Source: Gammaproteobacteria bacterium (GTDB taxonomy: Bacteria; Pseudomonadota; Gammaproteobacteria; GCA-002705445; GCA-002716945). From it: 64,000 nucleotides of DNA. Under the pieces are notes generated by a model. That model was not told the origin of the DNA. It saw nothing but the letters and a program-made list of their open reading frames with translations, and did no database searches. Made by a program: the position numbers and the translations under genes. Every line of letters starts with the position of its first letter. The first letter of the stretch is position 1. The stretch covers positions 1 to 64,000 of the forward strand of contig JBJKYD010000012.1 of assembly GCA_045561295.1 (NCBI GenBank), in the 5' to 3' direction. Below, one piece after another: positions 1-64,000 of the stretch.

Positions 1-70
1 CCCCGACATATTTAGTGTTAGAAGTTTTACAAGAGATTTTGAGCAGACGCTTTTAAAATGCTTTAGCTAA
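1..70 (+). CDS. 3' end of a gene entering from the left; possibly a TPR/O-GlcNAc transferase (GT41)-like C-terminus
   Basis: Frame from nt 2 reads PDIFSVRSFTRDFEQTLLKCFS*, resembling the LFDxxxFTRDxE tail of SPINDLY-like proteins; only 22 codons visible. Confidence 0.3.
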   Translation, partial: PDIFSVRSFTRDFEQTLLKCFS

Positions 71-860
71 CATTTTTTACTTTATCAATTATCATGATCG
101 TATCTTTAGTGATATCGACATCATGGACTCTAAGATATGTAACTCCTCGTAGTGAACTTACTGCAAATGTTGCAAGATTAGCTACCTTTAAATCGTCTTT
201 AGTTTCAATGCCATCAAATAATTTGCTTGAAAATCTCTTATTGCTACTTCCTATACAAATATTGGTATGGATAGATTTTAGTACATTTATATTTTCTAGA
301 ATTTTAATATTATCATCACCTGATTTTCCAAAACCTATACCAGGATCAATAATTATCTTTTCTTTGTCTATACCCTGATCAATACATGATTTAATTCGTT
401 CATTAAAAAAAATATTTAATTCATCAAGCACATCATTATATTTTTTATTCAAACCTTTTTGATGCTCTGCAGGCATGTGAGTCATAATATAATTACATTT
501 TAGATGCGATACAGTTTTGAGCATATTCATGTCATGAAACCCTGATGATACATCGTTTACAAATAAAATATTCTGACTAGAGAAAGCGTTAATGACTTCA
601 CTAGATCTAGTATCAATACTTATTTTAATATCATGATTTTTATTAATAAATTCAATAATAGGTGCAAGTGTATTAATCTGAGTATCTGCACTTACATCCG
701 AGAAGCCTGATCTTGTGGACTCTGCCCCGATGTCAATTATATCAGCACCTTGTGTTATCATTTCTGAAATATGTTTTTTAGCAGATTCAAGATCATAGTA
801 CATTCCGCCATCAGAAAAGCTATCAAGAGTAAGATTAAGAATTCCAATTATTTTTGTCAT
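63..860 (-). CDS. folP: Dihydropteroate synthase
   Basis: GILNLTLDSFSDGG, IDIGAESTR, ISIDT, DPGIGFGK, LRVHDV motifs. Confidence 0.95.
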   Translation of the reverse strand: MTKIIGILNLTLDSFSDGGMYYDLESAKKHISEMITQGADIIDIGAESTRSGFSDVSADTQINTLAPIIEFINKNHDIKISIDTRSSEVINAFSSQNILFVNDVSSGFHDMNMLKTVSHLKCNYIMTHMPAEHQKGLNKKYNDVLDELNIFFNERIKSCIDQGIDKEKIIIDPGIGFGKSGDDNIKILENINVLKSIHTNICIGSSNKRFSSKLFDGIETKDDLKVANLATFAVSSLRGVTYLRVHDVDITKDTIMIIDKVKNVS

Positions 861-1774
861 AAGTTTTTTTGTTTATAAATATAAATTTCATCTTTTAAAT
901 CAATTGTCATTAAGTCTTTAGCAATTAGTACCTTATGTTTAGTATTTTTTTTGATCTCATTTAATATTTGTTCATCTGATGAGCCATCTAAGGATAAAAC
1001 ATGATTCAGGATTGTAAGTCTGGGCTTTACAGTATTTATAATCTTTGAAACTTGAGATGCATCAGTGTGATAAGAAATAACTCCTTTTGCTTTAGGATAT
1101 TTTTCTAATGTATGCTCTGATGCATGAGCTATTTCATGAATTAATAAATCACAATTTTTTGTTTTTTCTATTACTTGCTCAGAATATGTCGTATCACCAG
1201 ATATCACCATACAATATTTACTATTAAAAATTTTGAATCCAAATGCGTATGTAAATGGCTCATGTTTAACTGCAAATGTTTCAATTGTTAATCCATTTTT
1301 CTTGTATATAAAATCATCATAGATAATTTCTATATTTGATTTAAGATTTTCTACATTCAAACTTTCTGGAGGAAGGCTTCTTACTTTAATGTCTTCTTCA
1401 AATGATTTGATTGTGCTATCTACAAAATTGATTGTACCTGGAGGTCCAAAAATATTGAGTGGTTTTTGTCTATGATAGACCCATCCAGTCATTAAAATAT
1501 CGGAAAACCCAAGTATATGATCTGAATGCAGGTGAGTAAAAAAAATATTTTCGATTTCATTAGGCAATATGCGTGATTGATTTAATCTAAGAAGCGCTCC
1601 TCTACCCGCATCAAAAAGGAATTTATCATTTTTGTGTTCTATAAGAATTGATTGTGAAAATCTATCAATATTTACTCTTGGTGTTCCGCTTCCCAAGATA
1701 GTCACCTTTATAATATCCGCATAGATATTGCTTGATAAAATAATTAGGAATAAAAAAAGAAATATTCTCATCAT
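857..1774 (-). CDS. Secreted MBL-fold metallohydrolase (RNase Z/AtsA arylsulfatase-like)
   Basis: Signal peptide, ILGSGTP, LFDAG, THLHSDH, ISGDT, LLIHE. Confidence 0.8.
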   Translation of the reverse strand: MMRIFLFLFLIILSSNIYADIIKVTILGSGTPRVNIDRFSQSILIEHKNDKFLFDAGRGALLRLNQSRILPNEIENIFFTHLHSDHILGFSDILMTGWVYHRQKPLNIFGPPGTINFVDSTIKSFEEDIKVRSLPPESLNVENLKSNIEIIYDDFIYKKNGLTIETFAVKHEPFTYAFGFKIFNSKYCMVISGDTTYSEQVIEKTKNCDLLIHEIAHASEHTLEKYPKAKGVISYHTDASQVSKIINTVKPRLTILNHVLSLDGSSDEQILNEIKKNTKHKVLIAKDLMTIDLKDEIYIYKQKNL

Positions 1775-1799
1775 AGTATTGTAATATAATTAATCACGT

Positions 1800-2666
1800 A
1801 TGGATAATAAAAACAAAATTGACCTTACAAAATCAAAAAGGCCAGAAACTTCTGAGATTAAAGTTACAGATGAGTATAACTCTGACAGATCTTTTCCAAT
1901 TACGGGTGAATTGCCTCTTACAATCTACTTAGATAAAAAAGAGATTGTTACATTAATGACTCTAGGACATTATCCTGAAGCGCTAGTGATTGGTTATCTT
2001 AGAAATCAAGGCATTATTAATGATATTACTCAACTAGAGTCTGTTCATGTAGATTGGTCTGTAAACTCTGCAGCTGTAACGACAAAAGGATTAGATCTTG
2101 CAAAGGTTAAGAATAAACTAAAACATAAAGTTGTCACCTCCGGTTGTGGGCAAGGAACAACATTTGGAGGAATAATGGATGAGCTCAAAGAAAAAAAAGT
2201 AAGCTCATTTAATATCAAACAATCAACAATATATAAACTTTTAAAACTTCTTCATGACAAAAATGAAATTTACAGAAAATCAGGGGCAGTTCACGGATGT
2301 GCACTGTGTAGTCAAGATAAAATATTAGATTTTGTAGAAGATGTTGGAAGACATAATGCTGTAGATGCAATTGCAGGCAATATGTGGCTGAATGACATCC
2401 AAGGTGAAGGAAAAATATTTTATACCACAGGTAGATTAACATCAGAGATGGTGATTAAAGTTGCTCAAATGAATATCGGTGTTCTGTTATCACGATCAGG
2501 TATTACAGAGATGGGTTTAAATGTTGCCAGAGAGACAAATGTAATCTTACTTGGCAGAGCAAAGGGCAAACATTTCTTAATTTACAATGGTAAAGAACAT
2601 ATAAAATTTGATTCTATACCAGAACCTAGACCTGAGGGAGCTACAGATGTGTGGAAAAGAAGATGA
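1800..2666 (+). CDS. fdhD: Formate dehydrogenase accessory sulfurtransferase FdhD
   Basis: TSGCGQG, GAVHGCAL, EDVGRHNAVD, TTGRLTSEMVIK. Confidence 0.92.
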   Translation: MDNKNKIDLTKSKRPETSEIKVTDEYNSDRSFPITGELPLTIYLDKKEIVTLMTLGHYPEALVIGYLRNQGIINDITQLESVHVDWSVNSAAVTTKGLDLAKVKNKLKHKVVTSGCGQGTTFGGIMDELKEKKVSSFNIKQSTIYKLLKLLHDKNEIYRKSGAVHGCALCSQDKILDFVEDVGRHNAVDAIAGNMWLNDIQGEGKIFYTTGRLTSEMVIKVAQMNIGVLLSRSGITEMGLNVARETNVILLGRAKGKHFLIYNGKEHIKFDSIPEPRPEGATDVWKRR

Positions 2667-2673
2667 TATCTTT

Positions 2674-3441
2674 TTAGATAAGTTGGTTTACAACTTTGCC
2701 AATTGAACTTACAGAAACAGTTACTGTTTCACCCGAAACAATTGGACCTAATCCTGAATTGGTGCCACATGCGATTATGTCACCTGGATTTAGAGTCATG
2801 TCATGTGAGAGATAGCTTACAATCTCATAAACATTAAAAAACATATCGCTTGTGTTATAATCTTGTTTTATATCTCCATCCACAGTGGTTGTGATAGTAA
2901 GAGACATTGGGTCAATGTCATCGGTAATGCAAGGTCCAAATATTCCAAACGTGTCATAGCTTTTCGATCTTGTCCATTGATCGAATGTTGGGTCTTTTTT
3001 TACAAGATCCATAGCAGTGACATCATTGATACAGGTGTAACCAAAAATATAATATTCAGCATCTGATACATCTATATCCTTACAGCTTCTTCCTATGACT
3101 ATGCCAAGTTCACCTTCGAAAAAAATATTCTCATTGTAGGTTTTTGGACGAATGATGTTCTCGCCTTGATCAATAATACAAGATATTGCTTTATTTAAGT
3201 AAAGTGGATTATTTGGCTTTGACAAACCCTTCTCTGTTGCTAACGATTGATAGTTATTCCAAAGCGCTATCATCTTAGAGGGTTTGCATGGATTAATTAT
3301 AGTTACATCTTCGAGTTTAAGCTTAAGGTTTGATTTAATAGGATCATTAAATATATTGCCCTCGTAGACAGTAATATCATTCCCATCTAGGATTCCGAAT
3401 GATTCTTTATTGTTTTCTGTAAATCTTATCCAGTGTGACAT
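2674..3441 (-). CDS. Fumarylacetoacetate hydrolase family protein
   Basis: EGELGIVIG, GYTCINDVTA, KSYDTF, TLNPGDIIACGT. Confidence 0.9.
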   Translation of the reverse strand: MSHWIRFTENNKESFGILDGNDITVYEGNIFNDPIKSNLKLKLEDVTIINPCKPSKMIALWNNYQSLATEKGLSKPNNPLYLNKAISCIIDQGENIIRPKTYNENIFFEGELGIVIGRSCKDIDVSDAEYYIFGYTCINDVTAMDLVKKDPTFDQWTRSKSYDTFGIFGPCITDDIDPMSLTITTTVDGDIKQDYNTSDMFFNVYEIVSYLSHDMTLNPGDIIACGTNSGLGPIVSGETVTVSVSSIGKVVNQLI

Positions 3442-3483
3442 TTTGGTATATAATTTATTAGTGGATGTATTCTAAACGAATTA

Positions 3484-4491
3484 ATGAATAAAAAAAAGCC
3501 AAGAATTTTAATAATTAGATGTGGGTTATTAGGAGACACTATTGACTCAACTGCAGTTGTGAAACCATTAATAGATTATTTCGGTGATGAATTAACTATT
3601 GATTGGCTCACCAAGCCTAATCTAATAGATTTATTTAAATATGATTCACGAATTTCGCCTATAGTATTAAAGTTTACGAAGTTGCCACTTCTAATTAATT
3701 TCGGAAAATTAAAAATCATATTTAAATCCTATTTAAATCCATATGATGCTGTGATTAATTTAGAAGTTGGTTCAAAATTTAAAAATTTTGCGCGATTAAT
3801 AAAATCAAAGATTAAAGTTGGTCAACCTTATAAATACGTTGCAGAAAATAGAAAAAATGAACATAGAGTTAAACATCAGTTAAGGATACTACAATCATAT
3901 TTCAAAGACATTAATGCTGATGAATGTTATCCATACCTGATTGGATCAAATATCAATGTTGCTCGTGAGTATGGTATCAGTAATAAATATGTTGTGGTTT
4001 GTCCTTCAAATAGTAAGTTCAATAAAAAAAATCATAGGGGATATAGGGCTTGGCCATTAAGTAACTGGAGGAACCTGATTAAAAAGATTATTACTCAAAC
4101 AGCACTAGATGTAGTTATCACTGGCGGAAAAAATGAAAAAGAATTTATAGATCAACTCAATGTCCGAGATAGCAGGGTTCATAACTTATGCGGAAAGACT
4201 AGTCTACCAAACCTTTATGAAGTTATGAAAGATAGTGAATGTGTCATCGCTACTGATAGCGGCTCGGTGCATGTTGCAGGAGTCAGTTGTAAGAAGGTTG
4301 TTTCTCTTCATGGCCCAACTCCATTTAAAGAAACTGGACCCTATGGTAACTCCATGAATACAATTATCGAAGCAAATTTAAAGATGCCTTGCTCTCCTTG
4401 CTACAATACAAGCAGAATCACATCATGCCCCGAAAATAAGTGTATGATTGATTTATCTCCAGATAGAGTTCTGGCGTACATACTTAAATGA
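3484..4491 (+). CDS. Glycosyltransferase family 9 (heptosyltransferase-like)
   Basis: LGD N-terminal motif, RAWP, LCGKTSL, TDSGSVHVA, GPT, C-terminal CSPC...C...C. Confidence 0.85.
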   Translation: MNKKKPRILIIRCGLLGDTIDSTAVVKPLIDYFGDELTIDWLTKPNLIDLFKYDSRISPIVLKFTKLPLLINFGKLKIIFKSYLNPYDAVINLEVGSKFKNFARLIKSKIKVGQPYKYVAENRKNEHRVKHQLRILQSYFKDINADECYPYLIGSNINVAREYGISNKYVVVCPSNSKFNKKNHRGYRAWPLSNWRNLIKKIITQTALDVVITGGKNEKEFIDQLNVRDSRVHNLCGKTSLPNLYEVMKDSECVIATDSGSVHVAGVSCKKVVSLHGPTPFKETGPYGNSMNTIIEANLKMPCSPCYNTSRITSCPENKCMIDLSPDRVLAYILK

Positions 4492-4494
4492 TTA

Positions 4495-4725
4495 TCACTT
4501 CTTGTTTATGAATCTAGTAATATGAGATAGGGTTGATTCCGTATCATTTTTCCTAAAACCTTTATCGGTTATGTCTTCAGAAAGATCTTTAATGATGTTG
4601 TTTATTTTTTCTGACAGTTTTGAATATTTACCTAAATCTCTTATGAGCAGTATAACTATAAACACGAGTATTGGAAACATTACGAGTGATGTGATGGTGT
4701 AAGCATTTATAAATAAATCATACAT
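4495..4725 (-). CDS. Small single-TM hypothetical protein
   Basis: 76 aa, one hydrophobic helix, overlaps upstream gene stop. Confidence 0.6.
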   Translation of the reverse strand: MYDLFINAYTITSLVMFPILVFIVILLIRDLGKYSKLSEKINNIIKDLSEDITDKGFRKNDTESTLSHITRFINKK

Positions 4726-5533
4726 CCTTTTTTGCTGCCTCTAATTGTTCAACCTTCTTTTGCATCAATTTATCAACACTGCTTTCTAAGGAACGATTCA
4801 TGTCCCTAGCCTTTTTAAGATTTATCGAATTGCTTTCAAAATCTTTCCAAACTTGAATTCTCTTTTTTAATATATCTAAGCTCACTTCATGATAGTACCT
4901 TTGCAAGCGTGTCATTTTTTGTGCGAAAGGTCCTAGAATATCATGTCTTGCATCATATCTGCATTGAAGATGGTCAGAAGACTCGGTGATTGCCATACCT
5001 TTTTTTGCAAGTTCATTAAGTAATATTTTTCCAGTTTCGGAAAATTCACATTGTATCATTTGATTATATGATTGGTTTCTCGCTTCAGAAAATGTGTACT
5101 CAGGAAATTGATAAATAATATCATCAGAAATAACTTTCCCATTATTAGCAATATCATGATCAAGATTTGTGCTAAGAATCACTTTAATCTCGTTATTTCC
5201 TACCGGTAATATTTTAACAAAATGATACTCACTATAAATTCTACTTACGTAATCTCCATTAATATATAACTTGCCATATCCTTCCGATGGCTCATTATTT
5301 TCCATATTCTTTTCAGGGGTGAAAGTAAAATTTTTGACTTGAGTTCTTACTTGATAAAAAGGTTTATTTTTAATAAGTGTGATTTTAACAGATGGTATAT
5401 TCTGATTTTTTACTTCGACTTTAGGATTATAGTATTCTTTCCAAAACTTTATTCTTTCTTCATTATCCTCATGAGCATATGCTGAAGTGATTAGTATTAT
5501 TAAAAAAGAAAAGTGGAGGATAATTTTTTTCAT
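4718..5533 (-). CDS. Secreted hypothetical protein, beta-rich N-domain plus helical C-domain
   Basis: Signal peptide ending SAYA; NFTFTPE...EGYGKLYING...RIY...LPVG.NEIKVIL. Confidence 0.7.
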   Translation of the reverse strand: MKKIILHFSFLIILITSAYAHEDNEERIKFWKEYYNPKVEVKNQNIPSVKITLIKNKPFYQVRTQVKNFTFTPEKNMENNEPSEGYGKLYINGDYVSRIYSEYHFVKILPVGNNEIKVILSTNLDHDIANNGKVISDDIIYQFPEYTFSEARNQSYNQMIQCEFSETGKILLNELAKKGMAITESSDHLQCRYDARHDILGPFAQKMTRLQRYYHEVSLDILKKRIQVWKDFESNSINLKKARDMNRSLESSVDKLMQKKVEQLEAAKKDV

Positions 5534-6084
5534 CTAGGGTCTATAGTATCAAAATGAATAGAGAAATTCCCTTTTTTCTTATCTTCATAATAAAGTCTTA
5601 ATGTATTCTCAATAACAGTGAAAGCTATATCATCCCATGGAATTTCTGACTCTGAAAATAATTCTACTTCTTCACTCTCTGGTCCAGGCGAATATTTACC
5701 ATCTAGAAGCTTACCTAGATACATCATGTAAATTTGACTAATATGTCGTAAGTCGCACATATAAAATAGTTTAATACTATCAGATTTTGCATTCGCTTCT
5801 TCGAGTGTCTCTCTTAGCGCACCCTCGGCAACTGTTTCATTGTTTTCTAGGAAACCAGCAGGAAGTGTCCAATAACCCGATCTAGGTTCAGTAGCTCTTT
5901 TACACAGAACTATTTTATCTTCCCACTCTAATATACAGCCTGATACAACTTTTGGATTTTGATAGTGGATGTGTCCACATACTGTACAAATAGCTCTTTC
6001 TTTATTATCCCCCTCTGGGATTTTAAATTCTGTCGGAGAACCGCAAACGATACAGAACTTTTGAATTGGTTTAGCTATAGACAT
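5530..6084 (-). CDS. Zinc-ribbon NUDIX hydrolase
   Basis: CxxC...CxxC, YQNP, Nudix box GFLENNETVAEGALRETLEEA. Confidence 0.9.
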   Translation of the reverse strand: MSIAKPIQKFCIVCGSPTEFKIPEGDNKERAICTVCGHIHYQNPKVVSGCILEWEDKIVLCKRATEPRSGYWTLPAGFLENNETVAEGALRETLEEANAKSDSIKLFYMCDLRHISQIYMMYLGKLLDGKYSPGPESEEVELFSESEIPWDDIAFTVIENTLRLYYEDKKKGNFSIHFDTIDPR

Positions 6085-6156
6085 ATAAAACAGTATCCTA
6101 ACATACCTATGCCTGTGTTTAGAAGGAATATAAAGCTATACTATGATTAGATAAGC

Positions 6157-6981
6157 TTAAGAGAGATATTTTGAATCTCTTTTCATTGTCTCATAAATTT
6201 CATTTGATAAATCAACATCATTAAATTTAGAGTTATAGTCATTTAAGTTGTGTAAATCATTAATAGTAACGTTAATGGTCTTATTGCGATTTTTGAGGAC
6301 CTCTCGAAATAAAAAATACTTTCTAAGTGAAAATGAAATCTTTGTAACTAACTGGAATAAATAACTTGATCTGCCATGAATATAAACCGGAAGTATTGGA
6401 CAGTTAAATGACTTAGATAATTTCACCGGCAGTGAACTCCACTTTGAATCTACAGGAGTATTAAATATTCCTGATGAACTTGAAACCTCACCTCCAGGAA
6501 ATATTACTAATGCACCACCATCAGTCAAATGAGAGTGAGCACGACGTATTGCAGATATGTTATTTGATTTCTCTTTTTTATCCAAAGTGTTAAGTTCTAA
6601 AGGAATAATTCGTTCACATATTTCAGGAATTTTTTGTAAAGCTTCATTTGCTAAAAACATATAGTCATCTCTGTAAAATGAAAGTATCTTGCCTAATAGT
6701 ATTCCATCTGTAATTCCATAAGGATGATTACAAACAACAATCAGTGATTCTTTTTCAGGGACCTCTACATTATTAAGATATTTTATATCGACATCAATAT
6801 TAAGTACCCTTAAAGCGGAAGACCACCAATTTTCGTCTTTATCTTGTATTTTAGATTCACAATATATCTGATCAACAGTAGTTACGCCTATAAGTCTCTC
6901 AAGAAACTTGAAAAATCCTCTTTTAATAGGATTTTTTTCGAATGTTGCTATGGATAGTTTATTATGGATATTATTTTGCAT
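6157..6981 (-). CDS. Lysophospholipid/lyso-aminolipid O-acyltransferase (PlsC superfamily)
   Basis: NHPYGITD (HX4D), IFPGGEVS, ILPVY. Confidence 0.8.
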   Translation of the reverse strand: MQNNIHNKLSIATFEKNPIKRGFFKFLERLIGVTTVDQIYCESKIQDKDENWWSSALRVLNIDVDIKYLNNVEVPEKESLIVVCNHPYGITDGILLGKILSFYRDDYMFLANEALQKIPEICERIIPLELNTLDKKEKSNNISAIRRAHSHLTDGGALVIFPGGEVSSSSGIFNTPVDSKWSSLPVKLSKSFNCPILPVYIHGRSSYLFQLVTKISFSLRKYFLFREVLKNRNKTINVTINDLHNLNDYNSKFNDVDLSNEIYETMKRDSKYLS

Positions 6982-7831
6982 AATACCTTTTTACTCTATC
7001 GTCGATACTATGAATATCAACATAAGTAAAAACATCAATAGATCTAAACTCATAATCAATCACTGCTCCATCTCCGAACTTTGAACCTACATTTATATAA
7101 GCCTTAATTAAACTTGGCAGTGATTTGAATATTGACCTTTCTGTACCATGAAGGTTAAAGTCATCATACATTTTGCATTTAGATAACTTATCAACAGTTA
7201 GTGATATGTTATCTCTCGGGGTAACCATAATTTTTTTATCCATTAGATAATTTTGTTTAAGATAAGAGAGTTGAGGCATTATTTCATCAGGCTCAATTGT
7301 CCAAAAACTTGCACATCCTAATAGAACATCTATTTTTTCTTGCATGATATATTTATACAATCCCTTCCAAAGAAGTTTGAGTACTCCGGATTTTCTGTAC
7401 GCAGGGTGAATACAGGTGCGACCTAGCTCCAGAAAATTACTATATCCAATGTTTTTTTTAAAAAGATCTAAGTTAAAACACATGCTATTTGATGTGTAAC
7501 AGTTATCTAACTGAGAGGTAGATGAATACTTTATTACTCTATAAACACCAACAACCTTCTCGAGACTCAATGGTGTAGATTTAGCTTTGACAATAATATG
7601 AGTAGCATTTTCATCATATTGATCAAATTCTCTTTTAATTACTTGTCCTTTTAATTTTGTTGTAACTTTTAATTCTTTTTTAAAAATTTTGTATCTTAAG
7701 TGTTGTGCTTGGCTAGATTCTTTTACTGTCTCAGCCTCTTTAAATGAAAACTTAGGGTAGGTTTTGCTATGATCCAATAAATGGTTTGTAAGGTCTCTGC
7801 TTTTTTCTGTGATAGCCTCAAACACAAGCAA
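6971..7831 (-). CDS. olsB: GNAT N-acyltransferase, ornithine-lipid synthase OlsB-like (alternative GTG start at 7825)
   Basis: AQHLRYKIF, DQYD, VVGVYR, LELGRTCIHPAYR, LLWKGL, LGCASF, PSLIKAY, IDYEF.IDVF. Confidence 0.75.
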   Translation of the reverse strand: MLVFEAITEKSRDLTNHLLDHSKTYPKFSFKEAETVKESSQAQHLRYKIFKKELKVTTKLKGQVIKREFDQYDENATHIIVKAKSTPLSLEKVVGVYRVIKYSSTSQLDNCYTSNSMCFNLDLFKKNIGYSNFLELGRTCIHPAYRKSGVLKLLWKGLYKYIMQEKIDVLLGCASFWTIEPDEIMPQLSYLKQNYLMDKKIMVTPRDNISLTVDKLSKCKMYDDFNLHGTERSIFKSLPSLIKAYINVGSKFGDGAVIDYEFRSIDVFTYVDIHSIDDRVKRYYAK

Positions 7832-7903
7832 ATAGTAACTAAAAGTTATTAAAGAAATAAAAATATTTAATTTATTTTTATCTACATTTATGTGAAAGAT
7901 TTA

Positions 7904-8688
7904 TTACTGGTAGAATTCCTCTATGCCAAGATTTAACTGTTTGCTTTTTTCTCGCCAACTTATAATCTCAAAATTTCCATCATGATGTTCTACAATTGCT
8001 GTACAACTATCAACCCAATCACCATCATTCATATATATCATGTCATCAATTTCAATAATTTTTGCAGTATGAGTATGCCCGCAAATAACACCATCAAAAT
8101 TTCTGATTTGAGCTTGCCTAGCTACTTGAGACTCAAATTCATAAAGATACTCCAAATATCCTTTTGCTTTTTGTTTCAACATTCCCGAGAAACTCCAATA
8201 AGGGAGTTTTAATAATCGTCTCAGTCTATTGAGCTGTCTGCTTACCCATATAGCATAGTTATATGCTCTATCTCCGAAATAGGAGAGCCATGGATACTCC
8301 ATAAGGTTTTGTCGTAGTGATCTCCATGTGTGACTAGATATTTTCTCTTATCTATACCGTAGTGAACACACTCATCAACTATAGATATATCTCCAAAAGT
8401 TATATCATAAGTTAAATATTTTCTTAGGGCCTCATCATGATTTCCGAGAACGTATGTTACCTTGGTTCCCCGTTTTGCAGAGGTTAAAAATCTTCTGATA
8501 ATATTTGTATGCTCTTGAGGCCAATGAAATCCATTATTTACCTGCCAACCATCTACAATATCTCCTATCAAGTATAAGTTGTTCGATGTGTATCTTTTTA
8601 GAAAGCTTAGAAGTACATCAGCTTGACAGCCCTTTGTACCAAGATGTATGTCAGAAATAAATATCGATCGATAATCATGTGTTTCCAC
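7904..8688 (-). pseudogene. plcP: PlcP-type phospholipase C (LpxH-like metallophosphoesterase), split by a 1-nt frameshift (possibly an assembly error)
   Basis: ORF 8242..8688 has SDIHLG, GDIVDGW, GNHD, HGD; ORF 7904..8302 has CGHTH, YMNDGDWVDSCTAIVEH. One added nt near 8305-8310 joins them into 261 aa. Confidence 0.8.
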
Positions 8689-8694
8689 TGTGCA

Positions 8695-8750
8695 AGATTA
8701 CAAACGTAAAATGATAGACTGATTAAAGAATCTTTAAGTTTTTGTTAATT
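8695..8750 (-). promoter_or_regulatory. Pho box and -10 element of plcP
   Basis: Minus strand: AATTAAC / ACTTAAA / CTTTAAT / CTATCAT at 11-nt period (consensus CTGTCAT), 10 nt, TAATCT, 6 nt, GTG start. Confidence 0.6.
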
Positions 8751-9770
8751 CTGGCCAAATTTTGTTTTCACAAAATCTATAACAAGCTTGTGAGATTTGA
8801 TTCTAGAATCAGGGTTGTATTTAACGAATGCTCCTTTTACGGTACATGCTTCTATAAACTCTTTTCTTGATTGAAAATCATTGAGGGAATAAATATTAGT
8901 TTTACTGATTGTCTTTAAAGACTTATCTATAACAATGCTACAGATATCAGATTCATTTAATGTCGGTTGCCATGGAAGATATGCTCCTAATAAAAAAGCA
9001 TGGTTATCAAATCCATGGTAAGAATTAGCTAGCTGATGATATGAAATATTCTCACTCTCTCCAAATTCATTAAATAAATTCATACAATACTTTGCTGGAG
9101 TTATCTCATCCAGCTCACCACTAATTAATAATAAAGGAATGTCAGAAGGCTGATAATCTTCAAAAGAAATATCACAAAATGTGTATACTCCAGCTAAGAA
9201 TGACAGTTTAATGTTTGACGGAATATATTTATCATAAATTTTTTTATTCCTCAGTGAAAGAGCAGAAATGCCGCCTTTTGACCAACCAATATAGCCTACT
9301 TGACCATCTAGTCTATGACCGTAGTATTTCGTTAAGTGTTCCAATGTTGCAGTAATATCAGACAGCATCATCGCTTCAGAGACACTTACAAAGTCAAAAT
9401 CAATAGCGATATTTCTTGGGCTAAAATGGTCTATTATTACTACAGCGATGTCATTTGACAAAAAAATATCTTTATAGTCATGATGAAATTGAAAAATTCC
9501 ACCCGCCCCATGAGATATTATAATTATCGGCACCTTTTTAGATGTTTTTGGAAAATAAAAATGAGCAGGAATATTTAAATTTTGACTGGTAACATCAGAA
9601 TCATAATCATAAGTGTTCGATGAGGCAACACAAGCCGTAAAGACGTCGGATTGATGTACTGTATTTCCTTTACCGCGGTCAATGCAAGCATGATGAGGGT
9701 TAAAAACAGCTAACATAATCAAAAACCCTAAAAAAAGAAATAAAAATATTGTCCTTAGCACACCCTTCAA
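8745..9770 (-). CDS. Membrane-anchored dienelactone hydrolase-family alpha/beta hydrolase
   Basis: N-terminal TM, HGAGG, GWSKGG nucleophile elbow, GELDEITP, YHGFD. Confidence 0.8.
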   Translation of the reverse strand: MKGVLRTIFLFLFLGFLIMLAVFNPHHACIDRGKGNTVHQSDVFTACVASSNTYDYDSDVTSQNLNIPAHFYFPKTSKKVPIIIISHGAGGIFQFHHDYKDIFLSNDIAVVIIDHFSPRNIAIDFDFVSVSEAMMLSDITATLEHLTKYYGHRLDGQVGYIGWSKGGISALSLRNKKIYDKYIPSNIKLSFLAGVYTFCDISFEDYQPSDIPLLLISGELDEITPAKYCMNLFNEFGESENISYHQLANSYHGFDNHAFLLGAYLPWQPTLNESDICSIVIDKSLKTISKTNIYSLNDFQSRKEFIEACTVKGAFVKYNPDSRIKSHKLVIDFVKTKFGQN

Positions 9771-9809
9771 TATATCTTATTTATATTATCTTTTTATTAA
9801 ATATCTCTG

Positions 9810-9815
9810 TATAAT
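9810..9815 (+). promoter_or_regulatory. -10 element for tRNA-Glu
   Basis: TATAAT 14 nt upstream of the tRNA 5' end. Confidence 0.45.
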
Positions 9816-9829
9816 ATTCGAATTGTTAA

Positions 9830-9902
9830 GTCCCCATCGTCTAGAGGCCTAGGACACTGCCCTTTCACGGCGGCAACAGGGGTTCGAATCCCCTTGGGGA
9901 CG
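9830..9902 (+). tRNA. tRNA-Glu(TTC); CCA not encoded
   Basis: GTCCCCATCGTCTAGAGGCCTAGGACACTGCCCTTTCACGGCGGCAACAGGGGTTCGAATCCCCTTGGGGACG; acceptor stem, TTC anticodon, GGTTCGAATCC T-arm. Confidence 0.97.
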
Positions 9903-9957
9903 AAGTCAAGCTCTGAATACACAATAAAATAAAGACTTGTAAGACAATCATCAATTG

Positions 9958-9979
9958 CAACCCAACACCCAACCCAACA
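9958..9979 (+). repeat. Tandem CAACCCAACA x2 (12-nt period), left arm-type sites
   Basis: Exact copies at 9958-9967 and 9970-9979. Confidence 0.85.
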
Positions 9980-10063
9980 ACAGACATTAGTTTAAACATA
10001 TTTTGTGAAGAAAGCTGTGCGAATTTGTTAATGTTATTTTTAAATTTATATATAATTATAGAT

Positions 10064-10264
10064 ATGATTAATCATAAATCTAAACTCATTTGTCCACACT
10101 GCAGTCATGAAAAAACTATCACGATGCCCTCGACTTTTTGTCAATATTTTTTAGAGTGTACAAATTGCAAAACAGTTATAAAAGCTAAAGCTGGCGATTG
10201 TTGTGTGTTTTGTTCTTATGGAGATATCAATTGTCCTCCAATTCAAAAAAACTCAGCAGAGTGA
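10064..10264 (+). CDS. GDCCVxC domain small Cys-rich protein (66 aa)
   Basis: CPHC...MP..FCQYFLECTNC...KAGDCCVFCSYGDINCPPIQ; ATG 10064 lies 7 nt after TATAAT. Confidence 0.88.
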   Translation: MINHKSKLICPHCSHEKTITMPSTFCQYFLECTNCKTVIKAKAGDCCVFCSYGDINCPPIQKNSAE

Positions 10265-10398
10265 GTGTGTGGCTACCCACCTCTAAATCTAATTACTAAA
10301 TGTCTTCAACGTTACTTGCTGTCTGTTAATGTAGATATACGAGTCTTTTCTGTAATTTTTACTGTCAGTCAAATTGACTATCATCTGCTCTATCCTTC

Positions 10399-10420
10399 CA
10401 ACCCAACATGCAACCCAACA
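10399..10420 (+). repeat. Tandem CAACCCAACA x2 (12-nt period), right arm-type sites
   Basis: Exact copies at 10399-10408 and 10411-10420. Confidence 0.85.
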
Positions 10421-10570
10421 AATTGTAAGGCAGTCAAAGTAGGTTAATGTTTTCTACTGCTCAATTATCCCACTAAAATCAACAAATAAAATACTTGTTT
10501 ATTGACCTTTAAGCCTAATCGAGCCTACTATATAAATATAGTAATGTCCCTTGGGGACGAGTCAAACTAA

Positions 10571-10792
10571 TTAACTCAAGAAATAATTCATATAACCAAT
10601 CGCAAAAATAGGTAACTGTAGACCAAAGTTTGTCATCACAGCTTTATCTTGCATCAGATATCCAGACATCATCCAACCTAGCGCACCAATCGAATGTATA
10701 AAGATATATAGAGGATATAGATTGAATTGAGCAATAAGTATTCCTGTTAAAACCAGAAATGTACTCCCCCATTTTAGTGTGGTAAGACTCAT
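10571..10792 (-). CDS. Small 3-TM membrane protein (DUF6552-like)
   Basis: KW.ST..VL.GI...N.YP.....GALGW...G....DKA...NF pattern; AGGAG Shine-Dalgarno upstream. Confidence 0.7.
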   Translation of the reverse strand: MSLTTLKWGSTFLVLTGILIAQFNLYPLYIFIHSIGALGWMMSGYLMQDKAVMTNFGLQLPIFAIGYMNYFLS

Positions 10793-10879
10793 AGTTATTC
10801 TCCTAAGTAATTATTTTAAAAAACCATAGATATAATTTAAATAATATGTTTCGATTATATAGTTGAATGAGGAAGATTT

Positions 10880-10993
10880 TTGAACAAAGAGTTACAAACA
10901 AAGATTAAATTTAGAACAATGGTGCGAGTGTATCTAATATCTTTATTTATAATCATGCCAATCGTATTTTTTATTTGGTATATATCTAGGTAG
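10880..10993 (+). CDS. Small single-TM protein (37 aa), not in ORF track
   Basis: TTG start after GAGGA; MNKELQTKIKFRTMVRVYLISLFIIMPIVFFIWYISR*. Confidence 0.45.
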   Translation: MNKELQTKIKFRTMVRVYLISLFIIMPIVFFIWYISR

Positions 10994-10994
10994 T

Positions 10995-11093
10995 CTATAG
11001 TTGTTTTAGAAGTTTCTTCTCTCGTGATTTGCACTTTTTTGTACATTTTTTCTTTTTACATTTTTTCGAACAATATATCTTCAGCTTAGACAT
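10995..11093 (-). CDS. Small Cys/Lys-rich peptide (32 aa), not in ORF track
   Basis: MSKLKIYCSKKCKKKKCTKKCKSREKKLLKQL*; TATAAT 5 nt before ATG; stop 1 nt from the convergent sORF stop. Confidence 0.45.
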   Translation of the reverse strand: MSKLKIYCSKKCKKKKCTKKCKSREKKLLKQL

Positions 11094-11168
11094 TCTTTAT
11101 TATACAAATATTGATGAGAAAAAACACTTACAGTAAAAGTGTGGTAATTAAACAATTAAATTGCTTGA

Positions 11169-12917
11169 TTAAAGATTTGTTAGCCAGATTGTCTGATATG
11201 GGAATAAAGTTAGTTTACTGGTAACGTCATTGAATTTATTTTGTGAAATTAGATCTTCCCATTCATCAAAACCTATCAGGTTAAGATCCAATAAACTAAG
11301 ATCCACATCTTTATCTGTAAGATTAGAAATACAAAAAATACTTTGCTTTTTATCAAGACTTTGTCTCCATACTCCGTATAAATTTTTACCTAAGTGAAGG
11401 GTGAACTGTACCGCATTAGGATGGAATGCGCGCTGTCTTTTTCTAATATTCGAAAGTGTTTTGAGTTTATTAAATATTTTAGTTTGAAGTTTGGTTTCAT
11501 CTAATAACTTAATATCCTCATATTTTATTTTTCCTCTATTTAATGATCTATTTTGTCCAGTCTTTTCAAATAATTCATGGTCATTTTTTGTACCAAACAA
11601 GCTGTGAATATAAAGTGCAGGAACTCCTTCAAGTGACAACATTATTGTATGAATACATATAAATCTTTCAAAACCGAGATTAGACTCTTTATTAAAGGCA
11701 ACAGTCATAGCATCATAAAGTGAAATATTAATTTCATATGGCTCAGGCGTATCTGTATTACTTGAGCGATAAGACACTTTACCTCCATTATTTTCCATCT
11801 GTTCTATAAATATATCAATTTCATCTTTTGATAAAAATGATTCAGCTGGACGAAGTCCAATCCCATCATGCGATGCAATAAAATTTAGATAAGATGTTCC
11901 TAATTGAGATGGGGGCATGCTCATTGTTAACTTTTCTAGATATGAAGAATCACCAGAGAGAATAGAATATACTAAAATAGGAGGAAGAGAAAAATTATAA
12001 ATCCAATGTGCTTCATTCGCATTACCAAAATAGGAGACATTCTCTCTAGCTGGTGTATTTGTCTCAGTAACTAAAATAGCCTTTGGTGATAGATAGGTTA
12101 ATAAGGTTCTAAATAATCTTACAATTTCATGCGTTTTATCAAGATTAATACAACGAGTTCCGATTTTCTTCCAAATAAATGCTACTGCATCAAATCTAAA
12201 AACAGTAATTCCTTTAGATAGATAAAATATTATTATTTCAATAAATTCATAGAGAACCACTGGTTTACTGAAGTTATAATCTACTTGATCTCTACTGAAG
12301 GTGCACCATACAAATTTCTCACCAGCACTCGTGTCAAAAGAATTCAGTAAATCACTGGTCCTTGGTCTTATAACTTTGGATACATCAAATGTTTCGTCAA
12401 AGTTTAAAAAATAGTCATGACCTTTACCCTTCCCTTTTATAAAATTGTTAAACCATTTTCCTTTAGATGAACCATGGTTAATCACAACATCAGCCATCAC
12501 TCCAAAATCTTTGGAAATTTTTAAAATGTCATTCCATTGACCGAATTTATGGTAAATAGTGTAGTAGTCCATTACAGAAAAACCAGTATCAGAACTTGAT
12601 GGAAAAAATGGGAGTATGTGAACTATCTCAAAGAAATCTTTGGCGTGGTCATGTAGAAAATTATTGATTGTGTTAATCGGCAGATTATTCTTATCGTTTA
12701 TTGTGTCTGCATAGGTAATTAATACTATGGTCTTTTCTGACCAAGGCTCACCCTCTTGAGTGATATGCTTTGGTAATTCATGTTGAGAGTCGATAATCTT
12801 CGATAAAATACTATCTGTTAGTTGTGTTAATTCATCTGAATTCAATATACCTTCATAAATACGATAAATATGTTGATTAACTCTTTTCTCTAAATTTTCT
12901 TTTTTATTTTCTGCCAT
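11169..12917 (-). CDS. GH13_18 glucosylglycerate phosphorylase (sucrose phosphorylase family)
   Basis: VHILPFFP, DVVINH, TFSRDQVD, RFDAVAF, TETN, ASHDGIGLRP, YEIN; TETN/YE.N are the glucosylglycerate-specific signatures. Confidence 0.82.
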   Translation of the reverse strand: MAENKKENLEKRVNQHIYRIYEGILNSDELTQLTDSILSKIIDSQHELPKHITQEGEPWSEKTIVLITYADTINDKNNLPINTINNFLHDHAKDFFEIVHILPFFPSSSDTGFSVMDYYTIYHKFGQWNDILKISKDFGVMADVVINHGSSKGKWFNNFIKGKGKGHDYFLNFDETFDVSKVIRPRTSDLLNSFDTSAGEKFVWCTFSRDQVDYNFSKPVVLYEFIEIIIFYLSKGITVFRFDAVAFIWKKIGTRCINLDKTHEIVRLFRTLLTYLSPKAILVTETNTPARENVSYFGNANEAHWIYNFSLPPILVYSILSGDSSYLEKLTMSMPPSQLGTSYLNFIASHDGIGLRPAESFLSKDEIDIFIEQMENNGGKVSYRSSNTDTPEPYEINISLYDAMTVAFNKESNLGFERFICIHTIMLSLEGVPALYIHSLFGTKNDHELFEKTGQNRSLNRGKIKYEDIKLLDETKLQTKIFNKLKTLSNIRKRQRAFHPNAVQFTLHLGKNLYGVWRQSLDKKQSIFCISNLTDKDVDLSLLDLNLIGFDEWEDLISQNKFNDVTSKLTLFPYQTIWLTNL

Positions 12918-12928
12918 GTTTGTAGATT

Positions 12929-14149
12929 TTATATCTTAGAGTCTGAATCAACTATTTCTAAGAATCTTTTTTTAATATCTGGCATGGCAGTTTCGACACG
13001 ATTCCAATTAGTAATTAAAGGATTTTGATTAGGATTATCTAAAAATTCTTGTCCTGCAATAATTATATTGTTTGCAAATAATTCAATAGCAATCTCTTCT
13101 TCATTAATATTTAAATTTAACCCATTTATTTTTGCGTCATTATAATATGTTTCTAATAAATCAAGAGCTGTTCGATAGTATGTAGCTTTAAGAGTTCTTA
13201 GTGTATTGTGCGTAAATGTATCACCTTGTGCCGCAAGTTTTCTTATAAGAGTTTTTGTTATATCGATAGACATTTTAGATAAACCAGCATCTCTGTTTTC
13301 CTCAGAGAGAGGCTGATGTTTGTGATCATAACTATCAGCTATATCTACTTGACATATCCTATTGTATGCCTGATTACGTTGCATTTCTGATAATAATCCA
13401 ATTTCTAAGCCCCAATCACATGGAATTCTTATCTCTTTGAGTAGCCTGCTTCTAAATGAAAACTCTCCGGCTAACGGATATCTAAAAACATCAATAAACT
13501 CAATATAATCTCTATGTCCAAGAACTTTTTTAAAAGTCTTAAGTAATGGTGTAACTAACAGCCTTGTAACCCTTCCTCCTAGTGAGCCATCTCTTACTCT
13601 TGGATAATACCCTTTGCAAAACTCATAGTTAAAATGCGGGTCGGCTACCGGATATACCAATTTTGCTAGTAGTTCACGCGAATAGGTCATGATATCACAA
13701 TCATGAAGGGCAACTACTTTTGCCTCATTACGAGAATACGTATATCCCATGCAGTACCAAACATTTTTACCTTTCCCAGCTTGGTCAGGCGCAATGCCTA
13801 GTGCCATAAAATCTTTATCTAACTTTTTCATTTTTGGGCTGTCATTCCACAATACCGAATGAGATTGGTTTAGATTAGAAAAAAACTCTTTCGCTTTTAT
13901 GTATTCTTTTTTCGTTGCTCTATCAAGGCCTATAGTAATATGATTTAGATATTTTACTTTACTCAAACATTCAACTATATTTTTTAAGGCTGGCCCTTCT
14001 AGTTCTGAATAAAGTGAAGGTAGAATCAATTCAATTGGTGCACTTTTAGAATAATCTCTAAGTTCTCTCTCAATATCATCTAATGAACGAGTAGATAAAT
14101 TGTGTAGAGTACTAATGACTCCGTTTTGATGAAAATCAGACATTTGCAA
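12929..14149 (-). CDS. gpgS: Glucosyl-3-phosphoglycerate synthase
   Basis: DFHQNG..STLH, GKGKNVW, LHDCDI, FCKGYY.R, GRVTRL, YPLAGEF, DWGLEIG, YDHKHQ. Confidence 0.85.
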   Translation of the reverse strand: MQMSDFHQNGVISTLHNLSTRSLDDIERELRDYSKSAPIELILPSLYSELEGPALKNIVECLSKVKYLNHITIGLDRATKKEYIKAKEFFSNLNQSHSVLWNDSPKMKKLDKDFMALGIAPDQAGKGKNVWYCMGYTYSRNEAKVVALHDCDIMTYSRELLAKLVYPVADPHFNYEFCKGYYPRVRDGSLGGRVTRLLVTPLLKTFKKVLGHRDYIEFIDVFRYPLAGEFSFRSRLLKEIRIPCDWGLEIGLLSEMQRNQAYNRICQVDIADSYDHKHQPLSEENRDAGLSKMSIDITKTLIRKLAAQGDTFTHNTLRTLKATYYRTALDLLETYYNDAKINGLNLNINEEEIAIELFANNIIIAGQEFLDNPNQNPLITNWNRVETAMPDIKKRFLEIVDSDSKI

Positions 14150-14993
14150 TCTCCGAGGATTTAATTTTTGTTACTACTTTTTCAATACATTCAATCCATC
14201 CAGTTGGTGCTTGATGATCACTGAATGTGATATTTTTACTATCTAGACTATCCTTTAATGAATGATTATTAGGAGATTTCACAATACATGGAAAATCTAC
14301 TACATTTAACATCTCAAAATCATTTTTACTATCCCCTATTGCTACCGTAACAATATTAGATTTTTTGGAAAATTTTTTGGTTTTATCAATAAATAATTTG
14401 GTAGCCTTACCTTTATCATGTTCAGAGCAAATATGGGAAAATCTCCCTCCGGTAATAAGATTCAACTTAAATTTTTTAAGAAATAATTTAAATTCATTAT
14501 ATTTGGATTTTGTTGACTTCCATTTAATTAATATTGAAAAATCTCTTCTTGAAGCAAGCGCTAAATCATGACCTGATAGTCCAGATAATGAAGATTGTTC
14601 CTCAACGCTAAGATCATCAAAAAAGGTTAAGTCATCTCTAAAATTTTTATATATTTCAGATTGAATTTGATCCTTGTATTCGGTTATCTTTCTAGATTCA
14701 TATAAAATTTGATATGCTGCTCTAGATGACTCAGTTGTTTTAAGATTATCATTTGCTATATATATACCCCCGCCAGTCTCACATATGAATGAGAGTGATG
14801 TTTTAATTTTTTTTTGAAAGTAGTCAACCTCTTCAAATGTCTTACTTGTATTAAATACAACTGAGTGTTGGGCTTTGGCTAGTTCAGAAATGGTTTTAGT
14901 GTTTAATCCCTCGTCAAATGTATCATTGTTAATGAATGTTCCATCTATATCGGTAAATATTAATAAGGTCATATTTTTGATCAAAAAATTCAT
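14136..14993 (-). CDS. gpgP: HAD-IIB glucosyl/mannosyl-3-phosphoglycerate phosphatase (alternative start 14972)
   Basis: FTDIDGT, TSKT..E, GGRF.H, DKG.A, GDSKND..ML, APTGW. Confidence 0.82.
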   Translation of the reverse strand: MNFLIKNMTLLIFTDIDGTFINNDTFDEGLNTKTISELAKAQHSVVFNTSKTFEEVDYFQKKIKTSLSFICETGGGIYIANDNLKTTESSRAAYQILYESRKITEYKDQIQSEIYKNFRDDLTFFDDLSVEEQSSLSGLSGHDLALASRRDFSILIKWKSTKSKYNEFKLFLKKFKLNLITGGRFSHICSEHDKGKATKLFIDKTKKFSKKSNIVTVAIGDSKNDFEMLNVVDFPCIVKSPNNHSLKDSLDSKNITFSDHQAPTGWIECIEKVVTKIKSSEIANV

Positions 14994-15019
14994 CTATCTG
15001 TAATTATTTATAGTAAATC

Positions 15020-15037
15020 ATGCAATTAACATGCCGA
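15020..15037 (-). promoter_or_regulatory. Sigma-54 promoter for gpgP-gpgS-phosphorylase
   Basis: TCGGCATGTTAATTGCAT; GG-N10-GC. Confidence 0.65.
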
Positions 15038-15046
15038 ATGTATATT

Positions 15047-15064
15047 TTGGCATGATTTGTGCAT
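15047..15064 (+). promoter_or_regulatory. Sigma-54 promoter for the cupin-like gene
   Basis: TTGGCATGATTTGTGCAT; GG-N10-GC; ATG 12 nt after GC. Confidence 0.65.
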
Positions 15065-15074
15065 TTTAAAAGTC

Positions 15075-15542
15075 ATGAGTGCCATTAAACTTAATAAACA
15101 TAAAATATTTAGAAAAACAGATAATGTACTTTTTTATGACATCTCGATTAAAGAGTCAAATGCATCAGACTTAGTTATTCATGAATCAGCAGCAATATCA
15201 CCACCTAATGATGATTTGGGTAACAAGCAGTTTTATATACACTCTCATCAGATTGATAATAATCGTGTTATTAGTGGTTCTAGAACTTTTGAATTGATTA
15301 ATTTTGGTTGGGATCGCCCTTATCAAATAGTAAAACTTAACCGTGATAGTGGAGCATTGAAAATTCCATTGAATACATATCACCGTTCTGTATCTGGTGA
15401 AAAGGGTTCAATAGTTATCAATCAAGCTCAAAGAGATGACTTGTTTGACACAAATAAAGAATTCAGGCCTGTATCAGTTGTAAAAAATGAGAAATTAAAT
15501 AACATCCTTAAAACTATTAAACCTATTATCTATAAAATTTAG
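15075..15542 (+). CDS. Conserved cupin-like hypothetical protein of the type seen in picocyanobacteria and cyanophages
   Basis: KH.IFR.T..V.FYDISI.ESNASDLVIH...AISPPND...KQFYIH.HQ.D.NRV.SG.RTFEL...HRS.SG..GSIVINQA.R. Confidence 0.7.
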   Translation: MSAIKLNKHKIFRKTDNVLFYDISIKESNASDLVIHESAAISPPNDDLGNKQFYIHSHQIDNNRVISGSRTFELINFGWDRPYQIVKLNRDSGALKIPLNTYHRSVSGEKGSIVINQAQRDDLFDTNKEFRPVSVVKNEKLNNILKTIKPIIYKI

Positions 15543-15964
15543 CTACCTAAATCTTTTTTATTATATATCTCAAGATCTCTTAAATGAAGATTTAAGGCAT
15601 AGTGTGATTGCTGTGACTCTATAATGAATAATATGATTGCTATCGATAAAAGAAAAACTGCAATTCCAAATAAATTTAAAGCAATGTTCATAAAATCTAT
15701 ATAACCAAAAAAAATTGTTAGGAGATTTATTAGGAAAGATAATCCTGAAAGTGTTTGCATCCATCTTAAAAGGAGTAATCGAGATGATAATATTTGTATT
15801 CTCTCTGCTGATAAGTAATTACCTGAATTATCATATGAAAGAATGTGTAACTTTCTTATTAGCATTGCAAGTGCAGTATACTTATTTGTAAAGACTAACA
15901 ACATAATTGGTATTGCTGGAAATAATAAAGCTGGGTACCATATAAAAAATTTGATATCATTCAT
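15539..15964 (-). CDS. DUF2721-like membrane protein
   Basis: PALLFPAIP..LL.FTN....LA.LIR.L...QI..L..RL.L.R.MQ...IE...S..AL. Confidence 0.75.
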   Translation of the reverse strand: MNDIKFFIWYPALLFPAIPIMLLVFTNKYTALAMLIRKLHILSYDNSGNYLSAERIQILSSRLLLLRWMQTLSGLSFLINLLTIFFGYIDFMNIALNLFGIAVFLLSIAIILFIIESQQSHYALNLHLRDLEIYNKKDLGS

Positions 15965-15974
15965 ATGATTAGAT

Positions 15975-15992
15975 ATGCATTATTCATGCCAA
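15975..15992 (-). promoter_or_regulatory. Sigma-54 promoter for the DUF2721 gene
   Basis: TTGGCATGAATAATGCAT; GG-N10-GC; ATG 12 nt after GC. Confidence 0.65.
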
Positions 15993-16005
15993 AAGTAAAT
16001 ATGTT

Positions 16006-16149
16006 ATGCAAGACATTAATACGAATCGCCCGCAAATTAAAAAGAAAAAAAAGAAACCAATAGATACCGGTAAGCAGAGCTATGATGAATACGGAGATAA
16101 AAAAAATCAGAAAATAGACTATGAGAGAGACAAGCCTCCTCATTGGTAA
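16006..16149 (+). CDS. Small hydrophilic protein ending in PPHW (47 aa), not in ORF track
   Basis: MQDINTNRPQIKKKKKKPIDTGKQSYDEYGDKKNQKIDYERDKPPHW*; stop 5 nt from the convergent gltX stop. Confidence 0.55.
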   Translation: MQDINTNRPQIKKKKKKPIDTGKQSYDEYGDKKNQKIDYERDKPPHW

Positions 16150-16154
16150 TCGAT

Positions 16155-17516
16155 TTACTTATAAATTTCTAGGAATCTTGATATTCTCTCAATTATTCTT
16201 TTTTTCCCTAACACAAAACATAAGTCATCAATGGATGGAGCATTAAGTCTTCCAGTAGTTGAGAACCGTATCAATGGACCTACATCTTTAAATTTTAGAG
16301 ATAAATCTTTGCATGTTGCTTTAACACATGCACTTATCGATGGCTTATCAGTAAAATCAATAATAAATAATTTAGATATTGTATCTCTGAGAATTTTTAT
16401 TGTTTGTTCTTTTTCAAATTTAGTGATGATATCCAGGTCATATTCAATCTCATTTTCATAAAAATATGTAATGCTATTTGCAATATTTTTCAAAGAATAT
16501 TCTCTTTCTATACCCAAAAGCAGAATATCATGTAAATATTTATCATTTTTTGGTGTGTTTGGTAACTCTTTAGCAATTAAAAAAGGAAGGATCTGCTCAG
16601 CAATATTCTCAATAGAATCATTTTTAATATAATGCTGATTTAACCAATTCATTTTTTCAATATCAAATGCAGCAGCTGACTTTGTTATTCTATCTAAATC
16701 AAATAGCTCAATTAATTGATCTATACTAAATATTTCTTGATCTCCATGAGACCATCCAGTTTTAGCAAGATAATTTAATATTGCATCCACTCTGTACCCT
16801 TCATTTAAGAAATGATTGATATCAACTGCGCCATGTCTTTTTGATAGTCTTTTGCCATCTACACCATGAATCATTGGAAGGTGTGAAAAAGAGGGAACTT
16901 TAGCTTTAAAAGATTCAAATAAATTCACCTGAACAGGAAGATTGCTAAGATGATCATCTCCTCTTATAAGATGTGTTATACCCAGGTCTATATCATCTAC
17001 CACTGATGTGAGGTTATATGTTGGGACGCCACTTGATCTTAGTATTACGACATCAAAAAAGACTTTAGGGTCAAATATTATATCGCCATGCACAGAATCA
17101 TTAATAGTTATGCTATTTTCTTTTTGATTTCTAAATCGAATTACATGTCCTTTTTTATTTAGTCTATTTTCAAATTGCACTGAAAGATCTGTCTCTTTAG
17201 TTTTTTCATTTATTTCAACTTTATCGTAATAGGCCATATCATCATTTAAAAGTTGTTCTATTTTATCTACATAATGATTGAATCTATTTGACTGATAAGT
17301 TATTTCATCATCATAGTTAAGGCCAAGTTGATTTAGAGCAAATATTATGGAATTTTTATACTCTTCTGTACTTCTAGTGGTGTCTGTATCATCTATCCTT
17401 AAATAAAACTTTCCATTATTCTTTCTTGCATAAAGCCAGGAATAAAGTGCGGTTCTGACACCACCTATATGAAGCCATCCTGTAGGGCTAGGTGCGAATC
17501 TTGTTTTAATCATCAT
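16155..17516 (-). CDS. gltX: Glutamate--tRNA ligase
   Basis: RFAPSPTG.LHIGG, RIDDTD, THLIRGDDH, KRLSKR. Confidence 0.95.
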   Translation of the reverse strand: MMIKTRFAPSPTGWLHIGGVRTALYSWLYARKNNGKFYLRIDDTDTTRSTEEYKNSIIFALNQLGLNYDDEITYQSNRFNHYVDKIEQLLNDDMAYYDKVEINEKTKETDLSVQFENRLNKKGHVIRFRNQKENSITINDSVHGDIIFDPKVFFDVVILRSSGVPTYNLTSVVDDIDLGITHLIRGDDHLSNLPVQVNLFESFKAKVPSFSHLPMIHGVDGKRLSKRHGAVDINHFLNEGYRVDAILNYLAKTGWSHGDQEIFSIDQLIELFDLDRITKSAAAFDIEKMNWLNQHYIKNDSIENIAEQILPFLIAKELPNTPKNDKYLHDILLLGIEREYSLKNIANSITYFYENEIEYDLDIITKFEKEQTIKILRDTISKLFIIDFTDKPSISACVKATCKDLSLKFKDVGPLIRFSTTGRLNAPSIDDLCFVLGKKRIIERISRFLEIYK

Positions 17517-18838
17517 AGTGTCATCTTAAAGTTATTTACTATGGCGCCGGGTAATCTCGCGCTTGATGTTGATCTCTCCTCATATGTTCCAGAGTCTATT
17601 AGAAGCTCCCTACTTGAAGTAAGGCCGATTAAGTTATCACCCAACATACTGTAAACACTATCATCGAATCTCATTGTATTAATTGGAGCAGTGAGCTTTC
17701 CGTTTTCTACAAGAAAGCATCCGAACCTTGTAAGTCCTGTCATTCTTCCATTATTTCTATCTGAAAAGTTTAAATACCAAAGATTACTTATATAAATTCC
17801 ATTATCAATTGTCTCTAAGATTTTATCATCACTTATTGAGCCTGCTCCCATATCTATAGAACAGGGATATTCTGAGGGACTTGCTGCATTATGAACTACT
17901 GAATATTCTAGTGATGAACGAGGTGAGGTTAAAGATTCTATAAATTCTCCTTTTTTAATCATACTAATCTCCTCAGGTTTTATAAAACCATCAGAATTAA
18001 AATTAGCAGAAAGTCCGTCTTTAATATTTTCATCTATAGATATGAGTTCATTTAGTTTTCTTTCTTTTTTATTTAATAAATGCAGAGGACTAGTTCCAAT
18101 TTTATTAGATTTATAACTAAATCCTCCCCATGCCATCATATCTATGATTTCATTAAGTGCAGATGGCTCAAGGTATACTCTGTATTCTCCAGTAGTAATT
18201 TTCTTCTCTGTATTCGATAGTATAGCTAACTTTTCTATACCTTTATTGAGGATAAAATCATAATCGTCTTTATTCCATTTTTTTGATGAGTAATTAAGCT
18301 TTATAGCATTATTATTTTTGTTATAAATAGAATAGTCAAAGCTAAAGGAATAATCTTCATGCCAGTTTTTTTGACCTAATGAATTTGCTAGCCCAGTATA
18401 AATGGATCCTGACGAAAATATTCCTACTAAATCTAGCTTAGTTGCGCTATTCAATATGTGTTCTAGAATTACTTCATCACTAGTGCTTTGCTTTTCAGAG
18501 GTTATCTCTGTTGAATGAACAGATGTGGAAAACATCATATATGGATCCTTAGGCAAATCTGGCAACTCCCTTCTCAAATAATTAAGAGTTTTTATCAGCG
18601 TGGATATATCTCTCTCAAAACTTCCATTGAGTCTTACATATGATTTTAAATTTCTTTTATCTTTAGTAGACAAACTAAGTGTCATTGAAATTTGTTTAAC
18701 ACTTCCAGCTTGTCTTATTTTGCCTTTATTTAGTCTAACAAATTTTGATTCTTCAGCATCGAAATTAATAATTAACAGTTCATTACTTTTTATATTTTTA
18801 AATAATTCTCTAGTGATATTTTCAAAATACTCTCTCAT
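17513..18838 (-). CDS. TldE/PmbA-like subunit
   Basis: YRVYLEPSA, IYISNLWYLN, MTGLTRF, RFDDS; no HExxH; coupled to tldD. Confidence 0.8.
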   Translation of the reverse strand: MREYFENITRELFKNIKSNELLIINFDAEESKFVRLNKGKIRQAGSVKQISMTLSLSTKDKRNLKSYVRLNGSFERDISTLIKTLNYLRRELPDLPKDPYMMFSTSVHSTEITSEKQSTSDEVILEHILNSATKLDLVGIFSSGSIYTGLANSLGQKNWHEDYSFSFDYSIYNKNNNAIKLNYSSKKWNKDDYDFILNKGIEKLAILSNTEKKITTGEYRVYLEPSALNEIIDMMAWGGFSYKSNKIGTSPLHLLNKKERKLNELISIDENIKDGLSANFNSDGFIKPEEISMIKKGEFIESLTSPRSSLEYSVVHNAASPSEYPCSIDMGAGSISDDKILETIDNGIYISNLWYLNFSDRNNGRMTGLTRFGCFLVENGKLTAPINTMRFDDSVYSMLGDNLIGLTSSRELLIDSGTYEERSTSSARLPGAIVNNFKMTL

Positions 18839-20271
18839 TACTCTCCACCAAAAACATCAATGTCTTTAAACAAGCAAGACGGTGTTGCATGGCCTACAAA
18901 AATAGTTTGATTAGGCTCTCCCTTTCCGCAATTTGCTGTGCCAAGGATAGAATAAGATGATTCATCACCAACCATGGCTAAGTTATGCCAGAAATCTTTA
19001 GTGATACCGCGATAGTTTGGATTTTTAACTACTCCTTTCATCTCTCCATCTTTGATGATGGTTCCTTTTTCACAACCAAATTGAAATTTATTCCTATAAT
19101 CGTCAATAGACCATGAATTATTCGTTTCTAATAAAATTCCATCTTCGATAACTGCTATCATTTCAGACAGAGGAGTATCGCCTGGCTCCATGTTAATATT
19201 ACCCATTCTATCGATAGGTGGTCTATTCCAACTCGTAGCTCTTGAACAGGCAACATAATCTTGTTCAGCTCTTTGAGCGGAGTAAAAGCTACCTATTGGT
19301 TTCTTTAGTAATCCATTTTGTATTAGATATTTTTTTTGAGCAGGAGTTCCATCATCATCAAAATTATATGATGCTAATTCTGATTCTTGTTCAGGATTAA
19401 AAGATATGTTCAGCTTTTCAGATCCATACTTATATTTGCCAAACATATCAAGATTAACAAAACTTGAGCCAGCATAATTTCTCTCATCACCTAATATTCT
19501 ATCTAATTCTAGTGGGTGTCCGATGGATTCATGAATTTGCAAAATCATCTGATCAGGCGCTATTAATGCATCACATTTTTTACTTGGACAGTTTGTTGCC
19601 ATAGACAGTTCTATTGCATCATTAGCAATTGATGTTGCTGTATCAATTAAATTTGAGTCTTTAATAAAATTATAGCCAATTTGTCTAGCATGAGCATGGC
19701 CCCCATATGTCCTGGTTTGGATTTCTTTTTTATATTCTGCGCATGCAATTAGTTGGGGGAGTATGTACGAGATGTTTTGTCTAAATTTACTTCCATTTGT
19801 ATCGGTAAATAATGTCTCAATTTTATTGTATCTAAAGCTTGCTCCCCAGTTTGAAATTGTTGGTTTAGACTTTAAGGCTTTATTAATTTCATAAAGATAA
19901 TCAACTTTATCTTTGTTTGATTCTTTGGCCCAAGTATCTTGCTCGTGAGTAAAATATTTGCCATTGTTAATGATATCAGCTGGAGGAGTGGGCTGATGAA
20001 TTAAGTTGCCTTTTGTAAATGCAGACCATTTCTTTGCCTCTTCTGTTGCTTTCAATATTCCTTCCCTAGTCAAATCGCTCGTTGCAGAATATCCATATCC
20101 GCCGTTATGAATTACCGTTACCATCAGGCCCTCATCTTCTATAATCTCAATCGGCTCTAAGACATTTCTTGTAACCGATAAAACATTCGTATATTTGCTT
20201 ACAAAACGGAAAGAGCAGTAGTCAACGTTTGGAAGATAGCTGTTTATTTGATTTATAAATTCATTTTTCAT
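18838..20271 (-). CDS. tldD: TldD family metalloprotease
   Basis: IHESIGHPLELDR, DDDG, PIDRM.N, SWSIDD.R.KFQFG, NCGKGEP.Q. Confidence 0.88.
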   Translation of the reverse strand: MKNEFINQINSYLPNVDYCSFRFVSKYTNVLSVTRNVLEPIEIIEDEGLMVTVIHNGGYGYSATSDLTREGILKATEEAKKWSAFTKGNLIHQPTPPADIINNGKYFTHEQDTWAKESNKDKVDYLYEINKALKSKPTISNWGASFRYNKIETLFTDTNGSKFRQNISYILPQLIACAEYKKEIQTRTYGGHAHARQIGYNFIKDSNLIDTATSIANDAIELSMATNCPSKKCDALIAPDQMILQIHESIGHPLELDRILGDERNYAGSSFVNLDMFGKYKYGSEKLNISFNPEQESELASYNFDDDGTPAQKKYLIQNGLLKKPIGSFYSAQRAEQDYVACSRATSWNRPPIDRMGNINMEPGDTPLSEMIAVIEDGILLETNNSWSIDDYRNKFQFGCEKGTIIKDGEMKGVVKNPNYRGITKDFWHNLAMVGDESSYSILGTANCGKGEPNQTIFVGHATPSCLFKDIDVFGGE

Positions 20272-20310
20272 GATTTAGTGGAGGATACATTGTATCATTT
20301 AACTATAATT

Positions 20311-21261
20311 ATGCATAAAATTTATCCTCTTATTAAAAATACGAATTTCCCAAGCATTAAGAGGTCTTGGCTAAAAACCATACAGGTTAATTTAGGTTAT
20401 AAGTGTAATCAAAGTTGTCTTCATTGTCATGTTAATGCTGGTCCAAAAAGAAGAGAAATGATGGATAAAAAAACCATAGATAATGTAATCGATTTTGCTA
20501 TTAATTATAATATAGAAACAATTGACCTTACAGGAGGCGCTCCTGAAATAAATAAGTATTTTAAATATATGGTCAAGGAATTAAGACAACATGATATTCA
20601 TATAATTGATCGCTGTAATTTGACTATACTCAATGAAGATGGCATGGAAGATTTACCGAGTTTTTTTGTAAAACATAAAATAGAAATTATTGCTTCCTTA
20701 CCTTGTTATATAAAAAAAAATGTCGATCGTCAAAGAGGTAAAGGTGTGTTTGATGAGAGTATTAAGATATTAAGACTACTTAATGATATAGGATATGGGA
20801 TGAAGAAAGATTTAATTTTAAATCTAGTCTACAACCCACAAGGTCCTGTTCTGCCTCCTTCACAAAGTAAACTAGAAAAAGAGTATAAGTCATATCTTAG
20901 AGAGAGTTTTGATATAGAGTTCAATAACTTGTTTGTAATTACGAATATGCCAATTAATAGATTTGGTAGCACATTAGTAAGCCAAAATAAGTTTAATAGT
21001 TATATGAAACTTCTACAATCATCATTTTCAGAAAAAGCAAAAGATAATGTAATGTGTAAAGAGTTAATTAGTATTGACTATAACGGAAACGTCTTTGATT
21101 GTGATTTCAATCAAATGCTCAAAATGAACTTATCAGGTAAAGAAACTCATATCACCAAGATAACAAAAAAATATCTACATAATAGAGAGATATCAACCGG
21201 AGACCATTGTTATGGTTGTACCGCAGGATCTGGAAGTAGTTGTGGCGGAACAACAATATAG
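20311..21261 (+). CDS. arsS: Arsenosugar-biosynthesis-type radical SAM protein ArsS
   Basis: QVNLGYKCNQSCLHCHV (CX3CX2C), DLTGGAPE, ASLPCY, DCDFNQML, HCYGCTAGSGSSCGG. Confidence 0.85.
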   Translation: MHKIYPLIKNTNFPSIKRSWLKTIQVNLGYKCNQSCLHCHVNAGPKRREMMDKKTIDNVIDFAINYNIETIDLTGGAPEINKYFKYMVKELRQHDIHIIDRCNLTILNEDGMEDLPSFFVKHKIEIIASLPCYIKKNVDRQRGKGVFDESIKILRLLNDIGYGMKKDLILNLVYNPQGPVLPPSQSKLEKEYKSYLRESFDIEFNNLFVITNMPINRFGSTLVSQNKFNSYMKLLQSSFSEKAKDNVMCKELISIDYNGNVFDCDFNQMLKMNLSGKETHITKITKKYLHNREISTGDHCYGCTAGSGSSCGGTTI

Positions 21262-21263
21262 GC

Positions 21264-21935
21264 ATGAATCTTTCTTTCATTATTCCAACACTTAACGAGG
21301 AACGCACGCTTTTATCAAATCTAATTTTTTTAAAAAGAATAAGAAAATATCTTAATGCTGAATTGATAGTAGTTGACGGGGGAAGCCATGATTCTACGGT
21401 AAATATTGCCAAAACATTATCATGTAATGTATATATATCTGAACCTTCTAGATCTAAACAATTTAATTTAGGAGCAAAACATGCCCGCGGGAAGTACTTA
21501 GTATTTCTTCACGCTGATACCATACTGGATAATGATGCAATAGACCATCTTAAAAAGATTAAAAAAAATACTCAATGGGGGTTTTTTAGTATCAAAATAA
21601 AATCAAATAATTGTAAGTACAAGATACTATCTGCGCTTATAAACATAAGAAGTAGGTTGTTTAATTACGCGACAGGCGATCAAGTTATGATAGTGGAGAA
21701 TAATTTTTTTTACAGAGTGAAAGGTTTCAAAGAAATATATCTAATGGAAGATATAGAGCTGTCTAATAGAATAAAAAAATTAAGCAACCCAAGTTTAATT
21801 AGAGGATTAGCTATAACTTCTCCAAGGAGATGGGAAAAAAATGGTTTTTTCAAAACGATTCTCCTGATGAGATTTTTAAGAATACTATATTTCCTTGGCG
21901 TTAATGATAAATTTCTAGCTAGTATTTATAAATGA
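21264..21935 (+). CDS. GT2 glycosyltransferase, TIGR04283 (ArsS-associated) type
   Basis: IIPTLNE, VDGGS.D, FLHADT, TGDQ, LMED, TSPRRW. Confidence 0.85.
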   Translation: MNLSFIIPTLNEERTLLSNLIFLKRIRKYLNAELIVVDGGSHDSTVNIAKTLSCNVYISEPSRSKQFNLGAKHARGKYLVFLHADTILDNDAIDHLKKIKKNTQWGFFSIKIKSNNCKYKILSALINIRSRLFNYATGDQVMIVENNFFYRVKGFKEIYLMEDIELSNRIKKLSNPSLIRGLAITSPRRWEKNGFFKTILLMRFLRILYFLGVNDKFLASIYK

Positions 21936-22516
21936 GCACAGTAATTAATATTATGTCAAAAAATCCTGACTTTGCTGAATGCAAAACTAGATTAAAGAGT
22001 CTTTTATCAAAAGAAGAAAGAGTATACATAACAAAGCATATGCTAGATATAACATGTAGTGTTGTATCGGAGTTTAATACTACAAACATGCTGCATCTGT
22101 TTCCAAATAAAGATGGTATGTTTATTAGAAGTCTTTCAAAGAAGTATAATATAATACCTCAGATTCAAAGAGCAGGTCAGCTAAGTGACAAGATACATTC
22201 AATATTAAATCAAGATAATCAAATATTTGAAAAGAAATTAGTAATAGGTGCAGATATTCCGTCTATAAGTATTGATGAAATTTCTGAATGCATGAATTCA
22301 TTAAATGAATACGATTGTGTTTTTGGTCCTTCAAATGATGGAGGGTTTTATCTTGTAGGTACTAAAGCTAATGCACATTTCATATTTGAAAATCTCAATA
22401 TGGATACTATTTTAATCCATCACTTAACAGCCATTTGCAAGAAAAATAGAATTAGTTACAAACTAATAAGAGAACTCAAAGATATTGACTGTGAACAAGA
22501 TTTATTATCTATTTGA
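21932..22516 (+). CDS. TIGR04282/DUF2064 CofC-like transferase (ArsS-associated)
   Basis: K.P....KTRL, IGADIP, GPSNDGGFYLVG, L.DID...DL. Confidence 0.82.
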   Translation: MSTVINIMSKNPDFAECKTRLKSLLSKEERVYITKHMLDITCSVVSEFNTTNMLHLFPNKDGMFIRSLSKKYNIIPQIQRAGQLSDKIHSILNQDNQIFEKKLVIGADIPSISIDEISECMNSLNEYDCVFGPSNDGGFYLVGTKANAHFIFENLNMDTILIHHLTAICKKNRISYKLIRELKDIDCEQDLLSI

Positions 22517-23266
22517 ACTGTCTTTTTTGTTATAAAGATCATTTAGCTTTGTATATTTTAGATAAGTATTAAACATAGTGGTGAGGGCAACTTTAAATCC
22601 ATTTTTCCCTTGAAAGATCCCACCTTTAATTATTAACTTCTTGAAAAATGCAAAAATACATCTTGTTATTGGTCGAATGGAAGATGCTTTAACTCCATCT
22701 TTATAAAGTTGTTGAGCGCTCATGCTACTCCTAAAATTCATTTTATCTATCCATTCTTCCATAGACTCATATGTATTATGTATTATATGCGTTTTGGTTT
22801 TATATTTTTTAATGCTTGCTACAGCAGCATGATCTGCCCTAGTGTCATAATTCACTTTAGTTTTATCATATAATCTTGTCACTTCATCGGGATAGAAACC
22901 GGCTGCTTTTATCCACTCATCACCACAAAAGTTTTTCCTACGAAATGAATAGCTATCATAGTCATCATTAAGATTGATTTTTTTCATAAACTCTACTAAA
23001 TCATTTGCTAAATATTCATCTGCATCCATGCTAAATATCCAGTTATTTTTAGAAAATTTAGAAGCTTCTTTTTTTTGAGCGCCGTCTCCTAAGAAAGATT
23101 GAATGAATACCTTAGCTCCAGATTTGGCAGCTATATCTCTTGTTAGATCTGTACTTTCAGAATCAAGCACCACTACTTCATCGCAAATGCTTTGTAAACT
23201 TTTTATAGCTCTTTCGATATATTTTTCAGCATTAAGAGTTATTATTGTGCCTGTGATTTTATTCAT
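22505..23266 (-). CDS. GT2 glycosyltransferase (WaaE/KdtX-like, LPS core)
   Basis: IIT.N, DSESTD.T, W..SMDADE, YPD...RL. Confidence 0.85.
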   Translation of the reverse strand: MNKITGTIITLNAEKYIERAIKSLQSICDEVVVLDSESTDLTRDIAAKSGAKVFIQSFLGDGAQKKEASKFSKNNWIFSMDADEYLANDLVEFMKKINLNDDYDSYSFRRKNFCGDEWIKAAGFYPDEVTRLYDKTKVNYDTRADHAAVASIKKYKTKTHIIHNTYESMEEWIDKMNFRSSMSAQQLYKDGVKASSIRPITRCIFAFFKKLIIKGGIFQGKNGFKVALTTMFNTYLKYTKLNDLYNKKDSSNR

Positions 23267-23268
23267 TT

Positions 23269-24360
23269 CTATAGAGAGTCAAATATCTCCTCTAATCTAC
23301 CAAAATGTTTATCATAATTATACCGCTTATATGCATATTCAAATGCATTAGAAACCAGTTGTTCTCTTAAAGTTTTATTTTCATATAACATGTCAATTTT
23401 TTCTGAGAGGTCACTAGCATTTTTTGTTTCAAATAAAAGACCATTACTCCCATGTGAGATAATTTCTGGTACACCACCGGCATTACTTCCAATAACTGGT
23501 ACGCCCATAATCATTGCTTCTGCAGCAACTAAGCCAAATGTCTCCTCATAAGTAGGAAGTATCAGTAAATCAAAAAATGGCATATATGACATGGGTGAAT
23601 CTACAAAATTAACAAATTTTAAATAGTTAGTTAAGTGATATATTTTAGCATTGATAAGTAAATCTTCTTTATATTGCTTAGACATGACATGTCCAATAAT
23701 ACACAGTTGCATCTGATTAGAGCTCATATTAATAGCGTCCAAAACAAGATGCTGACCTTTTTGTTCTTCAACACGTGAAAATATAGCTATAGAAAAAATT
23801 TCTGGGTCGATATTATTAATATTCATGAAATCAGATCTATTTAGTTTTATATTTGATTTTGGTTTACTGATACCATAAGTTAATTTTTTAATTTTATCTT
23901 TATCTATTGGTAGGTTCCTATAAGCTTCTTCATATAGTTTATCTGTTATAACTAAAAATAAATCTATGTTTCTATAAAAAAATTTATGATAGAAGGTTGT
24001 TTTTGGATGTGGTATTTTCATTTGCCTATAAAATATTATCTTGATATTTCCAGGTGTTAATAACTTAAGCATCACTGCCATGAATATATCTTTAGACCAA
24101 CTTACATGCAAAATATTTAATTTATTTTTGATAATATATTTTCTTAATACAAAAAAGTTTATTATACCTTTAAGAAAACCAGTGTTAGGACATTCAGCTT
24201 TATTATCAATAATGCTTTTTGCAATATATGAACTTTTCATACAGGCAGCATGCATTTTATAGCCCATATTTCTATAATGTTGGACAAGCTTTGTAAAATA
24301 TAACTCCAGCCCACCCTGGTCAGGAGATAAACATAGAGCCAGTACTTTATTAATTTTCAT
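23269..24360 (-). CDS. GT4 glycosyltransferase
   Basis: GGLE, R...QKGQ, ETFGLVAAEAM..GVPVIGS..GG..EII. Confidence 0.88.
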   Translation of the reverse strand: MKINKVLALCLSPDQGGLELYFTKLVQHYRNMGYKMHAACMKSSYIAKSIIDNKAECPNTGFLKGIINFFVLRKYIIKNKLNILHVSWSKDIFMAVMLKLLTPGNIKIIFYRQMKIPHPKTTFYHKFFYRNIDLFLVITDKLYEEAYRNLPIDKDKIKKLTYGISKPKSNIKLNRSDFMNINNIDPEIFSIAIFSRVEEQKGQHLVLDAINMSSNQMQLCIIGHVMSKQYKEDLLINAKIYHLTNYLKFVNFVDSPMSYMPFFDLLILPTYEETFGLVAAEAMIMGVPVIGSNAGGVPEIISHGSNGLLFETKNASDLSEKIDMLYENKTLREQLVSNAFEYAYKRYNYDKHFGRLEEIFDSL

Positions 24361-24444
24361 ATAATTCAGATATTATAGTCTTATTATTAGTGAAGAAACA
24401 AAGAATAATTTGTAAGTGATAATTTTTATTGTTGTAATACACAA

Positions 24445-25392
24445 ATGAAAAAGATTCTAGTCATAAGAAATGATCGTTTAGGGGACTTAATGTTGATTCT
24501 TCCAGCTCTAAGAATAATTAGATCGTCCATACCGGGTATACAAATAGATTGTCTTATTAATAAAAGTTATAAAGATATATCATTATTATCAAATGATATT
24601 GATAATGTATTAATAGATACTATTTCATCTAATATTATTAGAGAACATGAATATGATCATTGCATAAGTTTTTTTTCTACTTTTAATATTGGATACAAAC
24701 TGTGGAAAGCAAATATTAAACATAGATATGCACCATCAACAAAATTAGCGCAAGTTTTTTATAATAAAACAATCAAACAGAATAGATCAGAATCATATAA
24801 GTCTGAATATGAATACAATAATGATCTTGCTCGTTATTTTTTAAATGATAATGGTTATCGAATTATCGAATCCAATGATCCTTTCATAAAATTGGAAAAC
24901 CAAAAAGAAAAAAATAGCAACCTAAAAAAAATAATTTTCATTCACCCATATACCGGAGGATCATCTAAAACATTATCTGAAGATGATTTTATTAAATTAT
25001 GTATAGAGTTAGATAAATTATGCTCTTACAAATTTATCTTACATTGTGATATATATGATTATGAAAAATGTCTTACAATGAAGAATAAATTATCCAAATT
25101 AGATATAGATGTAATTAAACCAACTAATCAGCTTATACAAATGTTTTCAAATATTAATCAATGTGATTTATTTATAGCGGGATCAACAGGTCCTCTTCAT
25201 GTTGCAGGGTCTCTAAATAAAAAAACAGTCGCTTTTTATCCATCAAAGAAATCATCAACGTCCCTTAGATGGACCACTATTAATGATAAGTCTAATAGAT
25301 TAGCTTATGAAGATTCTGGTACCGATGATAAATATATTAAAAATGACATATTTAAAATTGCAAACGATATTTATAATAAATTATTGAAATAA
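24445..25392 (+). CDS. GT9 glycosyltransferase
   Basis: ILVIRNDRLGDLML, IHP..GGS, STGPLHVAG. Confidence 0.85.
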   Translation: MKKILVIRNDRLGDLMLILPALRIIRSSIPGIQIDCLINKSYKDISLLSNDIDNVLIDTISSNIIREHEYDHCISFFSTFNIGYKLWKANIKHRYAPSTKLAQVFYNKTIKQNRSESYKSEYEYNNDLARYFLNDNGYRIIESNDPFIKLENQKEKNSNLKKIIFIHPYTGGSSKTLSEDDFIKLCIELDKLCSYKFILHCDIYDYEKCLTMKNKLSKLDIDVIKPTNQLIQMFSNINQCDLFIAGSTGPLHVAGSLNKKTVAFYPSKKSSTSLRWTTINDKSNRLAYEDSGTDDKYIKNDIFKIANDIYNKLLK

Positions 25393-26367
25393 TTTAATTA
25401 CTGATTCCTTTACTTCATCGACTTTTATATCATTTAAGCACTTTGTGTGCCCTAATGGGCAAACTCTTTTGAAGCATGGGCTGCAATCTAAATCTTTATA
25501 AATAATATCTCTTTTTTCTTTTGAAATTAAAGGCGGCGTATAAGTTGGAGAAGATGATCCATATAAGGCTATTATTTTTTTATCTAATGAGGCAGAAACA
25601 TGCATTAAACCAGAATCATTTGAAATGACTCCCTCGGATGAGGCAATTATTTGCATAACTTCAAGTAAATTAGTTTTACCAATAAGATTAATTATTTTGT
25701 CTGATTCTAAGGATCTAAATGCATTACTTATGCTAGTATCCAAACCTACAATAATGACATTATAAAGTTTAGATAAATCGTTAGCGAGGTTAAGCCATTT
25801 ATTGGTTGGCCATCTTTTTGCAGGACCATATTCAGCGTCAGGACAAAAAACTATGTATTTACCATCGAATTTATATTTGTTAAAAATTAATTCTTTATCC
25901 GTCTTGATATCAAAAACGGGATTAGCTTTATGAGTATATTTTTGATCTATTAAATGTAAATATCTATTCACCATGCCTAAATTTCTTTCGATAGGTTGTT
26001 TTATGATATTTATTAATCCGTAACGAAACTCTCCTAAATAACTAATTCTTTTTTTAATTCTTGCAATAAATGGAATAATTGCTGATTTATAGCTATTTGT
26101 TAAAATATAACATTCATCATATTGTTCTGATCTTAGACTTAGACCTTTTTTAATTCTATATATTAATGATAATCTCCCATGTTCTGTCTTGGATGCTATA
26201 ACTTTTCTTATGCCGGGTATTACATTAGCTAAATTTAAAAGATTTGAATTAACAAGAATATCAATAGAATTATTTTGATTCTTTTTTAATGCTTTTATGA
26301 ATGATGCACTCATAATCAAATCTCCAATCCATGCAGGAGCAATTATTAGTATTTTTTTGTTTGGCAT
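25381..26367 (-). CDS. waaF: LPS heptosyltransferase II
   Basis: P.WIGDL.M, GE.RYGL, AEYGPAKRWP, NDSGLMH, YGSSSP..TPPL, CSPCFKR.CPLGH. Confidence 0.92.
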   Translation of the reverse strand: MPNKKILIIAPAWIGDLIMSASFIKALKKNQNNSIDILVNSNLLNLANVIPGIRKVIASKTEHGRLSLIYRIKKGLSLRSEQYDECYILTNSYKSAIIPFIARIKKRISYLGEFRYGLINIIKQPIERNLGMVNRYLHLIDQKYTHKANPVFDIKTDKELIFNKYKFDGKYIVFCPDAEYGPAKRWPTNKWLNLANDLSKLYNVIIVGLDTSISNAFRSLESDKIINLIGKTNLLEVMQIIASSEGVISNDSGLMHVSASLDKKIIALYGSSSPTYTPPLISKEKRDIIYKDLDCSPCFKRVCPLGHTKCLNDIKVDEVKESVIKLFQ

Positions 26368-26370
26368 TTT

Positions 26371-27312
26371 TTAATTTTGATCTAAGAACTTCAGATACGA
26401 CGACACCCCGTCCTCTAGTTCAGTTGCTTCCTTCTGATAACCTCTATCTTTCAAACTGCTCATATCAGCCTCAGTAAAAGCCTGGTATTGTTCTTCCAAA
26501 CCTTCAGGAAAATTTATATATTCAATATGGCCTGAATTAAAATAATTTATTACTGCATTTGCAACATCGTTAAATGAACGACTCTTACCTGAAGCAACAT
26601 TAAATATCCCCGAGTAATTATTTTCCATAAACCATAATTTTATATCTATGGTATCTTTAACATAGACGAAATCTCTTCTTTGTTCGCCATCATCATAACC
26701 ATGACTACCTCTAAAAAGTTTTAACATCCCATGCTGCTTAAATTGATTATAGAAATGATATGCAACACTGCTCATAACTTCTTTATGTTGCTCATAAGGT
26801 CCGTAGACATTAAAATAACGCATCCCAACAATCTGAGACCTAATCTTAGTAATGTTCTCTCTTACATGATTATCAAATAATAGTTTAGACTCTGAATAAT
26901 GATTTAATGAAGATTCATTATCTGAATTTTCTTTAAAAATAGTCCCGTCACCATAAACTGATGCTGAAGAAGCATAAATCATATCGATATTATTATTAGC
27001 AGAATATTCCAAAAGTTTTTTTGAGTAATTGAGATTTACATCCATGATATAATCTCTGTCAGGTTCTGTAGTTTTTGAACATGCACCCAAATGGAATATT
27101 TGATCTATTTTATTTACATATTTACCGTTATGTAAATCTTTTAAAAAGATATTATGATCGAGACAATCTAAAATTTCTAAATTCTTTATATTTTCAAATT
27201 TTTTTGTATATCTATCTAATTCTTCAACAATCAAAATTTGTTTATCTGATTCTATTAAAGATCTCACAAGATTTGTACCTATGAAACCCGCACCGCCAGT
27301 TACAATAATCAT
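26371..27312 (-). CDS. hldD: ADP-L-glycero-D-manno-heptose 6-epimerase
   Basis: VTGGAGFIG.N, HLGACS.T, YASSA.VYG, RYFNVYGP, RDFVYV.D, YQ.FT.AD. Confidence 0.93.
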   Translation of the reverse strand: MIIVTGGAGFIGTNLVRSLIESDKQILIVEELDRYTKKFENIKNLEILDCLDHNIFLKDLHNGKYVNKIDQIFHLGACSKTTEPDRDYIMDVNLNYSKKLLEYSANNNIDMIYASSASVYGDGTIFKENSDNESSLNHYSESKLLFDNHVRENITKIRSQIVGMRYFNVYGPYEQHKEVMSSVAYHFYNQFKQHGMLKLFRGSHGYDDGEQRRDFVYVKDTIDIKLWFMENNYSGIFNVASGKSRSFNDVANAVINYFNSGHIEYINFPEGLEEQYQAFTEADMSSLKDRGYQKEATELEDGVSSYLKFLDQN

Positions 27313-27410
27313 ATGGTGAATAATACCTTATTTTAGTATCAATTATAATAATACTTAATAAAAGTATTGTTATGATCTTGATATTGCTGTTACAATTACT
27401 TTTTTTAAAA

Positions 27411-27905
27411 ATGAAAAGATCACAAATACTTGTTGGTATAATAATGGGATCACAATCTGACTGGCCAATCATGAAGCATGCGTCAGACACTCTAGAAAAT
27501 CTAGCCATCAATCACGAAAAAAAAGTGGTTTCAGCGCATAGAACACCTGATTTATTATTCGAATATGCTGAAAATGCAAGTGAGAGAGGGGTAGAAGTTA
27601 TTATCGCTGGAGCTGGCGGCGCTGCACATCTTCCTGGTATGACAGCAGCAAAGACACATATACCTGTTATTGGTGTGCCAATAAAAACTAAGAGCCTAGA
27701 GGGTAAAGATTCGTTATTATCTATCCTGCAGATGCCAGCTGGAATTCCAGTAGCTACAGTTGCAATAGGTAAAGCAGGATCTATAAACGCAGGTCTACTC
27801 GCAGCCTCTATATTAAGTATAAAATATCCTAATATAAATAAAAAACTTTTAGAATTTAGGAAAAAACAAACAAAACGTGTACTAAAAGCAAGTAAGTTAC
27901 TCTAA
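27411..27905 (+). CDS. purE: N5-CAIR mutase
   Basis: [33 protein letters not shown]; start refined to ATG 27411. Confidence 0.96.
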
Positions 27906-28987
27906 TGAAAATAGCTATATTTGGTGCTGGTCAGCTGGCTATGATGATGATAGAAGAGTCATCCAAATTAAATCATGATTTCATAGTTGTAGATCCTTCT
28001 CGAAATCCACCTGCAGGTAAACATGCTAAACATCTACAAACTGATTATACTGACCAAAAGACATTAGATTATATTGTTGCTAACTATGATGTTGCAACTA
28101 TAGACTTTGAAAACGTAGATATATCTGCAATGAGGTTTTTAGAGAAGAAAATTAAAGTCTTCCCTCCCACTAAAGCGCTTGAGGTATGTCAAGATAGACT
28201 TCTGGAGAAAAATCTTTTTAGAGAATTGAATATCAATGTTACTGAATATAAAGAAATAAAAAACATATCAGATTTAAAAAATTATTGTCAGGGAAATGAA
28301 TCGAGGTATTTACTTAAATCTAGAAGATTTGGATATGATGGAAAAAATCAACTAAAATGTAACTCGAAAATAGATTTACTAGAAAAGCTTCTATCAGAGT
28401 GCTCGTGTATAGTTGAAGAGATTGTAGATTTCTCAACTGAAGTATCATTAGTTTGCGTAAGACAGGAAGATAATAATATAGTTTTCTATCCTCTTATCGA
28501 AAATTTCCATGAAGATGGAATCTTAAGATATAGTAAATTCCCTTATATAAATAAAGAATTACAAGATACTGCAGAGAAGTATGGAAAAGAGCTGCTAAAT
28601 TATTTTAAATATGTAGGTGTTCTGGTAGTTGAGTTTTTTATATCAAAGGACGGAAAATTAGTAGCTAATGAAATGGCTCCCCGCGTTCATAATTCAGGCC
28701 ATTGGTCAATAGAGGGCTCCTCTACAAGTCAATTTGAACTTCATGTGAGAGCAATTACTGGGAATCTAGACAACAATCCGATTAACTTCAAATCTTCACT
28801 GATGTTTAATATATTATCAAAATATCCGGATGATAATATATTGAATGACCTAGAGTCACATTATTTTCACAGTTATGATAAAGAAGAGAGGAATTTGAGA
28901 AAACTTGGACACATAACTATTACTAAAAATAGTGCTGAGCAGCTAGAATCAATTCTACCAGAGTGTTTAAAAGTGTTAGTTAATTAA
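27905..28987 (+). CDS. purK: N5-CAIR synthase
   Basis: GAGQL, QDRLLEK, GYDGKNQ, NEMAPRVHNSGH, SQFE.H.RA, RKLGH. Confidence 0.94.
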   Translation: MKIAIFGAGQLAMMMIEESSKLNHDFIVVDPSRNPPAGKHAKHLQTDYTDQKTLDYIVANYDVATIDFENVDISAMRFLEKKIKVFPPTKALEVCQDRLLEKNLFRELNINVTEYKEIKNISDLKNYCQGNESRYLLKSRRFGYDGKNQLKCNSKIDLLEKLLSECSCIVEEIVDFSTEVSLVCVRQEDNNIVFYPLIENFHEDGILRYSKFPYINKELQDTAEKYGKELLNYFKYVGVLVVEFFISKDGKLVANEMAPRVHNSGHWSIEGSSTSQFELHVRAITGNLDNNPINFKSSLMFNILSKYPDDNILNDLESHYFHSYDKEERNLRKLGHITITKNSAEQLESILPECLKVLVN

Positions 28988-30405
28988 TTTTTCAAAAGAT
29001 TTTTCTTAGCTAAGATTTTACCCTCTTCAACACCCCACTGATCATAGCTATTTATGTTCCATATCACACCCTCAACGAAGACTTTATGTTCATACATACT
29101 TATAATTTTGCCTATCCTATCCGGAGAAATTCTATCTAGAGAAATTAAATTAGATGGCGAATTACCATTTAGTGATTTGTATAAATATTGTTTTTTCTTA
29201 CCTTTAAGTAGTAAATCTGCTTGAGCATGAACATTGGCTGCCAGAAATCTATTTGAATTAGTATTGGGTTTCTTAACATATATGAAATCAAAATATACAT
29301 TTAAGGTTCCTTGGTGTGCAGCTTGAAAAAAAGAATGTTGACATTCCGTACCAGACGTACCAAAAACTATAGGTGATGTCATATTCAAGGTATGTTCAAA
29401 ATTATTTGTCATTGATTTCCCATTACTTTCCATCTCGATTTGTTGGATATAATTTGAAATATTTCTAAGTCTGTATGAGTAAGGAACAATTACGTTTCCA
29501 TGTTTAGAAAGACAATTGATATTCCAAATATTAATTAGAGCTAAGTTAATAGGTAAATTAGATTCAATTTTAGCTTTTAAAAAATGTGAATCCATTGATC
29601 TTATTCCTTTGACAAATTTTATGTAATTTTCTATGCCTATTTCAAACATATTAATCAAAGTAACTGGCGAAGCAATTGAAAATCTGCCAGGGATTGTTTT
29701 TGGAAAGGAAAAGATATTTTTAGGTAAAAAATTTAGAGATTTACATAATAGCTTATTTGACGAGACTGCTATAAATTGGTTTTTATAAATATAATCCGCT
29801 TGGTCAGAGAGATTTTTCTCTAAATAATTATCAATAAATAATTTTATTCTCATCGTTTCATCAGTCTTAAAGCTTTTAGAAACAAAAATAAATAGTGTAC
29901 GCTCTACATCTATTTTTTTAATTAGATCAGCTATTTCATCAGTATCTCCACTTGAGATAAAATATGTTACAAAATCATTTCTTTTAAAATTTTCTAATGC
30001 TTCTGATAAAAATCTTGGTCCCAAAATAGAACCTCCGATACCAATATGAATGACAGTATCAATTTTATTCCCATTAGAACTTTTAATTTTATTTTCTTTA
30101 ATCTGTAAGTAAAATTTAGACATTTTCTCTATAGCTTTGTCATACATTTGGCTATTACGATAATGTATAAATGAAACTTTTTGTGATTCAGTTTTACTTA
30201 TTAGCTTATTTGTAAAAAGTTTTTTTCTTTTTTCCAAAAATTTATTCACTGTCAGCAAAGATTTCATTTTTATAAAAACATCACTGTTAATAAAGTTCCT
30301 AGACAAATCAAGAGTGATTCCGCTGAATGTTTTATTCTTTAAAAGTGTACTTCTTCCTTTTTTTGATTTGGATGAAATATTTCTTAGCCGATCTTTGATA
30401 TCCAC
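28984..30405 (-). CDS. pgi: Glucose-6-phosphate isomerase (short, divergent)
   Basis: IGIGGS.LGP, SKSF.T.ET, QQ.EMESNGK, QHSFFQ..HQG, DQWGVE.GK. Confidence 0.88.
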   Translation of the reverse strand: MDIKDRLRNISSKSKKGRSTLLKNKTFSGITLDLSRNFINSDVFIKMKSLLTVNKFLEKRKKLFTNKLISKTESQKVSFIHYRNSQMYDKAIEKMSKFYLQIKENKIKSSNGNKIDTVIHIGIGGSILGPRFLSEALENFKRNDFVTYFISSGDTDEIADLIKKIDVERTLFIFVSKSFKTDETMRIKLFIDNYLEKNLSDQADYIYKNQFIAVSSNKLLCKSLNFLPKNIFSFPKTIPGRFSIASPVTLINMFEIGIENYIKFVKGIRSMDSHFLKAKIESNLPINLALINIWNINCLSKHGNVIVPYSYRLRNISNYIQQIEMESNGKSMTNNFEHTLNMTSPIVFGTSGTECQHSFFQAAHQGTLNVYFDFIYVKKPNTNSNRFLAANVHAQADLLLKGKKKQYLYKSLNGNSPSNLISLDRISPDRIGKIISMYEHKVFVEGVIWNINSYDQWGVEEGKILAKKNLLKN

Positions 30406-30407
30406 AG

Positions 30408-30788
30408 CTATATGGCGTTAAGTTTTTGGTTTATGGGTTTATCAATAATTTGATTTGATTGATTTACATATATTATTGTTGGTACATGATTTATGCGTTC
30501 ATTTTCATTCAACATTGTGTAACTACAGATTATTATTTCATCATTTACCTTAATCTTATGACAACATGCGCCGTTAATTCCAATAATTCCTGTATCGGGC
30601 TTGCCAGCAATAGCATATGTAGATAATCTCTCGCCATTGGTAATATCATAGATATCTATCTTTTCATAAGGATCTATATTTGCTGCTTTTAAAAGAGCCA
30701 CATCAATTTCACAAGATCCTTCATAGTCAATGTTTGAGTTTGTTACCGTTGCCTTATGTATTTTTGAATTTAAGTACTGCCTCTCCAT
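30408..30788 (-). CDS. panD: Aspartate 1-decarboxylase
   Basis: KIH.ATVT, YEGS cleavage site, NG.RL.TYAI, INGA. Confidence 0.93.
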   Translation of the reverse strand: MERQYLNSKIHKATVTNSNIDYEGSCEIDVALLKAANIDPYEKIDIYDITNGERLSTYAIAGKPDTGIIGINGACCHKIKVNDEIIICSYTMLNENERINHVPTIIYVNQSNQIIDKPINQKLNAI

Positions 30789-30823
30789 GAATTTATATTA
30801 CTATCTTTTTTATGTGATTATAA

Positions 30824-31651
30824 CTAAATTTCAATATTATCTATTAGTCTAATGTTATCTATATAACAAGCAATAAAAATTCCACATGGGTGATTAATAT
30901 TTACTTGCTCTTTTAATGTATCTAGACGTCTTAAATCTAAGTACTCGACTGATATATTATTATCTTCTAAGTCTAATAAACTACTTTCTTTAACAGCATT
31001 ATATTCCAATCCGCTAAGTAATTTTTTTTTCATTGTCATCAATGTTTGAAAAATCAATTTAACTTGATGAATTGATTCGCAAGATACTTTACTTAATCTT
31101 GAACTGAGAGCAATATTATTTGAGTCTCTTACAGTATCAACATCAATGATTTTCAATTTTGGAAAATAGGTACTAGCTATATATTTTACCAATAAAAGTT
31201 GTTGAAAATCTTTCTTACCAAAGTATGCATAATTTGGCTCAATTATTTCAAAAAGTAATTTAACTATCCTAAATACACCCGAGAAATGTCCCGGTCTATT
31301 TGCCCCGCACATATATGATGTAAATTTAGGAAGGTCATTTTTATCACCATCAAGCTGTTTGCATATGACAGAGTTATCGGGAGTAAATACTAGATCTACA
31401 TTATTATCTTCACAAATAGATAAATCATTAGCTAGGGTTCTTGGATAGCTTATATAGTCATTTCTATCATTGAATTGAAGTTCATTGACATATATTGAAA
31501 CAATTTTTAGTGAAGAACTTGATGCGCTGTTAATAAGCTTTAAGTGACCAGAATGAATATTTCCCATTGTAGGAATTAATGATATTGTCTCATCAGATTT
31601 ATGATCGTTTATGAAAGATTTTGTATCATCTAGAGAACTTATTACTTTCAT
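30824..31651 (-). CDS. panC: Pantoate--beta-alanine ligase
   Basis: PTMGN.H.GH, QF, YPR, RPGHF.GV, FGKKDFQQ, ALSSR, RLIDN. Confidence 0.93.
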   Translation of the reverse strand: MKVISSLDDTKSFINDHKSDETISLIPTMGNIHSGHLKLINSASSSSLKIVSIYVNELQFNDRNDYISYPRTLANDLSICEDNNVDLVFTPDNSVICKQLDGDKNDLPKFTSYMCGANRPGHFSGVFRIVKLLFEIIEPNYAYFGKKDFQQLLLVKYIASTYFPKLKIIDVDTVRDSNNIALSSRLSKVSCESIHQVKLIFQTLMTMKKKLLSGLEYNAVKESSLLDLEDNNISVEYLDLRRLDTLKEQVNINHPCGIFIACYIDNIRLIDNIEI

Positions 31652-31654
31652 AAC

Positions 31655-32398
31655 CTAGGTTTTTTTTATGAACGCTTGTATTACTTTATTTATGACTTTT
31701 TCATTTTTTTTAGTAAGTGATGTAATTTTATTAAAACTAATCCCTAAGAGATCATAGATGACAGCAACCTGTCCATCTAGACCTAAGCCTGAGCCAATAC
31801 CTATAACTGGACAACTGCATGTGTTTGCTATTTTTCTAGCTAACGCAACTTCTACACATTCTAAAAGAATAATTTTAGCTCCGATTTCATCACAGAATAT
31901 TGCATTATTATATATCGAGTTAGCTTCCTTTTTAGTTTTACCATATTTTCTAAATCCTGACTTATTTTTTACCGATTGTGGCAAAAGGCCTAGATGACCA
32001 CATATAGGTATATTTTTTTGAACAAGATATTTAACAATATCTAAGTTATCAGAATTAACTTCAATTTTTATAAGATCAGCTAGGTTATTGTTTATTAATT
32101 TTTTTGAATTTTTGCATGCAGTCGATTTAGTATTATAAGTATTTTTTGGAAGATCAACCATAACAGTTGCTTTATTAGTACCTGAAGTGACACATTTTGC
32201 GTGATAAATTATTTCCTCAAATGAAACATTGTGCGTAGATTTATCACCTTTAATAACCTGCCCCAAAGAATCGCCTACAAGTACAATATTAACTCCTTGG
32301 GTTTCAAGATATTTAGCTATGCTTGCATCATAAGCAGTGACACATGAAAGCGAAGTCCCATTTCTGTAAGACTTTAATAAATTGTCTAAAGCAGTCAT
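31655..32398 (-). CDS. panB: Ketopantoate hydroxymethyltransferase
   Basis: TAYD, LVGDSLG, GHLGL.PQ, LEC, IGIG.G...DGQV.V..DLLG. Confidence 0.9.
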   Translation of the reverse strand: MTALDNLLKSYRNGTSLSCVTAYDASIAKYLETQGVNIVLVGDSLGQVIKGDKSTHNVSFEEIIYHAKCVTSGTNKATVMVDLPKNTYNTKSTACKNSKKLINNNLADLIKIEVNSDNLDIVKYLVQKNIPICGHLGLLPQSVKNKSGFRKYGKTKKEANSIYNNAIFCDEIGAKIILLECVEVALARKIANTCSCPVIGIGSGLGLDGQVAVIYDLLGISFNKITSLTKKNEKVINKVIQAFIKKT

Positions 32399-33027
32399 TA
32401 TTTTATTGAAGAAGGATTGAAATATTTTTTACCATTGATATCAGATGATATTTCTTCTATCAATAACTGATAATCATTCTGATCATTTATATTTACATTG
32501 GAAGTGTTAATTATCAGAACAGGTGACGATGTGTATTCGTGGAAATGTTTCATATATAGATCATTAACAGATTCTATATATTTTTTTTTTATATTTTTTT
32601 CTACATCCAAGCCTCGTTTCTTAATTCTTTCAATTAATATATCTGTTGAGGCTTGAAGATAAATAATCAAATCTGGTAAAGGTGGAATAAAATTAAGCTT
32701 TTGACGGATACTACTGTACATTTCAAATTCTAGCTCTGATAAATTCAATTTAGCGAATAACTCATCTTTACCAAAATAGAAGTCAGATATTAGCATATCA
32801 TTTGTTCTATTGATTTTTTCAGATTGATCGATTCTTTTTAAAAGAAAATATAGCTGCGTAGAAAAAGAATTGCTCTGATTTTCATCATAAAATTTTTTTA
32901 AGAATGGATTATCAGCATAATCTTCAAATAGTGTCTGGCATTTCATGGTATTAGATATAGTTTTAGCCAATGTAGTCTTACCAACACCGATTGCACCTTC
33001 TATAGCAATATATTTGTTATTTATCAT
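32398..33027 (-). CDS. Deoxynucleoside kinase family protein
   Basis: IEGAIGVGKTT, NPFL..FY, TQL.FL..R, PDL.IYL.A. Confidence 0.88.
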   Translation of the reverse strand: MINNKYIAIEGAIGVGKTTLAKTISNTMKCQTLFEDYADNPFLKKFYDENQSNSFSTQLYFLLKRIDQSEKINRTNDMLISDFYFGKDELFAKLNLSELEFEMYSSIRQKLNFIPPLPDLIIYLQASTDILIERIKKRGLDVEKNIKKKYIESVNDLYMKHFHEYTSSPVLIINTSNVNINDQNDYQLLIEEISSDINGKKYFNPSSIK

Positions 33028-33482
33028 TATAAGTTTTTAATTAAATTTGAAACTTTGCCATATTTTGGTATTTCATAACCATAGTTTGTTATTTCATATA
33101 ACGGTATTAAGACAAACTCTCTATATTCTAGCCCTGGATGAGGAATTGTTAGATTTTTTGACTCCATAGTAATTCTATTATAAATCAGTATATCTAAATC
33201 TATGCTTCTGGGTCCCCACTTTTTTGTCCTTTTCCTATTATGTTGTTTCTCAAGTCCTTGAAGTTCATCCAATAATTCATGTGGATTCAAATTTGTTTTA
33301 ATTTCTATTACAGCGTTAATAAAATTAGGCTGACTTTGAGGTCCTAGAGGTTTCGTTTCGTATAAGCTTGATTTTTTTAAAATTCTAGTAGATTTAATTC
33401 GATTTATTTGTTTTAAAACAGAATATATTCTGAAGTAAGGATGATTTTTATTACTTCCTATACCTATGAAAACTTGATTCAA
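33027..33482 (-). CDS. folK: HPPK
   Basis: IG.GSN, SSLYET.P.G...QP.F.NAV, WGPR.IDLDIL, IPHP....R.FVL.PL. Confidence 0.95.
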   Translation of the reverse strand: MNQVFIGIGSNKNHPYFRIYSVLKQINRIKSTRILKKSSLYETKPLGPQSQPNFINAVIEIKTNLNPHELLDELQGLEKQHNRKRTKKWGPRSIDLDILIYNRITMESKNLTIPHPGLEYREFVLIPLYEITNYGYEIPKYGKVSNLIKNL

Positions 33483-33492
33483 TTTTTAGTGC

Positions 33493-33837
33493 TTAGTTAA
33501 GCTTTTCTTTAATCCTTGCAGATTTTCCAGATCTTTCACGTAAATAATACAACTTAGCCCTTCTTACAGCTCCCTTACGTTTGACTTGGATTTTATCAAT
33601 GATAGGGCTGTGAGTTTGGAAAACTCTTTCAACGCCTTCTCCGTATGAGATTTTTCTAACAGTAAACGATGAACTGATGCCTCTATTTTTTACTGCTACT
33701 ACCACGCCTTCAAATGCTTGAATACGTTCTCTTTTGCCCTCTTTAACTTTTACAGACACAACAATAGTGTCTCCAGATGAGAAATTCGGGACAGATTTAA
33801 TCTGTCTTGTTGTGATATTTTCAATTATTTTACTCAT
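33493..33837 (-). CDS. rplS: 50S ribosomal protein L19
   Basis: [33 protein letters not shown]. Confidence 0.98.
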
Positions 33838-34570
33838 TTTCTTTAGCTTTTAACTCAGTAATAAATTCTTGCAGTAGTCTATCATCTTCTTTTGTAAGTT
33901 TCACGTTTTTTAACAAGTCTGGCCTTTTTACAAATGTTGCTCCTAGTGCCTGCTTTCGTCTCCATGACATAATTTCTCTATGATTGCCGGAAAGAAGAGT
34001 ATCAGGCACAGACATGTCATCAATAATTTCTGGCTTAGTATAATGGGGATGATCGAGAATTCCATTATAAAATGAATCATTGTAGATAGATTCTATGTCC
34101 TCTGCTACTCCCTCTAATAGTCTTGTTACAGACTCTATTATTATAGCTGCAGGCAACTCTCCTCCTGATAAAACATAGTCTCCGATAGATATTTCTTCAT
34201 CTACCAAGTTATCTATAACTCTTTGATCAACGCCCTCATACCTTCCGCATAAAAGAGTAATATTTTTTTCTTTTGATAGTTTTATAAGTTTTTTTTGATT
34301 CAGCGTCTTTCCTTGTGGTGACAAGAAGTAACATTTACCAGATTTTATTGTTTTTAGTGAATCTTTAACTGGCTGATACTGTATGACCATGCCAGGTCCA
34401 CCGCCATATGTTTTAAAGTCCACTCTATTATGTTTATCTTGAGTATGTAATCTAAGATCAATTATGTTTATATGAATTATTTCTTTTTCAAGGCCTTTTT
34501 TAATCAAACCATGTTTATTAAATGATTTAAAAAAATCTGGATAAATAGTTAATATATTAAATTGATTCAT
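33830..34570 (-). CDS. trmD: tRNA (guanine37-N1)-methyltransferase
   Basis: [39 protein letters not shown]. Confidence 0.96.
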
Positions 34571-35051
34571 GTTTTATGATAATTTTTTTATTTGGAACTA
34601 ACGTTATATTATCTTTTATGAGAGCTATGTAAATATATTTATCATTATGCTTTATCGCGAGAACATCATTTGATCCATTATTAAAAATGAAATCTACCAC
34701 CCCGAGAAACTTCTTCTCTGATGTCATCACCTCTAAACCTTCGAGCTCCCTCCAATAATATTCCCCATCAACAAGTATAGGCATGTCAGATTTATCAATT
34801 AGTATATCTTTTCCTAAGATATTTTCTGATGAAGTAATATCATTATAATCCTTGATCTTTATAATAACTTTCTTAGGCATTACTTTAATATCAGTGATGT
34901 CAATTTGTCTTATTAGGTCATTTAAAAATATGAAAGTATTATAATTTTTTAAATTCTCTGGAGGATGTGCATAACAATAAATAGATAGCCACCCATAAAT
35001 ACCATGTGTGGATATAACCTTCCCTATAATTACAGAGTCTCGTTTATTCAT
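34557..35051 (-). CDS. rimM: Ribosome maturation factor RimM
   Basis: IG.V...HG..GW, GEYYW.EL.G..V, GSNDVL; position between rpsP and trmD. Confidence 0.9.
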   Translation of the reverse strand: MNKRDSVIIGKVISTHGIYGWLSIYCYAHPPENLKNYNTFIFLNDLIRQIDITDIKVMPKKVIIKIKDYNDITSSENILGKDILIDKSDMPILVDGEYYWRELEGLEVMTSEKKFLGVVDFIFNNGSNDVLAIKHNDKYIYIALIKDNITLVPNKKIIIKHESI

Positions 35052-35074
35052 GTTTGTGGATAAGTGAGAAAAGG

Positions 35075-35620
35075 TTAAGCTTTGTCTTTGTCAGTAGATT
35101 CCTCGTCGGGTGCTGCTTCAGCTGTTGTTTCTTCAGCGGGTGCTGCTTCAGCTGTTGTTTCTTCAGCGGGTGCTGCTTCAGCTGTTGTTTCTTCAGCGGG
35201 TGCTGCTTCAGTTGTTGTTTCTTCAGCGGGTGCTGCTTCAGCTGTTGTTTCTTCAGCGGGTGCTGCTTCAGTTGTTGTTTCTTCAGCGGGTGCTGCTTCA
35301 GATTCTTTAGCTTTTAATTTTTTACCTTTTATTTTATCTAGAAGAGCACTCTTAATCTTTTTTCTTTTTTCTAAATTATCTGGATCCAAAGTGTATTTTT
35401 GAAGAAGCTTTACTCTATTAGACATTTGAGCGCCTAGATTTACCCAGTGGTCTAATCTATCATGTTTTAAAGTAATACGCTTTTCTGATTCTAGATTAGG
35501 ATCATAGCTTCCAATTCTCTCAATACATTTGCCATCTCTTTTAGCTTTTTGGTCTACAACCACAATATGATAATACGGTCGTTTTTTACCTCCGCCTCTT
35601 GATAGTCTTACTCTTACCAT
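35075..35620 (-). CDS. rpsP: 30S ribosomal protein S16 with acidic repeat tail
   Basis: MVRVRLSRGG.KKRPYYHIVV.D...RDG..IE..G.YDP, GAQ.S.RV. Confidence 0.96.
   Translation of the reverse strand: MVRVRLSRGGGKKRPYYHIVVVDQKAKRDGKCIERIGSYDPNLESEKRITLKHDRLDHWVNLGAQMSNRVKLLQKYTLDPDNLEKRKKIKSALLDKIKGKKLKAKESEAAPAEETTTEAAPAEETTAEAAPAEETTTEAAPAEETTAEAAPAEETTAEAAPAEETTAEAAPDEESTDKDKA
35107..35301. repeat. 30-bp tandem repeat, 6.5 copies, coding EAAPAEETT(A/T)
   Basis: CGGGTGCTGCTTCAG[C/T]TGTTGTTTCTTCAG; one variable position. Confidence 0.97.
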
Positions 35621-35624
35621 TTAA

Positions 35625-35655
35625 TCCTCTTATTTTGAACAACGTGATTATAGCA
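35625..35655 (-). promoter_or_regulatory. Extended -10 (TGCTATAAT) and Shine-Dalgarno (GAGGA) of the rpsP operon
   Basis: TGnTATAAT at 35655-35647; GAGGA at 35629-35625. Confidence 0.55.
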
Positions 35656-35800
35656 CCACAATGTCAAAATACTCAGCTTTTTGACTAAAAAACATAAAAT
35701 ATTAGTCTAAAAGAGTATTTTTTATATATAATCATCAGAGATGCACCTCAATATAATATGTGAAGCTAAACCATTGAATATCAGCGCTTTTAAATAGGCA

Positions 35801-36571
35801 ATGACTTATTTGCCTCATATTATTGGAATAATTTATTTTGCCATGTCAGCCTGCTTATTAAATTTATATATGGGCAGAGACTGTAAAATACCATTGAGCA
35901 TCTCATATCTAAGAGTTATCGGATTATTTCTATTCGGAATATTCGTATTCAACATAGCATACCCTTTTAATATTTTTAGTTTCGTGAGCGCTTTATTTAT
36001 TACTCTTTTTATAATTAATATTTTTTATATTATTTTAAATTATTACAGGTCGATAGATTACATAGGATTAATACTTAACCCTATTATATTTATATCTTTG
36101 CTTTTTTATTTGACTCTTAGTTTTTCATCTAGTGGAACTGAAGTTGAAAAGAATTTATATATTCATATAATTTTTTCACTAGCTTCATATGGGTTCCTAG
36201 TACTTGCAGGCATGCAAGCATTTATCTTAAAGTATCAAATAAATAGTGTGAAAAATATTCGGAACTCTTCTATATTGAACTCATTTCCATCTATTGAGGA
36301 AATGGGAAGTATTATGTATCAGTTAATTATTGTAGGGTTCATTTTACTTACGTTGTCTCTTCTCTCTGGACTTCCATATATTTCTAATAGAGTTGATATA
36401 GATATAGAACAAAAAATATTATTTTCCATAATAGCATGGCTGACATTTTTATATTTAGTAATTAAGAAAGCGTATTATGGAATTAAAGACATTGCTGCAG
36501 CTAACATGACTATTGGTGGTTTAATATTTCTACTTCTTGCATACTTAGGTACAAAGTTACTAATTAACTAA
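35801..36571 (+). CDS. CcsA/YpjD-like cytochrome c assembly family membrane protein
   Basis: Multi-TM; HII.SL.SY, PS...M, GF..LT..L.SG, LAY.G.K; synteny with the CNNM gene. Confidence 0.78.
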   Translation: MTYLPHIIGIIYFAMSACLLNLYMGRDCKIPLSISYLRVIGLFLFGIFVFNIAYPFNIFSFVSALFITLFIINIFYIILNYYRSIDYIGLILNPIIFISLLFYLTLSFSSSGTEVEKNLYIHIIFSLASYGFLVLAGMQAFILKYQINSVKNIRNSSILNSFPSIEEMGSIMYQLIIVGFILLTLSLLSGLPYISNRVDIDIEQKILFSIIAWLTFLYLVIKKAYYGIKDIAAANMTIGGLIFLLLAYLGTKLLIN

Positions 36572-36582
36572 AATATATTTAA

Positions 36583-37839
36583 ATGACTACTTTATCTATA
36601 GATAGCTTATTTCTGATTTTAGTACTTCTACTAGTTCTATCGGCATTTTTCTCTGGCTCAGAAACAGCTTTGATGAGTGTAAATAGATATAAACTTAAGC
36701 ATCGTGTTAAAAAAAAGGATGAATCTGCTTTAAAAGTTAATTACCTATTAAATAATCCTGAAAAGACCTTGGGATTAATTCTTCTATTAAATAACTTCGT
36801 AAATATACTTGCATCAGCAATCACAACTCTTATTGCAATAGAATTATATGGTGATAATGGAGTTGCTATAGCTGCAGGATTTTTAACATTCATAATACTA
36901 GTTTTTTCAGAGGTGACACCCAAAACATTTGCCTCTCATTACTCTGATAAAATAGCTTATAAAATTTCATTCTTCTTTTATTATAGTCTAAAGATATTTA
37001 ATCCAATTGTTAAATTCATAAATTTTTTTTCTAGGATCATACTAATGATATTTGGTTTTGATAAAAAAAAGAATCGTCATGATGATTTGTCAAATGAAGA
37101 AATTAAAACGATCATACAAGAATCGTCAAATAAAATTACAGAAAATTATGAAGAAATGGTTTTAAATCTGCTTGATTTACAAAAAGTGAGTGTAGAAAAT
37201 GCTATGATACCTAAAAATGATATAAAAGGTCTTGATATTAATGAAAGTGAGGAAAATATAAATTCTAAATTAATAGATATTAAGCACACTAGGCTTCCAG
37301 TCTATTCTAAATCATTAAATAATCTCAAAGGTTTTATCAATAAAAAACATGTTCCCGGTTTACTTAAAGAAAATAATATTATTAATATTAATCAATTGAT
37401 TTCTTGCTTATCAGAGCCTTATTATATTCCTGAAGATACATCCCTGCTAAGTCAGCTTATTATATTCAAAAAAGAAAAAAAGCGGATTGGCTGTGTTGTT
37501 GATGAATATGGCGATATAAAAGGTATTCTAACTCTAGATGATATTCTTGAAGAAATAGTAGGTGAATACAATGCGGATCAACAGAAAAAAAATATAGTAA
37601 AAACTATTTCTAGGAATCAGATAGAAGTTCATGGATCTGTTCAGCTAAGAGAGGTAAATAAAATTTTATCGCTAAGTCTCTCGGAAAGCTCAATTACGAC
37701 GATTAATGGGTATATACTTGAGTCTTTACAGGAGATACCAGAAGTGGGTATGACTTTTAAAAAAGATAATACTATTATAGAAGTTAGAGAGGTTAATAAT
37801 AATTTTGTTGAGAAAGCACTAATTACAAAAAAAATATGA
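36583..37839 (+). CDS. CNNM/HlyC-CorC family (DUF21-CBS-CorC) protein
   Basis: SAFFSGSETAL, NN.VNI, EV.PKT.A, HTRLPVY, VVDEYG...G..TL.DILEEIVGE. Confidence 0.92.
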   Translation: MTTLSIDSLFLILVLLLVLSAFFSGSETALMSVNRYKLKHRVKKKDESALKVNYLLNNPEKTLGLILLLNNFVNILASAITTLIAIELYGDNGVAIAAGFLTFIILVFSEVTPKTFASHYSDKIAYKISFFFYYSLKIFNPIVKFINFFSRIILMIFGFDKKKNRHDDLSNEEIKTIIQESSNKITENYEEMVLNLLDLQKVSVENAMIPKNDIKGLDINESEENINSKLIDIKHTRLPVYSKSLNNLKGFINKKHVPGLLKENNIININQLISCLSEPYYIPEDTSLLSQLIIFKKEKKRIGCVVDEYGDIKGILTLDDILEEIVGEYNADQQKKNIVKTISRNQIEVHGSVQLREVNKILSLSLSESSITTINGYILESLQEIPEVGMTFKKDNTIIEVREVNNNFVEKALITKKI

Positions 37840-38039
37840 ATAAAAAAGGTAATAAAATAAGTAACTTTGAAGAAGATTTGAAAAAACTTCAGAGTATCCT
37901 GGATGATATTGAGTCAGATAAACTTACTTTAGAAGATTCCATAAAAAAATATAAAGAAGGTATGGAGTTGTCTAAGAAATGTCAAGATGCTCTTAATGAA
38001 GCTAAACAAGTAATAAAAGTACTTGAAGATGAAAAATAA
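37836..38039 (+). CDS. xseB: Exonuclease VII small subunit
   Basis: FEE.L..L..I...E...L.LE.SI..Y.EG..L...C...L..A. Confidence 0.9.
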   Translation: MNKKGNKISNFEEDLKKLQSILDDIESDKLTLEDSIKKYKEGMELSKKCQDALNEAKQVIKVLEDEK

Positions 38040-39903
38040 AAGTTATCCTATACTTGATCAGGTAGAAACACCCGAGGACATTAGAGTTCTAGATATAAAA
38101 GAACTTGAAAGCCTAGCCTCAGATATAAGGGAATATATTTTAGATACAATTTCTAAAACTGGTGGACACTTAGCTGCCGGATTAGGTACGGTCGAGCTCT
38201 CAATTGCAATTCATTACGTTTTTAACACACCCATAGATAAAATTATTTGGGACATTGGCCATCAGTGTTATCCACATAAAATATTGACAGGCAGAAAAAA
38301 TAAATTGGGTTCAGTGAGAAAATATAAGGGAATCTCAGGTTTTTTAAAAATAAAAGAGAGTGAGTATGATGTATTTGGCGCTGGCCACTCAAGCACATCA
38401 ATCAGTGCTGCTCTAGGTATGGCTATTGCAAGAGATTTTCAAAACAAAAAACACAATATTATTTCCATAATCGGTGACGGAGGCATGACAGCTGGAATGT
38501 CTTATGAGGCGATGTGTCATGCAGGATATTTGAAAACAGATATGCTTGTCGTACTTAATGACAACGAGATGTCAATATCACCAAATGTTGGAGCACTTAA
38601 TAAGTACCTAACCAGGTTAATGTCTGCTATAAAGGAAAAGGGTGATAATCTACTTGATGAGAGAAATCCTATCAAAAAGATTGCAAAAGCTATCAAAGAT
38701 AATACACAAAATATACTAACCCCTGGGCATTTATTTGAAGAGATTGGTTTCAGTTATCATGGTCCTATTGATGGGCATGACCTACGGTCTCTCAATAAAG
38801 TATTAAAAAATTTGAAAAGTAAGAAAGGTCCGATATTACTCCATGTTATTACTAAAAAAGGTAAAGGCTATAAAATAGCGGAGAAAAATCCAATAAAATA
38901 TCATGGAGTCACGCCATTTGATATTGCTACAGGCGCTGCTGACAAACCTAAGCTTAAAAACTCTCTTACATATACAAATATTTTTACTAAATGGATTAAT
39001 TATTCAGCTCAATATAATGAAAATTTTGTAGCTATTACACCTGCAATGAGAGAGGGTTCTGGTTTAGTGGAATTTGAGGAAAACTATCCGAAAAGATTTT
39101 TCGATGTTGGTATTGCAGAACAACACTCCGTAACTCTTGCTGCCGGATTGGCTATTGGTGGATTAAAGCCAATCGTTGCAATCTATTCAACATTTCTTCA
39201 AAGAGCATATGATCAGTTAATACATGATGTTAATCTTCAGAATTTAAATGTTATGTTTGCCATTGATAGAGCAGGCCTTGTAGGTGCAGATGGTGAAACT
39301 CATCATGGTATATATGATATCTCTTTTATGAGAGTACTTCCTAATATTGTTATCATGACTCCCTCCAATGAAAATGAAATGTGGATGATGTTGAATACAG
39401 GTTTACAGTTTGAGGGACCATCTGCAATTAGATATCCGAGAGGTAATTCATCTGGTAACGAAGTTATAATTACAGACGAAACTATTGAAGTAGGTAAATC
39501 ATTAACTGTTTGTGAAGGAGGTACTATAGCAATATTAGTTTTTGGTGAGCTTTTGAATAATGTCTTTGATATATCAAAAAGACTATCACTAACGCTTATT
39601 GATATGAGATTTGCAAAGCCTTTAGATACAAAAAAAATAAACGAATTGTCTAAAACTCACAAATATTTTATCACACTAGAAGATAATGTCGTGATAGGAG
39701 GTGCGGGCTCTGCAGTAAATGAACATATAATGCAAAACGGTTTAGATATAAATATTATAAATTTAGGTATCCCTGACAAAATTATTTCTCATGGTAGTCA
39801 AGACGAACTTTATTCCGAAATTGGCTTGGATAAGAAATCATTAGAAATAAAAATAAATGAGTTATACAATTACATCTCTAAAAACGAAAAAGTGCTTAAA
39901 TAA
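38029..39903 (+). CDS. dxs: 1-deoxy-D-xylulose-5-phosphate synthase
   Basis: GGH....LG.VEL, WD.GHQ.Y.HK.LTGR, GHSSTSISA, GDG, DVGIAEQH, STFLQRAYDQ. Confidence 0.97.
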   Translation: MKNKSYPILDQVETPEDIRVLDIKELESLASDIREYILDTISKTGGHLAAGLGTVELSIAIHYVFNTPIDKIIWDIGHQCYPHKILTGRKNKLGSVRKYKGISGFLKIKESEYDVFGAGHSSTSISAALGMAIARDFQNKKHNIISIIGDGGMTAGMSYEAMCHAGYLKTDMLVVLNDNEMSISPNVGALNKYLTRLMSAIKEKGDNLLDERNPIKKIAKAIKDNTQNILTPGHLFEEIGFSYHGPIDGHDLRSLNKVLKNLKSKKGPILLHVITKKGKGYKIAEKNPIKYHGVTPFDIATGAADKPKLKNSLTYTNIFTKWINYSAQYNENFVAITPAMREGSGLVEFEENYPKRFFDVGIAEQHSVTLAAGLAIGGLKPIVAIYSTFLQRAYDQLIHDVNLQNLNVMFAIDRAGLVGADGETHHGIYDISFMRVLPNIVIMTPSNENEMWMMLNTGLQFEGPSAIRYPRGNSSGNEVIITDETIEVGKSLTVCEGGTIAILVFGELLNNVFDISKRLSLTLIDMRFAKPLDTKKINELSKTHKYFITLEDNVVIGGAGSAVNEHIMQNGLDINIINLGIPDKIISHGSQDELYSEIGLDKKSLEIKINELYNYISKNEKVLK

Positions 39904-40272
39904 ATGTTTAAACTAATTGTAAAAAAGGAATTTTCATCAGCCCATATACTTCATGGTCATCCAGGAAACTGTAAAAGAATGCATGGGCATAACTGGCTTG
40001 TTGAGGCAGAAGTTCAAGGAGATAATACCAACGAAATTGGTATGGTAATAGATTTTAAAGATATTAAAAATAACCTTAAAGAAATAATTTCTAATCTAGA
40101 TCATCAATTTCTTAACGATTTAGAACCTTTTATCAATGAAAACCCAACAGCAGAAAATATATCGAAATATATTTATAAAGAACTATCAAATAATATTAAT
40201 ACTGATAATATAAAAGTCAGTAAAATAAAACTGTGGGAAACTAGTAACGCAGCAGTAACTTATACAGAGTGA
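39904..40272 (+). CDS. queD: 6-carboxytetrahydropterin synthase QueD
   Basis: F.SAH.L....[30 protein letters not shown]. Confidence 0.92.
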
Positions 40273-40276
40273 ATAT

Positions 40277-41086
40277 ATGTCAACATCAAAGTCAAAATTA
40301 GAAATTTCAAATTTACCAGATACACAAGGACAGGCTGATACAAGAAATATGCCTATCAATAAAGTAGGAATAAAAGATATTCTACATCCTATGGTTATAA
40401 AACAAAGGTCTGGAAAACAGCAATCAACCATTGCTAACTTTAATATGTATGTAAATCTTCCTCATGATTTCAAAGGAACACACATGTCTAGATTTGTTCA
40501 TATTTTGAATAATCATGAAGAACAAATAACGGTTGATTCATTTAGAAAGATGATTGATGAAATGCTAATACTTTTAGAAGCTGACTCAGGTCATATAGAA
40601 ATGAAGTTTCCATATTTTATAAAAAAAACTGCTCCAGTTTCTAAAGTGCAAAGTCTCCTTGACTATACAGTCTCGTTTATAGGAGAAATTGAAGATGGTA
40701 AATCCAAGCTTAAAGTAAAAGTTTTGGTTCCAGTTACAAGCTTGTGTCCATGCTCAAAGAAAATATCTGAATACGGAGCCCATAATCAAAGATCACATGT
40801 GACTATTACTGTAGCAATAAAAGATTTCATTTGGATTGAAGAAATCATTGATATTGTCGAGAGTGAATCTTCTTCAGAATTATACGGTCTTTTAAAAAGA
40901 CCTGATGAAAAGTTTGTTACAGAGCGAGCTTATGATAATCCAAAGTTTGTTGAAGACATGGTTCGTGATATTGCCGTTCATTTTAAGAATGATGAGAGAG
41001 TAACAGAATATACAGTTGAATCAGAAAATTTTGAATCGATTCACAATCACTCAGCATATGCACAAATTCATAAAGTTAAAGACTAA
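40277..41086 (+). CDS. folE2: GTP cyclohydrolase FolE2
   Basis: [44 protein letters not shown]. Confidence 0.95.
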
Positions 41087-41090
41087 AAAG

Positions 41091-42179
41091 TTATCTAAGT
41101 TTAACGTATAACCCTCTGAGTACCTCGTCTGATGCTAAGCTTTGTATTTGATTGAAGACGTCATCTTCAATAGTAATAAGCGTTGATTCACCAGTTTCAC
41201 CGCCAGCATCGACTTTTATATTCATAACTTCAGATGAATCACTGCCAAATAGGCTCGACAAGAACCCTTTCGCTTCTTTTTCTTTATCATCCAAAGAAAC
41301 TTTAATTAGACCGCTGGTTTGATCCTTTTCAATAATTTTCACTCCCAAAATATCAAGGGAACTCACCACAGAGGGAAAGACTCTTTCATATATATCAGGC
41401 ACGAAGAGCGTTTGAAGGCCTTTTTCATCAGTATATATAGATACTGTCTTTCTAATACCTGTTGTTCTAGCAACTATGTATCCAGAATTTTTAGCTTCAT
41501 CTCCACCTAGATAGATATACATTCTGCTGATCATCTCATTTTGAAATTCCTTATCTCTAGGTCTATTCTGCCATTTGAATTCTGTATCTCCATCTGACAT
41601 GAACTCTTTACCATAGTGTGAAATTACTACATCAAATCCATTTTCTTTTTTTACTATTCTTGTCTTATAGCTATCTCTTGTTTCTGGTGAGACTAGTAGT
41701 GGCACATATCTGCCAACGTATCTTTGTATAATACCCAGTTGTACCTCACTAAGGTTTTCAAGATAATTAGTTCTCATAGATGATATCGTCAAGTCTTCGC
41801 TGAGAATTTGAAATCCCTCCTCTAGCCAGAATGATTTGATTCTCTCCCATAAAAAGATTTTATCCTCAGTTTGGACTGATAAGAACATATCCTGGCCTTG
41901 CTTAAAAAGTTTTATACCTTCAAGTTTTGTATCAATCGTAAAGAGCTTGCTACTATCATTATCTATAACTTCTGGCAATGATAATGCATCTATTGTGTTT
42001 GGTTGGCTAAGATTAGGCGGTATGATCAAGTCAATCTGACCTGATGAATAATCTTCATCTGTTTTATATACAAGTTTTTCATTTCTAGGGTCCGATATAA
42101 CATTTTTAACATAGTCAGACATCCCAGCACATCCTGTTAACGTAAGTACTAATAAAAAGCTAAAAAAATATTTATTCAT
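41091..42179 (-). CDS. bamC: Outer membrane assembly lipoprotein BamC-like
   Basis: Lipobox LTGC, L.IPP.L, W.....FW...GF; directly downstream of dapA. Confidence 0.75.
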   Translation of the reverse strand: MNKYFFSFLLVLTLTGCAGMSDYVKNVISDPRNEKLVYKTDEDYSSGQIDLIIPPNLSQPNTIDALSLPEVIDNDSSKLFTIDTKLEGIKLFKQGQDMFLSVQTEDKIFLWERIKSFWLEEGFQILSEDLTISSMRTNYLENLSEVQLGIIQRYVGRYVPLLVSPETRDSYKTRIVKKENGFDVVISHYGKEFMSDGDTEFKWQNRPRDKEFQNEMISRMYIYLGGDEAKNSGYIVARTTGIRKTVSIYTDEKGLQTLFVPDIYERVFPSVVSSLDILGVKIIEKDQTSGLIKVSLDDKEKEAKGFLSSLFGSDSSEVMNIKVDAGGETGESTLITIEDDVFNQIQSLASDEVLRGLYVKLR

Positions 42180-43059
42180 TTATTATACCAGATTTAATGA
42201 GAGCGTTATTTAATGATTCATCATACTTATCATCCATCCATGTTAAAGGTAGTCTGATGCCTTTTTTTATTAAACCCATTTTGTTTAAACACCACTTCAC
42301 AGGTATCGGATTAGATTCACAAAATAATATATCATGGAGAGTTTCTATTTTGGAATTAATTTCTTCAGCTTTTTCTTTGTTACCTTCAATAGCATACTTA
42401 CACATCATATGCATTTGAAGTGGAGCCACATTCGCTGTTACCGAAATATTTCCAGAAAAGCCATCAATAATATCTGACATTGAAGTCTTGTCATCTCCAG
42501 TGAAAATTTGGATATTTTCCGAGCATAGTTTCATAAGCTTCATAGATCTGTCTTTGTTCCCAGACGCCTCTTTAATTCCTATTATATTATTATGTGTAGA
42601 TAATCTCTGAACAGTTTCTGGAAGCATGTCTACAGATGTTCTTCCAGGTACATTGTATAATATTTGAGGAATAGCAACGGTGTCAGCAATTTTTTTATAA
42701 TGCTGAAAAAGTCCTTCTTGAGTTGGCTTGTTATAATAAGGGGTTACCAATAAGCAACCATCAGCGCCATTTTTTTTTGCACTTTCAGTAAGTTCAATAG
42801 CTTCTGATGTAGAATTTGCTCCTGTACCGGCAATTACAGGTATCCTACCTTTGACTAATTCAATAGTTGTCTTGATTACGCTAGAATGTTCTTCAAAATC
42901 AAGAGTTGCAGATTCCCCAGTTGTCCCTACAGAAATTATTACATCTGTTTTATTATCTACATGGAATTCTATTAGTTGATGAAGCGAATCAAAGTCAAGT
43001 GAACCATCTGGGTTCATCGGTGTTACTATTGCAACCATACTTCCTTTAAAAATACTCAT
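42172..43059 (-). CDS. dapA: 4-hydroxy-tetrahydrodipicolinate synthase
   Basis: GTTGES, AGTG.NST, PYYNKP.QEG, LYNVPGRT, GIKEA, SNPIPVK. Confidence 0.97.
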   Translation of the reverse strand: MSIFKGSMVAIVTPMNPDGSLDFDSLHQLIEFHVDNKTDVIISVGTTGESATLDFEEHSSVIKTTIELVKGRIPVIAGTGANSTSEAIELTESAKKNGADGCLLVTPYYNKPTQEGLFQHYKKIADTVAIPQILYNVPGRTSVDMLPETVQRLSTHNNIIGIKEASGNKDRSMKLMKLCSENIQIFTGDDKTSMSDIIDGFSGNISVTANVAPLQMHMMCKYAIEGNKEKAEEINSKIETLHDILFCESNPIPVKWCLNKMGLIKKGIRLPLTWMDDKYDESLNNALIKSGIINE

Positions 43060-44120
43060 TTATAACCTGGTGAAGCCTGTTGAGGCCATACATTTAATAT
43101 TGTACTAATTAATACTGCAAGTGGTATAGCAAAGAAAACTCCCCAGATACCCCAAACGGATCCAAAAAATAGTATAGATAATAATATAGCAAATGGGTGA
43201 ATGTTTACAGCATCAGAGAACAAAATAGGCACAACTACATTTCCATCTATTGCCTGTATAATTAGGTGTCCGATAATTATGTACCAAAATTCAGATCCTA
43301 CTGCCCATTGAAAGTATGCAACTAGAACTAATGGGATGGTTACCGCAATCATTCCTACATAAGGAATAATAACTGACAACCCGCATAGGAAACTCAATAG
43401 CAGTGAATAATTAAGACCTAATGATAGAAATAGTATAAAAGAAGCTATCCATACAATTACAATTTCAATAAACTTACATCGAATATAGTTTCCAATTTTG
43501 AGGTTCAATTCTTTGTAAGCTTTTTGGGTAAGATCTAATTTTTTTGGAAAGAATTTTGAAATCCAACCATTAATTGCTTCCTTATCAAATAACATAAAGA
43601 AAATCATTATTGGAACTAATATTGCATAAACAATTACAGCAAATAGCCCCCCTGCTGATGCTAGTGAAAAAGTAAATATAGAATTTCCTAACTTTGATGT
43701 TTCACCTTGTAAACCCAGAAATATACTATCGATGTAATCTTTTGGCATGTATTCATTCTCATCATATAACCCTAAAATAAATTGTTTACTTTTATTAAAT
43801 ATTTCTGGGAGTGATTTAACAAATAATGTAAGTTGATCTAGAAGTAAAGGTAGCAGCATAAATAATGTTAAAATGCTCAAAATTAAAAATACAAGAAAGA
43901 CGATTACCACGGAAAACTTTCGAACTAAATTACTAATTTTCATTAGGTACTGTACTAATCCCTCTAACATATAAGCAAGAACTATGGCCACTAAAATAGG
44001 CGCTATAGTGTTGATGAGTATGTACGTTATGAGTACAGAAAATATCAATACTATCGCTAAAGAAACTTGATTTGGATCAGTAAAGTTATTTGTATACCAG
44101 TCTTTTATTAACTTTAACAT
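43056..44120 (-). CDS. AI-2E family transporter (PerM-like)
   Basis: Multi-TM; VP..FF.L.D, IPY.G, IQ..DGN..VP..FS.AV..HP, WG.WG.FFAIP. Confidence 0.88.
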   Translation of the reverse strand: MLKLIKDWYTNNFTDPNQVSLAIVLIFSVLITYILINTIAPILVAIVLAYMLEGLVQYLMKISNLVRKFSVVIVFLVFLILSILTLFMLLPLLLDQLTLFVKSLPEIFNKSKQFILGLYDENEYMPKDYIDSIFLGLQGETSKLGNSIFTFSLASAGGLFAVIVYAILVPIMIFFMLFDKEAINGWISKFFPKKLDLTQKAYKELNLKIGNYIRCKFIEIVIVWIASFILFLSLGLNYSLLLSFLCGLSVIIPYVGMIAVTIPLVLVAYFQWAVGSEFWYIIIGHLIIQAIDGNVVVPILFSDAVNIHPFAILLSILFFGSVWGIWGVFFAIPLAVLISTILNVWPQQASPGYK

Positions 44121-44205
44121 TATTTTAGTTTTGTTTAATTATTGATATATGATACATACAAACATGTTAAACTTAAACACATAATAGAAACTTAATATAT
44201 TCTTA

Positions 44206-45462
44206 ATGAAAGCATCAAAATATCCATTATTTACTCAAAAAAATAATCCTTCAGATGCAGAAATTATAAGTCATAAATTAATGCTAAAAGCAGGTCTCAT
44301 TAGGCAACAATCTTCTGGTCAGTATAGCTTTCTCCCAGTTGGGTATCGTGTCTTAAAGAAAATTGAAAATATCATAAGAGAAGAGATGAATGCTATAGGT
44401 TCTGCTGAAATACTTATGCCATCAGTCCAACCCTCAGAGTTGTGGGAAGAATCAGGTCGATGGGAAACATATGGCTTAGAATTACTTCGGCTGAAAGATA
44501 GACATCAAAGAGACTATTGTTTAGGGCCAACTTTTGAGGAAGTAATAACAGACTTAGTTAGAAAAGATTTAAATAGCTATAAACAATTGCCTATTAATAT
44601 GTATCAAATTTCCTCAAAATTTAGAGATGAGATTAGACCAAGATTTGGAATCATGCGTGCAAGAGAATTCATAATGAAAGATGCATATTCATTTCATTTG
44701 AATCAAGAATGCCTTGATGAATGGTATGAAAATTATAAAAAAGCTTACAACAAAATTTTTACTCGATTACAACTTGAATACACAATGGTTGATGCTGATA
44801 GTGGAAACATAGGTGGCAGTAAATCAAATGAATTCCATGTTATTGCTGATACAGGTGAAGATGATTTATTGATTGACCAAGACGGTATTGGTGTTAATTA
44901 TGAAATTGCAAAAACAAAATATAATTCTGATGATATCAAAAAAATTATTAATGAAAATAATCTAGTTCATAAGAAAGGTATCGAAGTTGGGCATATCTTT
45001 AAGCTCGGAGATAAATATAGTAAAGCAATGAATCTATCAATTGCTGATGTAGAATCAAAAATATGCAATATAGAAATGGGTTGCTATGGTATAGGCGTCT
45101 CAAGAATAATTGCTGCAGCAATAGAACAAAATCATGATGATAAAGGAATAGTTTGGCCCGCAACCATAGCTCCATTCAAAATTGTAATTATTGAAATAGA
45201 TGGTCATAAGAATGAATCTGTTAGAATATATTCTTCTGAACTTTATGAAAAACTATCTGCAAAAGGCGTTGAGGTTATTTTAGATGATAGAAATTCTAAG
45301 CTTGGAAATAAACTTAATGATTGGGAATTAATTGGCATTCCTAATATTGCGATAGTTGGAAAATCTGAGGCAGAGACTAAGTCTGTGACTTTCAAGAAAC
45401 GAGGTCAAGATGATAAGAGCAGTCTATCGATTGAGAATTTAATAAAAATTACTTCAGATTAA
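44206..45462 (+). CDS. proS: Proline--tRNA ligase, short form without editing insertion
   Basis: SH.LM.KAG.I, LW.ESGRW, KFRDEIRPRFG.MR.REF.MKDAYSF, GIEVGHIF.LG.KYS, MGCYGIG.SR. Confidence 0.96.
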   Translation: MKASKYPLFTQKNNPSDAEIISHKLMLKAGLIRQQSSGQYSFLPVGYRVLKKIENIIREEMNAIGSAEILMPSVQPSELWEESGRWETYGLELLRLKDRHQRDYCLGPTFEEVITDLVRKDLNSYKQLPINMYQISSKFRDEIRPRFGIMRAREFIMKDAYSFHLNQECLDEWYENYKKAYNKIFTRLQLEYTMVDADSGNIGGSKSNEFHVIADTGEDDLLIDQDGIGVNYEIAKTKYNSDDIKKIINENNLVHKKGIEVGHIFKLGDKYSKAMNLSIADVESKICNIEMGCYGIGVSRIIAAAIEQNHDDKGIVWPATIAPFKIVIIEIDGHKNESVRIYSSELYEKLSAKGVEVILDDRNSKLGNKLNDWELIGIPNIAIVGKSEAETKSVTFKKRGQDDKSSLSIENLIKITSD

Positions 45463-45764
45463 TCTAGAAATCTATAGTTATCTTTTTGTTTTTCGTATTG
45501 CTCAATAGCCATATTAGCTTCATTGAGTGCTTTTTTTGCAAGAACAGTTGATTTTTTGTAATCTTTTTTATCGTGTGCTTTTTTAGCCTTTTTAATTATC
45601 TTTTTAGTATCTCTCCATGCATTTTTTAATTTAAGAGCTTTTTTATAATTTATCTCAGCTTCTTTAATAATCTTTGATGATGTGGCTTGGTCATATGTAT
45701 TTGCAGCTATATTGAGTGCAGGCACAAGAAGAATTAATGCGATTAATATATTAAGACCTTTCAT
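45459..45764 (-). CDS. Secreted helical protein resembling SoxXA-binding protein SoxK
   Basis: Signal peptide; AE...KKA.....AWRDT.K.IKKAK.A....DY......A.KA...A..A..Q. Confidence 0.55.
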   Translation of the reverse strand: MKGLNILIALILLVPALNIAANTYDQATSSKIIKEAEINYKKALKLKNAWRDTKKIIKKAKKAHDKKDYKKSTVLAKKALNEANMAIEQYEKQKDNYRFLD

Positions 45765-46165
45765 TAGTTGTTCTCCAAAAATTTTATGTCTGATTCCTCT
45801 CTATAACCGACTACCCATAGACCTCGATTTTTTGCATATGTCTGAGCGCTCTCTTTCGCGGCAGAAGAAATATTTTTATGTATTATGATGCTTTGACCTG
45901 GCAAAATCAAATCTGCATCATATATTTTATCTACATTATTTTTGTATATATTTGGCCAATAAAATGGGTTCCCATAATGCATTGACGCTATACTCCATAA
46001 TGAATCACCATACTCTACAGTATGAAATTCATGAATATTTGAATCCGCTTGAATTGTCGAAAAGTTAGATGTGCCCTCAATATTAGCCACATTAGATGAA
46101 CAAGAAGAGATCAATAAAAAGCAGCTGAATGAAAATATTTTAAAACTATTCTTTTTAATGCTCAT
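45764..46165 (-). CDS. LysM domain lipoprotein
   Basis: Lipobox-like ISSC; HTV..GDSLW.IA...YGNP..WP.IY..N...I.DADLI.PGQ. Confidence 0.85.
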   Translation of the reverse strand: MSIKKNSFKIFSFSCFLLISSCSSNVANIEGTSNFSTIQADSNIHEFHTVEYGDSLWSIASMHYGNPFYWPNIYKNNVDKIYDADLILPGQSIIIHKNISSAAKESAQTYAKNRGLWVVGYREESDIKFLENN

Positions 46166-46183
46166 AACAGGTATCCTAATTAC

Positions 46184-46747
46184 ATGAAAGACATATTAAT
46201 TCTATATTACTCAAAGAATGATTCAACTAAAAGAATGGCTCGTGCAATATCAAGAGGTATAGAATCGGTATCAAACACAACTGCTATAATAAGGACAGTA
46301 AAATCAAAACATTACAGTGAAAGTGATGACCTGCTCGTGAACAAAGATGACTTAAAAAACTGTTCTGGCATGATTATTGGAAGCCCGACTCATTTTGGTA
46401 ATATGGCAGCACCATTAAAAGAATTTTTTGATAGTACAACAGAAGAATGGCTCAACAATACCCTAGAAAGTAAATTAGGTGGCGTTTTTACTTCAACCTC
46501 AAGTATGCATGGAGGTCAAGAAACCACTCTTTTAAGCATGATGCTTCCATTGCTTCATCATGGTATGTTGATTGCAGGCGTACCCTACAGTGAAAAAGCA
46601 TTGTCCTCTACAAAATCTGGCGGAACGCCATATGGCCCTACTCATGTAGCTCACAATCAAAAAAGTGAGTTGACAGCTGAGGAAAAAATAATATGCATGT
46701 CCTATGGAAAAAGATTTGCTGAGATTGTATGTGATTTGAAAAATTAA
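46184..46747 (+). CDS. wrbA: NAD(P)H:quinone oxidoreductase WrbA
   Basis: LYYS...ST, GSPT.FGNMA, FTSTSSMHGGQETT, LLHHGM, GGTPYG. Confidence 0.92.
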   Translation: MKDILILYYSKNDSTKRMARAISRGIESVSNTTAIIRTVKSKHYSESDDLLVNKDDLKNCSGMIIGSPTHFGNMAAPLKEFFDSTTEEWLNNTLESKLGGVFTSTSSMHGGQETTLLSMMLPLLHHGMLIAGVPYSEKALSSTKSGGTPYGPTHVAHNQKSELTAEEKIICMSYGKRFAEIVCDLKN

Positions 46748-47433
46748 CTTGCTAGTTTACTAATGGCTTTTTTTATAAAAGGTATCGTTACTCTTTTTTT
46801 CATAGACAACGATGCATTATCAAGCGTCCTTATAAATGCACAAAGAAAAAATAAATCGCGACTACAATTGTTAATAATATAATTAAAAACCTTCTCTGAA
46901 ACGACTAAACCTCTCTCTGAGCAATATGACATAAGAAGTTTTATCTTATTTTCATCATCAAGGTCTTTAATATGAAATATTTTATCAGATAGTAATCTTG
47001 ACAATAAATCACTTAAACCTATGCCACAAGTCTCGATCTTATCTGTTGAAGTAATAACAACTGACTTCTTATGTAATATTTGATTATCTATAAGAGTAAA
47101 TAATATTTCTTCAGTTTTGCGATTAGAACTTATCTTATCAATATCATCAATTATTACTAAATCATAATAATCTGACATTGATAAGGTATTAAAATCTGTC
47201 TGTTGATTGACACAAATAGAATTGATTAGTTCTAAGTTCATCAAAGCTTCAGATATATGAGATTTTCCTGAGGATTTTGAACCGTAAATTAAAATTAACT
47301 GATTCTCATTATTGATACTTTTGAGTGAGTCAAATAAATCTTGATTATTGCCAACAATGAAGTTATCGAAGGTTTTATTTGAGTAAAAACCAAAGTTTAT
47401 TGGAATTTGATCATATAGAAGGTCTTGTGTCAT
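46744..47433 (-). CDS. hda: DnaA regulatory inactivator Hda
   Basis: QIP.NF clamp motif, TFDNF..G.N, G....GKSH, IDD, DL.SRL, TIPF.K; divergent from purM. Confidence 0.85.
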   Translation of the reverse strand: MTQDLLYDQIPINFGFYSNKTFDNFIVGNNQDLFDSLKSINNENQLILIYGSKSSGKSHISEALMNLELINSICVNQQTDFNTLSMSDYYDLVIIDDIDKISSNRKTEEILFTLIDNQILHKKSVVITSTDKIETCGIGLSDLLSRLLSDKIFHIKDLDDENKIKLLMSYCSERGLVVSEKVFNYIINNCSRDLFFLCAFIRTLDNASLSMKKRVTIPFIKKAISKLAS

Positions 47434-47485
47434 TTCAGTATCTATAGTAATTTCTTTGAGCTATAATTATAACCTATCTGGTGCT

Positions 47486-48526
47486 ATGAGTAGTAAGCAA
47501 AAAAAGAAAATAAATTACCAAGGTGCTGGAGTCAGTATCCACAGAGCTGACAAACTTATAGATTCAATTAAATCCAAAGCCGAAAAAAAAGATAGGAACG
47601 TAATATCGGGTATAGGTGGTTTTTCTAGTCTTTATAAAATTGATAAAAAGATTAATGATCCTGTAATTGTATCTGGAACAGATGGCGTAGGGACAAAACT
47701 CAAAATAGCTAAAGTATTAAAGAATCATAAATACATTGGTCAAGATCTAGTAGCAATGTGCGTAAATGATGTTATTACGAGTGGTGCAAAACCATTATTC
47801 TTCCTAGATTATTTAGCTACTAGCAAGATAGATCATAAAGTTCACTCGGATGTACTAAGAGGCATTAATAATGCCTGTAAGAAGTGCAAAATGACCTTGA
47901 TTGGTGGTGAAACTGCTGAGATGCCTGGAATGTACAATGGTAAAGACTATGATCTTGCAGGTTTCTGTGTCGGGATTGTCTCCCAAAAAGAGATAATACA
48001 AAATAAGCTTATTAAAGAAAGTGATGTTATCTTAGGATTATCTTCAAACGGACTTCACTCTAATGGCTATTCCCTCATCAATAAACTTATCGAAAAAAGA
48101 AGGCTGAAATTAAAAAATGTATTTGGATCAATGCCTGTAGGTAACTATTTAATAAAGCCAACAAAACTATATGTAGGTATAATCTCAGAGCTGTTAAAAA
48201 AAATTAAAATAAATGGTTTGGCTCATATTACAGGTGGAGGTATTACTGATAATATTCCAAGAATTTTGCCTGATAAGCTTTCTGCGTGTATAAATTTATA
48301 TTCTCTAAAGATTCCAAAAATATTTAGATATATACAGGAGCTATCTAAGATAAATGACAAAGAATTGTTAAAAACTTTTAATTGCGGCATAGGTATGGCG
48401 GTAATAATTGATAAAAAATATCTATCTAAAGCTCACTCGGTTTTAAAACAACATAAGACTTCATATAAAATAATTGGTCAAGTCGTAAGAAAGCCATCTG
48501 ATTCTAAAATAATTTATGTCGACTAA
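47486..48526 (+). CDS. purM: AIR synthetase
   Basis: Y..AGV, TDGVGTK, DLVAMCVND, PLFFLDY, GGETAEMPG, G.HSNGYSL, HITGGG, TFNCGIG. Confidence 0.97.
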   Translation: MSSKQKKKINYQGAGVSIHRADKLIDSIKSKAEKKDRNVISGIGGFSSLYKIDKKINDPVIVSGTDGVGTKLKIAKVLKNHKYIGQDLVAMCVNDVITSGAKPLFFLDYLATSKIDHKVHSDVLRGINNACKKCKMTLIGGETAEMPGMYNGKDYDLAGFCVGIVSQKEIIQNKLIKESDVILGLSSNGLHSNGYSLINKLIEKRRLKLKNVFGSMPVGNYLIKPTKLYVGIISELLKKIKINGLAHITGGGITDNIPRILPDKLSACINLYSLKIPKIFRYIQELSKINDKELLKTFNCGIGMAVIIDKKYLSKAHSVLKQHKTSYKIIGQVVRKPSDSKIIYVD

Positions 48527-49157
48527 GAGATGTGTAGTTTTATTTTCTGGGAATGGCTCTAATGTTGAGAATCTTTTGAATAAACGCGATGTAGTTGAAG
48601 ATAAGCTAAGTTATATCTCAGCTTTCACAGATAATGCAAAAGCAAAAGGAATAGAGATTTGCAAAAAATTTAATTTAGATATTTGTGTAGGGAGAAAAGA
48701 TACACTCAATGAAGATTTAAATAAGTTTCTTGATGATAATAATCCTGACCTAATAATACTGTCAGGATATATGAAAATAGTTACAGAATTAATAGTAAAC
48801 AAATATTTAGGGAAAATAATTAATATACACCCCTCCTTATTACCTAAATATCCAGGATTAAATACCTATGAAAAAGTGATAGAAAATAATGATCAATATC
48901 ATGGTGCGACAGTCCATTTTGTTACAAAAGATTTAGATGAAGGGCCCATAATATTACAAGGTTCATTTCCCGTTAAAGAAGGAATGACAAAAGCTGAGCT
49001 TGAGAAATTTACACACAAAACTGAATATATTATATTTCCAATAGTGGTGGAATGGTTTGCTGAGAATGTAATTCAATATAAAGAAGGAAACATTTATTTA
49101 AAAGATAAACTCATAACTGAACCTATTGTTTATCAAGTTAATGTAAGTAATGATTAA
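48516..49157 (+). CDS. purN: GAR transformylase
   Basis: SG.GSN, INIHPSLLP.Y.G, GATVHFV...LD.GPII.Q. Confidence 0.94.
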   Translation: MSTKRCVVLFSGNGSNVENLLNKRDVVEDKLSYISAFTDNAKAKGIEICKKFNLDICVGRKDTLNEDLNKFLDDNNPDLIILSGYMKIVTELIVNKYLGKIINIHPSLLPKYPGLNTYEKVIENNDQYHGATVHFVTKDLDEGPIILQGSFPVKEGMTKAELEKFTHKTEYIIFPIVVEWFAENVIQYKEGNIYLKDKLITEPIVYQVNVSND

Positions 49158-49872
49158 TTTTTTTAAAAAGTACCTACCAGTTCTTTTGATATTTGTCTTT
49201 TCTGAAAAAGTAAATGCTTTACCAAATATATATAATGCAACATATAGTTTACAAAAAAGTGGAATAGAATTTGGGCATTCAATTCATAGTTCAAGCTATG
49301 ATACTGAATCCAATGAATGGTGCCTAAAAATAGATAGCTATACCGTAGGAATATTTAGCATAAAAAAAGATAATAGAAGCGAAATGAGCTGTTTTTATTA
49401 TAATAAAAAAAAATATTTAGAATTTCTAAATAATGAATCAACAGAAAATGACTTTGTAAAAACAAATAGTTATATGTTTTCTAGAATTAGTTCTAAGAAA
49501 AATCAAATGATTCAAATTAGAAGAATTAATAATCTTCTGGTTACTTCAAAAGACGGGAAAACTATAACTCATGGAGCAGATATTAATATTGATAGATTAG
49601 TAGCGCAATCATTTGGTTATGCTTATACAAATGTTTTAGTTAACGATAAAGGGAGAGAACGTGAATATAGGTTTGAGATTCTTGGAAAAGATACTATTGC
49701 TTCACCATTTGGATTAACTGAAGCGCTTATTGTTAAAAAAAATATTAGCCAAAGTAAAAGAAGTACCATCACTTGGTATTCAATAGAAAATAATTATATA
49801 CCTATTGTAATTGAACAATATAGATTAGATAAACTTAAAGTTACTGCAAAACTTATTAACCTTGAGCAGTGA
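49150..49872 (+). CDS. Secreted protein, DUF3108-like
   Basis: Signal peptide; Y.A.Y, Y.F...G.DTI.SP.G...A..V, W.......P..IEQ; downstream of purN. Confidence 0.6.
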   Translation: MINFFKKYLPVLLIFVFSEKVNALPNIYNATYSLQKSGIEFGHSIHSSSYDTESNEWCLKIDSYTVGIFSIKKDNRSEMSCFYYNKKKYLEFLNNESTENDFVKTNSYMFSRISSKKNQMIQIRRINNLLVTSKDGKTITHGADINIDRLVAQSFGYAYTNVLVNDKGREREYRFEILGKDTIASPFGLTEALIVKKNISQSKRSTITWYSIENNYIPIVIEQYRLDKLKVTAKLINLEQ

Positions 49873-51069
49873 CTATTTTTTTCTTGTTTTCAGCCTAAGT
49901 GCATTAATTTTTATAAAGCCCTCAGCGTCCCTTTGATTATATGCTCCAGAGTCGTTCTCAAATGTTGATAAATCCTCAGAATATAATGAATATTCAGATC
50001 TTCTCCCCTCAACAATGACATTACCTTTATATAATCTAAGTCTAACATCACCAGAAACTCTCTTTTGAGATTGATCAATCAAGCTTTGAAGAGATTCTCT
50101 CTCCGGGCTAAACCAATAACCATTATAAATTAATCTTGAGTATCTATTAGTTAAATCTTCTTTTAAATGAAGCATTTCTCTGTCTAGCGTTATCGATTCT
50201 ATTGCCTTGTGAGCCTTGAAATAGATTGTTCCGCCCGGAGTTTCATAACATCCTCTAGATTTAATACCAACGTATCTATTCTCAACAATATCATCTCTGC
50301 CAATGCCATGATTACCAGCTATTATGTTAAGTTGATTTAATACTTTAGAAGGGCTCATTTTTTTATTATTGATAGCAACTATGTCGCCCTTATCAAAAGT
50401 CAATTGGAGTAACTCTGATCTTGATTTACTTTTTTCAAGAGATTTTGTTCTCAACCACATTACTTCTTCAGGTCTCTTCCATGGATCCTCCAAAATACCT
50501 CCCTCATATGATGTATGAAGAATGTTTGCGTCCATAGAGTATGGGCTTTTTTTACCTTTATCAAAATCAACGGCAATTTTATGTTTCTTTGCATAACCCA
50601 TTAAATCTGATCTAGATATAAAGTCCCACTCTCTCCATGGCGCTATAACTTTAATTTTAGGATTTAATGCATAAGCAGCTAATTCGAATCTTACTTGATC
50701 ATTGCCTTTACCGGTTGCTCCATGACAGATATATTCAGCTTTTTCTTTCTTTGCTATTTCAATAAGTCTCTTACTTATAAGAGGACGAGCAATAGATGTT
50801 CCCAGAAAATATTCACCTTCGTAAATTGCATTTGCTCTGAACATTGGATAAACATAATTAGATACAAAATCCTCTCTAAGATCTTCGATATATATTTTTT
50901 TTATACCAAGTTTCTTAGCTTTTACTTTGGCATCTCTAGTTTCTTCACCTTGACCAATATCAGCAGTAAAAGTAATGACTTCAAGATCATAGTGCTCCAT
51001 AAGCCATTTAGCTATTACAGATGTATCTAGACCGCCAGAATAAGCTAATACAACTTTTTTAGGCTTCAT
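49873..51069 (-). CDS. argG: Argininosuccinate synthase
   Basis: [50 protein letters not shown]. Confidence 0.97.
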
Positions 51070-51517
51070 TCATTTCCTCTGATGATTGCATTTCAGGCTC
51101 TACCCATCTGAAACCCTTATCAGTTGCTTCTTTTTTCCAAAATGGCGCTTCACTTTTTAGTGCCTCCATAATCTGTCTTGTAGCTTCAAAAGCTTCGTCT
51201 CTGTGTTCTGACCACGAAGCAACAAGCACAATTGGATCTGAAGGGTTTACAAGCCCTACTCTGTGTAAGACGATTGAATCGATAATCTTATATTTCTTTG
51301 TTGCATTTTGAACAATTTTCTCGAGGTAACCCTCTGTCATATCAGGATAATGTTGCAATTCCATAGATTTAATTGCATCCCCAGAATTAATGTCTCTCAT
51401 AGTTCCTAGAAAGACGCTACAAGCTCCTATATTATTTTTTTCTTTGAGTTGGGATCTTTTATATTCGACAAGTTTTTGCCAAGGATCGAATTCTTCATTT
51501 ATAATTTCAATATACAT
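51059..51517 (-). CDS. moaE: Molybdopterin synthase catalytic subunit
   Basis: GA...F.G..RD, HYP.MT, HRVG, S.HR..AF.A...ME.LK..APFWKKE. Confidence 0.93.
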
Positions 51518-51519
51518 TT

Positions 51520-51753
51520 TTAACCACCTGTTACTGGAGGAAAGAATGCAATCTCATCATTTTCAGATAGCAGATAGGACATATCTACATATTCATGATT
51601 TACTGCAACCATCACCTTTCCAGTGTATTTAATATTTTTTGAAACATCTGCCCAAATATCACCAGCGGTTATTTTATCCTGCCATTCTATTTGTTCAGAG
51701 GTTTTTCCTATCGCATCACTGATACTTGCAAAGTATTTTACTACAATTACCAT
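51520..51753 (-). CDS. moaD: Molybdopterin synthase sulfur carrier
   Basis: V.YFA, AVN.EY, DE.AFFPPVTGG C-terminus. Confidence 0.92.
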   Translation of the reverse strand: MVIVVKYFASISDAIGKTSEQIEWQDKITAGDIWADVSKNIKYTGKVMVAVNHEYVDMSYLLSENDEIAFFPPVTGG

Positions 51754-51814
51754 TATTATGACTGAATGATACATTCATGTGTCGGTAAACTCAAATCTAA
51801 TATATTTATCTAAA

Positions 51815-52072
51815 CTATGATGCTTTAGATTTATTGCTTAAAATTACACCCAATAGAATACTTACATAACAAATGATTAGATATATCCAGTCACCATCAT
51901 TTATTAAAGGATAAATTGGTATCAAAGGGAAAAACATAGCTGTCCCAATAAAACCGACAAGAATATGAAATATTCCATATTCAGGAAAGGTTTGTGCGAG
52001 TATTCCAAAGCTTGCAAAAAATGATGTGATGATAGCTATGCTGTAAAAAATATAAGATAGAATCTTTAACAT
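51815..52072 (-). CDS. Small 3-TM hypothetical membrane protein
   Basis: ATG 52072 directly after the moaA stop; hydrophobic helices. Confidence 0.55.
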   Translation of the reverse strand: MLKILSYIFYSIAIITSFFASFGILAQTFPEYGIFHILVGFIGTAMFFPLIPIYPLINDGDWIYLIICYVSILLGVILSNKSKAS

Positions 52073-52073
52073 A

Positions 52074-53093
52074 TTATCCGCCGATATAAGACATCTCGAC
52101 TTTTGGTGAATCAATTTTATTTATGAATCTGAGCTCTGAATATCTATCTGCTCTCTTACTCCATATATTATAAAAGTAGTCTAAAACATCTTGGCCACTT
52201 GCTCCCGCTCTAATAATTTTTTTAAGATCATGTCCCTCCGTAGCAAATAGACATGTGTATAACTTTCCATCAACAGAAAGTCTTGCCCTATTGCATCCAT
52301 TGCAAAATGGTTCGGTAATAGATGAAATAAAGCCCACAGAAGTATTTGTATTATCTATAGACCATTTTTGTGCTGTGGAAGATTTATTAGTATCAATCAG
52401 CGAAAGGTTATATTTTGAAATGATCAATTTTAAAAGTTGACTTGATGGCACAACTTTATCTAGGTTCCAGTTATTTGATTCACCAACATCCATATATTCA
52501 ATGAATCTTACTTCTGAATTTATCCCAATCATTTTATCAATAATATCTAATACTTCTTCATCATTTATACTTTTAATAACAACAGTATTTGTCTTTACTA
52601 TATTGAAATATTTTTCTATGCCTTCTAAGACTTTATCAAGGTCAAATGTTTTTTTAGTCCCATTTATTTGTACAGTCTTATCAAAGTGCAATGTATCCAG
52701 GCTGAGAGTAACTGAATCTAAGCCTGAAGCTTTTAGCTCATTCAGTTTCTTGTCTGTAAGAAGAGAACCGTTTGTGGTCATACTTACATCTTTGATACCT
52801 ACTTCATTTTTTAGTTTATAAATTAACTTATCTATATTTTTTCTTAATAAGGGTTCTCCACCGGTAATCCTTATCTTTTTTAGTCCAATTTTCTTTAATA
52901 TTGTTGATATTTGAATAATCTCCTCATAGGATAAAATTTTACTTTGTTTGATATAACTATAGTCCTTATTAAATATTTCAGAAGGCATACAATAGCTACA
53001 TCTATAGTTACAACGGTCTGTAACTGATATCCTAAGATATTCGAATTCACGTGATAGCATGTCTTTGTATTTATTTACAGTATCGACATTCAT
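52074..53093 (-). CDS. moaA: GTP 3',8-cyclase
   Basis: LRISVTDRCNYRCSYCMP, ITGGEPLLR, RFIEYM, FC..CNRARL...G.LY.CLF, MSYIGG. Confidence 0.95.
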   Translation of the reverse strand: MNVDTVNKYKDMLSREFEYLRISVTDRCNYRCSYCMPSEIFNKDYSYIKQSKILSYEEIIQISTILKKIGLKKIRITGGEPLLRKNIDKLIYKLKNEVGIKDVSMTTNGSLLTDKKLNELKASGLDSVTLSLDTLHFDKTVQINGTKKTFDLDKVLEGIEKYFNIVKTNTVVIKSINDEEVLDIIDKMIGINSEVRFIEYMDVGESNNWNLDKVVPSSQLLKLIISKYNLSLIDTNKSSTAQKWSIDNTNTSVGFISSITEPFCNGCNRARLSVDGKLYTCLFATEGHDLKKIIRAGASGQDVLDYFYNIWSKRADRYSELRFINKIDSPKVEMSYIGG

Positions 53094-53838
53094 CGTCTTT
53101 ATTGATTTTGATTGTTTTAAAATCATTATTTTTTAGATCTAATAGAAAAAGTTTACTTTCAAATGTTTTTCCAAATTTGCACAACACTTTGATACATTCT
53201 GTCGCTAAGATAGTGCCAACGAAACCAGTAACACTTCCAAGAATACCTGAATCTAGACATGTATTTTTTGTATTAGGAAGATCTGAATATAAACATCGAT
53301 AACATGGTTCGTTATCAATATCATTTCTAAAGACTGCAACTTGCCCTTCAAACTTTAATGCTGCTCCTGATATAAGTGGTATTCGATGTAAAAGAGATAT
53401 TTGATTAATAAGGGTTCTTGCCTCAAAGTTATCTGTACAGTCAATAATTACATCAAATTCTTTGAGTTTGCTTGTATCAAATCTTTGATCAACCCTAGAC
53501 TTATCAGTCTTTATTATTAAATCAGAGTTGAGTTCCAGTAGTCTTTTTGATGCCGCATCTACTTTGTTTTTATTAAGATCGTTTTCAGTGAATAGAGTTT
53601 GTCTATTAAGATTGGTTAATGATACTGTATCGTCATCTATTAGCAATAAGGTCCCGAGGCCAGAAGATGCAAGGTATGTAGATACCGGACAACCTAGACC
53701 GCCTAGACCAATGATTGCAACTTTTGAATTTATAAGTATTGTTTGTCCATCAATATCAACTTCAGGAAGAACAATATGTCTATTATATCTTAGTAATTGT
53801 TTGTCAGTTAAATCAGCCTTTGTTTTTTTGGCTAGCAT
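53071..53838 (-). CDS. moeB: Molybdopterin-synthase adenylyltransferase (MoeB/ThiF)
   Basis: RY.RHI.L, G.GGLG, D.V..TNL.RQ, DCTDNF..R, PCYRCL, C..C C-terminus. Confidence 0.88.
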   Translation of the reverse strand: MLAKKTKADLTDKQLLRYNRHIVLPEVDIDGQTILINSKVAIIGLGGLGCPVSTYLASSGLGTLLLIDDDTVSLTNLNRQTLFTENDLNKNKVDAASKRLLELNSDLIIKTDKSRVDQRFDTSKLKEFDVIIDCTDNFEARTLINQISLLHRIPLISGAALKFEGQVAVFRNDIDNEPCYRCLYSDLPNTKNTCLDSGILGSVTGFVGTILATECIKVLCKFGKTFESKLFLLDLKNNDFKTIKINKDDECRYCK

Positions 53839-54106
53839 TAAATTTATCCAGTTGTTCTTTTGTTGCCTCTTTCTGATATTTTTCTTTATAACTATCATAA
53901 GGCATTCCATATATTAACTCTCTTGCAGCATCATATGATAATTCTTCACCTTGGGAGGAAGACTCTGATACATACCATTTTGAAATACAATTTCTGCAAA
54001 AGTTCGCCAAATTCATTAAATCAATATTTTGGACATCAGGATTCTCTTGCAAATGCTTCACAATTCTCCTGAATGTTGCAGCTTCAATTTCTGTTTTTTT
54101 ATTCAT
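53813..54106 (-). CDS. DUF1244 family protein
   Basis: EAA.FRR.V.HL....DVQNIDLMNLA.FCRNC..KW...IYGMPY..K..YQ. Confidence 0.85.
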   Translation of the reverse strand: MNKKTEIEAATFRRIVKHLQENPDVQNIDLMNLANFCRNCISKWYVSESSSQGEELSYDAARELIYGMPYDSYKEKYQKEATKEQLDKFNASQKNKG

Positions 54107-54145
54107 GACCTAATACTACTATATATATAGTGATGGATAAATAAA

Positions 54146-55027
54146 TTAACGCCTAGAATTTGCTAATTTAATACCCGATAAGATTACTGCTAAACCTAAA
54201 ATATAATTCCAACTAAATGCATCATCCAGTATCAATATGCCAAAAAGAATAGCCCAAAGCGGTATAAGGAAGTTCATAATTGATAAAAAGGATGCGCCTG
54301 ATGTTTGTAATATTTGGAAATAAATTATTGTTGCAATGGCAGTACACAATATGCCTAGTAGAAGAATATTAGTATTAAGCATCAACTCGCTTATATCAGG
54401 ATTACTTTTATCTATAAATAACAGATATATTGACATGAAAAATGTCGCAAAGAGTATTGTTCCTGTAGAGGCACTGACAGGATCAGTCATTTTATATTTT
54501 TTACCGTAAATAGCAGCTACAGAATACAAGGTAGATCCTAGCATTACCAACAATTGAGATTCTAAAGTCAAGCTAAATGAATTATTTATAAACAGATCAT
54601 CTCGGTATATAAGAATAAAAACACCAAAAAAAGATATTATAAATCCGATGAACTTCTGTTGATTCATTTTTTCATCTACTAGAAAGAAGTGTGATAGTAG
54701 AATTGTAGTTATCGGCATCGTAGCCATAAGTATACCGGCCATAGCACTATCAATATTTTTTTGTCCGTTTATAATTGCAATGAAAGGAATAACAATTCCT
54801 ACAAGACTCATAAAAAGATAATAATTTAACTCAGAGAAACTGATTGTGAATCTCTTATACATAAAATAGACAAGCACAACAAGAAATATTGAACCTGAGA
54901 TTAATCTACCTGCAACAATGACCTCCGGAGTATAGAAATCTAGAGCTAATTTATTCAAAGTGAATGCTCCGCCCCATATAGCAGATAGTATTATTAGAAG
55001 GAACCAGTTAGTTTTAAATAAATTCAT
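54146..55027 (-). CDS. EamA/DMT family transporter
   Basis: WG.AF, about 10 TM helices, two EamA repeats, LG..CTA.A...YF. Confidence 0.9.
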   Translation of the reverse strand: MNLFKTNWFLLIILSAIWGGAFTLNKLALDFYTPEVIVAGRLISGSIFLVVLVYFMYKRFTISFSELNYYLFMSLVGIVIPFIAIINGQKNIDSAMAGILMATMPITTILLSHFFLVDEKMNQQKFIGFIISFFGVFILIYRDDLFINNSFSLTLESQLLVMLGSTLYSVAAIYGKKYKMTDPVSASTGTILFATFFMSIYLLFIDKSNPDISELMLNTNILLLGILCTAIATIIYFQILQTSGASFLSIMNFLIPLWAILFGILILDDAFSWNYILGLAVILSGIKLANSRR

Positions 55028-55050
55028 GTTAATATAATTAAGGTAAGTGT

Positions 55051-55710
55051 ATGAAAATTCTGTCTATAAATGTTTCTGAGCCACAAAAGGTTACTTTTAA
55101 TGGTAAAGAGCTTATCACAAGTATTTATAAAAAGCCTGTAAGTAACAAAGTTACCGTATCATCGCAAGGAATTGAAGGTGATAGACAAGCAGATTTAACT
55201 GTTCATGGCGGTTATGATAAAGCTGTATATGCATATTCATATACACATTATCAAACGTGGAGTGAAAAGCTAAATAGTGCTTTCAAAGATTATGGTTTAG
55301 TCGGCGAGAATTTGACAATTGATGATTTCGATGAAGACAAAATTAATATTGGAGATCAATTCAAAATAAATGAATGTTTACTCCAAGTAAGTCAGCCAAG
55401 AATCCCATGCTACAAAATAGGAATTAAACTAAATAGCAGAGAATTTCCAAAAATGTTTTCTCAATCAGGATTGCTTGGTAGTTATCTACGCGTAATCCAT
55501 GATGGTGAAATTAGCACAGGTGATGTAATTCATAAAGTGCACTCTGAAGAAAACTCTATGAGTATAAAAGATATTGCTCATTTGTTGTTTGTTGATGTAA
55601 AAAATATTGAATTAATGAAACAAGCATTAGATATAAAGCCTTTGACTGAAGAGATAAAAGAAAAATTTAGGGAACGACTAATGAAGTTAGGTGATTTTTC
55701 CTCTTTATAA
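55051..55710 (+). CDS. MOSC domain protein (YiiM-like)
   Basis: GD.QAD..VHGG.DKAVY.Y...HY..W, GENLT, QVSQPR.PC.K, G.YLRV...G. Confidence 0.9.
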   Translation: MKILSINVSEPQKVTFNGKELITSIYKKPVSNKVTVSSQGIEGDRQADLTVHGGYDKAVYAYSYTHYQTWSEKLNSAFKDYGLVGENLTIDDFDEDKINIGDQFKINECLLQVSQPRIPCYKIGIKLNSREFPKMFSQSGLLGSYLRVIHDGEISTGDVIHKVHSEENSMSIKDIAHLLFVDVKNIELMKQALDIKPLTEEIKEKFRERLMKLGDFSSL

Positions 55711-55712
55711 AT

Positions 55713-55931
55713 ATGCTGAAACGTCAGAACCTAAAAATAGTAGAGAACCATGTGACAGTCGCATCTTGTAATGGAGATGTTGTTTCTGGCAAGCATCCTA
55801 ATGTATATCTAACATTAAAAGATGGGAGTGCAGAATGTTATTACTGTGGTAAGATATTTGTCACAAAGGATGTACATGAAAAGCATCTTAGTAAAACTAG
55901 AAAAAACTTTAAGAAAAATAAGAATGTTTAA
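55713..55931 (+). CDS. zf-CHCC zinc-finger protein
   Basis: C.G......HP.VYL.......C.YCG..F. Confidence 0.8.
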   Translation: MLKRQNLKIVENHVTVASCNGDVVSGKHPNVYLTLKDGSAECYYCGKIFVTKDVHEKHLSKTRKNFKKNKNV

Positions 55932-56379
55932 AAAAAGAGAGACAATAAAACAAGTAGAAGAAGGAAATGACCTAGCTCCTAAATTTGATAAAAATGGTTT
56001 TATTCCTGTAGTAACCACGGATGCTAAAACAGGAGTTGTTCTAATGCATGCATATATGAATGAGGAAGCATTAAAAAAGACAATAACAACAAGACAAGCT
56101 CATTATTACAGTCGTAGTAGAAAGTGTTTATGGCATAAAGGTGCTACTAGCGGCCTAATCCAAGATATAAAAAATATTTTTATTGATGATGATCAAGATT
56201 GTATATGGCTCAATGTTTCAGTAAGAGGTGAAGCAAGCTGTCACGTTGGATACAAGTCATGTTTTTATAGAGAGATTGACTTAAAATCAAAACAGCTAGA
56301 ATTGAAGTTTATTGAGGATGAAAAAATATTTGATCCTGAGGAAGTTTATGGCGACGTGCCAAATCCAACCATACTATAA
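55924..56379 (+). CDS. hisI: Phosphoribosyl-AMP cyclohydrolase
   Basis: VLM.AYMN.EAL, YYSRSR..LW.KG.TSG..Q, DDDQD, SCH.G..SCFYR. Confidence 0.92.
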   Translation: MFKKRETIKQVEEGNDLAPKFDKNGFIPVVTTDAKTGVVLMHAYMNEEALKKTITTRQAHYYSRSRKCLWHKGATSGLIQDIKNIFIDDDQDCIWLNVSVRGEASCHVGYKSCFYREIDLKSKQLELKFIEDEKIFDPEEVYGDVPNPTIL

Positions 56380-56380
56380 A

Positions 56381-56608
56381 CTACAAATTTAAATTTCTGA
56401 TAAAGAAGTTAGCTAACAGTCCTATTATGTATAGAGTAATTGCTAAATAAATTATTCCAAATGACATTGAAGAGAAAAAATATAAGATTGATGGAATTGG
56501 ACTATATTGAGAAAAATACCCATGAGTAAAATGAATGAATATTAATAGTGGAACAGAAATTAAAGCTCCATGGAGTATGTTATTAATTACATTTTTTAAA
56601 AAATTCAT
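56381..56608 (-). CDS. Small 2-TM hypothetical protein
   Basis: 75 aa; fills the gap between hisI and the RibD-like gene exactly. Confidence 0.55.
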   Translation of the reverse strand: MNFLKNVINNILHGALISVPLLIFIHFTHGYFSQYSPIPSILYFFSSMSFGIIYLAITLYIIGLLANFFIRNLNL

Positions 56609-56620
56609 ATAATCACTAGT

Positions 56621-57400
56621 ATGTCTAAAATCAGTATAACAAAAAAAACTGCCTGGTCACTTATTTTAAATATTAATGCTAAAACAAAATATAAAGCTAA
56701 AAGAAATATTATTGAAATAAGTGAAGAGTTTCAGAAAAATACTTTTCAAATTCGATATAACCGAAAAAAAAATTATATTGAAGATACTAATATAAATTTA
56801 AAAAAAGATATTGAAAATCTATTCCATATTTTTTTGCCCATAGTCTGTTTTCAAGGTAAAATTCAATATATCGCTCACATTGCTCAATCTCTTGATGGGT
56901 TTATTGCTACAGAATCAGGTGAGTCAAAATATATTAGTGGTAAAGAAAATCTTGAACATATTCATAGATTAAGAGCTGTCTCAGATATCATCATCGTTGG
57001 CGCAAAGACTTATCTTGAAGATAAGCCAAAACTAACAACTAGATTAGTAAAAGGCAATAATCCGTTGATTTATGTTTTTGATCCGAAGAGAATTTTGAGA
57101 AAAAAAGATATCATGGGTGATATAGTCCATTTAAGAGATAATCTGGATGAATTGAAAAAGACTTTACATAATAAAGATAAACAGACTATTTACATTGAGG
57201 GTGGTGGAAGGACTATATCTTATTTTATGAACAAAAATATTTTAAATAAAATTCACATTTGTTTGTGTCCTATCATTTTAGGAGGTGGACGACCATCGTT
57301 TGTACCTGATAAATATATCGAGCTTAATAATCAAAAATCCTTCAAGCCAAATCATTATCACATGGGTAAAGATATACTGTTTGATATTGAAATTAACTAA
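56621..57400 (+). CDS. RibD C-terminal-type reductase (no deaminase domain)
   Basis: AQSLDGFIAT..GES..ISG.E...H.HRLRA.SD...VGA.T...D.P.LT.R, IEGGG.T, P.ILG.G. Confidence 0.85.
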   Translation: MSKISITKKTAWSLILNINAKTKYKAKRNIIEISEEFQKNTFQIRYNRKKNYIEDTNINLKKDIENLFHIFLPIVCFQGKIQYIAHIAQSLDGFIATESGESKYISGKENLEHIHRLRAVSDIIIVGAKTYLEDKPKLTTRLVKGNNPLIYVFDPKRILRKKDIMGDIVHLRDNLDELKKTLHNKDKQTIYIEGGGRTISYFMNKNILNKIHICLCPIILGGGRPSFVPDKYIELNNQKSFKPNHYHMGKDILFDIEIN

Positions 57401-58267
57401 TTTTTCTGTTGATTAAGAAATACATACCAGGAAGTGAACAGAACAAATTAGTTAAACCATATACAATGGCGACAGTAACGCTTGCAGAAACCGTTAGCCC
57501 CAAAAGAAAAGATATTGCTAACGCAGTTGTTTCCCTAACACCCCCAGCCGCCCTATGCTTACAGGCAGAGTCATTGAAAATAATATAATTGGCGCAAAGA
57601 CAAAGAAGCTAATGATATCGATATCAAGATTAAGTGAAAATGCACAAATTATGTATGTAGTTATATAGGTTAATACAATTATTAATGATAAAAAGAAATG
57701 CTTGTAAAAAAGCTTGCCGCTAAAAATATATTTAAAATTAATAATATATTTATTATTTTGTTTGTATCTAAAAAATAATCTTATTAATAAGAAAAGTATG
57801 AGAATAGTCCCTATTACATAATAGAATGCAGTATATTTTTCATTAATAAAAAAAAATAATGACAGAGATATTATAAATGTTACAACTAATGTTATTTGAC
57901 CTGATAACCTTTCAAGAATGACGGATTGCAAGGATTTTAAGATATTTCCTCTTTTTTCCCCATTGATTTTTATATTTATACTTCTATAGATATCACCTAG
58001 TATCCCAGTTGGAAGAATATTATTTAAAAATCCAGATATATAGTAGAATCTTATTGCATCTTTGTAGTCGATTCTTGATCTTGTTTTAGAGGCAATGAAA
58101 TGCCATCTCCATGCCGATAAAAAATATTGAAGCAAGCTTAATAAAACAATTAAAGGTAAATATAATAGATTTACTTCTTTAATTATTAGTTTGATATCGT
58201 TTCCATAGTACACAATGAGATAGCTCATCAGTACTATTGAAAGAAAGTATTTAAGATTATTTTTCAC
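57393..58267 (-). CDS. Lysylphosphatidylglycerol-synthase TM/flippase-like protein (UPF0104); frameshifted near the 3' end
   Basis: SAWRW, YY...F.N..LP....GD..R, ER.SGQ, LP.S.G; removing one G from each of two G-runs (57541-57553) restores IGGWGVRE and a 290-aa ORF ending at 57393. Confidence 0.78.
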
Positions 58268-59136
58268 TTTTTATAAAGTAAGATATCATTATGCCCAACA
58301 TATAATTGGATTTTTTTATTATCAATTTCAGATTTTTTATCTTGATACCATTTTCTGAGTATATTTTTATCTATTCCCTCCATATGAAATAAAGACTTCT
58401 TGATATCGAGAAGATATCTTTTCATAAATACTTTATCTTTATCAAATCTATTTTTAATAATCCATGGTGAATCTTTTACAGTTATATTGAGATTAAGTTT
58501 GACTGCTTTTTGTTTTATAAATTCAATAGATTTACACCCCAGTGCCTTTCCAAATCCTTTGTCTGATCTTTGGTGATTATTAAAAAATGTTAGTATATAT
58601 TTATCAAATGTATTTGTAGGCGTCCACCTGACTTGGCCATTAAAACATAAGGAGAAATAAAGAATATTGTTTTTTTTAATTCTTTTTAATGCGCTAGCTA
58701 TTGATGGCTTAGGCATAATATCGAGTGCAGCTGAGTAACTTATTACATGATATTTTTCACTAGAGCATCTGTAACTATCACAATCATTTTTTTTAATTGA
58801 AATCGTAGATAATATTTCGTTATTTTTTTTAATAAGAAAATCAAGATTATTTGTATTTGACTGAATACTATACATTGGCCTTAAATGAGTTCTTAAATTA
58901 CTCTTTATTGATTTAAGTAATTTTATGTCGTGATCAACTAATATACAGTTGTTGAATAAGATATTTTTATCTAATGACCATATTAAAAAGTTACCTGATC
59001 CACAGTATAAATCTATAAGATCAATATCATGTTCTTGAGATAATTTATTTATATGATCAACTAAGACCGTACTTCGAGAAATATTATCATAGTCTACTCT
59101 CATATTAATCCATGATTTACTAAATTTATTACCCAT
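58264..59136 (-). CDS. Class I SAM methyltransferase-like protein
   Basis: F...W...R...D..SRS, DL.CG.G, VD.D..LL, SA.LD, FN.HQR.DKGFG.ALG, SPW, VGH.D. Confidence 0.72.
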   Translation of the reverse strand: MGNKFSKSWINMRVDYDNISRSTVLVDHINKLSQEHDIDLIDLYCGSGNFLIWSLDKNILFNNCILVDHDIKLLKSIKSNLRTHLRPMYSIQSNTNNLDFLIKKNNEILSTISIKKNDCDSYRCSSEKYHVISYSAALDIMPKPSIASALKRIKKNNILYFSLCFNGQVRWTPTNTFDKYILTFFNNHQRSDKGFGKALGCKSIEFIKQKAVKLNLNITVKDSPWIIKNRFDKDKVFMKRYLLDIKKSLFHMEGIDKNILRKWYQDKKSEIDNKKIQLYVGHNDILLYKK

Positions 59137-60115
59137 TTAATACCTGCTTAAAACTAGAACCGACATCTTCCCAACTTCTAGTCCTTAAATTAATGTGATT
59201 ATCATCAAATGATGTTTTGATAATAGCATCTGCAACTGCCCGTGGAGATTTTGAATCTGTGTAAGTTCTATTAAACCCCCTTAGGTTTTCTCTAAATACT
59301 GGTAAATCTGCTACAACTAGAGGTAGTCCAATAGTTGCACTCTCTATATTAGCCATTCCATAACCTTCATACTTACTTAGGCAAAGATAAACTCTGGAGT
59401 TTTTAAGATGTTCAATTAATATTTTTTCGTCATCAATAGTATTATGAAAAACAACTCTATTTTCTAAATTATAATAATTTATTTTTGAAATAAGATTCTT
59501 ATAATAAGGATCGCTGTCATAAAACCCGCCAAATATTGAAAGCGTCCACTTTTCACTAAGATGACTAAGCGTTTCAATACATTTTTCTATATTTTTTCTT
59601 GGGATAACAGAACCTGTAGTGGCTATATTATGGTTAATATTTAAATTTGTAATTTTATTCTGGTAATAAATATTGTCAACTCCAGGATATATAACATCAA
59701 TATTTTTATTTTTAGTTAACATATTCTTTATAATTTTTTTCATGGTATGGCTAACTGTAATGATTCTTTTTGCATGAGAAAATACTTTCCTTTCTTTAAG
59801 CTTAGAACTAATATCTCCATTTTTATTCTCCTCATAAGATACTGGGTGATGAATCAGCAAAATAATATTATATTTTTTTGAAAGTATTTTTATAAGATAA
59901 TTCATTTTCGATGCGACAAGACCATCAATTAGTAAAGTAGAGTTTTTTGGAATCATATTAATTTTAAAGAAGAACTTATATGATAATAAATTAATATCTT
60001 TTAGCATAACATTGATTATTTTACATCTATGAGTGTTAAGATAGTCGATAACATTTAAGTCATACTTGTTCCCACCAGATATACTTTTGAGATCTGGAGT
60101 AATAAAATAGTTCAC
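59129..60115 (-). CDS. GT4 glycosyltransferase
   Basis: SGG..YD, IDGL, L.HHP, PG, PRK, S.YEGYGMA..E....GLP. Confidence 0.85.
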   Translation of the reverse strand: MNYFITPDLKSISGGNKYDLNVIDYLNTHRCKIINVMLKDINLLSYKFFFKINMIPKNSTLLIDGLVASKMNYLIKILSKKYNIILLIHHPVSYEENKNGDISSKLKERKVFSHAKRIITVSHTMKKIIKNMLTKNKNIDVIYPGVDNIYYQNKITNLNINHNIATTGSVIPRKNIEKCIETLSHLSEKWTLSIFGGFYDSDPYYKNLISKINYYNLENRVVFHNTIDDEKILIEHLKNSRVYLCLSKYEGYGMANIESATIGLPLVVADLPVFRENLRGFNRTYTDSKSPRAVADAIIKTSFDDNHINLRTRSWEDVGSSFKQVLNG

Positions 60116-60116
60116 T

Positions 60117-60509
60117 TTAGATAGTTTTTATATATGAAGCTGAAGCTATATGATTTTCTTTTAATTCAATCTTAACTGAATAAAGCTTGTTTATTGGATA
60201 ATTAATATTCTGTAATTCCATACAAATATCATCAACAAATTGTTTTGCCATATACTCTGTAGTAGTAATGTGATTGTTAAATTTATCTATTTCGTCAAGA
60301 TTTTTGTAGTTATATTGTGCAATAACATTCTTTAATACTTTATTCGCTATACCAATATCAATAATTACATTTTTCTCAATAAGTTCCTTCGAAGAAATAA
60401 TCAGATCAACTACATAGGTAACACCATGAAGATTTTTAGCTGGTCCAAAAAATTCATCTTTTAGACTATGTGCTACAAAACAATAGTCTCTAATTTTCAG
60501 TTCATACAT
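60117..60509 (-). CDS. PTPS/QueD-family (COG0720) paralogue lacking the catalytic Cys
   Basis: RD...AHSL....FGPA..LHG.TY.VD, IDIG.A, Y.NLD.....TTTE..A, E...A.A.Y. Confidence 0.82.
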   Translation of the reverse strand: MYELKIRDYCFVAHSLKDEFFGPAKNLHGVTYVVDLIISSKELIEKNVIIDIGIANKVLKNVIAQYNYKNLDEIDKFNNHITTTEYMAKQFVDDICMELQNINYPINKLYSVKIELKENHIASASYIKTI

Positions 60510-61478
60510 TTAATATCTCACAACTTTACAAAGACCATTCGAATTTCCTTTTTTAAAAAAAGACGGCAAGTCTTTTAAAAAGATTTCTTTTTTATCAATC
60601 AAGGCATCTAATCTTTTGTCTTTCAACATATTTAGAGCCAATAATCTTCTACTTAAATTATTCCATTTTTTTGATTTATATGCTGATATATTCCCAACTT
60701 GCGAGAATATAATTTTTAATCTTCTTGAAAAACAGTTTTCCCCCATTTTGATTTTAGTTTGTTGCTTGCCATACCAGCTGAGAATGCATACCTTTGTTTC
60801 TAATGAGCATTTTGATAGTAATTCATTTATCACATCTACGTTACCAGAACACTCATAAATAATGTCGGCCTCATTTATGCAGCTTAGATCACTTTTATAT
60901 ATTAACCCTAGAGCTTTACAAGTCTTCCTCTTTTTAGAATCCTTATCAATAATAATAACATCAATGCCAAAACTCTTAGATAAAACATAGGCCATGAGAA
61001 TTCCAACAATGCCTGCACCTATCACATATGTTTTATCGCCTATTGTTGGTTTTGTATCCCACATGGCATTAATTGCTGTTTCCATATTTGCCGTAAGAAG
61101 CGCTCTTCTCAATGGTATATCATTTGGAATAAGTGTGGCTAGCGATGCTTGAATAATATACATAGACTGGTGAGGAAACATTGTATAAACATGCTTATGG
61201 AGATATTTTTTTGGGCCCTTTAGTACCTTCCCTATATTTAAGTAACCATATTTTAGATCACTATCAAACTCGCCCTCTTGATGAGGAGCTCGCATAAAAC
61301 TAAATTGATTCTTCGGGACTTGTCCATCAAAAACTATTTTTTCAGTTCCATAACTTATCCCAGAATATAATGTCTTAACTAAGATTTCATCTTTTTCCAT
61401 AGAAGTATCAAGGAGTTCTTTTTTGATACTACCTTTTTTCTTAGATACCCAAAATGATTGTGCTGTATACTGATTCAT
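60510..61478 (-). CDS. MDR-superfamily dehydrogenase (S.GTE type)
   Basis: V.T.YSGIS.GTE, KYGY...G, PHQ, RA.L.ANMETA.NA.WD, G.G.VG, SWYG, SQVG. Confidence 0.82.
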   Translation of the reverse strand: MNQYTAQSFWVSKKKGSIKKELLDTSMEKDEILVKTLYSGISYGTEKIVFDGQVPKNQFSFMRAPHQEGEFDSDLKYGYLNIGKVLKGPKKYLHKHVYTMFPHQSMYIIQASLATLIPNDIPLRRALLTANMETAINAMWDTKPTIGDKTYVIGAGIVGILMAYVLSKSFGIDVIIIDKDSKKRKTCKALGLIYKSDLSCINEADIIYECSGNVDVINELLSKCSLETKVCILSWYGKQQTKIKMGENCFSRRLKIIFSQVGNISAYKSKKWNNLSRRLLALNMLKDKRLDALIDKKEIFLKDLPSFFKKGNSNGLCKVVRY

Positions 61479-61480
61479 GT

Positions 61481-62191
61481 ATGAATTATAACAAAAATAT
61501 AATCAGTGGATACCTAAGCATTCAAGTTATTATGACTAATTTAATATTTTTATTATTTCTTATTTTTTCTTTAACGGATAAAAATACTATCCCTTTGATA
61601 ATACATGACTCTATTATGATATATATAATTACCTGCATACTTTTTTATTTCCTGCTAAGACAAGATAAATTTTCTTATAATATTCCAAATGTGATAACTA
61701 ACTATAGATTAATTATCAATTGCTTCATTTTAATATTAGTGATGAATATAAATTACTATGATCATTACCTTCTTCTTGTACTAAGCGTAATAAGTCTATT
61801 ATTAGATGGGGTTGATGGCTACCTATCAAGATTTCTTAAACAACAAACGGATTTTGGAGAGACTTTTGATCAAGAAGTTGATAATTTTTTGATATTTATT
61901 CTTAGTTTTTCTCTTGTATATAATTATTCTTTTTGTTTTATGATTATGTGCGTCCCAATTTATAGATATATTTTCTTATCTTTAGTAAAATATGGGTATG
62001 TAAGTAATGGCAACCTTCGTAGCTCGTACTTTAGAAAGATTATATGCGTATCAATGATAATCATATTAATCCTCTCTAACTATTTATATACAATAGACGC
62101 AATAATTTATTTATTATATGTCATTATTACATTGTTAACTTACTCTTTTGTTAGAGATACAATATGGTTATATAGGAGAAGAAATGTTTAA
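61481..62191 (+). CDS. CDP-alcohol phosphatidyltransferase
   Basis: PN..T..R; DGVDGYLSR.....T.FG..FD.EVD signature; start uncertain (61454, 61481 or later). Confidence 0.88.
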   Translation: MNYNKNIISGYLSIQVIMTNLIFLLFLIFSLTDKNTIPLIIHDSIMIYIITCILFYFLLRQDKFSYNIPNVITNYRLIINCFILILVMNINYYDHYLLLVLSVISLLLDGVDGYLSRFLKQQTDFGETFDQEVDNFLIFILSFSLVYNYSFCFMIMCVPIYRYIFLSLVKYGYVSNGNLRSSYFRKIICVSMIIILILSNYLYTIDAIIYLLYVIITLLTYSFVRDTIWLYRRRNV

Positions 62192-62759
62192 GAAATATAT
62201 TTTAATAATCTTATTCCCGGTCGCTGTATGGGCCTCAGAAGATGAGTATATTATTGATAAATCACATTTTTCAGTAGGTTTCTTAGTTGAGCATGTAGGT
62301 TATGCAAAAACTTTAGGTATGTTTAAGCATATAGATGGAAGTTACACACATGATGTAACAAATAAAAAGATTAATGATATAAAAATTGTCATCAAAACTA
62401 GCAGTGTATTTACTAATGATGAGAAAAGGGATGAGCATCTGATGAGTCCAGATTTTTTACATGTAGAAAAGTATCCAGAAATGATTTTCGAAGCCACAGA
62501 TATTAAAATTGATGATAAGCAATCAATTATAAATGGAAATTTAACATTACTGGGAATCACCAAACCACTTATCCTTACTGGCAAGATAAATAAAATAGGC
62601 AAATATCCTTTTGGTGGCATTATTAAACCTTACGTGATGGGAATTTCAGCCAGAGGAACAATAAAAAGATCGGATCATGCAATGATGTATGCGATTAAGG
62701 ATAATCTAGTTGGAGATGAAATAGACTTGATCATAGAGTTTGAAGCAAGAAGACAATAG
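62184..62759 (+). CDS. YceI family periplasmic protein
   Basis: Signal peptide; ID..H..V.F.V.H.G....G.F, T....RD.HL.S.DF, G.LTL.G.TKP, I.RSD..M; AGGAG SD. Confidence 0.9.
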   Translation: MFKKYILIILFPVAVWASEDEYIIDKSHFSVGFLVEHVGYAKTLGMFKHIDGSYTHDVTNKKINDIKIVIKTSSVFTNDEKRDEHLMSPDFLHVEKYPEMIFEATDIKIDDKQSIINGNLTLLGITKPLILTGKINKIGKYPFGGIIKPYVMGISARGTIKRSDHAMMYAIKDNLVGDEIDLIIEFEARRQ

Positions 62760-63421
62760 TGTCAGTAGAATCACCAATAATATCTGATGACTTACGAGAA
62801 TATGTTGATTCTGTAGGATATGCTGAATCGAACATTCTTAAAGAAAATAGAAAAGAGACAAAAAAGCTTGGGGCAATATCAATCATGCAAGTAGGTGCAG
62901 CACAAGGAGCTCTTTTATCTATATTGTGTAAGATTTCAAAGTTTAGAAATTGTTTAGAAGTTGGTGTCTTCACAGGTTATAGCTCTCTATGTATTGGTAC
63001 ATCTATTTCTGAGGACTCCAAACTGACATGTATCGATAATAATAAAGAGTATTTAAATGTTGCAAAAAAGTATTGGAACAAAGCGAAAATAGCACATAAA
63101 ATTAATTTAATCGAAGATAATGCAATTAATGCATTGAATATGCTTAGTAAAAATGATCTCAACAGTTTTGACTTTGCATTCATCGATGCAGATAAATCTA
63201 ATTACTGTTTGTATTATGAAAAAATTATTCCATTGATGCAAAAAGGTGGTGTGCTATGTATAGATAATACTCTTTGGAAAGGTAGAGTTTATGACAATAG
63301 CGTTAACAATAGTAGCACTCAATCTATAAGAGATATCAATAAATTAATTAACTCTGATAAAAGAGTTGAACACTCTTTATTAACTATTTATGATGGCATG
63401 ACAATTTGCTATGTTAAATGA
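62759..63421 (+). CDS. SAM-dependent O-methyltransferase family 3 (CCoAOMT/TrmR-like)
   Basis: MQ....QG..L, LEVGVFTGYS, FD.AFIDADK..Y..Y, GG...IDN.LW.G.V. Confidence 0.88.
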   Translation: MSVESPIISDDLREYVDSVGYAESNILKENRKETKKLGAISIMQVGAAQGALLSILCKISKFRNCLEVGVFTGYSSLCIGTSISEDSKLTCIDNNKEYLNVAKKYWNKAKIAHKINLIEDNAINALNMLSKNDLNSFDFAFIDADKSNYCLYYEKIIPLMQKGGVLCIDNTLWKGRVYDNSVNNSSTQSIRDINKLINSDKRVEHSLLTIYDGMTICYVK

Positions 63422-64000
63422 TGTACGTGTATAGTTTCTATAAATTCCAAAAGTTAGACAACCTTTCTAAATTGAGAGAGGAAATCTATAATTCTTTAAA
63501 TAAATATAGTGTTAAAGGTACAGTCCTGCTGTCGCATGAAGGAATCAATGTTAACATGAGCCAACAAAAATATTTACTCGATTTGGCGATTAAAGATATT
63601 AGCAAAATAATTAATCTAACAAAAGTATTAATCAACAAGTCTAAAACTAAAGAAATAGCATTCCAAAAAATTAAAGTTAAGATAAAAAATGAAATCATTA
63701 AATTTGACTACTCTATTGAGAGTCATAATATGAAGAAAAGCGGTCTTCAATCAATAAGTCCTAGAAAATGGGAGGAATTACTTGATGAAGATATCCAATT
63801 AATTGATATGAGAAACAATTTTGAATATTCATTAGGTACATTTAAAAATGCAATTGGTTTAAGACTAAAGAACTTTACAGATTTAAAAGATAGGTCTAAA
63901 GATCTAGAGATTCTAGATAAAGATAAAAAAACTGCAATATTCTGCACTGGTGGTATAAGATGTGAAAAAGCAGGTTTGTACCTAAATAAAATAGGATTTA
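63421..64000 (+). CDS. trhO: tRNA uridine(34) hydroxylase TrhO (rhodanese family), 3'-truncated by the window edge; not in ORF track
   Basis: Open frame from ATG 63421: SFYKF, KGTVLLSHEGIN, F.K.KVK.K.EI, LIDMRNNFEYSLGTFKNA, FCTGGIRCEKA. Confidence 0.88.
   Translation, partial: MYVYSFYKFQKLDNLSKLREEIYNSLNKYSVKGTVLLSHEGINVNMSQQKYLLDLAIKDISKIINLTKVLINKSKTKEIAFQKIKVKIKNEIIKFDYSIESHNMKKSGLQSISPRKWEELLDEDIQLIDMRNNFEYSLGTFKNAIGLRLKNFTDLKDRSKDLEILDKDKKTAIFCTGGIRCEKAGLYLNKIGF

Follow-up and report, generated by a model that had tools for sequence, protein, structure and literature searches.

A 657-bp segment that adjoins a tRNA-Glu gene in the window (the whole 64,000-nt stretch of gammaproteobacterial DNA analysed here) has the anatomy of an integrated element without an integrase. 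A preliminary description, made from the sequence alone, read this segment as a single-gene shuttle mobilised in trans. Our comparisons with related loci suggest instead an old, fixed att scar that has become a variable hotspot, and whose cargo gene is exchanged separately by recombination. We give this reading about an even chance of being correct.

Specifically, a tyrosine-recombinase element of the P4 type would have integrated into the 3′ end of the tRNA-Glu gene and later lost its integrase, leaving a segment that resembles a cis-mobilizable element (CIME) by its anatomy. The two copies of the core sequence would represent attL and attR, and the paired 10-mers and 14-mers that lie inside them would be former arm-type sites for the integrase and accessory proteins. 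The zone on both sides of the tRNA gene would now behave as a small hypervariable hotspot. Within this zone, the cargo would form a self-contained promoter-plus-ORF module of ~270 bp that may have been exchanged on its own between related genomes, most simply by homologous recombination followed by selection, with selection trimming the exchanged DNA down to promoter and gene. In this reading, the 657-bp unit would not be excised as a whole for the cargo to move. If this reading holds, the locus is an ordinary but clean case of the decay of an element to its att ends, and of a tRNA-linked scar turning into a small variable hotspot in a compact genome.

Core copies and arm repeats at the tRNA-Glu gene

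The only tRNA gene in the 64-kb window is an intact tRNA-Glu(UUC) gene on the forward strand (positions 9830-9902; ARAGORN; Rfam RF00005, 56.8 bits), which is the putative integration target and which lacks an encoded CCA. The last 12 nt of this gene together with the next base constitute the core, CCCTTGGGGACGA, which is present exactly at 9891-9903 and again at 10548-10560, with a start-to-start spacing of 657. As in tyrosine-integrase att sites, the core reproduces the 3′ terminus of its target tRNA gene. The left, attL-like copy continues with AGTCAA (9891-9909, forward strand) and the right, attR-like copy with GTCAA (10548-10565, forward strand), so that the repeat with its flank agrees at 18 of 19 positions and differs by one A indel. 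The recurrence of the tRNA end together with (A)GTCAA had been reported in the preliminary description and is confirmed here. Because both cores run into GTCAA and not into CCA, the right copy does not merely represent the native end of the gene, with its CCA, at a new position.

When up to two mismatches are allowed, the 64 kb contain two matches to CCCTTGGGGACGA, namely the two cores. Shuffled sequences yielded a mean of 0.13 matches, with two matches reached in 1 of 100 shuffles, and 8.6e-5 exact copies of this 13-mer would be expected per window from base composition.

Additional repeats reside inside the cores. The 10-mer CAACCCAACA occurs exactly at 9958, 9970, 10399 and 10411, always on the forward strand, and has no further exact copy in the 64 kb (0.054 copies expected per window from base composition). 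With one mismatch allowed, there are seven matches compared to a shuffle mean of 1.99. The four exact copies form two pairs with a period of 12 nt, located 55-76 nt inside the left core and 128-149 nt inside the right core, precisely as first described. Each pair sits within a 26-nt block, and the blocks are 88% alike between the two arms. Between core and pair, both arms also carry a 14-mer, TTGTAAG(A/G)CA(A/G)TCA, which reads TTGTAAGACAATCA in the left arm and TTGTAAGGCAGTCA in the right. Thus, both arms hold repeated arm-type motifs as putative sites, consisting of a pair of exact 10-mers and one 14-mer each. In the left arm (9910-9999, forward strand) these are the 14-mer at 9937-9950 and the 10-mers at 9958-9967 and 9970-9979, and in the right arm (10371-10547, forward strand) they are the 10-mers at 10399-10408 and 10411-10420 and the 14-mer at 10423-10436. 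Both the core and the arm repeats greatly exceed what chance would produce, and the att-like anatomy is non-random. The presence of four identical 10-mers is unexpected for an old neutral scar, and suggests either ongoing constraint or recent conversion.

The segment might not be an integration scar at all. The repeats could be host protein-binding or regulatory sites placed around a small metal-responsive gene, and the second copy of the tRNA end could be a local duplication or the terminator hairpin of the neighbouring DUF6552 gene. The two arms are indeed duplication-like in sharing the 26-nt block and the 14-mer, but the order core-arm...arm-core is that of an integration product and not of a tandem duplication, and the match at 18 of 19 positions is not explicable by convergence. 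The gene in question encodes a 73-aa DUF6552 protein (10571-10792, reverse strand; PF20189, 33.9 bits against a cut-off of 27) and converges on the right core, which lies 5 nt past its stop codon and includes a GTCCC..GGGAC palindrome. However, no terminator-like site is predicted in the region 9700-10900. Overall, we consider this alternative unlikely.

The cargo module and its surroundings

The preliminary description had recognised a single credible gene between the cores, and this is borne out. The CDS at 10064-10264 (forward strand) encodes a 66-aa protein that matches the NCBIfam model NF041374, "GDCCVxC domain-containing (seleno)protein" (E 7e-26; 90.2 bits, where the cut-off is 40). 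The match covers model positions 1-57 of 58, and the protein carries the motifs CPHC and GDCCVFC. No Pfam family matches the protein, a sequence search of the PDB returned nothing below E 0.37, and its clusters in the Atlas are either unnamed or called GDCCVxC. Likewise, no publication using the term GDCCVxC was found in the literature searched. Together with a short conserved leader and an AT-rich promoter region, the CDS makes up the cargo module (10000-10270, forward strand).

Relatives of the cargo are present in 354 plasmid records (tblastn), of which five were inspected. The GDCCVxC gene follows merT-merP or merTP in two of the five (Alteromonas pKD01 and Runella pRUNSL02) and lies within an ars operon in one (Sulfuricella pSCD). 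In another it adjoins an HTH regulator, and in another it adjoins a Tn3-family transposase and a recombinase, near a copper resistance gene. Thus, mer or ars neighbours are found in three of the five plasmids inspected, whereas the cargo gene of the window stands alone with its own promoter. On the basis of these plasmid neighbours, the cargo protein is likely a thiol-based binder of soft metals or metalloids. The spread of the cargo may have occurred under metal-related selection, and the locus offers a simple natural system for asking what GDCCVxC proteins do.

A conserved non-coding segment lies 3′ of the cargo gene (10285-10367, forward strand) and is retained in a related locus that lacks the cargo (L024; 95.2% identity over 83 nt). 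This segment has no significant fold relative to shuffled sequences (z -0.61 for the forward strand and -0.17 for the reverse), and the tRNA is the sole Rfam match in 9500-11200 at E<=1. An integron gene cassette was considered and rejected, given the lack of an attC-like fold in the segment after the cargo and of an integrase of any kind in the window. Two further open reading frames were also rejected as genes. The first (10265-10447, 60 aa) matches no Pfam or NCBIfam family, and its frame is not kept in a metagenome protein that otherwise continues as the window does (P0009). The second, an antisense ORF at 10289-10384, differs from L024 at four bases, all four of which change a residue, and L024 has no start codon for it.

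The GC content of the segment (0.31-0.36) is no different from that of its flanks, and a distinct composition was rejected. Ten promoter-like sites are predicted in 9700-10900 compared to 6.2 +/- 2.5 in shuffled sequences, a number that is uninformative. A phage origin was rejected as well, since blastn comparison of the segment with 50,697 phage records produced a single match of 38 nt (E 5e-3), and tblastn with the cargo produced none.

Consistent with the initial reading of the sequence, no integrase is evident in the window. Of the 74 ORFs that reach 110 aa, 72 were scanned and none has a Phage_integrase match; the other two (50695-51030 and 53528-53917) are both antisense inside longer ORFs. 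A tblastn search with the integrase of another tRNA-Glu locus (L079, described below) yielded nothing better than E 7.7, and hence no integrase remnant.

Probable separate histories of arm and cargo in related genomes

We used the exact 73-nt tRNA sequence as a query against genome contigs and recovered at least 120 loci, 80 with up to 2 kb of flank and 40 with 300 nt. The 120 loci listed are distributed across numerous MAGs of gamma- and betaproteobacteria and do not include the window's own genome. Eight window proteins were compared with these loci by tblastn. Genes neighbouring the tRNA in the window are shared by three of the 120 loci listed (L024, L028 and L112), and it is with these three relatives, one having 455 nt and one 300 nt available downstream, that our favoured reading was compared. 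The NUDIX gene was found in all three, the cargo gene in L028 and L112, and both the SP-like gene and the 37-aa ORF in L028. Matches to the DUF6552 protein, the 341-aa hydrolase, the phosphoesterase and the acyltransferase were found in none of the 120 loci listed.

An encoded CCA follows the tRNA-Glu gene in 116 of the 120 loci listed. The four exceptions are the three relatives and the unrelated locus L026. In the three relatives the tRNA is followed by (A)(A)GTCAAG..., as it is at the left junction in the window. The lack of CCA in the window and its three relatives is consistent with replacement of the 3′ end by element DNA, and the loss of CCA in exactly this lineage argues against the view that the repeats are merely host sites.

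The preliminary description had called for a search for the empty tRNA site, but none of the three relatives among the loci listed has one. Rather, the left arm is found at the same offset in all three. Each carries a repeat pair with 12-nt spacing at positions +54/+66 past the tRNA, and the sequence of this pair is unlike that of the pair in the window. In L112 and L024 both units read TTGACCCCC(C/T)A, and in L028 they read TTGACCCAAT and GAACCCAACA. Both units of the pair change together between genomes. A second repeat, TAGCCCTTAA, is present in L112 and L028 at about +14/+15 and +37/+38. The constant position of the left pair after the tRNA in four lineages might also befit a host regulatory or processing site. 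The concerted change of the pair units and the identity of the four 10-mers in the window are, from these sequence comparisons, the best argument that the repeats may still bind something. Since the left arm is common to four species-level lineages, the integration is probably old. The left arm would predate the split of at least these four lineages and would now be a fixed part of the chromosome.

No such breadth is seen on the right. A second pair or a second core is absent from the 2000, 455 and 300 nt available in the three relatives, and the right arm (10371-10547) has no match in the 120 loci listed, its one match being the window's own left arm. The window is thus the one place where a right arm and a right core are seen, so that attR is not demonstrably ancestral.

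Adjoining sequences in the relatives have diverged very unevenly. Identity to the window is 78.7% (L028), 87.1% (L024) and 81.5% (L112, over 135 nt only) for the NUDIX gene, about 75% for the gene encoding a 271-aa protein, and 70% for the SP-like gene (L028). The tRNA promoter is 93-96% identical, and the left arm can be aligned with the relatives in pieces of 26-54 nt only. In comparison, the cargo module (10000-10270) shows identities of 98% with L112 (201 nt aligned) and of 95-97% with L028. For the stretch 10020-10266, identity reaches 98.9% to L112 (183 nt) and 94.8% to L028 (249 nt), as against 70-87% for the flanking NUDIX, 271-aa and SP-like genes of the same genomes. In L112 the module has two differences in 183 nt compared to 25 in 135 nt of the NUDIX gene (Fisher p = 2e-8), and in L028 it has 13 in 249 nt compared to 116 in 545 nt (p = 2e-9). 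Fisher p values for module against flank range from 2e-9 to 1e-16 in L028.

A left arm that can barely be aligned beside cargo that is 98-99% identical, as seen between the window and L112, indicates that the unit did not travel whole. As judged by these alignments, the 657 bp do not constitute one evolutionary unit. The cargo module appears to have spread recently between genomes, and the adjoining arm to have diverged almost beyond alignment. With a module of ~270 bp at 95-99% identity and neighbours at 70-87%, the data suggest a recent spread of one small gene across species.

The locus that lacks the cargo gene is in accord with this conclusion. L024 is missing ~250 bp of the module, from ~10020 to ~10270, which comprise the promoter and the gene, and it retains the leader (10000-10019). 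Its junction joins AAAGTGTGCG to TGTAAGTAGG and then proceeds with the equivalent of 10285-10367 at 95% identity. The presence/absence junction is therefore internal to the 657 bp and not at the cores. Other parts of the region are replaced in L028, where the right arm and the DUF6552 gene give way, after the cargo, to a membrane-like ORF of 51 aa and a gene of 186 aa. Neither of these two matches a family, and L028 and the window come together again at the 37-aa ORF and the SP-like gene. The DUF6552 gene is part of the variable zone. On the other side of the tRNA, the 3.6 kb that separate the NUDIX gene from the tRNA promoter in the window (6157-9770) are absent from L024, L028 and L112.

Metagenomic sequences reveal the same type of variation. 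A search with the cargo protein identified 19 relatives, nine of which are 89-100% identical and come mostly from metagenome contigs. Read-through ORFs that include 89-100% identical cargo have at least three different downstream continuations: P0007, P0008 and P0011 continue as L028 does, P0009 as the window does, and P0004 differently. Upstream, P0002 combines an identical cargo with a stretch that lacks the C-rich pair, and P0017 and P0018 have unrelated N-termini joined to the 3′ half of the cargo. P0006 reads through a left arm, and 20 of its 26 residues agree with the translation of window positions 9936-10013. The six differing residues all fall outside the bases of the two 10-mers, although third codon positions are invisible in such a comparison. 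These varied read-through flanks suggest that the locus is often rearranged in nature and that the cargo is its constant part.

The mobile shuttle that was originally proposed can be weighed against these results. It would be a live, non-autonomous 657-bp cassette, excised and integrated in trans by an integrase that is encoded at another place in the genome or brought in by an incoming element, and that uses the four 10-mers as arm sites. Both cores, attL- and attR-like, are intact, all four 10-mers have the same sequence, the units of the pair change together as would sites that co-evolve with a binding protein, and the left arm of P0006 is compatible with the same pair even though six of the 26 surrounding codons are different. 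The cargo hardly differs between species, and mobilisation of CIMEs is known according to passages in PMC6323972. Nevertheless, the empty site is missing from all three relatives among the loci listed, the 64 kb have no integrase, L028 has no second core within 2 kb, the cargo is missing from L024 at an internal junction, and the left arm of the window can barely be aligned with that of L112 beside their 98-99% identical cargo. The preliminary description had also predicted that an integrase element would share the 10-mer, and CAACCCAACA is found on neither strand of any of the 120 loci listed. The anatomical part of that description (cores, paired repeats and a missing integrase) is well founded and has a parallel in L079. 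Its proposal that the unit is now mobilised in trans is not supported, given the divergence of arm and cargo and the internal junction in L024, both of which argue that the 657 bp do not move together, and we regard a live cassette as quite improbable.

A related and equally doubtful idea is that the tRNA-Glu trailer of this lineage may function as a docking site for mini-cassettes lacking an integrase, with paired repeats that would co-evolve with an integrase encoded elsewhere. Single promoter-plus-gene modules, the GDCCVxC gene among them, would be shuttled between species by way of this trailer. This arrangement would explain both the concerted change of the pairs between species and the four identical copies in the window. 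If true, it would be the smallest trans-mobilised integrative cassette described. More generally, should the repeats prove to be active integrase sites, they would define a lower size limit for integrative elements that are mobilised in trans.

Integrases, known elements and other copies of the core

To return to our preferred reading of an old att scar with separately exchanged cargo, no parent element with the same arms was found among the loci listed, and thus it is the architecture that argues for an integrase origin. The loci with long flanks have 168 stop-to-stop ORFs of 140 aa or more on the downstream side of the tRNA. Of these, 100 were compared with Pfam; the 68 dropped were mostly shorter overlapping frames. 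Among the ORFs scanned there is one serine recombinase, in L017, and one tyrosine integrase, in L079, a Nitrosomonas MAG. The latter is of the P4 type (Arm-DNA-bind_3, Phage_int_M and Phage_integrase; NF007246, E 3e-79) and starts ~180 nt after a tRNA-Glu gene identical to that of the window. Between the tRNA and the integrase gene is a 12-nt-spaced pair, TTTGCGAGTAAC and TTTGTGAGTAAC. L079 therefore provides one real example of the proposed architecture at an identical tRNA.

The resemblance between the L079 island and the window extends to the target tRNA, to a core in the acceptor/T-arm 3′ strand, and to a direct repeat pair of 10-12 nt spaced 12 nt apart in the arm adjoining the tRNA. The two differ in that L079 has its integrase 180 nt after the tRNA and keeps an encoded CCA. 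The expectation that a tRNA-Glu integrase would be found next to a repeat pair is therefore supported by L079, but the repeat there, TTTG(C/T)GAGTAAC, is unrelated to CAACCCAACA. None of the 120 loci listed has an integrase element with the ends seen in the window.

Usually catalogued CIMEs are far larger than 657 bp with one gene. Exchange by homologous recombination is a feature of the tRNA-linked flexible genomic islets of free-living bacteria. The locus resembles such islets in that related genomes have different genes to either side of a conserved tRNA and share one module that is nearly identical across diverged backgrounds, and it differs from them, by this general comparison, in keeping recognisable att-like cores and arm repeats.

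The class of element envisaged in the preliminary description has already been described under the name CIMEs, which according to passages in PMC5704250 and PMC6323972 are decayed remnants of ICEs or IMEs that keep attL and attR. The segment is like the CIMEs of those passages in that it lies between direct repeats of the 3′ terminus of its target, carries cargo, and lacks integrase and transfer genes, the GDCCVxC ORF being its only gene. The same passages concern streptococci, whereas the window comes from an uncultured AT-rich gammaproteobacterium, and no related autonomous element was found for the segment among the 120 tRNA-Glu loci listed.

Accretion of elements in tandem at this tRNA would offer another origin for the right core. 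In this case the right core would be the left junction of a second, now deleted element, and the 657 bp the surviving inner element of a tRNA-Glu array. Accretion at att sites is a documented route to tandems of CIMEs, as stated in a passage of PMC5704250. The right core with its flank matches the post-tRNA junction of L112 at 20 of 21 positions and has no CCA end, both of which accretion would explain. However, a third core copy is absent from the window, and what lies to the right of the core is the DUF6552 gene, which is without element features. The L006 locus has two successive extra copies of the core, the second of which belongs to a structured element (see below). A simple attB or empty site is predicted to read GTCAAACTAATT directly after the tRNA. 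We consider tandem accretion very unlikely.

Second copies of the tRNA-Glu 3′ end that lack an integrase do exist at other loci, including 14 of the 120 listed in which the copy belongs to a conserved element of ~120 nt, and this favours a non-integrative origin of the second copy in the window. The right core as part of such an element was considered and rejected. A covariance model of the ~120-nt element gives no match in the window at E<=10 with default filters, which counts against a host origin of the right core, and with filters off its best score in the window is 2.9 bits.

In L006, a 46-nt copy of the 3′ half of the tRNA-Glu gene lies 1.5 kb downstream and delimits a segment that contains a HicB gene; no integrase was seen in the two ORFs of this segment that were scanned, a parallel that favours our reading of the window. 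The ~120-nt element lies beyond the tRNA terminator, has no Rfam match above threshold, and terminates with the final 14-16 nt of the tRNA repeated together with CCA. Of its 24 predicted base pairs, 10 exhibit compensatory changes.

A candidate structured RNA downstream of tRNA-Glu

Among 120 listed loci from other genomes that encode a tRNA-Glu with the identical 73 nt, 14 carry a conserved, roughly 120-nt element downstream of the tRNA-Glu terminator (L002, L006, L009, L011, L021, L026, L035, L037, L043, L064, L069, L087, L092 and L106; for example, L011:2118-2252, + strand). The motif GGTTCGACAAA is followed by three hairpins, and the element terminates in a repeat of the final 14-16 nt of tRNA-Glu together with CCA. 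The element is often accompanied by a duplicate of the terminator of tRNA-Glu itself. Compensatory changes are found in 10 of the 24 predicted base pairs. No Rfam family matches the element at threshold, and ARAGORN called nothing in the five loci scanned (L006, L009, L021, L035 and L085). The element is a candidate for an unnamed structured RNA whose 3′ end resembles that of a tRNA. The window lacks this element.

Loci L021 and L064 carry two copies each. In L021, an open reading frame (ORF) with a reverse-transcriptase domain (3477-4073, + strand) is located approximately 1 kb past the two tandem copies. L006 contains two additional copies of the tRNA-Glu 3′ end (L006:3541-3867, + strand). 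The copy at +1791 is the shorter one and forms part of the structured element, while the 46 nt copy at +1540 delimits a 1.5 kb segment that contains a HicB gene. No integrase was found in the two ORFs of this segment that were scanned.

Sequences flanking the tRNA-Glu gene of the window

The tRNA-Glu gene of the window ends without an encoded CCA (9902-9903), as do those of the three related genomes that share its neighbouring genes (L024, L028 and L112). CCA is encoded in 116 of the 120 listed genes. The tRNA-Glu of the window lineage must depend on CCA addition.

In these same three relatives, a NUDIX gene directly adjoins the tRNA, and thus the upstream side of tRNA-Glu is also a variable zone. 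In the window, the NUDIX gene is separated from the tRNA-Glu promoter by a 3.6 kb block (6157-9770) that encodes a PlsC-type acyltransferase, an Acetyltransf_5 (GNAT) protein, a metallophosphoesterase and a 341-amino-acid alpha/beta hydrolase. Two ORFs that overlap in different frames (8242-8688 and 7904-8302, − strand) match an LpxH-like metallophosphoesterase in its N- and C-terminal parts, and the span 7904-8688 appears to be a gene with a frameshift or to contain an error of sequencing.

Downstream, an 83 nt non-coding stretch (10285-10367) is 95% identical to L024, where the cargo gene is missing, and this conservation exceeds that of neighbouring protein genes. The stretch gave neither a fold signal nor a match in Rfam. 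It includes TGTTAATGT, with a further occurrence in the first part of the cargo module (10026-10034).

Start and integrity of the cargo gene

Within 10049-10066, a TATAAT-like box is positioned only about 8 nt before the start codon of the cargo gene, and a Shine-Dalgarno sequence is absent. The cargo mRNA may be leaderless. The cargo gene of L028 (1743-1874, − strand) carries a frameshift in a T run, and frameshifts also occur in several homologues from metagenomes (P0008-P0011 and P0019). These frameshifts point either to sequencing error in homopolymers or to a gene that is often inactivated.

Follow-up and report, generated by a model that had tools for sequence, protein, structure and literature searches.

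A PTPS-IV-centred seven-gene cluster in a marine gammaproteobacterium is an instance of a mobile biosynthetic module and may build a GTP-derived lipid head group

The closest described relatives of the locus studied here are gene neighbourhoods built around PTPS-IV, a Cys-less subgroup of COG0720. The FGPAQ signature defines PTPS-IV in part of PMC5445326, which also gives RibD_C and GTP cyclohydrolase II as neighbours of PTPS-IV and SCO6650, and a review assigns PTPS-IV to F420 synthesis, citing unpublished work (part of PMC5041015). We found no product of a PTPS-IV cluster in the open-access literature, in line with the initial annotation on this point. Bacterial pterin glycosides include cyanopterin, biopterin glucoside, limipterin and tepidopterin, and we know of no lipid attachment of these compounds. 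On the lipid side, actinobacterial PIM synthesis uses a phosphatidylinositol(-phosphate) synthase and a GT4 mannosyltransferase, PgsA performs polyol-phosphate transfer, and phosphoglycerol and phosphoethanolamine are taken from phospholipids, with LtaS- and MdoH-related families moving head groups from lipids.

The window analysed is a stretch of 64,000 nucleotides from a marine bacterium, and all seven genes of the cluster were located at 56621-62191 using the window's open reading frames and a Pfam scan:

56621..57400, plus strand, RibD_C-type pyrimidine reductase, 259 aa (Pfam RibD_C, 99.1 bits)
57393..58267, minus strand, MprF-type flippase-like membrane gene, frameshifted, called ORF 57518-58267, 249 aa (LPG_synthase_TM, 98.4 bits)
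58264..59136, minus strand, class I SAM-dependent methyltransferase-like gene, 290 aa (motif I and Atlas look-alikes)
59129..60115, minus strand, GT4 glycosyltransferase, 328 aa (Pfam Glycos_transf_1, 67.3 bits)
60117..60509, minus strand, PTPS-IV-type T-fold protein, 130 aa (Pfam PTPS, 65.4 bits)
60510..61478, minus strand, MDR-superfamily dehydrogenase resembling polyol dehydrogenases, 322 aa (ADH_zinc_N, 27.6 bits, under the 31.8 cut-off)
61454..62191, plus strand, CDP-alcohol phosphatidyltransferase, longest ORF 245 aa (Pfam CDP-OH_P_transf, 68.3 bits)

Every gene named in the initial annotation is present, and the tight coupling it described is borne out by the five minus-strand genes, which are separated by at most 1 nt or overlap by 4-8 nt (0 nt gap, 1 nt gap, 8 nt overlap and 4 nt overlap), with the MDR gene directly upstream of the PTPS-IV gene. 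All seven genes are syntenic in 13/13 related gammaproteobacterial loci at protein identities of 32-96%, and dN/dS against the relative L001 is 0.07-0.30 for the cluster genes and 0.05-0.21 for six flanking genes. Purifying selection acts on all seven genes at these values, and together with the synteny in every relative this shows that the arrangement did not come about by chance. For the CDP-alcohol transferase, 61481 is the probable start, since four close relatives have lengths of 235-236 aa. The flippase-like gene is there as annotated, but its description had to be corrected, as it is frameshifted, with two more bases than L001 within a G-rich run at ~57541-57557; the ORF is 249 aa in the window versus 289-297 aa in 13/13 relatives, with five predicted hydrophobic segments versus six in L001. 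The last 50 codons can still be read in a different frame that ends at a stop at 57393-57395, and they encode the L001 C-terminus with 8 synonymous and 0 non-synonymous differences. The frameshift is either a recent event or an artefact.

The PTPS paralogue had been set apart from the Cys-bearing true queD at 39904 by an FGPA..LHG motif, and this distinction held. Its signature is FFGPAKNLHGV (FGPAQxLHG as the consensus of its homologues), whereas queD at 39904-40272 has GNCKRMHGH, and only queD passes the QueD equivalog cut-off of 89.25 bits (107.7 bits versus 40.9 bits for the paralogue). Alignment with QueD places Ala24 at the position of the Cys, Val30 at the third His and Asn-Tyr at the Asp-His pair, while H14, H28, T83, E85 and E118 are retained in common with QueD; hhalign relates the two with 98% probability at 23% identity. 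The family profile matches PDB entry 3D7J, titled 'Uncharacterized protein SCO6650', at 1.5e-53. Judged by these sequence features, we assign the window paralogue to the PTPS-IV type, the FGPAQ-signature subgroup of COG0720.

The solved chains nearest to the reductase are 6p8c (7e-16) and 2azn (7.6e-14), which are archaeal-type 2,5-diamino-6-ribosylamino-pyrimidinone 5'-phosphate reductases; all of its equivalog scores are under cut-off, and an N-terminal extension of ~80 aa matches no known family. The zinc motif of the E. coli RibD deaminase has no counterpart in the window reductase, and no deaminase domain was found in the window or in five Pfam-scanned loci. The MDR protein has a GxGxxG motif and invariant S39, S42, G44, T45, E46, H103 and E133 in its alignment, which has no invariant Cys. 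Its best NCBIfam match is BchC (56 bits vs a 291 cut-off), and the solved chains nearest its profile are butanediol, sorbitol, iditol and galactitol-1-phosphate 5-dehydrogenases (2.5e-10 to 2e-6), in matches that span mainly the cofactor-binding domain. GT4 is nearest to 2jjm and 3mbo (1.5e-5), deposited as group 1 glycosyltransferases and presumably BshA, which glycosylates a small molecule, and the NCBIfam BshA and MshA models match it weakly, under cut-off. The Pfam scan of the methyltransferase-like gene at 58264-59136 gave no family above cut-off; motif I is conserved (DLYCGSG in the window, DLGxGTGS in relatives), its Atlas look-alikes (0.97-0.99) are named class I SAM methyltransferases, and a Pelagibacteraceae-type homologue matches Methyltransf_25 at 32.3 bits. 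The CDP-alcohol transferase has an intact catalytic motif (DGxDGxxSR-x8-G-x3-D-x3-D) and seven predicted hydrophobic segments. It scores 43.1 bits against the pgsA equivalog (cut-off 109.1) and 79.7 bits to the Streptomyces cluster enzyme vs 44.7 bits to E. coli PgsA, grouping with cluster-linked enzymes from other phyla and not with E. coli PgsA.

We drew our locus set from 538 matches to a narrow motif and took the best 80, 44 of them from one alphaproteobacterial (Pelagibacteraceae-type) lineage, with neighbours counted within 10 kb of the PTPS homologue and labelled by phmmer at 1e-6. Among these best 80 of 538, co-occurrence was clear: an MDR gene lay near PTPS-IV in 77/80 loci, GT4 in 74/80, RibD_C in 70/80 and the methyltransferase in 61/80. 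GT4 and the methyltransferase are fused in L046, while L006 has PTPS and GT4 within a single ORF. The GTP cyclohydrolase II and creatininase partners that the initial annotation had named occur in 52/80 and 47/80 of the same best 80 of 538, and their claimed absence from the window was confirmed among the 65 window ORFs scanned for these domains. No GTP cyclohydrolase II was found within 10 kb in the window or the 13 relatives, so for this cluster a GTP origin is extrapolated from other lineages, where Y105, C54, C65, C67 and R128 of E. coli RibA are conserved in 53/53 of the cluster-linked GTP cyclohydrolase II proteins. The window's flanking EamA, MOSC, HisI, YceI and OMT genes were found in 0/67 loci outside its own lineage (best 80 of 538).

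The proposed link to lipids found support, along with all other testable parts of the initial interpretation. A cluster-specific CDP-alcohol transferase accompanies PTPS-IV in 32/36 loci outside the alphaproteobacterial group (best 80 of 538), spanning Gammaproteobacteria and Bacteroidota, but in 0/44 inside it, where lipid genes are missing from 44/44 loci. Adding to the link, MprF-like (16/80) and Wzx (5/80) flippases, LtaS/EptA-like transferases (11/80) and PEMT-like proteins (9/80) recur in this best 80 of 538. In annotated plasmid contexts, for which 10 of 22 matches were taken, a Zn-ADH gene is adjacent in 10/10, the methyltransferase present in 10/10, GT4 adjacent in 8/10 and RibD present in 7/10, along with a CDP-alcohol transferase in 6/10 (Streptomyces, Microbacterium, Agrobacterium, Rhizobium, Thiodictyon and Haloarcula), ribA in 4/10 and a flippase-like gene in 4/10, including one unannotated Streptomyces ORF. 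The CDP-alcohol transferase and flippase are both absent from the remaining 4/10 (Methylosinus, Neorhizobium, Palleronia and Rhodobacteraceae SC52). Since 44/44 alphaproteobacterial loci (best 80 of 538) and these four plasmids lack lipid genes, the lipid step is either not universal or encoded elsewhere.

The MDR-PTPS-GT4-methyltransferase set was found on Streptomyces, Microbacterium, rhizobial, Thiodictyon and Haloarcula plasmids, in agreement with the initial annotation's statement that Cys-less PTPS-IV clusters with such genes in actinobacteria and haloarchaea; the Haloarcula plasmid carries this core with a CDP-alcohol transferase and creatininase. The seven genes are an instance of a horizontally mobile biosynthetic module occurring in Bacteria and Archaea, whose universal core is four genes: MDR, PTPS-IV, GT4 and methyltransferase. 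This core is smaller than the seven genes the initial annotation suggested to be near the minimum, though the same seven do recur together on Microbacterium pSGAir0570_2.

This gene set, common to bacteria and archaea, appears to convert a GTP-derived ring into a sugar-bearing, methylated membrane-lipid head group. The specific route we tentatively favour, at a little under an even chance, starts from a ribityl-diaminopyrimidine or pterin polyol derived from GTP, which after oxidation, tailoring, glycosylation and methylation would be linked to a CDP-lipid and then flipped; the enzyme classes are shown, and we infer the step order and substrates from them. GTP cyclohydrolase II, which would be encoded elsewhere in the genome for the window cluster and in-cluster in other lineages, would convert GTP to 2,5-diamino-6-ribosylamino-pyrimidinone 5'-phosphate, and the deaminase-less RibD_C-type reductase could then turn the ribosyl group into a ribityl polyol with the 2-amino group retained. 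The polyol-dehydrogenase-like MDR may oxidise a secondary hydroxyl on the ribityl chain, and a 2'-ketone closing onto the 5-amino group would yield a dihydropterin whose C3 side chain is phosphorylated. PTPS-IV, which keeps the predicted ring-binding residues and is without the catalytic Cys, the Asp-His pair and the third zinc His, might bind the 2-amino-4-oxo ring for cyclisation or tailoring. GT4 would add a sugar and the methyltransferase a methyl group, after which the dedicated CDP-alcohol phosphatidyltransferase may attach the polyol head group to CDP-diacylglycerol, or to CDP-archaeol in haloarchaea, and the MprF-type flippase-like protein could carry the product across to the outer leaflet. 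An LtaS/OpgB-like transferase might, in some lineages, then hand the phospho-head group on to envelope glycans. The creatininase-family partner (47/80, best 80 of 538) has no role in the proposed pathway.

It is unlikely, though deserving of weight, that the core genes instead make a soluble pterin or ribityl-pyrimidine compound bearing sugar and methyl groups, for instance a cofactor, pigment or protectant akin to the bacterial pterin glycosides, with the CDP-alcohol transferase and flippase as accessory or unrelated neighbours. The alphaproteobacterial loci and the four plasmids without lipid genes fit such a product, as do the presumed BshA likeness of GT4 and the ribokinase or PfkB kinases beside two short clusters. 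It is harder to reconcile with a CDP-alcohol transferase that recurs outside the alphaproteobacteria and on six of the plasmids and is closer across phyla than to E. coli PgsA, and with the recurrence of flippases, LtaS-like transferases and membrane-bound PEMT-like methyltransferases.

Less probable still is that the phospholipid is only a carrier, with the phospho-head group passed to periplasmic glucans, LPS or another envelope polymer. The LtaS/EptA-like proteins, 'sulfatase' membrane proteins also seen in 2/10 plasmid contexts, point this way together with MdoH-like glucan synthases beside the cluster in Methylosinus, Neorhizobium, L075, L046, L048 and L056, and Wzx-type flippases and sulfotransferases in Bacteroidota clusters, but neither LtaS-like nor MdoH-like genes turned up around the window cluster or in the 13 relatives.

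A further reading is that PTPS-IV and its partners provide a precursor of the riboflavin or F420 type, for example with PTPS-IV standing in at a pyrimidine step that is missing, as the review has it for F420 in archaea. GTP cyclohydrolase II and RibD_C are early-step families of both pathways and the Streptomyces and Haloarcula clusters have PPOX-family genes nearby, but this reading leaves GT4, methyltransferase, CDP-alcohol transferase and flippase without a role, the window and five Pfam-scanned loci showed no F0-synthase-like gene, and the part of PMC5041015 concerned gives its claim without data, so we consider it very improbable. The marine carriers are not known to contain F420. That the paralogue is a second QueD is hardly credible, for while RefSeq names 9/10 plasmid homologues (10 of 22 matches) '6-carboxytetrahydropterin synthase' and 5/10 carry a queuosine GO term, the protein falls under the equivalog cut-off and carries Ala at the Cys position, Val or Ala at the third His and Asn-Tyr at the Asp-His pair, the true queD adjoins folE2 at 39904-41086 in the same window, and queC and queE are absent from all clusters.

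Returning to the lipid head group as the preferred product, the window cluster belongs to a known cluster type. With QueD/PTPS-I its T-fold protein shares the fold family, one N-terminal His, the leading His of HGH, the T..E motif and the C-terminal Glu, and differs in its residues as set out above, in its gene context and in that the genome has a separate queD. As in the archaeal and fungal early riboflavin route, where a GTP cyclohydrolase is followed by a diaminopyrimidine reductase before deamination, the reductase has no deaminase domain and the GTP cyclohydrolase II partner of other lineages is canonical; unlike that route, the cluster has no lumazine or riboflavin synthase genes, and its reductase is extended and under all equivalog cut-offs. 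The pterin glycosides, compared by description, share a pterin-type T-fold enzyme, a side-chain redox enzyme, a glycosyltransferase and a methyl group, but their pathways begin with GTP cyclohydrolase I and a Cys-bearing PTPS. The flippase-like membrane domain resembles MprF, but the gene is without the C-terminal aminoacyl-PG synthase domain and scores 21 bits against the bifunctional MprF model (cut-off 600). The logic of PIM and PgsA is echoed by a CDP-alcohol phosphatidyltransferase in the same cluster as a GT4, with weak best matches to pgsA, cardiolipin synthase ClsA, DIPP synthase, archaetidylinositol-phosphate synthase and pssA, all under their equivalog cut-offs, and with a link to GTP-derived rather than inositol chemistry. 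SCO6650 of Streptomyces coelicolor (3D7J), itself an uncharacterized reference, shares the T-fold family and the FGPAQ-type signature (FGPAK in the window). Compared with its neighbourhood, the window cluster lacks GTP cyclohydrolase II and creatininase, and has a RibD_C gene and a frameshifted flippase-like gene, while the Streptomyces plasmid copy resembles the window in carrying a CDP-alcohol transferase, then Zn-ADH, PTPS, GT4, methyltransferase and flippase-like genes, followed by creatininase and ribA.

The cluster is of a recognised but unsolved type, found here in a new carrier. The initial annotation had described it as a seven-gene pathway tying pterin- or flavin-type chemistry to membrane lipid assembly; comparative genomics supports that reading, and the finding is real. 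The genes are listed below, those from the flippase-like gene to the CDP-alcohol phosphatidyltransferase as placed by the ORF list and family scans.

From 56621, + strand: RibD_C reductase, convergent with the flippase-like gene
58267-57518, - strand: flippase-like protein
59136-58264, - strand: 290-aa methyltransferase-like protein
60115-59129, - strand: GT4 glycosyltransferase
60509-60117, - strand: PTPS paralogue
61478-60510, - strand: MDR-type dehydrogenase
61454-62191, + strand: CDP-alcohol phosphatidyltransferase, divergent from the MDR gene

The five minus-strand genes, from MDR through PTPS, GT4 and methyltransferase to the flippase-like gene, are tightly packed, and none of the seven cluster genes reached an NCBIfam equivalog cut-off. 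The MDR start (61478, -) overlaps the longest CDP-alcohol transferase ORF (61454, +). A transferase start at 61481 is likelier and puts the divergent pair 2 nt apart, which leaves no room for an intergenic promoter. Scans for promoters and terminators found promoter-like sites to be rarer than in shuffles, and neither the window nor 7 representative loci gave a riboswitch match at gathering thresholds. The G+C content of the window is ~30%, and the closest genome locus (L001, record title "uncultured gamma proteobacterium") shares 91-98% protein identity over 13 genes. Measured against L001, dN/dS ranges over 0.07-0.30 in the seven cluster genes and over 0.05-0.21 in six genes that flank them, and the module is kept under purifying selection in this streamlined marine gammaproteobacterium. 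Between hisI and the reductase gene there is also a 75-aa protein (56381-56608, -) with two hydrophobic segments and no family match, kept in 13/13 related loci and in no other loci.

To examine co-occurrence, we scanned one-genome-per-species contigs with the motif [FVA]FGPA[QK]N[LM]H, which gave 550 stretches, 538 of them encoding a relative. The best 80 of these 538 matches were taken with 10 kb flanks each, and their ORFs were labelled with phmmer (1e-6) using the window proteins and the Pfam-annotated proteins of five loci as queries. Among these 80 loci we found MDR in 77, GT4 in 74, RibD_C in 70, the core methyltransferase in 61, GTP cyclohydrolase II in 52, a creatininase family protein in 47 and the CDP-alcohol transferase in 32, followed by MprF-like (16), LtaS/EptA-like "sulfatase" (11), PEMT-like (9) and Wzx-type flippase (5) proteins. 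Several missing partners reflect contig ends (e.g., loci L028, L045, L054, L058 and L065). The lineage-specific flanking genes of the window, which served as an internal control for mere neighbourhood, occurred in 0/67 loci outside its lineage.

The composition of the cluster varied with the lineage. All 13 marine gammaproteobacterial loci carry the seven window genes in identical order, with cyclohydrolase in 0/13 and creatininase in 0/13. The 44 alphaproteobacterial loci (one titled Pelagibacteraceae) carry a creatininase, the MDR, PTPS, GT4 and methyltransferase core, RibD_C and GTP cyclohydrolase II, and the CDP-alcohol transferase was found in 0/44 of them within the 10 kb flanks. In one of the loci (L015, 8175-8245) a tRNA gene adjoins the creatininase end of the alphaproteobacterial cluster. 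The 15 Bacteroidota loci have GT4 (14), CDP-alcohol transferase (13), MDR (12), RibD_C (12), GTP cyclohydrolase II (9) and LtaS-like (8) genes, some of them together with PEMT-like, additional methyltransferase, sulfotransferase and Wzx genes; L042, L044 and L063 are the fully Pfam-scanned examples. A CDP-alcohol transferase occurs in every one of the four Halomonadaceae or other gammaproteobacterial loci, accompanied in three of them by a flippase-like gene. Two fusions were also seen, one of GT4 with a methyltransferase-like C-terminus (locus L046, 10396-12330, 644 aa) and one of PTPS and GT4 in a single 460-aa ORF (locus L006, from 9998).

The cluster is also carried on plasmids. A tblastn search with a PTPS relative (P0188) returned 22 plasmid records, of which 10 were examined. 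In all 10 a "zinc-binding alcohol dehydrogenase" lies directly upstream of PTPS and a methyltransferase or hypothetical protein lies downstream, and the other partners are an adjacent GT4 (8), a RibD-family protein (7), a CDP-alcohol transferase (6) and ribA (4). Streptomyces fungicidicus p1 carries a CDP-alcohol transferase on the opposite strand, then Zn-ADH, PTPS, GT4, methyltransferase, an unannotated MprF-like ORF, creatininase and ribA, matching the window in order and orientation as far as the flippase-like gene. Microbacterium pSGAir0570_2, a mobilizable plasmid of 59 kb with transposase genes alongside, has the same seven genes as the window, and Haloarcula sinaiiensis pHsi388 has the four-gene core with CDP-alcohol transferase and creatininase within 7 kb. 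The Agrobacterium and Rhizobium SL42 plasmids have additional "sulfatase", flippase-like, ribA and cytochrome b genes, the Thiodictyon plasmid has additional cytochrome b, RibD and CDP-alcohol transferase genes, and the Methylosinus, Neorhizobium, Palleronia and Rhodobacteraceae SC52 contexts are without lipid genes. In the MDR tree, which was flagged for composition heterogeneity, the window groups with marine gammaproteobacteria in a clade of seven rows that is well supported. Alteromonadaceae are nested within a Saprospiraceae clade of this same composition-flagged tree (100/98), so the module is passed between phyla.

PF00925 was not found in the window or in the 10 kb around the cluster in the 13 relatives, and RibD_C (PF01872) is present. 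Both families are reported from PTPS-IV neighbourhoods in the part of PMC5445326 that deals with IPR007115, where PF00925 is labelled 'GTP cyclohydrolase I / FolE2'. Since Pfam names PF00925 GTP_cyclohydro2, the FolE2 of PTPS-IV neighbourhoods in that part of the article is most likely GTP cyclohydrolase II. E. coli RibA Y105, C54, C65, C67 and R128 are conserved in each of the 53 cluster-linked enzymes of this family, which therefore look canonical, given the roles that we take these residues, the zinc Cys included, to have in E. coli. A cluster-linked GTP cyclohydrolase II of Streptomyces presumably has a Tyr-to-Met change and a formylated product. A FAPy-type cyclohydrolase working with a creatininase-like deformylase was rejected for the lineages examined here, as the Tyr and the zinc Cys are kept in 53/53. 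Elsewhere the window has queD-folE2 (39904-41086), folP and folK (63-860, 33027-33482), and moaA, moeB, moaE and a moaD-like gene (51059-53910), so the organism has separate GTP-to-pterin routes besides the cluster. Three co-directional genes at 20248-22516 (+) encode a radical SAM protein with DUF3641, a GT2 glycosyltransferase and a DUF2064/CofC-like protein, which we take to be a recurring trio.

The reductase has a RibD_C domain (99.1 bits) and falls below the equivalog cut-offs (TIGR01508, 79.5 vs. 186; TIGR00326, 77.2 vs. 156), and its nearest solved chains, 6p8c and 2azn, are archaeal-type reductases acting before deamination. A bifunctional bacterial RibD was rejected because 6 cluster proteins have no counterpart of its N-terminal zinc-motif deaminase domain and gave no alignment to the E. 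coli RibD HAE...PC..C region. Neither the window nor the five Pfam-scanned loci showed a deaminase domain. The position four residues ahead of SLDG is His or Gln in the cluster reductases, Lys in E. coli RibD and Asn in the archaeal enzymes. Zinc-dependent MDR alcohol and polyol dehydrogenases combine a Rossmann GxGxxG with a catalytic zinc site that has a Cys ligand. Across 16 homologues of the window MDR the GxGxxG is invariant and no Cys is, with Ser42/Glu46, His103 and Glu133 invariant instead. The MDR protein scored 27.6 bits against ADH_zinc_N, under the 31.8 cut-off, and was rejected as BchC (TIGR01202, 56 vs. 291 bits). The nearest solved chains of its profile are polyol or secondary-alcohol dehydrogenases (butanediol, 2.5e-10; sorbitol, 1e-7; iditol and galactitol-1-phosphate 5-dehydrogenase, ~2e-6), matched mostly over the cofactor-binding domain.

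GT4 matches Glycos_transf_1 (67.3 bits, cut-off 26.4) and Glyco_transf_4 (31.8, cut-off 28.5). Its nearest solved chains are 2jjm and 3mbo (1.5e-5), both presumably BshA, and the NCBIfam BshA and MshA models match it weakly. The 290-aa protein is below every Pfam cut-off, with its L015 homologue reaching Methyltransf_25 (32.3 vs. 27 bits), and an alignment of 16 homologues has methyltransferase motif I (D/E-x-G-x-G-x-G). Its Atlas look-alikes (0.97-0.99) are named class I SAM methyltransferases, and the best match of its profile in the PDB is only 1.2e-4.

CDP-alcohol phosphatidyltransferases are polytopic membrane proteins with the motif D(x)2DG(x)2AR(x)8G(x)3D(x)3D. The window transferase has DGVDGYLSR-x8-GETFDQEVD, with Ser for Ala, along with seven hydrophobic segments and a Pfam CDP-OH_P_transf match of 68.3 bits. 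It was rejected as PgsA (TIGR00560, 43.1 vs. cut-off 109.1 bits), and its score of 44.7 bits with E. coli PgsA compares with 79.7 bits for the cluster enzyme of Streptomyces. This last enzyme is in turn 49% identical to those of the Halomonadaceae clusters. The flippase-like protein has an LPG_synthase_TM domain (98.4 bits) with its frame broken at ~57541-57557 and the last hydrophobic segment lost, giving an ORF of 249 aa vs. 289-297 aa in 13/13 relatives. DNA alignment places two additional bases within a G-rich run. The L001-type C-terminus can still be read in another frame, where 8 differences from L001 are synonymous and 0 non-synonymous, and the frameshift therefore either arose very recently or is an error of sequencing or assembly. 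A bifunctional MprF was rejected because even the relatives, at only 289-297 aa, are without the C-terminal aminoacyl-phosphatidylglycerol synthase domain (NF033480, 21.1 vs. 600 bits).

A YceI-family gene (62148-62759 in the window) directly adjoins that of the CDP-alcohol transferase, here as in 13/13 relatives; in E. coli, YceI is paired with a cytochrome b561 gene. 'Cytochrome b' genes occur within the Agrobacterium, Thiodictyon and Rhizobium SL42 clusters and that of locus L075 (L087 10008-10541; L089 9525-10082; L093 10023-10562; L075 7531-8160), and together these four clusters and the YceI gene hint at a connection with redox chemistry in the membrane. Six contexts have an MdoH-like membrane glucan synthase next to the cluster (L083 6076-7878; L090 4095-6008; L075 2357-4285; L046, L048 and L056 near 17000-18950), and LtaS/EptA-like 'sulfatase' proteins occur on 2 plasmids as well as in the 11/80 loci. 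These two kinds of neighbour hint that a head group is passed to periplasmic glucans.

The enzyme classes and their co-occurrence are established, and from them we infer the substrates, step order and product of the likeliest mechanism. A GTP-derived 2,5-diaminopyrimidinone would be reduced to its ribityl form, a side-chain hydroxyl would be oxidised, and the product would be cyclised or tailored on the PTPS-IV scaffold before glycosylation and methylation. It would then be joined to a CDP-activated lipid, and the lipid flipped to the outer leaflet; in the lineage of the window, the first enzyme of the pathway would have to be encoded elsewhere in the genome. Tentatively, and with the odds in our view against it, the product could be a new class of membrane lipid, with a GTP-derived pterin or diaminopyrimidine-ribityl glycoside head group on the outer leaflet. 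Such a head group might be a surface cofactor with redox, antioxidant or light-absorbing activity, or the donor in envelope glycan decoration, and its carriers would include bacteria that rank among the ocean's most abundant as well as actinobacteria, rhizobia and haloarchaea.

The cluster is of interest because its carriers are abundant and diverse and because, in the open full text searched, we found no paper tying its genes to a product or lipid. One protein of the set has been crystallised and its structure solved, the subfamily has been named in print, and carriers number in the hundreds, with the one narrow motif matched by at least 538 species-level genomes. A large group of Pelagibacteraceae-type genomes has a related form of the cluster. 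If the lipid reading is true, it would provide a new head-group class for bacterial and archaeal membranes and a function for a protein family mislabelled as a queuosine enzyme in public annotation. The comparative data point to Streptomyces, Vreelandella, Methylosinus and Haloarcula as tractable carriers.

The paralogue itself has the PTPS/T-fold domain PF01242 (65.4 bits, cut-off 22.4). It has 851 relatives at E <=1e-3 among 1.84 billion representative proteins, and the window protein is present on 184 contigs. Among 23 long PTPS representatives, 22 consist of the PTPS domain only, single or in tandem repeats, and in the other (P0267) a DUF2334 match overlaps an incomplete PTPS domain. Six relatives of 373-855 aa (P0124, P0126, P0130, P0139, P0131 and P0134) have 2-4 tandem PTPS-IV-like stretches per chain, and such chains may be a covalently joined T-fold trimer.

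Judged by its sequence, the paralogue is a PTPS-IV member and not QueD, given its FGPAQ-type signature, its profile match to 3D7J and its residue differences from QueD. An alignment of the window protein with 34 full-length relatives gave the consensus AHSLxGxxFGPAQxLHGATYVVD, with S15, G22, A24, H28, G29, T31, L71 and D72 invariant, and the window has the variant FGPAK of the consensus FGPAQxLHG. FGPAQ is given as the signature of PTPS-IV in PMC5445326, which cites Phillips 2012. The profile including the window protein matched PDB 3D7J (3d7j_A, titled "Uncharacterized protein SCO6650") at 1.5e-53 over 131 positions. The CxxxHGH of QueD brings together the catalytic Cys and three zinc His. 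CxxxHGH is given as the QueD motif in PMC5041015. The window queD (39904-40272, adjoining folE2) reads GNCKRMHGH vs. FFGPAKNLHGV in the paralogue, which was rejected as QueD (TIGR03367, 40.9 vs. cut-off 89.25 bits) with the Cys and third His replaced. Compared with QueD, the window protein has Ala24 at the position of the Cys and Val30 at that of the third zinc His, the third His of HGH being Ala across the PTPS-IV family and Val in the window protein, and an Asn-Tyr in the family replaces the Asp-His pair of QueD. The first His, the first His of HGH, the T..E motif and the C-terminal Glu are common to QueD and PTPS-IV.
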